Positions 1 to 27,964 of a stretch of 27,964 nucleotides of DNA are shown one piece after another; the first letter of the stretch is position 1, and each line of letters begins with the position of its first letter. Origin of the DNA: a virus; the IMG/VR virus record IMGVR_UViG_2866711008_000001. One strand, 5' to 3'. A program made the translations under genes and the position numbers. Under the pieces are notes generated by a model. The model was given only the letters and a program-made list of their open reading frames with translations, was not told the origin of the DNA and searched no databases.

Positions 1-127
1 CCGCGTCTTGCTTCGGTGGCCCGTGCCGGCGACGTCGACGAAGCCGGCACGGGCTCCAGCCAGACGGCCGGAGACTCAGGGCCGCAGCTCGTCCATGGCC
101 TGCCAGAGGCGGGCCCGGTCGTGCTGC
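1..127. repeat. Terminal overlap, copy 1 (identical to 27838..27964). The contig closes into a 27,837-bp circle.
   Basis: Read directly: bases 1-127 (ccgcgtcttgcttcggtggcc...ggcccggtcgtgctgc) recur exactly as the last 127 bases of the window. Confidence 0.95.
19..54 (-). terminator. Strong GC hairpin, possibly a terminator or attenuator, downstream of the small leftward ORF. A second copy lies at 27856..27891 inside the overlap.
   Basis: Perfect 12-bp inverted repeat gcccgtgccggc (19-30) / gccggcacgggc (43-54) around a 12-nt loop gacgtcgacgaa. It lies 22 nt past the TGA at 78-76 on the minus strand. There is no U-tail. Confidence 0.4.
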
Positions 128-172
128 GAGGTCGTCGGCGATCTGTTCGTAGGTCAGCCGGCGGGCGGGCAT
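76..172 (-). pseudogene. Frame-disrupted small ORF (MPARRLTYEQIADDL... then ...HDRARLWQAMDELRP*), possibly a relic of an HTH-type regulator or an indel artefact
   Basis: ATG at 172-170 follows GGAG (plus-strand ctcc 181-184). The first 15 codons have G/C in 14 of 15 third positions. After about base 127 that frame loses its GC3 bias, and the +1 frame becomes GC3-rich and ends at TGA 78-76. The +1 frame has no start codon of its own. Confidence 0.3.
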
Positions 173-238
173 GGGTTGATCTCCGTGGGTTGGGCCCACG
201 GATCACACCATGTGCGGTATCGGACCTCAACACGATGC

Positions 239-267
239 TTGACCTAGAAATCTAGGCTTTCTAGGGT
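239..267 (+). promoter_or_regulatory. Candidate rightward promoter for the plus-strand cassette
   Basis: TTGACC (239-244), a 17-nt spacer, then TAGGGT (262-267, fits TAnnnT). It sits in the only AT-rich stretch at this end, 48 nt upstream of the GTG at 315. Confidence 0.5.
243..265. promoter_or_regulatory. Operator-like palindrome CCTAGA-aa-TCTAGG plus a third TCTAGG half-site, overlapping the promoter spacer and -10
   Basis: cctaga (243-248) and tctagg (251-256) are exact reverse complements. tctagg recurs at 260-265 across the -10 hexamer. Confidence 0.5.
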
Positions 268-314
268 ACGGAGAGTGAGCGTTAGATGATCTTTTAGTCA
301 TAAGAGGTGATCCT

Positions 315-485
315 GTGACACCCGCGCACCGGCACGCCAACCCGCCACCCATCGTCGACGGCGACGTATACCCCGCACCACCACGCCCGCCAGCACCCCG
401 CATCAACCGCGCCCAGGTCTGGGAGATCGGGGCCGTCGCCGTCCTGGTCCTCGCGCTCATGGTCTACGGGATCGTGGCCCGGTGA
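315..485 (+). CDS. Small membrane protein (56 aa), hypothetical
   Basis: GTG 315 preceded by AAGAGGTGA (302-310). Translation VTPAHRHANPPPIVDGDVYPAPPRPPAPRINRAQVWEIGAVAVLVLALMVYGIVAR has a C-terminal hydrophobic helix. TGA 483-485 overlaps the next GTG (GTGA). It is below the size cutoff of the ORF track. Confidence 0.5.
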   Translation: MTPAHRHANPPPIVDGDVYPAPPRPPAPRINRAQVWEIGAVAVLVLALMVYGIVAR

Positions 486-829
486 GCGACAGACGGCCGC
501 CCGGTCGGCCGACACCGCGAGCCGGCACCCGGCCAGCCGCTCCGCCACCGCTTCGGACCATCCGCCCCGGCGACACACTCCGCCTCACCCGCGCGGCCTC
601 GCCCCAGTTCGCCCTCGCGGAGATGACCGTCCGGGTGATCGGGGTCCTCGAACGGCACACGTACGACGGCTGGCTGTGGATCGACGCCTACCAGCTCGGC
701 GACACCGGCGACGCCGTTCAGCGCCGCGAGCTGTACCTGATGCCCGCTGGTGTTCAGTGGGTCGACCCGCCGCGGCTGACCGCGCGTCGGCGTCCGATCC
801 GCCGTACGGTCCTGACTGTCGGCCCGTGA
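482..829 (+). CDS. Hypothetical protein (115 aa)
   Basis: ORF track 482..829. The start is coupled to the previous stop by GTGA. Third positions are strongly G/C from about codon 25 (LRTIRPGDTLRLTRAASPQFALAEMTVRVIGVLERHTYDGWLWIDAYQLGD...). No family recognised. Confidence 0.5.
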   Translation: MSDRRPPGRPTPRAGTRPAAPPPLRTIRPGDTLRLTRAASPQFALAEMTVRVIGVLERHTYDGWLWIDAYQLGDTGDAVQRRELYLMPAGVQWVDPPRLTARRRPIRRTVLTVGP

Positions 830-876
830 GCCGCGCGGGCCGCCACGTGTTGACCACAGAGAGTACGGTGCCCGCC

Positions 877-1218
877 ATGACCAACAGCGCGCCTGCCACG
901 TCGCCCCGCCGCGGTCGTCTGCTCTTCATCGCGATCATGTTGGTCGCGATGGTCGCGGCGGCCATCGTCGGTTGGAACATCGGCCTGCCGAACGACCCGG
1001 CCGGTCCCCGGCCGGCGAGCGTGTCCAGCTCCGCGCCTGCGCAGCCGAAGAGCGACCCGTACGAGACGTACCTGAAGCTGGCCCCATCTGATGCGCCGAA
1101 GATCAGCCGGGAAGACGCACAGACTCGGGCCCTGCTCGGTTGTGGCCAGTCGTGGGCGCCCGGCACGGTGGACGCGGCGCTGGCCGAGGCGTACGCGGAC
1201 CTGTGCAAGCAACGCTGA
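877..1218 (+). CDS. Membrane-anchored or secreted protein (113 aa), hypothetical
   Basis: Inner ATG of ORF 676..1218; an in-frame GTG at 868 is an alternative start. MTNSAPATSPRRGRLLFIAIMLVAMVAAAIVGW is a positively charged N-terminus followed by a hydrophobic helix (signal-anchor like). The upstream part of the long ORF is Arg-rich and looks non-coding. Confidence 0.6.
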   Translation: MTNSAPATSPRRGRLLFIAIMLVAMVAAAIVGWNIGLPNDPAGPRPASVSSSAPAQPKSDPYETYLKLAPSDAPKISREDAQTRALLGCGQSWAPGTVDAALAEAYADLCKQR

Positions 1219-1231
1219 CGGGAGACGACAG

Positions 1232-1261
1232 CGCCCCCGCCGCCGTGAGGCAGCGGGGGCG
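1232..1261. terminator. Bidirectional hairpin between the convergent plus-strand cassette and the minus-strand lysis genes
   Basis: cgcccccgc (1232-1240) pairs with gcgggggcg (1253-1261) around a 12-nt loop. It lies between TGA 1216-1218 (plus-strand gene) and the TAG TAG double stop (second TAG at 1310-1308, minus-strand gene). Confidence 0.55.
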
Positions 1262-1310
1262 TCCTCCGGCTGGCGGCCTGTCGGTCCGCGTACGGGTCGC
1301 CGTCAGGCTA

Positions 1311-1484
1311 CTACGCGGGCCGGTTCGGTACCGCGTACACGATGCCCAGCCCGGCGAGAACGGCGCCGGCCACGATGGTCCATTCCAGCCGGGTGACGTG
1401 GTCGTCGGCGAGGGCGGTGCCCAGCGCGGTCAGGCCAGCGGTCAGTCCGCCGACAACGGCCTTGGCGTACGGCTTCCACTGCAT
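1311..1484 (-). CDS. Holin-like small membrane protein with two TM helices (57 aa)
   Basis: ATG 1484-1482 preceded by TAGGAGGAC. MQWKPYAKAVVGGLTAGLTALGTALADDHVTRLEWTIVAGAVLAGLGIVYAVPNRPA has two hydrophobic helices. It is the last gene of the lysis cassette. It is missing from the ORF track, where the competing 187-aa frame 1303..1866 is Arg/Pro junk. Confidence 0.6.
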   Translation of the reverse strand: MQWKPYAKAVVGGLTAGLTALGTALADDHVTRLEWTIVAGAVLAGLGIVYAVPNRPA

Positions 1485-1493
1485 GAGGTCCTC

Positions 1494-1733
1494 CTAGTTG
1501 ACGAGCTGGGGCAGGACGGCGGTGCCGAGCGCCGCCAGGGACAGCAGCACCGCGGCGGCGGGTAGCGGCCACTGCCGGGACTCCAGTGACCGCAGCCGGG
1601 TTTCGTGGTCGCGCAGGTCTTCGCCGTGGCCGGCGCCCTGGTTGACGAGCTTGTTGACGGTGTCGCGGAGTAACACCACCTGGTCGTAGATGTCCCGGGG
1701 TGTGATCTGTACCGGGCCGAGCGGGTCGGTCAT
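1494..1733 (-). CDS. Tail-anchored membrane protein in the lysis cassette (79 aa); possible holin partner or spanin-like protein
   Basis: ORF track 1494..1733. ATGA overlap with the upstream hydrolase gene. Charged, helical N-terminal part (LRDHETRLRSLESRQ) and a C-terminal helix PLPAAAVLLSLAALGTAVLPQLV. Confidence 0.6.
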   Translation of the reverse strand: MTDPLGPVQITPRDIYDQVVLLRDTVNKLVNQGAGHGEDLRDHETRLRSLESRQWPLPAAAVLLSLAALGTAVLPQLVN

Positions 1734-2470
1734 GACGTGAGCCGCCTGGCCAGCTCTTCGGCGACCTGCTCGGTGAGGGCCTCGGGGATCGCGGCGGCGA
1801 TCCGCTCCGGGGTGAGTCCGGCGAGGACACCGGAGACGATGGCCTGCTCGTCGGTGTCACCGTCATTGGCCCGCGCCCGCGTCACCAGCTCGTTGAGCAC
1901 GCTGAGGGTGGACATGCCCTTCGGGATGCCGCCGCCCACGTACTGCCACGGCAGGGCCCGCATCAGGCCGGCCACGGCCGGGTCTTTCAGGATGGCGGCG
2001 AACTGCTTGGCGTCCATGTCGTCCTCTCCGATCTGCCAGTCGCGGGTGTCGTCCGCGCGGGCGGTGTGCACGGTGCTCACGTGGATGTGGGTGTCGTGGG
2101 GGTCCGACCCGTCGTAGTCGTCCCACTCCCAGCCGTAGTTCGGGCCGGTGATCCGCCCGTTCGAGATGATGTAGCCGATGCGCGGGTCACGGCTGCGGCG
2201 CAGCTGCTCGGCCACCTCGTGTGCGTCCAGGCCGAGTTTCGGGGCGTGCGGGAAGTCCCTCGCACACACGACCGCGGTCTTGCCGAGCGCGGTGTAGTAG
2301 TGCGGGTAGTGGTCGCTGCTGCTGCTGTGCGCCGAGTCGGCGATCGACCCCCACGACACCGCCGGAGTGGCCGGCGGCACCGCACGCGGGAACGCGGCAC
2401 GCAGCTGCTCGTTGAGCCGGTCCAGCGAGCGCACAACCCGCCACGACTGACCCTTGCGCCAAGCGGCCAT
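1730..2470 (-). CDS. Putative cell-wall hydrolase (endolysin) with LAS/M15-like metal-site motifs (246 aa)
   Basis: Inner ATG 2470-2468 after GGAGG, sharing one base with the previous stop (TGATG). Motifs SAHSSSSDHYPH, ARDF, DPRIGYIISNGRI and DPHDTHIHVS resemble the H..D / HxH zinc site of LAS peptidases. It sits just upstream of the two membrane proteins. Confidence 0.45.
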   Translation of the reverse strand: MAAWRKGQSWRVVRSLDRLNEQLRAAFPRAVPPATPAVSWGSIADSAHSSSSDHYPHYYTALGKTAVVCARDFPHAPKLGLDAHEVAEQLRRSRDPRIGYIISNGRITGPNYGWEWDDYDGSDPHDTHIHVSTVHTARADDTRDWQIGEDDMDAKQFAAILKDPAVAGLMRALPWQYVGGGIPKGMSTLSVLNELVTRARANDGDTDEQAIVSGVLAGLTPERIAAAIPEALTEQVAEELARRLTS

Positions 2471-2901
2471 CACACCGCCTCCTGGATTGTGACTTTCAGC
2501 CGCGTGTTGCCCACGCGGATCGCCTGGCTCGCGGCGAGGGTGCCGAGCAGCTTGATCGTGTGCGTGCCGGCGGCGCTGAGGGTGCCGTCCCACATCTGCG
2601 AAACGGTGTGTCGGTCGCTCGCGGCCGGGTCCGAGTTGATCGCCTGCCCGGCCTGGACCGTGCCGTCTACATCGCAGTAGCCGAGCATCAGCGCGGTGTT
2701 GGTGCCCTGCTGGTCGGCGTCGAAGACGGCCTCGCAGAACCACCGCGCGGCCGTCTCCGTCGTGAACGTGACCGACGCCCCCGGGACCTCCCCCTGGGTG
2801 ACCGCACCGGTCAGTTCAGACGTCGATGACGCGGTGTAGTAAGCGGTTCGGAGCCGTCGCAGCAGCGCCGCAGTGATCCGCTGCCCGGATGCAATCGCCA
2901 T
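2470..2901 (-). CDS. Hypothetical protein, possible minor tail or receptor-binding accessory (143 aa)
   Basis: ATG 2901-2899 preceded by GAGGAGGATC. MAIASGQRITAALLRRLRTAYYTASS... The upstream 52 codons of ORF 2470..3057 are Arg-rich and overlap the 922-aa gene. Confidence 0.6.
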   Translation of the reverse strand: MAIASGQRITAALLRRLRTAYYTASSTSELTGAVTQGEVPGASVTFTTETAARWFCEAVFDADQQGTNTALMLGYCDVDGTVQAGQAINSDPAASDRHTVSQMWDGTLSAAGTHTIKLLGTLAASQAIRVGNTRLKVTIQEAV

Positions 2902-2911
2902 CAGATCCTCC

Positions 2912-5680
2912 TCATAGCGCCGACACCGCCGGCTGCCATACGTCGACCGCGGTACCGGCCGGCCACGACCTCTGGATGCCGTTGACGCCGCGGGCTGAAA
3001 TGGTGGCGGTCTGTGGGCTGCTCGTGCCGCTGATCGCCGAGAGCGTGACCCGCTCACCGCCCACCCTGATGTCGAGCGGGAAGTCCGTCGGGTCCGTCGT
3101 CCACGGGCCGTTCTCGGTGGTCGACGCCAGCGACAGCGACGTACCCGAGCTGGTCAGGTCCGCGCCGAGCGTGGATCCGTCGGCAGCTACCCGCTGCTCG
3201 CCGTCCACGACGGCCACGTCCCACGGTGACGACGGCGCCGCATTCCAGACAATCGACCAGTCGTAGCCGTCGATCGTCTCCGTGTAGCCCTGCACCATCA
3301 CCCGGGCCGGCCCGGGAGGCAGCCACGCCGGCAGACCATCGATCGACGCCACGTCGCCGGTGTCGGAGAGCACCACCTGCCGCGTAAGGGCCTGGTCGGC
3401 GGCGAGCGTCTTCGCGGCGAGGTTGAGGCGGATACGCGGGTAGCGGGCCTCATCGACTGTGCCCAGGTGCAGCAGCCACGACGCGAGGTCGGGCAGCTGG
3501 TCGTCGGTGGCGACGTTGAGCGTCTCGGAGGTGGTGTACCGGCCGACACCGGCCGGCGGGTCCAGGACCGACAGTGGGCCGTCGAGTTGCACCGCCACCG
3601 ACGACGCCCCGTCAGGGCGCGACACGGTGATGTCGTTGCGGGTCGCGTCGTCGTCGTCTGTCGGCTCGAACGGGGCTGAGATGTGCGTGTAGTCCAGCGG
3701 GATCGGTGTCTGGTTGTACAGGCTCGTCCGGGTGCGGTAGTGCAGACCACGATGCCCCCGCGCGTCGAGCAGGATCCCACCGTCGGCGGCGGCCGCGTCG
3801 CGCAGCGCGTCGAGCAGCGGCACGATCGGCTGCGGCCCGCACGCCGCGGTGTCGTCAGGCGCACCCCAGAACGTGATCGGGATCCCCGCCTCGCCGCACA
3901 CGCGGACGATGCGCTCCCCGGCCTTCTCGCCCGCGTATGCGGTGGAGATGGCCGCGAAGTCGGCGCTGAGGAAGATCCGCTCGTTGTCGACGGCCAGGTG
4001 CGACAGCAGAGCATCCTGCAGGTCGCTGTTGCCTACCACCTCAACCCTGGTGGGGTGGCCGAGCGTGCCCGTGTACGTCCACGAAAAGGTCGAGAACGCG
4101 GGATCGCCGGCGTTGGCCACCCACGGCTGCCACGTGATCGTGTCGCCGGAACGCGACCACTCGACGTACATCATCAGCCAGTCGTCCGGAGGATTATCCG
4201 CGTTGTTGAAGTTGTGGTCCGAAACGGCGTCCCCGCCCTGGTCGTAGCCGACCCACCGGTACCCGCCGCCGGACATCTGGAAGTCCCACCGGGCCACCGT
4301 GCCGCCCGACCAGTGCACCCGCAGATAGGTTTGGTCTCCACCGGCCGGCATCTGTGCCAGCTTGATGAACACCAGCAGTGAGTACGTCGACGACCCGGGT
4401 CGTGGTGTCACGGTCGTCGTGATGGACGACGTCGCGGTCAGCTTCGCCACCGACCGGCTTCCCGGCAGCCGCCCCGATTCCTCGCCGTAGGTCACCTGAG
4501 AGGACGTGGCTGTGGTCGGCCTTGCCGTCGCCGGTGTCGGCCGGGTGGCGTCCGTCCCTTCCTCAAGCGGCAGATAGCCGGCAGGGTCGATAGACGACAG
4601 GGTGCGGCGCAGCGGAGACGTCACCGCGGTGCTCTGACTGAGCCGCCGGGTGATCCCGGCCGCGTCGACCGGCACCCACTGGTCCGTGCCCGCCAGGTTC
4701 CACCGCGACGGCCAGGACGACACCTCACCGTAGAAGCGGGCGCCCCGGTCGATGACCACGGCGCTGCTGTTGAGACTCCACGGGCGGCCCTGCGCATCGG
4801 TCAGCGACGTCTGCCCAGGCTGCATCAGCGTGAAGTCCGGCGACGCCACGAGGGTGCCGCCGATGCGCAGCTCGAAGCCGTACAGCTCACCGGCGGCCGG
4901 CGCCGCGGCGAGGCCGCCGAACGACCCGAGCTCAATGCCCGCAGTGGGGGCCTCCGCCACCGACGTCGCCCCAGCGGGACTCGAGTCCGCGCCCAGCTGC
5001 ACCCACGGACCAGCCAACGATGCCGCGGTGTAGAACCGCACCACCCCCGTGGCCAGGGTCAGCGTCGCCCGCACCGCCAGCGCCCCGCCTGCCACCGATG
5101 GCACCGGCACCAACGCCCGGCGGCTGATCCGGCCCGCGGCACTGCCATCCGGTGACCACGTCAGCCCCAGACGGCCGGCGGCGTCCACATCGATGTACCA
5201 GGCGCGCTCGGTGCCGACCGCCCAGTACCGGCCGACCAGCTCGAAGAAATCGCCGGTCGCCCAACGGACCAGCCGCACCCACATCCGTATGTCCAGGTCG
5301 CCCGAGGTGTTGAGGCTCGCGTGGGCCGGGGTGGTCACCGCCGATGGGTTCTTCGCCGGACCCGACAACGCGACCGCCCCGGCGGCGCCGAGGTCACCGA
5401 CCCGCACCCGGATCGGCGTGTTCCGCCCCAGCAGCCCGTAGTAGGGGCTGGCCGGGTTACGCGGCGAGTACCGGCCGCCAGCGTTGTTGAGGACCAGACT
5501 GCACTGGGTCAGGTCCGGCTCCCGGCCCTCGTTCGGCCGGCCGCGGGTGATGGTGATCCCGCCGCCCGAGTCGGCCACGGAATGTCGGACGTCGCCGGCG
5601 TCGAGCACGTTCACCCAGCCGAGAGTGTCGCCCAGGTACAGGTCCACCTCGGCCGCGACCTGAGTGTCGGGAAACGCCAC
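2912..5680 (-). CDS. Minor tail protein (922 aa) with a siphovirus distal-tail-protein-like N-terminus and large insertions
   Basis: GTG 5680 preceded by GAGGAGC, directly after the tape measure gene. The N-terminus MAFPDTQVAAEVDLYLGDTLGWVNVLDAGDVRHSVADSGGGITITRGRPNEG...CSLVLNNAGGRYSPRNP matches the usual Sipho_tail opening. Confidence 0.7.
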   Translation of the reverse strand: MAFPDTQVAAEVDLYLGDTLGWVNVLDAGDVRHSVADSGGGITITRGRPNEGREPDLTQCSLVLNNAGGRYSPRNPASPYYGLLGRNTPIRVRVGDLGAAGAVALSGPAKNPSAVTTPAHASLNTSGDLDIRMWVRLVRWATGDFFELVGRYWAVGTERAWYIDVDAAGRLGLTWSPDGSAAGRISRRALVPVPSVAGGALAVRATLTLATGVVRFYTAASLAGPWVQLGADSSPAGATSVAEAPTAGIELGSFGGLAAAPAAGELYGFELRIGGTLVASPDFTLMQPGQTSLTDAQGRPWSLNSSAVVIDRGARFYGEVSSWPSRWNLAGTDQWVPVDAAGITRRLSQSTAVTSPLRRTLSSIDPAGYLPLEEGTDATRPTPATARPTTATSSQVTYGEESGRLPGSRSVAKLTATSSITTTVTPRPGSSTYSLLVFIKLAQMPAGGDQTYLRVHWSGGTVARWDFQMSGGGYRWVGYDQGGDAVSDHNFNNADNPPDDWLMMYVEWSRSGDTITWQPWVANAGDPAFSTFSWTYTGTLGHPTRVEVVGNSDLQDALLSHLAVDNERIFLSADFAAISTAYAGEKAGERIVRVCGEAGIPITFWGAPDDTAACGPQPIVPLLDALRDAAAADGGILLDARGHRGLHYRTRTSLYNQTPIPLDYTHISAPFEPTDDDDATRNDITVSRPDGASSVAVQLDGPLSVLDPPAGVGRYTTSETLNVATDDQLPDLASWLLHLGTVDEARYPRIRLNLAAKTLAADQALTRQVVLSDTGDVASIDGLPAWLPPGPARVMVQGYTETIDGYDWSIVWNAAPSSPWDVAVVDGEQRVAADGSTLGADLTSSGTSLSLASTTENGPWTTDPTDFPLDIRVGGERVTLSAISGTSSPQTATISARGVNGIQRSWPAGTAVDVWQPAVSAL

Positions 5681-5681
5681 G

Positions 5682-7202
5682 TCAGCTCCTCAACACGGCG
5701 ACCGGGTCACCGCCGCGGTGCTTGATCGCGGCGCGCAGGATCTCCAGGAGCAGGTCATCGACGGACCGGCCGCTGGACTGTAGGACCAGCACTGAGCCGC
5801 CGCCGCCGGACGCGGACGGCGACTTGATCTGCTCGCCGGCCTGGAGCACGGCGAGGACGTTCTCACCGGGCCGGCCGGGCACCGTGCCGCCGCTGTGGAA
5901 CGTGGGCAGCCGCGGCGCGGAGATGCTGTTCCCGCCGACGCCGGGCACCCAGCCCGGTACCGTCCACGACAGCCGGCCCACCGTCGCGTTCCACGCCCGG
6001 GACACGGAGTTGAAAGCCGACCGGAACGGCGACGAGATCAGCCCACCGATCTTCCCGAACGCCCGACCGATCTTGCCCGGCAGGCTGATGTACCAGTTGA
6101 ACGCCGTCGTCGTGATCTTCTTGATCCAGTCCCACGCGGCCTTCACCGGCTCGCCGATCTTGCCCCAGATCGCCCCCCACAGATCTTGGAACCAGGTCGT
6201 CTGGGTCGCGATCCAGATGATCGCCCCGACCAGCGCACCGATAGCCACGATCACGATGCCGATCGGGTTCGCCGACATCGCGACGTTCCACGCCCACTGC
6301 GCGGCCGTCGCGATACCGGTAGCGGCGGCGCCAGCCAGCTGCGCGGCCTTACTCGCGGTGGTGGCGGCCGCGGACTTGATCGACGCCAGCGACACCGCGT
6401 TGTTGGCCATCGCGAGCAGGTTGAGCGTGCCGACCAGGCCGAGGGCGGCCGTGGACAGCAGCTCGATCTCCGTCCCAACCCGGGACAGCGTCGACGGGTC
6501 CGCCGCCTTCTGCGCATCGTTCAGGTTCAGCTGCGCATCCTTCGCGTCGCGATTCGCCTGAGCCATGTCCCGGCCGGCTTGCGCGGCGTCCTCGTTGGCC
6601 TGCGCCAGATCGGCCTGCGCCTGGCCGCTGTCGACCCCGGCCTGCTTCAGGTCCAGCTGCGCTTGCGCCAGGTCCTGCGCCGCCTGCCGGGCCTCGATGC
6701 TGCCCTTGCCGTGCTCCTTGACCGCGGCGTTGTAGTCCTTCTGCGCCTGCGCGGCGTCGATCGCCGCCTGCTTCTGGTCGAGCACAGCTTGTTCCGCGTC
6801 GACGCCGGCCTGCTTCGCGTCGAGCTGCGCCTGGTTGAGATCCAGCTGCGCCTGCTTCAGGTCGCCGAGGGCCTGCTCCGCGTCGAGGCCGGCCTGCTCG
6901 ACGTCGGCCAGGGCCCGGGCCTGCGCCTGCGCCCGGTCCGCGCCCCGGCTCTGGAGCGCGGCCAGCGCCGACACGGTGCCGCCGGCGTCGCCGACCGCCG
7001 CGGACATACCGGCGGCCGTCGCACCGATCCGGGCCATGCGGCCGCTGTAGACGTCCGCCGAGCGGCCGGCGTCGGTGGTCTGCTGGCTGGCCCGGGCCGC
7101 CGCGTCCCCGACGCTCTCCGTGGCTGCGCTCGCCTGCGCGGCGGCCTTGTTCAGCTTCGTCGCGTCGCCGGCGAACGTCAGCGTTACCGCGTTCCCCGCC
7201 AC
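5682..7202 (-). CDS. Tape measure protein (506 aa)
   Basis: GTG 7202 after GGAGG. Long Ala/Gln/Asp coiled-coil repeats (QAQLDLNQAQLDAKQAGVDAEQAVLDQKQAAIDAAQAQ). Central hydrophobic segment NPIGIVIVAIGALVGAIIWIATQTTWFQDLWGAIW. Located between the chaperone genes and the minor tail gene. Confidence 0.85.
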   Translation of the reverse strand: MAGNAVTLTFAGDATKLNKAAAQASAATESVGDAAARASQQTTDAGRSADVYSGRMARIGATAAGMSAAVGDAGGTVSALAALQSRGADRAQAQARALADVEQAGLDAEQALGDLKQAQLDLNQAQLDAKQAGVDAEQAVLDQKQAAIDAAQAQKDYNAAVKEHGKGSIEARQAAQDLAQAQLDLKQAGVDSGQAQADLAQANEDAAQAGRDMAQANRDAKDAQLNLNDAQKAADPSTLSRVGTEIELLSTAALGLVGTLNLLAMANNAVSLASIKSAAATTASKAAQLAGAAATGIATAAQWAWNVAMSANPIGIVIVAIGALVGAIIWIATQTTWFQDLWGAIWGKIGEPVKAAWDWIKKITTTAFNWYISLPGKIGRAFGKIGGLISSPFRSAFNSVSRAWNATVGRLSWTVPGWVPGVGGNSISAPRLPTFHSGGTVPGRPGENVLAVLQAGEQIKSPSASGGGGSVLVLQSSGRSVDDLLLEILRAAIKHRGGDPVAVLRS

Positions 7203-7203
7203 C

Positions 7204-7623
7204 TCAGTCCACCTCCAGCCCAGCCGCCCGGATCACGGTCAGCAGCCCGTCCTCCAGCGCCTTCTGCACGTCGCCGTGGCGCTCGTGGAACGCCGGGTAC
7301 ACGTACCGGCCGCCCTTCTCGAACGTCCGGTACGCAGGCCGGCCCTTCACCCGGCCCTCACCGCCGTAGTCCAGCCACGGCACGTACGGCGCCCGCGACG
7401 ACCCGGCCGACACCCGCGTCGCCGTCCGCGTCGACCGGGCCTTGACCGCGGCCTGCGCCCGGCCCGACCGGCGCGGCATCTTCCGCCGGGCCGTGTCGAC
7501 GACGATGTTCGCGGCCTCGTTGTGCGCCAGCCGCAGACCCTTCGGAGCCTCCGCGTCGATCCGGCGCAACGCCCGGTTGATCGCGTTCAGCCCCTCGATT
7601 CGGATCGGCTCGACCACCGTCAC
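7204..7623 (-). CDS. HK97 gp10-like head-tail joining or tail completion protein (139 aa), in an unusual position
   Basis: GTG 7623 preceded by GGGGAGG. MTVVEPIRIEGLNAINRALRRIDAEAPKGLRLAHNEAANIVVDTARRKMPRRSGRAQAAV...APYVPWLDYGG follows the HK97 gp10 family pattern as I remember it. Confidence 0.5.
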   Translation of the reverse strand: MTVVEPIRIEGLNAINRALRRIDAEAPKGLRLAHNEAANIVVDTARRKMPRRSGRAQAAVKARSTRTATRVSAGSSRAPYVPWLDYGGEGRVKGRPAYRTFEKGGRYVYPAFHERHGDVQKALEDGLLTVIRAAGLEVD

Positions 7624-7629
7624 GCCCGC

Positions 7630-8128
7630 TCACCTCCCCTGACGGGACCGCGCCACCAGCTCCTGCAGCTGGCGCCGCTGCGCCTTCCGCGCGTAGTAGA
7701 TCGACCAGCGCACGAACTCGTCGTTGCTCATCCCCGCCTGCAACTCGCCGACCGTGCGGCCCAGCTTTTCGGCCAGGAAGAACTCGAACTCAAGATCAGG
7801 ATTCGCCTCGAAGGCTTTTGTACGCCTCCTTGTCGGCGCGGCCGGCGATCCCGGACAGCTTGTTGATCACGTGGTTCAGCGCCTCGAGCTCGCCGAACGT
7901 GGCGACCTCGGTCCACTGGCGGACTTCGTCCTCGGTCAGCTTCGGGTCGACCATGGCCAACGCCAGCGCGGACGCCTCCGTGTTCTCGCCGTCGTTCGCC
8001 CGCCTACCGATGTCGAGCACCTCGGCGCGGGTCAGCCCCCGGACCCGCACGGTGCCGACGCCGGGCAGGTCGACGTCCTGCTCCGGGCAGCGGGGACGGA
8101 GCAGGGCCGCCTTGTCGATCGTCGCCAC
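7630..8128 (-). CDS. Tail assembly chaperone, frameshift-extended (G-T-like) product, about 165 aa, made by a +1 (or -2) shift at the A4 run 7819-7816
   Basis: The +1 frame is open from 7866 to TGA 7632-7630. It encodes AFEANPDLEFEFFLAEKLGRTVGELQAGMSNDEFVRWSIYYARKAQRRQLQELVARSRQGR and has no ATG, GTG or TTG before the TTG codon of GELQ. The zero-frame TAC AAA AGC contains CAAAAG, which lets tRNA-Lys re-pair one base forward. Confidence 0.55.
7796..8128 (-). CDS. Tail assembly chaperone, short (G-like) product (110 aa)
   Basis: ORF track 7796..8128, immediately after the major tail gene. Acidic protein. It is followed by an overlapping ORF that has no start codon of its own. Confidence 0.7.
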   Translation of the reverse strand: MATIDKAALLRPRCPEQDVDLPGVGTVRVRGLTRAEVLDIGRRANDGENTEASALALAMVDPKLTEDEVRQWTEVATFGELEALNHVINKLSGIAGRADKEAYKSLRGES

Positions 8129-8129
8129 G

Positions 8130-8537
8130 TCACGCCTCCTGCGTGTCGTCGGCGACGTCGTCGCTGACCACGAACGTCGCGGACCAGGTCACCATGTCGG
8201 CCACCGGCGCCGTCTCCACGTACGACGTCAGCAGCCCGTCGAACGTCTGCACCGGCTTGCCCGCGCCCGCGCCCTCCACCATGCGCACGATCTCGACGAC
8301 CGTGCCGACGAGCGGGTTGAGCACCGGGTGCGTGCCGGTCGTGACCGTGTTGTCGTAGATGCCGCCGCAGGTGAACTCGCCGTTCAGCAGCCCACCCCCA
8401 TGCACCTCGGAGTTCTTGCCGTACGTGGTGTTGTTGTGGTCCGCCGACCCCCGGGTCATCTCCGACGTGTTGGTCCACGTCGAGATGTCGTCACCCCCGA
8501 CCGTGATCTTGGTGAACCTGCCGTGCTGAAACGCCAT
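8130..8537 (-). CDS. Major tail (tube) protein (135 aa)
   Basis: ATG 8537 after AGGAAAGGG. MAFQHGRFTKITVGGDDISTWTNTSEMTRGSADHNNTTYGKNSEVHGGGLLNGEFTCGGIYD. Position is upstream of the chaperone pair. The longer ORF 8130..8978 is an Arg-rich extension. Confidence 0.7.
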   Translation of the reverse strand: MAFQHGRFTKITVGGDDISTWTNTSEMTRGSADHNNTTYGKNSEVHGGGLLNGEFTCGGIYDNTVTTGTHPVLNPLVGTVVEIVRMVEGAGAGKPVQTFDGLLTSYVETAPVADMVTWSATFVVSDDVADDTQEA

Positions 8538-8539
8538 GG

Positions 8540-8947
8540 CTATGCGCCCTTTCCTGTGATGTCGAGGTGGAACATCGCCGCCAGGTAGTCCGTGCCGGCG
8601 TAGGTGACGACGTCGAACTCCGCCGTCGCGACCCGCACCGAGTCGCAGCTGGTGTACGTGCGCGCCTCGATCGCCGCCTTGACGCTCTTCGGCCCGGACC
8701 CGTCCGCGTACTCGGCGATCGCCCGCCGCGCGGCCGGCTGCGTCGGTTTGGCGACCAGGACCAGAACCGGCCAGTCCTCGATCCGGTCCGACCCGCGCCC
8801 GTGCGTCGTGTCGTAGGTGATCGGGTCCGGAAGCGGGATCAACGCGAACGGCGGGTGGACGCGATCGACGCCCCACTCCGGCACGTTCAGGCCGTCGATC
8901 GTGCGCAGCGCGGCGCCCAGCTCGCCGGCGACGTCGTCGAGGTTCAT
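8540..8947 (-). CDS. Putative tail terminator or head-tail joining protein (135 aa)
   Basis: ATG 8947 overlaps the upstream stop (ATGA). MNLDDVAGELGAALRTIDGLNVPEWGVDRVHPPFALIPLPDPITYD... Position is between the adaptor and the major tail gene. Confidence 0.5.
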   Translation of the reverse strand: MNLDDVAGELGAALRTIDGLNVPEWGVDRVHPPFALIPLPDPITYDTTHGRGSDRIEDWPVLVLVAKPTQPAARRAIAEYADGSGPKSVKAAIEARTYTSCDSVRVATAEFDVVTYAGTDYLAAMFHLDITGKGA

Positions 8948-9555
8948 GCCACCCTCCGCCGCCGCGACAGCCCGGCAAGCGTCGTGGCCACGTCCGGGTC
9001 GAGCCGCGACAACAGCCGCATCTCCGACCCGTCCGACGGCGACCCGGCGATCCCGTACGGCGAATGCCGACGCGACGACCACCGCGACACCTGAAGCTTG
9101 CACGCCTGGATCACCTGCGCCGGGATCTCCGGCCACCCCCACAGCGCCTCGACGACCACCGGCGCCCCCGGGAAGTCCGCGAACCCGAGCCGCTCGTACG
9201 GGCGGCCACGCAGCTCCGCGTCGTCGGGCAGCAGCACCGCGCCCGAGTCGGCGTACGCGACGCCGGCGACACGCAGCCCGGTCACATCCTGGACGTCGTC
9301 GATCTCCAGCAGCCACAGCCCCGACACCACGTCGTAGACCGCCGGCCGCCGGTACGTACGGGCTTCCGGCGCGTCGACGATCCCGAACTGCCGGTTGCAC
9401 CGCTTGTCGACCGCGCGGGACGCAGCAGTGCACCACAGCGCGACGTCCGCCTCATCGACGCCCGGCGAGTACAACCAGTCGGACGCGGTCACCGCATCGA
9501 GGTAGTCACCACCCCAGGGCGCGGAGCCACCACTATCGCCAGCGGGTACAGCCAT
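8944..9555 (-). CDS. Head-to-tail adaptor / connector (gp6-like) protein (203 aa)
   Basis: ATG 9555 after GGAGAGGGGG. The pattern ...DEADVALWCTAASRAVDKRCNRQFG...RTYR...LLEIDDVQDVTGLRV...YERLGF... is typical of adaptor proteins. Confidence 0.55.
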   Translation of the reverse strand: MAVPAGDSGGSAPWGGDYLDAVTASDWLYSPGVDEADVALWCTAASRAVDKRCNRQFGIVDAPEARTYRRPAVYDVVSGLWLLEIDDVQDVTGLRVAGVAYADSGAVLLPDDAELRGRPYERLGFADFPGAPVVVEALWGWPEIPAQVIQACKLQVSRWSSRRHSPYGIAGSPSDGSEMRLLSRLDPDVATTLAGLSRRRRVA

Positions 9556-9569
9556 CGGTGCCCCCTCTC

Positions 9570-10979
9570 CTAGACGGCGACTTCGACGAGCGTGAGCCGG
9601 CCAACCCAGGAAATGGTCTTTCCGGCCTCACCGACGACCAGGAAGTGCAGGGTTCCAATGGACGATCCGGCGACCGAAAGGGTCCACGGGGCAGCGGCGG
9701 ATGTTTCCGCCAGCACGGTGATGACGGGCGTGCCCACTACTGCGCTGTTTCCGGAGGCGGGGCGGCGCATCATGCCCTCCACGCGCCAGCTCTTGCAGTC
9801 CGCTGTCGCACCCTCGCGGGCCACCAGCAGCAAGGAAAACGCCACCGTCGAGCTGGGCAGCAGGTCGTACGCCGTGCCGCCCCCGGCGATGCCGAGGATC
9901 GTCGCGGTGGCGGTCGTGGTCTGCCGCGCCAGCGTGATCACGCTGGTCTGTGCGTCCCCGTCCTGAGCGAACCGGTGATTGGCCATCGCGTTCTGCCCGT
10001 AGACGCGGGCCCGCGCGTACCGGCCGAACGCCGTGGAGTAGTTGCCCTCCGCCTTGTTGTTCTGCCCGATCGCCAGAGCAGACGCACCGCTGACCGTGTT
10101 CGCCGATCCGAGCGCCACCGCGCCCGCCGCAGACACGGTGTTGTTCTGCCCGGCCGTGAAGCTGTACTGCCCGGAGGCCGTGTTGTTGCCGCCACCGGCG
10201 ATCGTCGCCTGCGTCGCACTGGCCGTGTTGAACGTCCCACCAGAGATCGTGACGAAGTCACCACCGGTGATGCGGTGATCCGACCCGCCGGAGATCGTGG
10301 AGTGCGTCGCCGCCGCACTGATCGCGCTGTGATCCGACCACATCACGGACTTGAGACCGGCCGCCACGTTGTCGTAGCCGCCCACCGTGCAGTGATTCGC
10401 CGCGGTGCCGCGCAGGTCAGCGGGGTCTGCCGGGACGTTGCTGCTGGTCGTGCCGACGTTGGCGATGATCCCGTTGCCGATCACGTTCTCTCTGCCGGGC
10501 GTGCCACCTCCGACGATCGTCGAATCGATCACGTCGTCGGCGATCGCGTTGCCGGACCCACCACCCAAAATCGAACTGCGAACCGCGCCGCCCGCCTCAT
10601 CGCGGATACGCACGACCGTCCCCGACACGGACCCCGCAACGGCAGCCGCCAGCTGGTCAATCCGACCATCAGCAGCCGGGTACAGCGGCACCATCGGCCC
10701 GTCCGGGCCCACGCGGGTGTACACCACGGGGTCGGAGCCGTCGGGGAAGCGGAACAGCTCGGCCTCGAAAGTCGAGCCGATCGTCACGTACGGGATCCCG
10801 TCGTCCGTCTCCGGCAGCGATGACACCCCGTCAGCGGCGAGCACATCCGCCGGCTCGGTGGCGTCCTCATCGGCGTAGAGAGGCACGACCGTCCCGGCGG
10901 GAACGAACTGCCCCCGCCGGGCGCCGCGGGTGTAGTAGAACACCCGCTGGTCCTGAGCCGGACCGATCAGCCGTGCCAC
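9570..10979 (-). CDS. Beta-helix / YadA-head-like (Hep_Hag-type) repeat protein (469 aa); fibre or spike-like
   Basis: ORF track 9570..10979. Central Gly/Ser/Asn/Ala repeats: TISGGSDHRITGGDFVTISGGTFNTASATQATIAGGGNNTASGQYSFTAGQNNTVSAAGAVALGSANTVSGASALAIGQNNKAEGNYSTAFG. Confidence 0.6.
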   Translation of the reverse strand: MARLIGPAQDQRVFYYTRGARRGQFVPAGTVVPLYADEDATEPADVLAADGVSSLPETDDGIPYVTIGSTFEAELFRFPDGSDPVVYTRVGPDGPMVPLYPAADGRIDQLAAAVAGSVSGTVVRIRDEAGGAVRSSILGGGSGNAIADDVIDSTIVGGGTPGRENVIGNGIIANVGTTSSNVPADPADLRGTAANHCTVGGYDNVAAGLKSVMWSDHSAISAAATHSTISGGSDHRITGGDFVTISGGTFNTASATQATIAGGGNNTASGQYSFTAGQNNTVSAAGAVALGSANTVSGASALAIGQNNKAEGNYSTAFGRYARARVYGQNAMANHRFAQDGDAQTSVITLARQTTTATATILGIAGGGTAYDLLPSSTVAFSLLLVAREGATADCKSWRVEGMMRRPASGNSAVVGTPVITVLAETSAAAPWTLSVAGSSIGTLHFLVVGEAGKTISWVGRLTLVEVAV

Positions 10980-10992
10980 CCTCTACGTCCCC

Positions 10993-11145
10993 TCAGAAGT
11001 TCCGGCGTCGCCGGTCGGTCCGGGCCAGCGCCCGGGCCAAGTTGGCCACCTGCTCGGCCAGCTCGGCCACCTGAGCACGCAGCTCCTCGACTTCGCCGGC
11101 CACCTGAGCCGCAGTCACCCGCGGCGTCTTGTCGTCCTCAGCCAT
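10993..11145 (-). CDS. Small coiled-coil protein (50 aa), hypothetical
   Basis: ATG 11145 after AAGGGGG. MAEDDKTPRVTAAQVAGEVEELRAQVAELAEQVANLARALARTDRRRRNF. Below the ORF-track cutoff. G/C-rich third positions. Confidence 0.5.
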   Translation of the reverse strand: MAEDDKTPRVTAAQVAGEVEELRAQVAELAEQVANLARALARTDRRRRNF

Positions 11146-11154
11146 GCCGCCCCC

Positions 11155-11385
11155 TTACGCCGTCGGGTCGACGCCACCGACCAGCAGGTCGGCCGCCTCG
11201 ACGGCTTCCTCCCGGCTCGCGTACGTCGCCTTGAGGTAGCCGGTCCGACCGTCCGCGAGGTGCACCCGCACCCGCCACGGGTAGTCCACAGCGGGCTTAT
11301 CCGCCAGGACAGCCGTGGCCTGATCCAAGTTCACGTACCCCTCGCTGACCGCCGCCGGGTCACCGGTCGCCACCAACACCCACAT
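11155..11385 (-). CDS. Hypothetical protein (76 aa) downstream of the capsid gene
   Basis: ATG 11385 after GGGAG. MWVLVATGDPAAVSEGYVNLDQATAVLADKPAVDYPWRVRVHLADGRTGYLKATYASREEAVEAADLLVGGVDPTA. The longer ORF 11155..11937 overlaps the capsid gene and is Arg-rich. Confidence 0.6.
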   Translation of the reverse strand: MWVLVATGDPAAVSEGYVNLDQATAVLADKPAVDYPWRVRVHLADGRTGYLKATYASREEAVEAADLLVGGVDPTA

Positions 11386-11399
11386 GCCTGTCACTCCCG

Positions 11400-14300
11400 T
11401 CAGGCAGTGGTGTAGATGACCTGGCGGACACCGTCGATGCGCGTGTTTGCCAGCGCCTTGTAGCCCCAGATCCCCAGGTCCACGAACGCGACCCGGTACT
11501 CGAACTGGAGACGCTGCGGCGCGCTGGCCCAGCCGTGCACGTCGTCCGGGTTGAACAGCCAGGAGTTCTTCGCCCCGGCCCCGGCCGCGCCGAGCGCCCA
11601 CGACGGGACACCGGTCACGCCACCCAGGTCGATCGTGCCCCACCGCGGCGCGGCAACGCCGGTCGCGTTCTGCGGGCCGATGATCGGGTACAGCCGCCGG
11701 CCGGTCGAGTCGACCGCACCGACGAACGCCCGGTACAGGTTCTGGTGCACGGCGAACGCCCGGAACCGGTGACCACCGCGGGCGAACTGAAGATCCGCGT
11801 TGGCCGCGGACCAGGCCGCGTCGAGCACGTCGTCCACGACCGGCGGGGTGCCGGCCGCCGAACCGAGGTCGATGTCCGCCGCGGCGGTCAGCGTGTTGAG
11901 GAACGTGCCGGCGGCCGTCTCCAGCGCCTCGAACCACTCACGGTTCATCTGCCGCCAGATCAGCCCCGACAGCTGCGGCGAACCGCCCTGCTCCCACGCC
12001 TCCCGGGTGACCTCGACCTTGCCGGACAGGGCCGTCGGGGTGATGGTCTGGCTGGTCGCCTTGTACGTGCCGCCGGTCGGCTCGGTGCCCTCGGTGTGGT
12101 CGCCCACCAGGTCACCCGCGCTGGTGTTGTCGAACTTCGGCACCACGAACGGCGTGGCGTCGGTCAGGGTGCCCCGGTTGATGAAGTCCCACAGCGGGGT
12201 CGCGTAGTCGAGCTGGTCAACGAACATGTCCGGCCGCTGCCGTGCCGGGTTGAGCGCCGCCGCGTCCGCCTTGTCCACGTCGAACTGCGCCTCACCGAGC
12301 CGCGGCTTGTTGGCCATGGCCCCGTCGAACTGGCTGCGCATGAACTTGGTCGCCCGCTCCATCGCCTCGCCGTCACCGCGCGACGCGGCGATCAGGTCGG
12401 TCGAGAAGTCGTACTGGGCGCCCCGGGTGAGGTTGCCACCCCGGTCGAACCGGTACGGCAGCTCCTCCCGCACCTGCGACGCGGCCACGGTGCGGCGGGT
12501 CGGGTCGACCGCCTGCCGCTGCTCCGCCGGCTCGTTCCGGGCCGGGATCGCCTGCGGCACACCGAGCAGCGCACCCAGCTGACCGGCCTTGATCAGGCTG
12601 TCGACCTGCTCGGCGGACAGCGTCAGCGCACCGGCCGGCGCCGCCGGCTGCTCCGGCCGCTGCGGCTGCTGCGCGGCCACGATCGCCTGGATCGCGCCCG
12701 GCCGGGACAGGAGAGCGGTCAGCTGGTCCTCGCTGAGGTTCACGCCGGTGGCCGGCTGGTTGGCCGGCTGCTGGTTGTTGGAAGCGGTGCACGCCACGCC
12801 CTCCGCGTGGACCTGCCCGCAGGTGGCGCAGTGCATTCCTGCTCCAATCTCTCGGTTTGCTCGTACCTTGGTCACGCGCGCGTCATCGAACGCGGGCATC
12901 GGGGTGCTGCTGGTCTCGCGCCAGGTCGCCCGCTTGACGTCGTAAACCTGGTCCTTCTCGTTCCACTCGACGTCCCCGGACTCCGGGTCGAGAGCGAAGT
13001 CGACGCCGACGGAGAGCCCGTCGTACAGGCCGTGCTCCGCGTCGTAGAGCAGCTGGTCGCGCTCCAACTTCGCCGGGCTGCCCTCGGGACCGTCGAGCAC
13101 CTTCAACGTCACCACCGGGCCGCGCCGGGTTTCCTTCACCGACGTGTGGATCCCGACCGGCGTGTAGTGGTCCTTCAGGTGCTTGATCCGGGACAGGTTC
13201 GCGTCGTCGTACTCCAGCGACCCCGGCAGGAACCGGAACGCCAACCCGTACTTGCGGGCGACCTTGTTGTACGGAACGGCCAGACCGGTGATCGTGCGCC
13301 GCTCGACGTCGACCTTGGCCGGCTCCGCCGCCCCGGCGAAGTCGGCGACGTCGAACGTCATCGCCGGCTTGCCGCCGTCGTCGGCGCTGGCCGTGAGCCG
13401 AACCACCGCCAGCCGCGACGCCTCAGCGCCCTCGGTCTGCTCCTGGTCCTCGCCGTCCCCCTCGGCCGGCGGGGCGGACGCAGCCGCGGCGGGCTTCGGC
13501 GCCGGGCCGGACAGGCCGGCCGCCGCGCGAATCTCGTCAGCGTCCATCACGCCCATGTCCTTCAAGCCCTTCCAGTACGTCACCTGCGCGCCGGGGTCCG
13601 GCTTCAGGTAGTCCGTCAGGTCGAACCGCACCGCGTGCCCGCGCCGGGTCACGTCGCCCATGGACAGCCGCTGCGTGATCGCCTGCATGTACGGCGCGTA
13701 CGTCTCGTTGATCTTCGACGTGCGCCGGTCCTGCGCGTTGAAGTACGTCCGCGACGTCGTGCTCACGCCCAGGTCCTCGGGATCCACACCGAGCCCGTTC
13801 GCGATCTCCAGCGTCACCTGCCGTTGCAGCTCCACCAGCTGGATCTCCTGCGGCGACGGGCTGTTCACGTCGACCCGCTTCACGGTGCGCGGGATCCAGC
13901 CGGTGCCGCCGGCCTTCCGCGCCGCCTTCCACTCCGCCAGGAACCCGTCGATCTCGTCGTCTTCCATCGGGTCGACGTCCGGGTCATCGCCGTCGGTGAA
14001 GTAGTCCGTCGGCCTCGGGTTGTCGGCATACACGGCGGCCAGCTGGTCCAGCAGCAGCGCCCGCCGGATCGCCCGCGCGTTCGCCACCAGCAGCCCCGGG
14101 TTCGGGGAGTCGAACCGGATCAGCCGGTCCGCCGGCGTGGCCACCCCGTCAACCCACACGACCCTCACGCCGCGGGCGTCGACCCCGCTGGGGAACGGGT
14201 TCACCGCGCCGGTCGGCGGGTCCAGGCTCACCGTGCGCACGTCCAGGTGCCGCGCGGCGATCGGGAAGCCAGCGAAGTCCTGCGCGGTGATCAGCCACCA

Positions 14301-14657
14301 GGAGATACCGTCGAACGCGAGATCCTCGATCGTCTGCGCCAGCGTGACGACGTTGGCGACGTCGGGGTCGATCTGCTCCAGGAACGGGGACCGGACGATG
14401 TCCAGCCCCTTGTACTGCACCAGCGGCAGCGTCGCGATCGAGCAGAGCGAGTTACGCCCCCGCTGGACGGCCGCCACCGACAGCGCCTGCTCCCGCGACA
14501 CGCGGCCCGGCACGCCGGCGTTCATCGCCAGGAACACCTGGTCGATCGGCCGAGGCGGCGAGTCGAACTGCGCGCCCGGCTGCTCGTCGAGCCCGAGGGG
14601 CCGCGGTAGGGACAGAAGCTCTCGCATCTGCTGACCTACCGCGGCGAGCCACCCCAT
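11400..14657 (-). CDS. Portal / prohead serine protease (S78) / scaffold-plus-HK97-fold major capsid fusion ORF (1085 aa)
   Basis: One uninterrupted frame.
- Residues ~1-380 are portal-like (..QALSVAAVQRGRNSLCSIATLPL.., DEIDGFLAEWKAARKAGGTGWIP).
- Residues 433-598 are protease-like (RRTITGLAVPYNKVA.., HLKDHYTPVGI, YDGLSVGVDF, WRETSSTPMPAFDDARV).
- Residues 608-1085 are capsid-like (..ALNPARQRPDMFVDQLDYATPLWDFI...VTREAWEQGG...LYPIIGPQNATG...). Confidence 0.75.
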   Translation of the reverse strand: MGWLAAVGQQMRELLSLPRPLGLDEQPGAQFDSPPRPIDQVFLAMNAGVPGRVSREQALSVAAVQRGRNSLCSIATLPLVQYKGLDIVRSPFLEQIDPDVANVVTLAQTIEDLAFDGISWWLITAQDFAGFPIAARHLDVRTVSLDPPTGAVNPFPSGVDARGVRVVWVDGVATPADRLIRFDSPNPGLLVANARAIRRALLLDQLAAVYADNPRPTDYFTDGDDPDVDPMEDDEIDGFLAEWKAARKAGGTGWIPRTVKRVDVNSPSPQEIQLVELQRQVTLEIANGLGVDPEDLGVSTTSRTYFNAQDRRTSKINETYAPYMQAITQRLSMGDVTRRGHAVRFDLTDYLKPDPGAQVTYWKGLKDMGVMDADEIRAAAGLSGPAPKPAAAASAPPAEGDGEDQEQTEGAEASRLAVVRLTASADDGGKPAMTFDVADFAGAAEPAKVDVERRTITGLAVPYNKVARKYGLAFRFLPGSLEYDDANLSRIKHLKDHYTPVGIHTSVKETRRGPVVTLKVLDGPEGSPAKLERDQLLYDAEHGLYDGLSVGVDFALDPESGDVEWNEKDQVYDVKRATWRETSSTPMPAFDDARVTKVRANREIGAGMHCATCGQVHAEGVACTASNNQQPANQPATGVNLSEDQLTALLSRPGAIQAIVAAQQPQRPEQPAAPAGALTLSAEQVDSLIKAGQLGALLGVPQAIPARNEPAEQRQAVDPTRRTVAASQVREELPYRFDRGGNLTRGAQYDFSTDLIAASRGDGEAMERATKFMRSQFDGAMANKPRLGEAQFDVDKADAAALNPARQRPDMFVDQLDYATPLWDFINRGTLTDATPFVVPKFDNTSAGDLVGDHTEGTEPTGGTYKATSQTITPTALSGKVEVTREAWEQGGSPQLSGLIWRQMNREWFEALETAAGTFLNTLTAAADIDLGSAAGTPPVVDDVLDAAWSAANADLQFARGGHRFRAFAVHQNLYRAFVGAVDSTGRRLYPIIGPQNATGVAAPRWGTIDLGGVTGVPSWALGAAGAGAKNSWLFNPDDVHGWASAPQRLQFEYRVAFVDLGIWGYKALANTRIDGVRQVIYTTA
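12834..12845 (-). promoter_or_regulatory. Internal Shine-Dalgarno sequence plus ATG that could start a separate 478-aa scaffold/capsid product
   Basis: Minus strand reads GGAGCAGGA ATG (ATG = 12836-12834, residue M608 of the fusion). The ATG follows 13 codons (V595-G607), most of them poor in G/C at the third position. Confidence 0.5.
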
Positions 14658-14680
14658 GGCCGGGAGCGTACATGATCTTG

Positions 14681-14720
14681 CCTACGAATCATCAGCCAGA
14701 CCGGCCCGAAACCTACGATT
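14681..14720. repeat. Direct repeat CCTACGA(A/T)T x2, 31 bp apart, in the terminase-portal spacer
   Basis: cctacgaat at 14681-14689 and cctacgatt at 14712-14720, inside the 69-nt comparatively AT-rich gap 14658-14726. Confidence 0.3.
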
Positions 14721-14726
14721 CTTCGC

Positions 14727-16301
14727 TCACGCCATCCGAGATCGGCGAGACACCTTCCGAACCTTCGGCAACGTCCGCGCCAGATGCACCGCACCCGCCA
14801 CCGCGTACACCGCGTCAACCTGGCCGGCCTTCCGGGTGAACACCCACCCGCCGCCCTGCGTCAGCTTCTCCGCCTTCGCCACCTGAGCGTCGAGCATCTC
14901 CTGCCCGGAGTGCACCACCGTCCGCGCGGTGACCTCCTTCGCGAAACCCATCGCGGTCGCCGTCACCTCACCGCGGATCCCCTCGACCTGCACCCCGCGC
15001 GGCGGCCAGCCCCGGGCGCCGTCCTTCCGCCGGTCGGCCACCTTCGCCGCCACCGCCGCCGCCGGCCCCGACGGGAACCAACCGAGCACCTTCGGCCGGA
15101 CCCGCTCCGCCCACGCCGGCAGCTCCCGCTCCAGCTGCGACGCCGCATCCGGCCCGGACCACTCGTGCACCGTCTCCACCCGCACCCGCTCGTCGTCGAG
15201 CACCACCGCCACGGCGAGAGTGGCGTGCTGCCCGTCGAGCGACAGGTCCACGCACGCCGCCAGCCGCTGCCGCAGCTCGGTGTCCACCGGCGCCGGCACC
15301 CGACAGTCCCGCCACGCCGCCGGATCGATCGCCAGGTTCACCGAGTCGGTCTGCTGGATGCACATCACCTCGGTCTTGAACGTGCGCAGCAGATCCCCGT
15401 CCCCAGCCTCAGCCGACGCCGCCGCCGCCCGCGCGTCGTTCAGCAACCGCACCGCCGACTTGCCGCCGGCCAAGCCCAGCGTCGGATTCGACTGCGCCAG
15501 CGCCCGCACATCCGTCGGGTCCGCGTCCTCCGGCGCCGACCACTCGAACAGGCCCAGCGACGGATCACCCTCGCCCGACTCGATGAACGCCAACGCGGCG
15601 GCCCGCAGGTCGTTGAACGGCACACCCTTCGGATCCGGCGTCGTCAACGCCCAGTACTGGGCATCCTCGAACGCATCCATCGAGTAATACGCGGCCCCGT
15701 ACGCGTCGTAGTTGTACTGCTTCGCGAACTCGTCCGCGATCACCCGCCGGTTCGACATCGACCGGCCACCCTCAGCGTTGGACGCCGCGATCCCGTAGTG
15801 GCAGTCATCCGCCGACCACCACTCCTCCTCGCCGGTCGTCTTCCGGATCGCCCGCCGGTGCGGGTTCTCCGGCAGCCGATCCGGCAGCCGCCGCACCGCC
15901 AGGTTGAACGCCGACATCCACGGCTTCTTGGCGTACTTCGCCAGCGTGCTGGTGCCGAGAATGCTCGGGTGCTTCTCCTCGAAGATCCAGAACAGGGTCA
16001 GGTCCTCCACCTCGCGGGTCTTCCCCGACTGACGGCCCACCACCACGACCAGGCGCCGGAACCGCGGGATCCCGTCCGGCCGCAGCTCCCCGGCGTGGAT
16101 GGACAACCACCGCTGCCACGGCCACTTCGGACGGCCCAGCCGCCGCTCGGCAAACTCGACCTCCCGGAACCCGTACGACGTCTCCGGCGTCAGCGCGCAC
16201 CCGCAGCCACAGGGCCCAGGCGGGCCGGTCACCAGCGGCGGAGTCCACAGCCGCGGCGTGGTCGACCCGACCACCTCAACCTCACCGAGCGTCACCGTCA
16301 C
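14727..16301 (-). CDS. Terminase large subunit (524 aa)
   Basis: GTG 16301 after GGAGG. Walker A-like VVVGRQSGKTRE. C-terminal nuclease-type region (ACVDLSLDGQHATLAVAVV...). Located directly upstream of the portal domain. Confidence 0.85.
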   Translation of the reverse strand: MTVTLGEVEVVGSTTPRLWTPPLVTGPPGPCGCGCALTPETSYGFREVEFAERRLGRPKWPWQRWLSIHAGELRPDGIPRFRRLVVVVGRQSGKTREVEDLTLFWIFEEKHPSILGTSTLAKYAKKPWMSAFNLAVRRLPDRLPENPHRRAIRKTTGEEEWWSADDCHYGIAASNAEGGRSMSNRRVIADEFAKQYNYDAYGAAYYSMDAFEDAQYWALTTPDPKGVPFNDLRAAALAFIESGEGDPSLGLFEWSAPEDADPTDVRALAQSNPTLGLAGGKSAVRLLNDARAAAASAEAGDGDLLRTFKTEVMCIQQTDSVNLAIDPAAWRDCRVPAPVDTELRQRLAACVDLSLDGQHATLAVAVVLDDERVRVETVHEWSGPDAASQLERELPAWAERVRPKVLGWFPSGPAAAVAAKVADRRKDGARGWPPRGVQVEGIRGEVTATAMGFAKEVTARTVVHSGQEMLDAQVAKAEKLTQGGGWVFTRKAGQVDAVYAVAGAVHLARTLPKVRKVSRRSRMA

Positions 16302-16392
16302 GGAGCACCTCCAAATCGCGCACGCAAATTCCGGACAGAGCGGGCTGTCCTGCTCGGCCCCCAGCCGGGAAAACGTGGAACTTCTTCGATGT

Positions 16393-17097
16393 TCACGCGG
16401 CCGACTCTCTGCTTCGATCGAGGTAACTGGCCAGCGCCTGCGCGATCTTCGGGTCGTCTCTCACCAAGCCAGCTGCGATGTTGCAGGAGTGGCAGATCAG
16501 TCCGCGTACGCACTGGCCACACGAGTGGGTGCTGGCGGGGCAGCAGTCATGGTCGTGGTCGACCACGAGTCGCGCTGTGTTCTTGCCGTGACCCGACGAC
16601 CTCACCCGCTTCAGCAGGTCGACCCCGCAGATCTCGCAGCCCGGTTCGGTGAGCAGTTGGCGTGCGCGTTCGTGTGGCACGCGGTGGGACTTGAGCCGGT
16701 CGACTACGTGCTTGATGGGGGCGGTGCAGTTATCGCAGATGTAGGGCCACACGCTTCCTGGCCTTCTGCTGTGCGGGGCTTCCTTGCCGCACCAGGCGCA
16801 CCGGTGTTGCGTTCTGCGGTAGGGGTGGTAGCCCGCGGCCTTGCATTCGGTCGAGCAGTACTTGGTGCCTGCACCGTCCACGCTCATGGTGAAGGTGTTG
16901 CCGCACTGCTGGCAGATGCGTTCGCGGTTGCTGCATGCCCTGCCTGCGCAGTACATGCCCCATTCCTGTGCGGTGGTGATCCACCGTGCTGGCCTGGCAC
17001 ACATCCGGCACCGGGGTGGCGCGTCCTCCGCGGGCTGTGCCTGAGCCTGGCTGGGCTGGGTGGCCAGTTCGAGGATGGATAGCTGCTCGTTCACCAT
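16393..17097 (-). CDS. Endonuclease VII domain protein with N-terminal zinc ribbons (234 aa)
   Basis: C-terminus CEICGVDLLKR...ARLVVDHDHDCCPASTHSCGQCVRGLICHSCNIAAGLVRDDP matches the Endonuclease_7 signature (CxxC...VDHDH...RGLLCxxCN). The N-terminus has several CxxC pairs. Start is ATG 17097 or the in-frame GTG 17094 (GTGA overlap). Confidence 0.75.
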   Translation of the reverse strand: MVNEQLSILELATQPSQAQAQPAEDAPPRCRMCARPARWITTAQEWGMYCAGRACSNRERICQQCGNTFTMSVDGAGTKYCSTECKAAGYHPYRRTQHRCAWCGKEAPHSRRPGSVWPYICDNCTAPIKHVVDRLKSHRVPHERARQLLTEPGCEICGVDLLKRVRSSGHGKNTARLVVDHDHDCCPASTHSCGQCVRGLICHSCNIAAGLVRDDPKIAQALASYLDRSRESAA

Positions 17098-17390
17098 CTG
17101 GTCACCGCCTTGTTCGGAGGATCTTCGTGGTCTGCCGGATTTCCGATGAACAGGTTGCAGTTGGTGCAGGAGGCGACCATGTGGCGCGGGTCGTCGCCGG
17201 TTCTGGCTTTGCCGTGGGTGTGGTGGACGCAGTCTTGGGTGTCGGTGCAGGTGTGGGTGGTGGTGCGGTTGGCTTGGTCGCACCATCCGTCGCGGTGTGC
17301 TCGGCATCCTTGGCCTGCGTCGCGGAGTAGGACGGCTGCTCGGATGGTGCGCCATGCTCTGGTGCTGCCGCGTCCCCAGCTCTTGCTCAT
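17091..17390 (-). CDS. HNH endonuclease (99 aa)
   Basis: ATGA overlap start at 17390. STRAWRTIRAAVLLRDAGQGCRAHRDGWC...VHHTHGKARTGDDPRHMVASCTNCN fits the phage HNH pattern (WRxxRxxVLxRD.G.C....C...HH......N....CxxCN). Confidence 0.75.
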   Translation of the reverse strand: MSKSWGRGSTRAWRTIRAAVLLRDAGQGCRAHRDGWCDQANRTTTHTCTDTQDCVHHTHGKARTGDDPRHMVASCTNCNLFIGNPADHEDPPNKAVTRW

Positions 17391-17587
17391 CGGGGCGGCA
17401 GCCAGGTGTGGACGTCGATGGGCTGTGCGGGGTGGGAGCAGCCGCGTAGGTGGCGGAGTTCCAGGCCGACGAGCTGCTCCCGCTTGAAGGTGGCGACCAG
17501 GGTGGGCCGGCGGCAGGTGCACTGCGTCGGGTCGTTGAGCATGGGCTCGACGATGCGGCGGCGGGTGCGGGTGCGGGTGGTGGTCAC
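17387..17587 (-). CDS. Hypothetical protein (66 aa)
   Basis: GTGA-coupled start at 17587. VTTTRTRTRRRIVEPMLNDPTQCTCRRPTLVATFKREQLVGLELRHLRGCSHPAQPIDVHTWLPPR. An alternative ATG lies at codon 16. Confidence 0.45.
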   Translation of the reverse strand: MTTTRTRTRRRIVEPMLNDPTQCTCRRPTLVATFKREQLVGLELRHLRGCSHPAQPIDVHTWLPPR

Positions 17588-18459
17588 GGCTTCTCCTGTC
17601 GGCGGATGGCGGCGGCGGCGAGTTCGGCGCCGCGTCGGGATCGGGTGGTCATGTCGGGGTCGTGGAGGCAGAGCCGTCCGTCGCGTTGGCCGTGCTGGTC
17701 GCAGAGCGGGCAGGCGTCGATGGCGGCGCGTACGGCGGCGGCTTGCTGGCGGGCGCGCTCCGACTGGATGCGGGCGAGGATCGCGGCCTGGTCTCGGTCC
17801 CACCGTTCGCGTGCCTTGCGGGCGTCGGCGCACTTGCCGCAGGGGGGCGGGTTGGGGTGGTCGCGGTGGTCTTCGCATTGGTTGGAGGGGGGGCTCTGAG
17901 TCGGTTGGGTCGAGGTGCTTTCGGGTTCGTCGTCAGCTCGCGCGCGCGTCCCTTCCCTTCCCTTCCCTTCCTTTTCCCTTCCCTTCCCACCCGGAACGTT
18001 CCGGGAGTCCTCCGGGAGTGTTCCGGGAGCATTCCGGGAAGGGCTGTTGACCTGCGAAGACGTGCCGTTTTCGACGTTGCGAGGCTCGTTCGGCTGCTCG
18101 TCGCCCGATTCATCGACGGACGTGCCCGCAGCGGGGCCCGGAATGCGGCTCGGGGTCGGCTTCGAGATCTTCTGGTGCTCGTGCCAGTTGACGACTTCGA
18201 GGTACCGGACGCCGGCGACCTCGTACCGGATGATCCGGCCGTTCGCGGCGAGCACAGCAAGGTCGTCTTCGATGTCCGCAAGGCTGACGTCGTCGAGAGG
18301 CCACACGTCGCCCTTGATCAACCGGGCGTTGTCCTTCAGGCGGCCCTGGTCGTCCGCGTGGGTCCACAGTCCAACCCACGTGAGTCGGGCGCGGAACGGC
18401 AGCACCGACACGTCTTCGGACTTGAAGAAGCTCGGCTTGATCGTGCGGATCCGGGGCAT
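17584..18459 (-). CDS. Putative DNA-binding replication organiser / initiator-like protein (291 aa)
   Basis: ATG 18459 after GAGGAAG, sharing one base with the previous stop. The N-terminus MPRIRTIKPSFFKSEDVSVLPFRARLTWVGLWTHADDQGRL is a recurrent opening of phage and plasmid replication-associated DNA-binding proteins. It is followed by a low-complexity linker and a C-terminal Cys cluster (PPCGKCADA...AIDACPLCDQHGQRDGRLCLH). Confidence 0.45.
   Translation of the reverse strand: MPRIRTIKPSFFKSEDVSVLPFRARLTWVGLWTHADDQGRLKDNARLIKGDVWPLDDVSLADIEDDLAVLAANGRIIRYEVAGVRYLEVVNWHEHQKISKPTPSRIPGPAAGTSVDESGDEQPNEPRNVENGTSSQVNSPSRNAPGTLPEDSRNVPGGKGREKEGKGREGTRARADDEPESTSTQPTQSPPSNQCEDHRDHPNPPPCGKCADARKARERWDRDQAAILARIQSERARQQAAAVRAAIDACPLCDQHGQRDGRLCLHDPDMTTRSRRGAELAAAAIRRQEKP
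17949..17988. repeat. 40-nt pure pyrimidine (plus strand) / purine (coding strand) tract built from (CCCTT)n
   Basis: tcccttcccttcccttcccttccttttcccttcccttccc read directly. It is a near-mirror repeat and immediately flanks the palindrome and iterons. Confidence 0.85.
17997..18040. repeat. Four tandem 11-bp iterons, consensus nnTTCCGGGAG; the first overlaps a 14-bp perfect palindrome at 17991-18004
   Basis: The four units are cgttccgggag, tcctccgggag, tgttccgggag and cattccgggaa, starting at 17997, 18008, 18019 and 18030. ccggaacgttccgg (17991-18004) is its own reverse complement. Confidence 0.85.
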
Positions 18460-18734
18460 CAGGTCTTCCTCTTCTTGCGGGCTGGTGCGGGGCCTGGGGC
18501 GGCCGTTTCGGACTTGCAGGTGACGCAGCGGGTCGGGTACCAGCGGCGGGCGCCGCCGTATGGGGGGCCGTTGGGGAACAGGTAGCCGGCGCAGCTGCGG
18601 CAGGTGCCGACGGGTTGGCGGCGGGCTATGGCGTCCATCCAGGGGGCGGCGTTGATGCTGTGGGTGCCGGGGAGGCGGTAGCGGGGCCAGATGCCGCCGC
18701 GGCCGTCGTGGATGAGCGGGGCCTGGTGGGTCAC
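18459..18734 (-). CDS. Small C4 zinc-ribbon-like protein (91 aa), hypothetical
   Basis: GTGA-coupled start at 18734. ...VGTCRSCAGYLFPNGPPYGGARRWYPTRCVTCKSE...KKRKT. The longer ORF 18459..18968 is an extension across the upstream gene. Confidence 0.55.
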   Translation of the reverse strand: MTHQAPLIHDGRGGIWPRYRLPGTHSINAAPWMDAIARRQPVGTCRSCAGYLFPNGPPYGGARRWYPTRCVTCKSETAAPGPAPARKKRKT

Positions 18735-19033
18735 GGGTGCGCCCCTCGGCCAGCGGCCGTGCAGCGCGGGCAGATGCCGGCCGACAGAGGCGGATGGGTG
18801 GGGTCCGGCACGCTGGACGGCTTGCCGCCGACGTCGCGCCACTCGTGGCCGCCGAACGGACGGGTGCACAGCGGGCAGGGCAGCCAGAAGAACCCTGCGC
18901 GGTGTGCCCACCAGCGGTGCACGGCGCGGAGTCGGTAGGGGACAAGGACGCGGGGCCACTCCAGCCATGCTGGGTAGGAGCGGGCGAGCTTCTTCCCGGG
19001 TCGGATGGTGAGGCGGACCTCGTAGCGGGTCAT
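18731..19033 (-). CDS. Small C4 zinc-ribbon-like protein (100 aa), hypothetical
   Basis: ATGA-coupled start at 19033. MTRYEVRLTIRPGKKLARSYPAWLEWPRVLVPYRLRAVHRWWAHRAGFFWLPCPLCTRPFGGHEW...GICPRCTAAG. Confidence 0.55.
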   Translation of the reverse strand: MTRYEVRLTIRPGKKLARSYPAWLEWPRVLVPYRLRAVHRWWAHRAGFFWLPCPLCTRPFGGHEWRDVGGKPSSVPDPTHPPLSAGICPRCTAAGRGAHP

Positions 19034-19335
19034 CGGCTGATCCCGGGCAGCTCGACGGTGACGGTCGACGGGCCGTCCTGGCAGCACGGCTCGCCGTCGG
19101 GGGCGGGACAGCCGTGGAGGCAGACGCCGCAGGACCGGTCGGCGCAGTGTTGGCCGGTGTCGTCGGCGGCGCACTGCTCGGGGTCGCAGATGCAGCAGCT
19201 GGGCTGGGTCATCGGTTGCGCCTCCGGATCAGGTCGGCGAGCAGCGCGGCGCGTAGGGGGCGGGTGCGTAGGCGGCGGATGACCATGGGCACCAGGTGCC
19301 GGAATCACCGCCGCCCGCACGCTCGGATCGGTCAT
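19030..19335 (-). CDS. Cys-rich small protein (101 aa; or 60 aa if it starts at ATG 19212), hypothetical
   Basis: ATGA-coupled start at 19335. An internal ATG at 19212 has a strong GGAGG. The Cys-rich core is MTQPSCCICDPEQCAADDTGQHCADRSCGVCLHGCPAPDGEPCCQDG. Confidence 0.5.
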   Translation of the reverse strand: MTDPSVRAAVIPAPGAHGHPPPTHPPPTRRAARRPDPEAQPMTQPSCCICDPEQCAADDTGQHCADRSCGVCLHGCPAPDGEPCCQDGPSTVTVELPGISR

Positions 19336-19667
19336 GACGTCAGGTCCAGCCGTTCGGCGATCGCCGCGACGGTCGGGCACGCGCCCCGGCAGAGCGACTC
19401 TTCGCAGCCGACGCACCACGGGCACTGGCAGTGGCAGTGGTGCGTGTGGGTGTTGACCCCGTCGTCGGTGCACTCGAACCGGCCCTGCCCGAAGCACGTG
19501 CCGCAGTCCGTCCAGGGCCGGCAGCCCTGCTCGGGTAGTTCGGCGTGGTGGATGTCGAGGACGCGGAAGACGACCCCGCGGAGCAGCTGGTTGGTGTCGG
19601 GCCGGTTGAGGTGCTCGCGGATGGCGTGGACGGCCTGGTCGTGGGTGGCGATCAGCAGCCCGGTCAT
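19332..19667 (-). CDS. Cys/His-rich protein with a DnaJ-type CxxCxGxG motif (111 aa), hypothetical
   Basis: ATGA-coupled start at 19667. ...GCRPWTDCGTCFGQGRFECTDDGVNTHTHHCHCQCPWCVGCEESLCRGACP. Confidence 0.55.
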   Translation of the reverse strand: MTGLLIATHDQAVHAIREHLNRPDTNQLLRGVVFRVLDIHHAELPEQGCRPWTDCGTCFGQGRFECTDDGVNTHTHHCHCQCPWCVGCEESLCRGACPTVAAIAERLDLTS

Positions 19668-20215
19668 CGGCCACCACCGAACATGCCGGCGAGCGCGAAC
19701 AGCTCCAGCTGCTCTGGGCGCTCCGGCTCGGGATCGGCGAACCACTTCGGGTGGCACGGGTGGCAGACGCATCGGCCGTCAGGGCACGGTGTACCGTCCG
19801 GCCAGAGCTTTCCCCAGTACTCGCACCACTGTCGGCCGTCGTCCGTCAGTCCTCGCAGCAGAGTTGCGCCCATGCCGCCGAGCACGAAGCCACGCCAGCC
19901 CCACTTGAGCGGACCGGGCACCTCGCCCGGGTAGCCGTGGCAGACGACCCAGTCGCCGGCCTGGAATGGGCTGTGGGCCGGGACCGGGCTCAGCGCGGTG
20001 GTCCACAGCTGGTCGTCGGGCAGGAATGCGGCGGTGACGACGTGCTGGGCGGGCCCGCTGAAGCGCGGGATCTCGACGCGGGTCGTCGTCAGCCGCGGTG
20101 GGGTCCTCTTCGCGCGCCTGCTCGCCTTCGTCTGCACGGCGGGTCCTTCCTCGAGGGAGCGGGCGCCCCGCCCAACGTGTGCCGGGCGGGGCGCGGTGAT
20201 CTGCGCGGTGGTCAT
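19664..20215 (-). CDS. Hypothetical protein (183 aa) with a C-terminal Cys/His cluster
   Basis: ORF track 19664..20215, ATGA-coupled. ...WCEYWGKLWPDGTPCPDGRCVCHPCHPKWF... Confidence 0.6.
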   Translation of the reverse strand: MTTAQITAPRPAHVGRGARSLEEGPAVQTKASRRAKRTPPRLTTTRVEIPRFSGPAQHVVTAAFLPDDQLWTTALSPVPAHSPFQAGDWVVCHGYPGEVPGPLKWGWRGFVLGGMGATLLRGLTDDGRQWCEYWGKLWPDGTPCPDGRCVCHPCHPKWFADPEPERPEQLELFALAGMFGGGR

Positions 20216-20403
20216 GACTGCCGGGGTGGGCGGAGCAGGTTCCGGACGTCGAGCAGCGCGTCGACGAGCTGCTGCCGGTCGCGGTGGCCGGTGGCGAGTC
20301 GGGCGTCGACGAGCGCCACGGCCTGGTCGACGCGGGCGGCGAGTTCGTCCGGCTGGGCGACGGTCGGTTCCGTCGGCGGCGGGGTGGAGGGTCGGAGCCT
20401 CAC
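20212..20403 (-). CDS. Hypothetical protein (63 aa)
   Basis: GTGA-coupled start at 20403. VRLRPSTPPPTEPTVAQPDELAARVDQAVALVDARLATGHRDRQQLVDALLDVRNLLRPPRQS. Confidence 0.5.
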   Translation of the reverse strand: MRLRPSTPPPTEPTVAQPDELAARVDQAVALVDARLATGHRDRQQLVDALLDVRNLLRPPRQS

Positions 20404-20711
20404 GGGACGTTCACCCCCGCTCGCCGCTGCTCGATCAGGCCGCGCCACAGCCGGTTCAGGGCCTCCGTCTCGGCGTCGTACTGCAAGCCGTTGCGGACCT
20501 GGAAGCCGCGGTTGACGGCCTCGGCCCACGTCATGGGGGCGCGCCAGAAGTCACCCACGACCTGGCCGAGGACGCAGTTGAGGCTGTCGTCGATGTCGAG
20601 TCGGCTGAGGTCGACCAGCGCGGGCCAGCCGGGGTGCTGCTGGTCGAGCCAGTCAGCACCGAGGTTGACGCGGTGGCGCAGCTCGCCGATGGTCATGGCC
20701 GGGGCGGTCAC
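20400..20711 (-). CDS. Hypothetical protein (103 aa)
   Basis: ORF track 20400..20711, GTGA-coupled. ...LGADWLDQQHPGWPALVDLSRLDIDDSLNCVLGQVVGDFW... looks like ordinary globular sequence. Confidence 0.65.
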   Translation of the reverse strand: MTAPAMTIGELRHRVNLGADWLDQQHPGWPALVDLSRLDIDDSLNCVLGQVVGDFWRAPMTWAEAVNRGFQVRNGLQYDAETEALNRLWRGLIEQRRAGVNVP

Positions 20712-21052
20712 CGGTCACCACCCATCAGCTCACGCAGCCGCGCCAGGTCGCTGGCCCGGAACGTGCGCAGCTCTTCGGTCGCGTCGACGTCAGCGTCGTT
20801 GCACTCCTCCGTGCATTCGTTGCGGCCGCACGGGCACTCGATCGGCGCGGGCACGAGCGGCCGGTGCCCGGCCAGGCACTCGACGTGCCACTGCCCGACC
20901 CAGGCGTCGGCGGGCGCCGGCGGTGGCGACGGGTCGGTCAGGTCGCGGCGGAGCAGCCCCACGGACAGCTCCCAGCTGAGGTAGAGCTCTTCGTCGCAGT
21001 CGCGCATCGGACACGACAGCGGGGTGTATGGGCCGGCTTCGGGGGCGGTCAC
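20708..21052 (-). CDS. Cys-rich hypothetical protein (114 aa)
   Basis: GTGA-coupled start at 21052. VTAPEAGPYTPLSCPMRDCDEELYLSWEL...WHVECLAGHRPLVPAPIECPCGRNECTEECND. Confidence 0.55.
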   Translation of the reverse strand: MTAPEAGPYTPLSCPMRDCDEELYLSWELSVGLLRRDLTDPSPPPAPADAWVGQWHVECLAGHRPLVPAPIECPCGRNECTEECNDADVDATEELRTFRASDLARLRELMGGDR

Positions 21053-21243
21053 TGGGTGCCGTCCTCGCCGAGCAGCGCCAGCACCTCCGACTCCCGGAAC
21101 CGGTGGTGCCCGCCCGGGGTGCGGATGCTGCCGATCAGGCCGGCCTGCGCCCACCGGGTGACGGTCTTCGCGTCGACCCGGAACAGCCGGGCCACCTCGC
21201 CGGGCGTGAGCAGCCGGTCCCGGGGCTTGCCGGGGGCCGTCAC
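21049..21243 (-). CDS. MerR/excisionase-type HTH DNA-binding protein, BldC-like (64 aa)
   Basis: GTGA-coupled. MTAPGKPRDRLLTPGEVARLFRVDAKTVTRWAQAGLIGSIRTPGGHHRFRESEVLALL matches the single-domain MerR-like HTH pattern (LLTP.EVA..FRVD.KTVTRWA..G.....RT.GGH.R.RE.EV..LL). Confidence 0.75.
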   Translation of the reverse strand: MTAPGKPRDRLLTPGEVARLFRVDAKTVTRWAQAGLIGSIRTPGGHHRFRESEVLALLGEDGTQ

Positions 21244-21653
21244 TGCTCGCCCCCGGAGAACTCGGCCGCCGGCGCCGGCGACGCCTCCCGGGCCTCCCGG
21301 TGTTCGGCGAGCAGCTCGGCGCCGGACGGCTCCGGCACCTCCCGCTCCCCGTCGACGACGTCGAACAGCGTCGGGTCGCCCTCCAGCGTCTTCCCGGTCC
21401 GGTCCTGGTATCGCTCGGCGAGCATGTCCCGCACCCGGTCGGCCTGGACGCCGTCGACGGGCTCGATGTGCGACAGCCGGATCGTCGGGATCTCCACGCC
21501 CTCGTCGATCTCGTCGCTGACTCGCTTCACCTCGAACGCCACGACCGCGTACCGGACGCCGCGCGGCTGGTCGACCAGTTCCCGCTCGATGCGGTCCAGG
21601 CCGTTGAACTCCTTGCGCTCCCGCGTGAGCTGGGCGCTGATCTTCACGGTCAT
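21240..21653 (-). CDS. Hypothetical acidic protein (137 aa)
   Basis: ATGA-coupled start at 21653. MTVKISAQLTRERKEFNGLDRIERELVDQPRGVRYAVVAFEVKRVSDEIDEGVEIPTIRLSHIEPVDG... Confidence 0.6.
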   Translation of the reverse strand: MTVKISAQLTRERKEFNGLDRIERELVDQPRGVRYAVVAFEVKRVSDEIDEGVEIPTIRLSHIEPVDGVQADRVRDMLAERYQDRTGKTLEGDPTLFDVVDGEREVPEPSGAELLAEHREAREASPAPAAEFSGGEQ

Positions 21654-21850
21654 GGGGTGCTGTTCTCCCTCTGGTAGGTGGCGGCCAGGGCGTCGGCCCT
21701 GACCTTGTGGATCACGACGTCTGCGTAGAGCCGCAGCGCCGTCTTGGTGGCCTTCGCCCGGTCGGCCCGGGCCTGGTCCCGCTCGCGTGCCATCCGGGCC
21801 ACCTCGGGCGCACCGAGGCGGGCGAGCAGCCGCGCCCACAGGTCACGCAC
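21650..21850 (-). CDS. Hypothetical protein (66 aa)
   Basis: ORF track 21650..21850. GTG start overlaps the upstream gene by 8 nt. Helical and charged (ARMARERDQARADRAKATKTALRLYADVVIHKVRADALAATYQ). Confidence 0.5.
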   Translation of the reverse strand: MRDLWARLLARLGAPEVARMARERDQARADRAKATKTALRLYADVVIHKVRADALAATYQRENSTP

Positions 21851-22886
21851 CGGGCACCTCCCGGCGGACGATCAGCACCGTGACCGGGGTCAGCGGGTGC
21901 TCGTGGTCGATCGGCACCGTGGTGCGGTAGCCGCACGTCTCGCACTCGTCGGCGTCGTACTTCCGGATCACCCGGGTGGCGGATTCGGTGCCTTTCCGGA
22001 TCGCTTCGTTGAGCGACTGGCGGGCTCGCGTCCAGCCGGCGTTGGCGTGCGCGAGGTCGCGGCTCAGGCGGCCGATGGTGGCGGTGGCGGCGTCGAGTTC
22101 ACCGCCGAGCCGTTCGGCGCGGCGCTGCGCTTCCTCGGCCTCGCCGACCGCTTGGTCACGCTCGGCCGCGAGCCGCTGCACGTGCTCCAGATCCTTGCGG
22201 CGCCGCTCCAGGTCGGCCCCGGCCTGCCGCTCCAGCTCGGCGGTCAGCTCGTCGACGCGGTCGGCGAGCCACTGCACGGCTGGCGCGACGGCCGGCACCA
22301 TCTCGATGTCGGCCGGGATCCGCGACGGGTAGCCGTTCGGTAAGAGGATGCCCCGCACGGCGAGCAGGTCGCTCTCCGCGTCGCGGAGCCGCACGCGCCG
22401 GTCCTCGATGACCTCGGCGGCGTCGCGGTCCCGGTCGATGTGGAGCGCGCCGTAGATCCGGCCGAGGTCAGTCTCCAGCTCGTCGACGCGCTCGTACGCC
22501 TGCTCCAGCTGCACGGTCAGTCGCTCGACATCGGCGCGTAGCCGGCCGGTCTCGGCGTCCTCGGCCACGCAGCCGTCGCACAGCCCGTCGCTCGACAGGG
22601 TCAGCACCAGGTCGGAACAGCGGTGGCATGGCCGCCGGTCGTCGTCCGACTCGGCGAGCTGCTCGTCGATCGCGGCGACCTGCTCCACGTAGGCGGCCTG
22701 CGCCACCGGATCCGCAACCACCGGATCGTCGGCCGGAACCATGGTGACCACCAGGGCCGGCGGCTGCTCGTACTTGCCGCACCCGCAGCCGACCGTCTTG
22801 CAGCCCTTCCTGCCGTTCCGGTGGTCCCACTGGTTGCAGCCGCACCAGTTGCACGGGCCCGCATCCGCCATCTCGACCGCGCTCAT
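21843..22886 (-). CDS. Coiled-coil protein with N-terminal, internal and C-terminal Cys clusters (347 aa), hypothetical
   Basis: ATGA-coupled start at 22886. MSAVEMADAGPCNWCGCNQWDHRNGRKGCKTVGCGCGKY, then CHRCSD...GLCDGC, then about 200 aa of heptad-like charged sequence, then CETCGY. Confidence 0.6.
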   Translation of the reverse strand: MSAVEMADAGPCNWCGCNQWDHRNGRKGCKTVGCGCGKYEQPPALVVTMVPADDPVVADPVAQAAYVEQVAAIDEQLAESDDDRRPCHRCSDLVLTLSSDGLCDGCVAEDAETGRLRADVERLTVQLEQAYERVDELETDLGRIYGALHIDRDRDAAEVIEDRRVRLRDAESDLLAVRGILLPNGYPSRIPADIEMVPAVAPAVQWLADRVDELTAELERQAGADLERRRKDLEHVQRLAAERDQAVGEAEEAQRRAERLGGELDAATATIGRLSRDLAHANAGWTRARQSLNEAIRKGTESATRVIRKYDADECETCGYRTTVPIDHEHPLTPVTVLIVRREVPGA

Positions 22887-23497
22887 GCCGGGACCACCGG
22901 CCCCGACTCGGTGGCCAGCGTCGGCCACTTCGGCACGTCCAGCGCCCGCGTCTGGTACGAGTTCGTCACCCGCACCAGCGGCTGCCCGTACGCCGCCATC
23001 CCCATCGACAGCAGCGCAACCGCGTCACACTGGTCGCTGTCGCGCGGGTCGATCCGGATCAGCCCGCCGTACGTCGACAACACCGCCGCGATGACCTTGT
23101 CCTTGGTCACCTTGTTCTCGCCCTTGAGCGCCCCCGACCCGGTCGCCCACACCTTTAGCGTCCCGGGCTGCACATCGACGTACGGGATCCGCCACGTCCA
23201 CAGCCGGTGGAGGACGACACCGCGGAGCATGTGCAGCGGGCCGTCGCTGGCCCCGGGCCGCGAGAACGAGCCTTCGACGACGGCCAGGTGCGGCCGGCTG
23301 TTCGGTTGGAACTGGCCGTGGGACCAGCCGCAGACGGCGGCGACGTCAGCGAGGACGCGGGCGATCTTGTCGTGCAGGTCCATCAGGCCGGTGTTGACGG
23401 ACCGGCACATGGGCTGGCGTTTGCCCTGCCAGTGGGTGTGGGCGATGCCTGCCTTGGACGTCGACAGGTCCAGGGCCACCATGCGCAGCTCCGTCAC
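22883..23497 (-). CDS. RuvC-like Holliday junction resolvase (204 aa)
   Basis: GTGA-coupled GTG at 23497; an ATG at 23482 after GGAG is an alternative start. Acidic catalytic pattern: MVALDLSTSKAGIAH (Asp), AVVEGSF (Glu), PRDSDQCDAVALL (DxxD). Confidence 0.7.
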   Translation of the reverse strand: MTELRMVALDLSTSKAGIAHTHWQGKRQPMCRSVNTGLMDLHDKIARVLADVAAVCGWSHGQFQPNSRPHLAVVEGSFSRPGASDGPLHMLRGVVLHRLWTWRIPYVDVQPGTLKVWATGSGALKGENKVTKDKVIAAVLSTYGGLIRIDPRDSDQCDAVALLSMGMAAYGQPLVRVTNSYQTRALDVPKWPTLATESGPVVPA

Positions 23498-23670
23498 GAC
23501 AGCACCGCCCTGACGACAAGCAGCCCGAGGGAAACGGCCACCAGCACCAAGGCGACGATGTTCCACCGGATCGCCCGCTCGGCTTCCAGTCGCGCCATGA
23601 CGGCGTGGTAGCGCGCGCTCTCCAGGGGAGTGCGGTCGTGCGTGGCGCAGTCGGGGCAGCAGGTGATCAC
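23494..23670 (-). CDS. Small protein with an N-terminal CCxxC motif and a C-terminal TM helix (58 aa), hypothetical
   Basis: GTGA overlaps at both ends. VITCCPDCATHDRTPLESARYHAVMARLEAERAIRWNIVALVLVAVSLGLLVVRAVLS. Not in the ORF track. The competing frame (N-terminal extension of ORF 22883..23710) is Arg-rich. Confidence 0.5.
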   Translation of the reverse strand: MITCCPDCATHDRTPLESARYHAVMARLEAERAIRWNIVALVLVAVSLGLLVVRAVLS

Positions 23671-24575
23671 CGGTCCGCCCCCGACCCCGGCTGCGCCACC
23701 TCGACGTCATCCCACGCCGCCTGCGCGGCCGCCGGCGGGACCGGCGCCGACTCCACGGCGGCCGGCGCCGCCGAGGCCTGCGCGGTGATCTCGTCGGCCG
23801 TCACTCGTGCCGGGAACTCGTCGTCGGCCGACAGCTCCCCGCGCTTGATCGACGAGAACACCACGCCCAGGTCCGCGACGTCAGCGGCCGTCCACTGACC
23901 CCGCTTGCGGCCAACCCGGTCCTCGATCTGCGGCACCTTCACGCCGTACTCGGCGAACGCCGCCACCATGTCGGCGATCCGGTCCACCAGCGGCTTACCG
24001 TTGCCCCGCTCGATCGTCTGCCGGCAGATGTCCTGCGCCTCAGCCACGAAGTCGGCCGGCAGCACCGTGAAGATCGCCTCGCGGACGGCCCGGGCGCCGA
24101 TGTTCTGGTTGTTCAGGTACACGTCCGTGAGGTCGGTCAGCGGCTTGCGCTGCCCGCCGGCCATCCGGGCGTGCGGCACCTGGAAGGTCCGGCCGCTGCG
24201 GACGTTGGTCTGCTGGTCCCACGCGTACGCGCGGATCTCGGACATGCCCCGCTCGTCGTCGCGGTGCAGCTCGTGCACCCCGTAGTCGAGGTTCCCCCAG
24301 ATCCGCGCCAGCTCCCGGGCGAGGTGCACCGACGGGCCGCTGCCGCGGTTCTTCACGGCGTAGAACGCGCGGGACGCGAGGCCGGTCCGCCCGCACGCGG
24401 CCTTCATCTCCGCCCACGCCCGGTTCATGTCGCGGGGCATCTGCTGGGCGACCTGGACGGCGGCGGCGACCTCGGCGACCGCCCGGGCCTGCTCGACGGC
24501 GGTCGTCTGGGTGGTCGCGGCCGGCATGACGGCGGCCGCGCTGACGCGCTCGACGGCGCGCTGGTAGGTGCTCAC
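23667..24575 (-). CDS. Putative single-strand annealing / recombination protein, family not recognised (302 aa)
   Basis: ORF track 23667..24575, GTG start. It sits between a RecB-family exonuclease and a RuvC-like resolvase. The core ...GPSVHLARELARIWGNLDYGVHE...IRAYAWDQQTNVRSGRTFQVPH...NIGARAVREAIFTVLP... does not match RecT, Redbeta or Erf sequences as I remember them. Confidence 0.4.
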   Translation of the reverse strand: MSTYQRAVERVSAAAVMPAATTQTTAVEQARAVAEVAAAVQVAQQMPRDMNRAWAEMKAACGRTGLASRAFYAVKNRGSGPSVHLARELARIWGNLDYGVHELHRDDERGMSEIRAYAWDQQTNVRSGRTFQVPHARMAGGQRKPLTDLTDVYLNNQNIGARAVREAIFTVLPADFVAEAQDICRQTIERGNGKPLVDRIADMVAAFAEYGVKVPQIEDRVGRKRGQWTAADVADLGVVFSSIKRGELSADDEFPARVTADEITAQASAAPAAVESAPVPPAAAQAAWDDVEVAQPGSGADR

Positions 24576-24754
24576 GAACTGCTCCTGTCGGGGCGATAGA
24601 CGGTCACGTGCTCGACGAGGACGCGGACGGTGTGGCCGGTCTGGTGGACGTGCAGCCGGGCCCGCTCCCTCGTTGCGTCCGGTCGGAGGCGGTCACACTG
24701 CTCGCACTCCACCGACGGCGGGTTGGTCAGGCGGCTGATGTCGAGACGGCTCAC
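24572..24754 (-). CDS. Small hypothetical protein with a CxxC ... HxH motif (60 aa)
   Basis: GTGA overlaps at both ends. VSRLDISRLTNPPSVECEQCDRLRPDATRERARLHVHQTGHTVRVLVEHVTVYRPDRSSS. It is the tail of the spurious 304-aa ORF 24572..25486. Confidence 0.45.
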   Translation of the reverse strand: MSRLDISRLTNPPSVECEQCDRLRPDATRERARLHVHQTGHTVRVLVEHVTVYRPDRSSS

Positions 24755-25620
24755 ACCAGCTCCTGGTAGCGGTTCTCGACGTAGCCGGGCAGCGAGATCA
24801 AGGCGACGTCGTCCGTGTAGCCCGGCCACCGGCCCGACGTCGTGCACTCCCGGTACAGGTGCCGGGCTTCCCGGGCCAGGTGCTCCCCGATGCGCTTCGC
24901 GACCGGGTGCAGCTCGACCACGGTCACCAGGTACGGGGGCTTCTTCTCCTGGAAGACGAACATCAGTTCGGCGTCGTCGCCGACCAGGCCGGTCGCCCGG
25001 GCGCCGGGCAGGTAGTGGCCGCGCTGGACGTGGTAGCCCCACTCGTTGATCGCCTTGTCGAGCTTGTCGGGGGCAGCCGAGTCGCAGGTCTTGTAGTCGA
25101 CGAGCAGCGGCCGGCCGCGGCCCGGATCCGGCACCCAGTCGAGCCGGACCCGGCAGCGGATCCGCGTTTCGGTGTCCTGCCAGAACAGCGACACCTCCGC
25201 CTGGCCCCGGTCGGGGTCGAGCAGCTGCCGGGCGAGCGGGTGTTCCCGGATCGCGGCGGCCATGGCGTCGACCTTCTCCATGTCGGCCCGCTTGAGCGGC
25301 ACCCCGCCGGCCTCCCGGATCGCGGCCACCTGCGCCTTGACCTCTTTGGTGTCCCACCGGTCCCGGTCGACCAGAACGAGCTCCGGTCCGGTGCCGAGCA
25401 CGCGCAGGTGCGCGGCCTTGCCGAGGTCGAACTCCGGCTTGTGCTCCTGGCCGTTGTCGAGCCAGTGCTTGAAGAGCGCCGGGCACGATGGCGGCAGCAG
25501 CTTCCGGGCTCCGGTCGACGACAGGGATCCGCCGGGGACGGGGTCGGCGTGGTAGACGTCGTCGGGCACCCCGGGGTAGATCCCGGGGCGCTCGACGACG
25601 AACGGCTGAACCTCGGTCAC
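24751..25620 (-). CDS. PD-(D/E)XK RecB-family exonuclease (RecE/Cas4-like) (289 aa)
   Basis: ORF track 24751..25620, GTGA-coupled. Motifs AEVSLFW, CRVRLDWV, LLVDYKTC and YHVQRGHY fit the RecB nuclease motifs (E / D / D-x-K / QxxxY). Confidence 0.7.
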   Translation of the reverse strand: MTEVQPFVVERPGIYPGVPDDVYHADPVPGGSLSSTGARKLLPPSCPALFKHWLDNGQEHKPEFDLGKAAHLRVLGTGPELVLVDRDRWDTKEVKAQVAAIREAGGVPLKRADMEKVDAMAAAIREHPLARQLLDPDRGQAEVSLFWQDTETRIRCRVRLDWVPDPGRGRPLLVDYKTCDSAAPDKLDKAINEWGYHVQRGHYLPGARATGLVGDDAELMFVFQEKKPPYLVTVVELHPVAKRIGEHLAREARHLYRECTTSGRWPGYTDDVALISLPGYVENRYQELV

Positions 25621-26042
25621 GCGACGGCCATCACGGCGGGACGGATACCGGCGGCGGCCTGCTCTTCGGTGGCGATCTCGCGGAGCATTCCGCCGGCGAT
25701 CGCGCCCGGGTTGGTGGTGCCGTACCGCTCCCGCATCAGCTCCGCGACGACCTGCTCCGCGTAGATGGACAGCCGGGCGGTGGTGCCGGGCGGGGCCGGC
25801 GGCAGCACGTCGAGTGCGGCCGCGGCACCGGGCCGGAGCCGGTACCGGCGGCGGGGCGGCGTGAAGTAGGCGGCCAGGTCGTCGGACGGGCTGAGCAGCC
25901 GGCTGCCCGGTTCGGGCCGGTAGTCGGACACGTCGTGCTCGTCGGCCCGGCCGTCGCGGTCACGGCCGAGGATGAAGAGCAGAGCCACGCCCGCGCCGAT
26001 GGAGGCGAGCGGGCCGGCAGCGTCGAGCAGGTCACGCAGCAT
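25617..26042 (-). CDS. Membrane protein with an N-terminal TM helix (141 aa), hypothetical
   Basis: ORF track 25617..26042. MLRDLLDAAGPLASIGAGVALLFILGRDRDG... Confidence 0.6.
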   Translation of the reverse strand: MLRDLLDAAGPLASIGAGVALLFILGRDRDGRADEHDVSDYRPEPGSRLLSPSDDLAAYFTPPRRRYRLRPGAAAALDVLPPAPPGTTARLSIYAEQVVAELMRERYGTTNPGAIAGGMLREIATEEQAAAGIRPAVMAVA

Positions 26043-26136
26043 CGGAAGACTCCCTGGTCCAGAGGTTGGCGAGAAGAAGCTGGGCGGCCAGGAAGAGCAG
26101 CCCGAGCAGGGCGGTCACGTACTCGGCGGGCGTCAC
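26032..26136 (-). CDS. Micro-ORF encoding a single TM helix (34 aa), hypothetical
   Basis: GTGA-coupled GTG at 26136. VTPAEYVTALLGLLFLAAQLLLANLWTRESSDAA. Its stop overlaps the next ATG by 11 nt. It exactly fills an otherwise unexplained 90-nt gap. Confidence 0.4.
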   Translation of the reverse strand: MTPAEYVTALLGLLFLAAQLLLANLWTRESSDAA

Positions 26137-26483
26137 AGCACCCACCCGACCCACCCGAAGATCAGGGCGACGGCGGCGAGCAGCGCCACCACCGCGCAGA
26201 CGTAGCCGGCCACGACGCGGCGCCGGTCCGGGCGGACGTGGTCCGGGTCCGGCAGCGCGTCACGCTGGTGCTGGCGGGCGAGCCGGACCAGGGCGACGGC
26301 GAACGCGCTGGACACGCGGCCCGGGTCGATCTCGTCGGCGGTCAGCGTCACCTGGACGACGAGCTGTTCCGGCGTCATGCCCCGGTCGAGCCGGTCGCGG
26401 ACGTGGTCGACCATCCGGTCGAGCAGGTCGTTCCCGAGCGCGAGTTGCTGGTCGAGGTGGGCGATGTACTTGGGGTCGGTCAT
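26133..26483 (-). CDS. Tail-anchored membrane protein (116 aa), hypothetical
   Basis: ATG 26483 after GGGGAGG, with an ATGA overlap. MTDPKYIAHLDQQLALGNDLLDRMVDHVRDRLDRGMTPEQ... The C-terminal helix is VVAGYVCAVVALLAAVALIFGWVGWVL. Confidence 0.65.
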   Translation of the reverse strand: MTDPKYIAHLDQQLALGNDLLDRMVDHVRDRLDRGMTPEQLVVQVTLTADEIDPGRVSSAFAVALVRLARQHQRDALPDPDHVRPDRRRVVAGYVCAVVALLAAVALIFGWVGWVL

Positions 26484-26770
26484 CGGGTGCACCTCCCCGG
26501 GGTGGGCGCGGCAGCCACCCCCGCGGCTGCCGCGCCCGGCTTGGCCCCGACCGGACCGGAGACGATGTGGGGATGCCCGGATGGGCGCGGCCCGGTCGGG
26601 GAGTCGGTGTGGCCGGTGAGGGCCGGATCGGTGCGCGGGCCGCCCGGCACGAGCGGCCGGGCGAGACGCGCGAGCAGGTCGTCGGTGCACGCGAGGCACG
26701 GGCAGAACGGCGGGTGCTCGTCGACGGCGACGGCCGTCGCGGCGGCGGCCGGGAACACCGGGGGCGTCAC
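26480..26770 (-). CDS. Pro/Ala-rich hypothetical protein with a CPCLAC motif (96 aa)
   Basis: ORF track 26480..26770. GTGA overlap at the start and ATGA overlap at the end. G/C-rich third positions throughout. Confidence 0.45.
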   Translation of the reverse strand: MTPPVFPAAAATAVAVDEHPPFCPCLACTDDLLARLARPLVPGGPRTDPALTGHTDSPTGPRPSGHPHIVSGPVGAKPGAAAAGVAAAPTPGRCTR

Positions 26771-27144
26771 CGGTCCACCGCCGGACCCACGTCGATCTGG
26801 TCGCCGAACGGCATCGGGAGGATGCCGCGTGCGAACAGCAGCCGCGCGACCTCACCCACCGACACCACGTCGTTGGCGCGCAGCCAGACCGAGCCGCGCA
26901 AGCACCGGACGCCAGCGATCTGCTTGTACCGCTGCACCTCCAGCTGCCCGTCGTACAGGCTGACCCGCAGGTTGGGCAGGTCCCACACGTGCTCGACGGG
27001 CCCGTAGCCCTGGCCGGTGACGTCGGGGCCGCTCGCGTACGTGGCGTGCTCGGCGCCGACCTTGCGGGCGTAGCGGATCAGGTCGCGGATCTGGCCGACC
27101 TGGACCGGGTTGGCGAGCAGCGAAGTGGTGGCCACGGCGATCAC
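26767..27144 (-). CDS. Hypothetical protein (125 aa)
   Basis: GTGA-coupled GTG at 27144. VIAVATTSLLANPVQVGQIRDLIRYARKVGAEHATYASGPDVTGQGYGPVEHVWDLPNLRVSLYDGQLEVQRYKQ... The upstream 41 codons of ORF 26767..27267 are Arg-rich. Confidence 0.6.
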   Translation of the reverse strand: MIAVATTSLLANPVQVGQIRDLIRYARKVGAEHATYASGPDVTGQGYGPVEHVWDLPNLRVSLYDGQLEVQRYKQIAGVRCLRGSVWLRANDVVSVGEVARLLFARGILPMPFGDQIDVGPAVDR

Positions 27145-27779
27145 TCCCCGGCCTGCGCGGCGGTGGCCGGCCCAGTGACGCAGCCCGTGCCCGCCTCGCG
27201 CGCCGCGATGTGCGCGGCTCCGGCGTCGGCGTCGGCGGCAGTGAACGGGCAGTACGGGCACGTCCATGCCTTGGCCGGCAATCCCCGGAAGATGACCGAG
27301 ACGCCCTCACCGCGTTCCGGCTGACGCAGCTTCAACTGCACCTGCCGCTGCTCGCTGCCGGACCAGGTCAGCTCCACACCGAGCAGCTCCGAAACCCGCG
27401 ACACCTCGCCTTCCGGCAGCACCGCGTTGACGTCGATGCCGTACCACGACCGGAACCGCAGCTCGTGCTGCTCGATCAGGTCGGCCAGCTCCCGCAGCCC
27501 GGCGACCAGCTGCACGCGGTGCGCACCCTCGACGGCGGCGGCAACCTCACCCTCGGTCGCCAGCCGGACCAGCACGTCGGCGTACAAACGGTCACCGAAC
27601 GGCTCGCCCGCACCGACCGGGTTGACCATCACCGCGACCGTCGGGTGACCGTCACCGTCCCGGTACGGCAGGACGTAAGCGACCTCGGCCACAATGCTGC
27701 GGCTGATGATGTGCTGCCCGCGCTCCAGCTGGCCAGCGGGGACCCGGGTGACCTCGGGTCGGGTACTCTCCTGGGACAT
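27141..27779 (-). CDS. First gene of the leftward early block; hypothetical protein with a C-terminal CPYCPF motif (212 aa)
   Basis: ATG 27779 after GAAAGGA. MSQESTRPEVTRVPAGQLERGQHIISRSIVAEVAYVLPYRDGDGHPTVAVMVNPVG... The upstream 36 codons of ORF 27141..27887 run into the terminal overlap and are Arg/Pro-rich. Confidence 0.65.
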   Translation of the reverse strand: MSQESTRPEVTRVPAGQLERGQHIISRSIVAEVAYVLPYRDGDGHPTVAVMVNPVGAGEPFGDRLYADVLVRLATEGEVAAAVEGAHRVQLVAGLRELADLIEQHELRFRSWYGIDVNAVLPEGEVSRVSELLGVELTWSGSEQRQVQLKLRQPERGEGVSVIFRGLPAKAWTCPYCPFTAADADAGAAHIAAREAGTGCVTGPATAAQAGE

Positions 27780-27837
27780 CGACCGTGTCCTTTCGTGGTT
27801 GGTCGGTGATCGCGCGGGCCGCCTGGACAGAGGCGGT

Positions 27838-27964
27838 CCGCGTCTTGCTTCGGTGGCCCGTGCCGGCGACGTCGACGAAGCCGGCACGGGCTCCAGCCAG
27901 ACGGCCGGAGACTCAGGGCCGCAGCTCGTCCATGGCCTGCCAGAGGCGGGCCCGGTCGTGCTGC
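27838..27964. repeat. Terminal overlap, copy 2 (identical to 1..127)
   Basis: Exact 127-nt identity with the window start. The sequence preceding it (..gacagaggcggt) differs from anything before base 1, so the repeat is exactly 127 nt. Confidence 0.95.

Follow-up and report, generated by a model that had tools for sequence, protein, structure and literature searches.

In this small Micromonospora phage of the HK97-like siphophage type, the head portal, the maturation protease and the capsid are encoded by a single continuous gene. The window (the whole stretch of DNA analysed, 27,964 nt) carries this gene on the minus strand, with the large terminase gene directly upstream and a 69-nt gap between the terminase and the portal ATG. 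The packaging and tail module is intact, and the element is a complete circular-assembling genome. The features of the locus are as follows:

14727–16301, minus strand: large terminase gene, directly upstream (phrog_9, E=1.8e-47)
11400–14657, minus strand: portal–protease–scaffold–capsid polyprotein ORF, 1085 codons, ATG start, TGA at 11400–11402
13503–14510, minus strand: HK97-type portal domain, aa ~50–385 (Pfam, PDB profile, Foldseek)
13362–13502, minus strand: portal–protease linker, aa 386–432 (~47 aa), Ala/Pro/Glu/Gly-rich
12858–13361, minus strand: S78-type prohead serine protease domain, aa 433–600 (Pfam, PHROG, invariant motifs)
13167–13169, minus strand: invariant His497 (118- and 41-sequence alignments)
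13011–13013, minus strand: invariant Ser549, in the GLSVG motif (118- and 41-sequence alignments)
12873–12890, minus strand: invariant C-terminal protease motif FDDARV (alignment columns)
12837–12851, minus strand: in-frame Shine-Dalgarno (SD) region GAG ATT GGA GCA GGA, codons 603–607, rare A/T-ending codons
12834–12836, minus strand: candidate internal start ATG, Met608, which would open a nested scaffold–capsid product
12456–12836, minus strand: scaffold-like (delta-domain-like) region, aa 608–734 (AlphaFold secondary structure, low pLDDT)
12789–12830, minus strand: CxxC-x3-H-x5-C motif CATCGQVHAEGVAC, aa 610–623, N-terminal in the nested product
11403–12455, minus strand: HK97-fold major capsid domain, aa 735–1085 (Foldseek, PHROG)

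The initial annotation, made from the letters of the DNA, had described an uninterrupted 1085-codon frame whose portal–protease linker looked like real coding sequence. Both descriptions hold: the ORF was listed mechanically, its translation agrees with the peptide strings quoted at the time, and GC3 in the linker is 0.90–1.00. Codon-position GC of the whole ORF is 0.70/0.49/0.94, and because GC3 remains the top codon position in all 30-codon windows spanning both domain junctions, both linkers are coding. The minus-strand ORF is confirmed as genuine coding sequence. The NCBI version is 1075 aa long and starts at Met11. A plus-strand ORF at 11535–14609 (1024 aa) was rejected as a high-GC shadow of the minus-strand gene.

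Profile searches and predicted structures place portal, protease and capsid in this one frame, as had been claimed, and the domain boundaries first given were correct to within a few residues. For the portal, Pfam Phage_portal (PF04860) matches aa 90–380 (E=5.6e-15, 55.8 bits, cut-off 39.1) over profile positions 35–320 of 321, and it matches 40 of 41 family members; phrog_12 covers aa 104–431 (E=7e-18), a PDB profile search returns 3kdr (E=1.7e-15), and TIGR01537 gives a partial match to the 1085-aa protein under its cut-off. Foldseek with the portal part of the full-length model found the HK97-family portal 3kdr_A (TM 0.81, E=1.5e-18), and also the HK97 in-situ portal in 8cez and 8fql. The predicted domain (pLDDT mostly 80–97) has the portal fold of wing, stem, clip and crown, with the C-terminal crown helices stopping at about aa 379. 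The linker that follows is predicted to be disordered (pLDDT 29–42) and is poorly conserved, with 30 distinct lengths in 70 relatives, every one in frame.

The protease domain is matched by phrog_80 (E=4.5e-7) and, at aa 453–598, by Pfam Peptidase_S78 (PF04586; E=1.6e-3, 19 bits vs a cut-off of 21); TIGR01543 scores under its cut-off. Among relatives, PF04586 is found in 23 of 41 at E<1e-3, the best at 5.6e-13. The domain is modelled at pLDDT 85–95, and by analogy His497 and Ser549 would form the catalytic pair of the putative protease.

For the capsid, phrog_2263 ('major head protein') aligns aa 438–1084 with profile positions 23–545 of 551 (E=6.2e-34); Pfam Phage_capsid is weak (aa 806–893, E=0.02), and Phage_capsid_4 matches 2 of 41 relatives. 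An AlphaFold model of aa 608–1085 (mean pLDDT 78.8, capsid domain mostly 85–97) retrieved HK97 prohead I 8fqk_A (E=7e-10, probability 1.00) together with 2frp_G and 1ohg_A, so that the matches cover HK97 prohead I/II and mature head at E=7e-10 to 1e-8. As modelled, the C-terminal part has the HK97 fold, with A and P domains, spine helix and E-loop. The scaffold-like region preceding it is predicted to consist of short helices with disordered Pro/Ala/Gln-rich stretches between them; relatives differ in the length of this region (a median of 109 aa lies between the internal start and PYRFD), and its analogue is the 103-residue HK97 scaffold domain (PMC10275583). The CxxC-x3-H-x5-C motif, found in about half of the family (37/70 sequences) and modelled as a small β-hairpin, may bind zinc; in relatives without it the nested product opens with acidic MPDEQE.

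Each of the best 120 database homologues measures between 971 and 1095 aa and has 50–100% identity. A total of 373 IMG/VR contigs matched, and there are about 67 distinct clusters at 50% identity with length at least 900 aa. Portal, protease and capsid lie in one stop-free frame in 117 of 141 related loci, which span about 30–100% identity and come from Micromonosporaceae, Pseudonocardiaceae, Kribbella, Nocardioides and others; numerous indels in the linkers have left that frame intact. The proposed triple fusion is genuine and conserved. Complete genomes of ~17 kb with terminal overlaps carry it, as does the window itself, at 27.8 kb. The fusion is not obligatory: close relatives are split either as portal and protease–capsid (P/RC) or as portal–protease and capsid (PR/C), so that both occur in nature beside the full fusion (PRC). 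Among close relatives, L025 carries in-frame stops within the linker and L044 an unfused capsid gene, and the tree contains at least four fusion/fission changes. Judged from these sequences, the fusion is dispensable, and the fused state dominates this clade and is probably ancestral in it. We found no published description of a portal–protease–capsid triple fusion in the literature, and a search of 50,697 phage genomes gave no record covering at least 80% of the 1085-aa protein.

The initial annotation saw a conflict between a 1:1:1 polyprotein and particle stoichiometry, and offered internal initiation as one answer. Comparative sequence evidence supports that answer for the capsid part; the site is Met608, which coincides exactly with the start earlier assigned to the scaffold/capsid block. 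Directly before the ATG (12836–12834) sits GGAGCAGGA, built from rare A-ending codons, with an anti-SD duplex energy of −8.7 kcal/mol; the nested scaffold–capsid product would be 478 aa long (12836→11403). In the window alone, SD-like energies of ≤−8 occur at 65 of 1079 in-frame positions, so the case for Met608 rests on comparative conservation and not on the single sequence. A start codon is present in this alignment column in 89 of 91 sequences (80 ATG; about 87%), and 86 of the 91 have an SD of ≤−7 kcal/mol before it, at a spacing of 4–8 nt. Among 1018 well-occupied columns it alone combines a conserved start with an SD, the runner-up reaching 25%; SD energy averages −9.9 vs a background of −3.3 kcal/mol. 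Twenty sequences aligned elsewhere carry this signal 16–25 codons past FDDARV, and the several protease-to-internal-start spacings among relatives are all in frame. Family GC3 at the SD codons is 0.16–0.33 vs 0.885 overall, and in the purine-rich core at −12 to −7 the nucleotides are conserved while the encoded amino acids vary. Split P/RC relatives retain the internal SD and start, and in the PR/C variant L044 the equivalent site, with an SD of −16 and an ATG, opens the capsid ORF in a different frame. This conservation strongly supports Met608 as an internal translation start.

The portal start has an SD in 4 of 104 sequences. In the window, SD energies are −1.1 at the portal start, −8.7 at Met608 and −12.9 at the terminase, and in 32 of 33 sequences no N-terminal candidate matches the internal SD in strength. 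Met433 is a start codon in 14 of 107 sequences and has an SD in none. We found no conserved independent protease start in the window or in most members, which suggests that the protease is made only joined to the portal. About a quarter of members have an additional SD and start inside the portal–protease linker; these may make a portal-free protease–capsid form, and the products may therefore vary from member to member.

We consider it likely, at a probability of about 0.7, that the gene is nested, yielding a scarce self-cleaved polyprotein and an abundant scaffold–capsid protein from the Met608 start. Ribosomes that begin at Met1 or Met11, the weak portal start lacking an SD, would read on to the capsid stop and give the 1085-aa polyprotein, and a second initiation at Met608 would give the 478-aa scaffold–capsid protein, a counterpart of HK97 gp5 with its delta domain. 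If, as we infer, the Met608 site is used far more than the portal start, capsid subunits would be supplied in hundreds per particle and portal and protease in low, equal numbers; 12 protease copies per particle is our assumption. The internal ribosome-binding site probably lets the capsid part be made separately and abundantly, which would solve the copy-number problem. Because a nested start uncouples capsid output from portal and protease output, the strict 1:1:1 ratio behind the stoichiometric objection is not implied.

During prohead maturation, the S78 protease would then cut the disordered linkers and the scaffold region, freeing mature portal and capsid and destroying the scaffold. With its catalytic His and Ser invariant, the embedded protease could plausibly cleave the chain in this way, as the initial annotation had allowed, and the linkers would be accessible to cleavage because they are predicted to be disordered; a search for a recurring cleavage motif at the expected domain boundaries of relatives found none. 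In HK97-like portals the C-terminal crown points into the capsid interior, which also houses the protease and the N-terminal scaffold of the capsid protein. By analogy, the domain order fits this prohead topology, so the long form could enter the portal vertex and bring the protease along.

Other explanations were weighed against this nested gene. In favour of an artefact of assembly or sequencing, or of a prophage gene decaying through lost stops, stands the relative L030, whose gene is visibly degraded by frameshifts; this explanation is effectively refuted by an architecture repeated in hundreds of independent assemblies, genomes and metagenomes, by GC3 of 0.94 throughout, by invariant catalytic-type residues and by the intact packaging and tail module of a complete circular-assembling genome. 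A strict 1:1:1 polyprotein with no internal initiation, in which codons 603–607 would serve as a translational pause site or be coincidental and surplus portal and protease would be degraded, seems to us very improbable. SD-like strings are indeed common in so G-rich an ORF (the 65 of 1079 positions above), but a start at 4–8 nt spacing is kept in about 95% of members, in a unique column, and the rare A-ending codons occur specifically at the element, which persists in L044 though the capsid gene there is in another frame; some 20–35 portal equivalents would also be wasted for each one used.

What the covalent tether does is a separate matter. Neutral or economical read-through, in which gene junctions were lost in a tiny genome, the polyprotein is cut at once and the gain is co-regulation only, one weak start yielding portal and protease in equal amounts, is a credible possibility that we would nonetheless bet against. 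It also needs the internal capsid start and differs from the nested-gene explanation only on tether function. The linkers are disordered and variable, P/RC, PR/C and PRC all occur in nature, portal and protease–capsid genes overlap by 4 nt in Maneater (3771–3774) and Maggie (3704–3707), where a single indel would fuse them, and head-gene fusions are common in small-genome actinophages (PMC7302621). Under read-through, linker indels should often break the frame, yet 117 of 141 loci keep one. The tether could instead be structural, along the lines of the shell-nucleating role raised tentatively in the initial annotation, and selected for assembly fidelity: 12 linked chains would nucleate the shell and act as a checkpoint, only portal-bearing procapsids receiving protease. 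Portal crown, protease and scaffold are all internal, matching the domain order, and in HK97, where 10 of the 12 portal subunits are bound by scaffold towers, assembly is believed to nucleate at the portal (PMC10275583). A protease made only attached to the portal, with no conserved start of its own, would mean that only portal-containing procapsids could mature, and both the survival of the frame through many linker indels and the dominance and probable ancestry of the fused state agree with a selected tether. We nevertheless find a structural tether rather doubtful, given at least four fusion/fission changes without module loss, a portal–protease linker that is long, disordered and poorly conserved, the mismatch between a 12-fold ring of tethered capsid subunits and a 5-fold vertex, and the quarter or so of members that may make a portal-free protease–capsid form.

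We suggest only tentatively that the chain is both assembly nucleus and maturation checkpoint, and that the nested start is perhaps also present in the cluster EE, AN and Penoan fusion genes. If so, the portal ring would be built of 12 long chains, with the scaffold–capsid ends tethered to it seeding the surrounding shell. How a tailed-phage capsid acquires exactly one portal and how the right amount of maturation protease is delivered are long-standing assembly questions, usually studied with separate, weakly interacting proteins. This family is a natural construct physically linking portal, protease, scaffold and capsid; the unlinked P/RC and PR/C variants are natural controls and the genomes measure only 17–28 kb, so both protease targeting and portal-nucleated assembly can be tested directly. 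A major capsid gene is concealed in hundreds of ~1000-aa entries whose only name is 'phage portal protein' or 'prohead protease', and the nested capsid start is without annotation, apparently in cultured cluster EE and AN phages as well; these genomes will therefore be mis-handled in proteomic searches and in virus detection and classification based on capsids.

HK97 gp3/gp4/gp5 have the same three folds in the same gene order, with an HNH endonuclease and terminase upstream; the HK97 scaffold, which binds the portal, is likewise the N-terminal domain of the capsid protein (PMC10275583). In contrast to the gene described here, HK97 has three separate genes, and identity to HK97 structures is 12–23%. 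Closer are the protease–scaffold–capsid fusions of small-genome actinophages (phrog_2263; Microbacterium cluster EE, Arthrobacter AN, Gordonia CW/DM, Rhodococcus RRH1), which are homologous to aa 438–1084; tblastn gave matches to EE-cluster 'major capsid and protease fusion protein' genes. Protease–capsid fusion in small actinophages is described in PMC7302621 and PMC5513430. The compact plan is also the same: terminase, portal and protease/capsid genes followed by a short tail module, in many relatives within ~15–17 kb. Their portal, however, is separate (as in Emperor, Maneater, Maggie, SallySpecial and Penoan) and usually has a 4-nt overlap with the next gene, whereas here it is joined by the ~47-aa disordered linker. 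Maneater gp5, Maggie gp7 and the Penoan capsid gene have their best internal SD and ATG at the equivalent post-protease position; the Gordonia phages Emperor and SallySpecial are without an internal capsid start. Such a start is not annotated in the four cultured-phage records inspected, and passages retrieved from PMC7302621 and PMC5513430 by term searches make no mention of it. The two papers report portal–MuF and MuF–protease fusions in clusters AK, EA3/5/8, EB and EG, where the portal C-terminus tolerates an internal-head-protein partner; as described there, the partner of the portal is the MuF minor capsid protein, and protease and capsid are not in the portal chain.

In Mu I/Z, lambda C/Nu3 and herpesvirus UL26/UL26.5 the shared part is scaffold alone, with capsid and portal as separate genes, whereas here the shared C-terminal part would comprise scaffold and major capsid and the long form adds an N-terminal portal. 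Lambda C/Nu3 and UL26/UL26.5 are nested in-frame protease/scaffold genes of the same logic. The protease gene of Mu and PaMx73 contains an in-frame scaffold start: an internal SD and start codon give a short product, so that Mu I/Z and PaMx73 gene 27 make a long protease product and a shorter, commoner one sharing frame and C-terminus, an arrangement believed to direct the protease into the procapsid and to fix the stoichiometry (PMC4378225). By analogy, the triple fusion is an extension of the protease–capsid fusions and of the Mu/lambda nesting, with the capsid downstream and the portal upstream.

The initial annotation had described a minus-strand frame from 14657 to 11400 as one gene for portal, S78 prohead protease and HK97-fold capsid protein. 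We found this 1085-codon open reading frame (ORF) exactly as described, with an ATG start and a TGA stop. The window has a G+C content of 71%, and DNA of such high G+C yields long chance ORFs. Read on the minus strand, the fusion ORF had a G+C of 0.70/0.49/0.94 at the three codon positions (GC1/GC2/GC3), a coding signature. GC3 exceeded the other positions in all 30-codon windows, both junctions included, as expected from the earlier claim that the linker is real coding sequence. Opposite the fusion gene lies a 1024-aa antisense ORF (window 11535..14609, plus strand), a shadow ORF of the kind expected in 71% G+C DNA, because the codon-position pattern marks the minus strand as coding.

Profile searches and structural models placed the portal, protease and capsid in this single frame, bearing out the proposed three-domain order.

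Domains of the 1085-aa fusion protein
aa ~50–385: portal; Pfam Phage_portal at aa 90–380 (E=5.6e-15, over the gathering score); phrog_12 at aa 104–431; 3kdr matched by the family profile (E=1.7e-15) and by Foldseek (TM 0.81, E=1.5e-18), which also matched the HK97 in-situ portal
aa ~433–600: protease; Pfam Peptidase_S78 at aa 453–598 (E=1.6e-3, slightly under the gathering score); phrog_80 also matched
aa 735–1085: capsid; Pfam Phage_capsid at aa 806–893 (E=0.02); phrog_2263 'major head protein' covering aa 438–1084 (E=6e-34); a model of aa 608–1085 (mean pLDDT 78.8) similar to HK97 prohead I/II and mature head (E≈1e-9, probability 1.00)

Among 41 family members, 40 matched the portal family, 23 matched S78 at E<1e-3 (best 5.6e-13) and two matched Phage_capsid_4. 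In alignments, His497 and Ser549 (within GLSVG) were invariant family-wide. The full-length AlphaFold model (mean pLDDT 75.7) contained three confident domains (aa 50–385, 433–587 and 735–1085), with disorder at 391–428 and 588–608 and short helices of low confidence at 608–730.

Searched against 5.8 billion proteins, the fusion protein had 1147 matches. The best 120 of these were all 971–1095 aa long, with 50–100% identity, and came from Micromonospora, Salinispora, Plantactinospora, Actinoplanes, Streptomyces and many metagenomes; by our count, the 150 best held ~67 distinct 50%-identity clusters of at least 900 aa. We sampled 141 loci: GTDB genomes provided 61, and the other 80 came from the 373 IMG/VR contigs that matched. 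The single stop-free portal, protease and capsid frame recurred in 117 of the 141. Hosts spanned Micromonosporaceae, Pseudonocardiaceae, Kribbellaceae, Nocardioidaceae, Nakamurella, Dermatophilaceae and even Acidimicrobiia MAGs. In 70 sequences, the length of the portal–protease linker took 30 values; the spacer between protease and capsid took several, always in frame. An assembly artefact or lost stop is ruled out by the same layout in hundreds of independent sequences. Two assemblies each carried two fused-gene loci (Kribbella jiaozuonensis, L020 and L061; Micromonospora mirobrigensis, L011 and L036), and some hosts therefore hold two related elements.

Other layouts were also found among the sampled loci.

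Layout variants
Separate portal, protease and capsid fused: nine loci, chiefly Nocardioides and Nostocoides
Portal and protease fused, separate capsid: one genuine case, locus L044 (3436–3899)
Visibly degraded: locus L030

One locus with a separate portal, L025, sits deep within the fused clade, its nearest relatives being fused; in-frame stops interrupt its portal–protease linker (4806–4886). In L044, the capsid ORF starts at 3497 behind a very strong Shine-Dalgarno (SD) of −16 kcal/mol. It is shifted to the +1 frame against the portal–protease ORF, whose end comes 95 nt past that start. Neighbour joining on the protease–capsid part gave an inferred fused root and at least four changes of state; the fusion is therefore strongly maintained yet not indispensable. 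BFVD entry A0A6J5S481, a 'phage portal protein, HK97' of an uncultured Caudovirales phage, is 1201 aa long; its structural alignment with our full-length model spans 1018 columns with 14% identity. By this model comparison, portal, protease and capsid may have fused independently in its distant lineage, and distant lineages probably have a similar arrangement.

Positions 1–127 of the window are identical to 27838–27964, and these ends therefore indicate a circular assembly of ~27.8 kb; the window is a complete genome of ~27,837 bp (circular or terminally redundant assembly). An equal 127-bp overlap was present in three fusion-bearing IMG/VR contigs, L070 (17,601 bp), L106 (17,733 bp) and L130 (16,795 bp), which are probably complete genomes as well, and one capsid family seems to serve both ~17-kb and ~28-kb genomes. 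Relatives are also embedded in chromosomes of 5–8.7 Mb, which makes the group temperate or, at the least, frequently integrated.

Genes of the window, assigned by Pfam, PHROG and NCBIfam scans of its ORFs
24751–25620, minus: RecE-like exonuclease
17584–18945, minus: replication initiator
16393–17355, minus: HNH/EndoVII endonuclease
14727–16301, minus: large terminase
11400–14657, minus: portal–protease–capsid fusion
9570–10979, minus: 469-aa fibre-like protein with YadA-head and β-roll repeat matches
8540–9436, minus: tail terminator
7204–7623, minus: Neck1
5682–7202, minus: short tape measure with lysin-like domain
2912–5680, minus: 922-aa tail protein

Between 19 and 28 kb, most of the sequence had no recognisable function in these scans. 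No integrase was found among the ORFs tried, and none of the window's ORFs was recognised as a major tail protein. The 469-aa protein occupies an unusual position just downstream of the capsid gene, with a 53-aa ORF between them. Its Pfam matches (E≈3–5e-6) lie over the gathering score for YadA_head and under it for LbR_Ice_bind, and its candidate roles are head fibre, decoration protein and divergent major tail protein. The tape measure is very short (506 aa), and its lysin-like segment (aa 252–369) matches phrog_971 'endolysin' (E=6e-24).

To reconcile a single chain with head stoichiometry, the initial annotation had offered internal initiation, self-cleavage by the embedded protease, or a portal-tethered capsid subunit that nucleates the shell. 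Our results support and sharpen that interpretation: as read from sequence, the gene appears to be nested, with a conserved internal start for the capsid. At the protease-to-capsid junction, codon usage shifts to rare A-ending codons (GTA CGA GCA AAC CGA GAG ATT GGA GCA GGA ATG) that spell an SD (GGAG…AGGA) 3–8 nt ahead of Met608, whose ATG lies at window 12836–12834. We scanned the alignment columns of 111 unique fused ORFs for a start codon with an upstream anti-SD duplex of −7 kcal/mol or stronger. The Met608 column was unique, with a start codon in 89 of 91 sequences (80 ATG), an SD in 86 of 91, and a mean duplex energy of −9.9 kcal/mol versus −3.3 overall; the runner-up column reached only 25%. 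The other 20 sequences aligned elsewhere and mostly had the same kind of signal 16–25 codons past FDDARV, an invariant motif of the protease (this anchor was missing from five, and one, L047, lacked a strong site).

The codons that form the SD had a family-wide GC3 of 0.16–0.33, compared with 0.885 overall. Aligned on the start codon, the sequences had ATG in 87%, an SD spacing of 4–8 nt, and a purine-rich, GGAGG-like core at −12 to −7 with A at ~60% in its two third-codon positions. The tetrapeptides encoded there vary freely (KESG, GRSG, GGPQ, RGTA and others), so that conservation sits in the nucleotides and not in the protein. The site is also retained in split relatives with a separate portal, and the SD and ATG that open the capsid ORF of L044 in another frame fall at the equivalent spot. 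Directly after Met608, at aa 610–623 (window 12789–12830, minus strand), is a CxxC-x3-H-x5-C motif, CATCGQVHAEGVAC, that looks like a small zinc knuckle; it occurs in 37 of 70 family sequences, the others opening with an acidic MPDEQE-type N-terminus.

The portal start is weak relative to this internal start. Of 104 sequences, 80 had a start codon in its column and only four had an SD. SD energies in the window were −1.1 for Met1, −6.9 for Met11, −8.7 for Met608, −12.9 for the terminase and −13.8 for the tape measure, and the internal SD beat the best N-terminal candidate in 32 of 33 sequences (Wilcoxon p=7e-7). The column scan revealed no conserved start ahead of the protease; Met433, considered as an internal protease start, was rejected, with a start codon in just 14 of 107 sequences and an SD in none of the 107. 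We judged the 25% column, at Met368 inside the C-terminal crown helices of the portal, to be coincidental: it follows a conserved W-K-G whose codons, TGG AAG GG, mimic an SD. About a quarter of the fused genes (L122, L093, L043, L027, L123, L134, L059, L024 and others) had a GAGGAGG-like string followed by GTG or ATG in the Glu-rich portal–protease linker, in a column near window aa 411; the window itself lacks this signal. It could be a third nested start for a portal-free protease–capsid form, or Glu codons (GAGGAG) alone could cause it.

By its sequence, the gene commits any ribosome that initiates at the portal start to the 1085-aa chain, and the second, much stronger and conserved signal opens a predicted 478-aa scaffold–capsid protein. 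Under the nested arrangement, the short form would provide most of the shell subunits, and the long form would provide portal and protease in low and equal numbers. The S78 domain would cleave the disordered linkers and the scaffold region. A 'VAAS'-like motif, considered as a recurring cleavage site at the three domain boundaries, was conserved only at the protease C-terminus (39/50; 8/50 in the portal–protease linker and 2/50 before the capsid domain).

HK97-like portals have a C-terminal crown that points into the capsid interior. The capsid protein of HK97 carries the scaffold at its N-terminus, as a domain that points inwards and binds 10 of 12 portal subunits; assembly is thought to be nucleated by the HK97 portal (PMC10275583). 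Given this topology of crown and scaffold, the order portal–protease–scaffold–capsid is compatible with an intact chain built into the portal vertex. Such a tether might conceivably nucleate the shell, or act as a checkpoint that restricts the protease to portal-containing particles; the repeated splitting of the fusion in nature speaks against an essential role.

Nested protease/scaffold designs analogous to that proposed here are lambda C/Nu3 and herpesvirus UL26/UL26.5. An in-frame internal scaffold start within the protease gene is classical in Mu and was proposed for PaMx73 (PMC4378225). Protease–scaffold–capsid fusions with a separate portal gene are common in small-genome actinophages (clusters EE, AN, CW, DM and RRH1) according to PMC7302621 and PMC5513430, which also describe portal–MuF fusions; the former type also occurs in archaeal proviruses (PMC6563490). 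The fusion gene unites the protease–scaffold–capsid and nested-start designs and adds the portal. Among 50,697 deposited phage genomes, no match covered at least 80% of the 1085-aa protein; no near-identical DNA was found in cultured phages or plasmids, and a plasmid protein search gave a single weak match to the protease part only. A full-text literature search retrieved no description of a portal–protease–capsid fusion or polyprotein, the 'polyprotein' of PMC7689252 being a DNA polymerase. As far as we found, this is a new, undescribed combination of known designs.

We also scanned protease–capsid fusion genes of cultured phages for internal starts.

Protease–capsid fusion genes of cultured phages
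L142:5562-7421: Gordonia phage Emperor gp10
L145:2512-4419: SallySpecial gp08
L143:3771-5357: Microbacterium phage Maneater (EE) gp5
L144:3704-5287: Arthrobacter phage Maggie (AN) gp7
L146:2962-4527: Curtobacterium phage Penoan

Emperor and SallySpecial were rejected as internal-start models: their best SD and ATG (Met121 and Met134, respectively) precede the protease domain, and neither gene had an SD and start after the protease. The first ~120 residues of Emperor gp10, as annotated, include a hydrophobic helix; either the annotation places the start too far upstream, or the protein has an N-terminal extension that associates with the membrane. In the 'major capsid and protease fusion protein' genes of Maneater, Maggie and Penoan, the best SD and ATG (Met166, Met160 and Met160, respectively; −9.2 to −9.8 kcal/mol) fall 9–13 codons past the PAF/PAY-x-x-A-x-V end of the protease, which suggests an unannotated nested scaffold–capsid start in these phages too. 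A nested start may thus be a general, unannotated property of many small-actinophage protease–capsid fusions.
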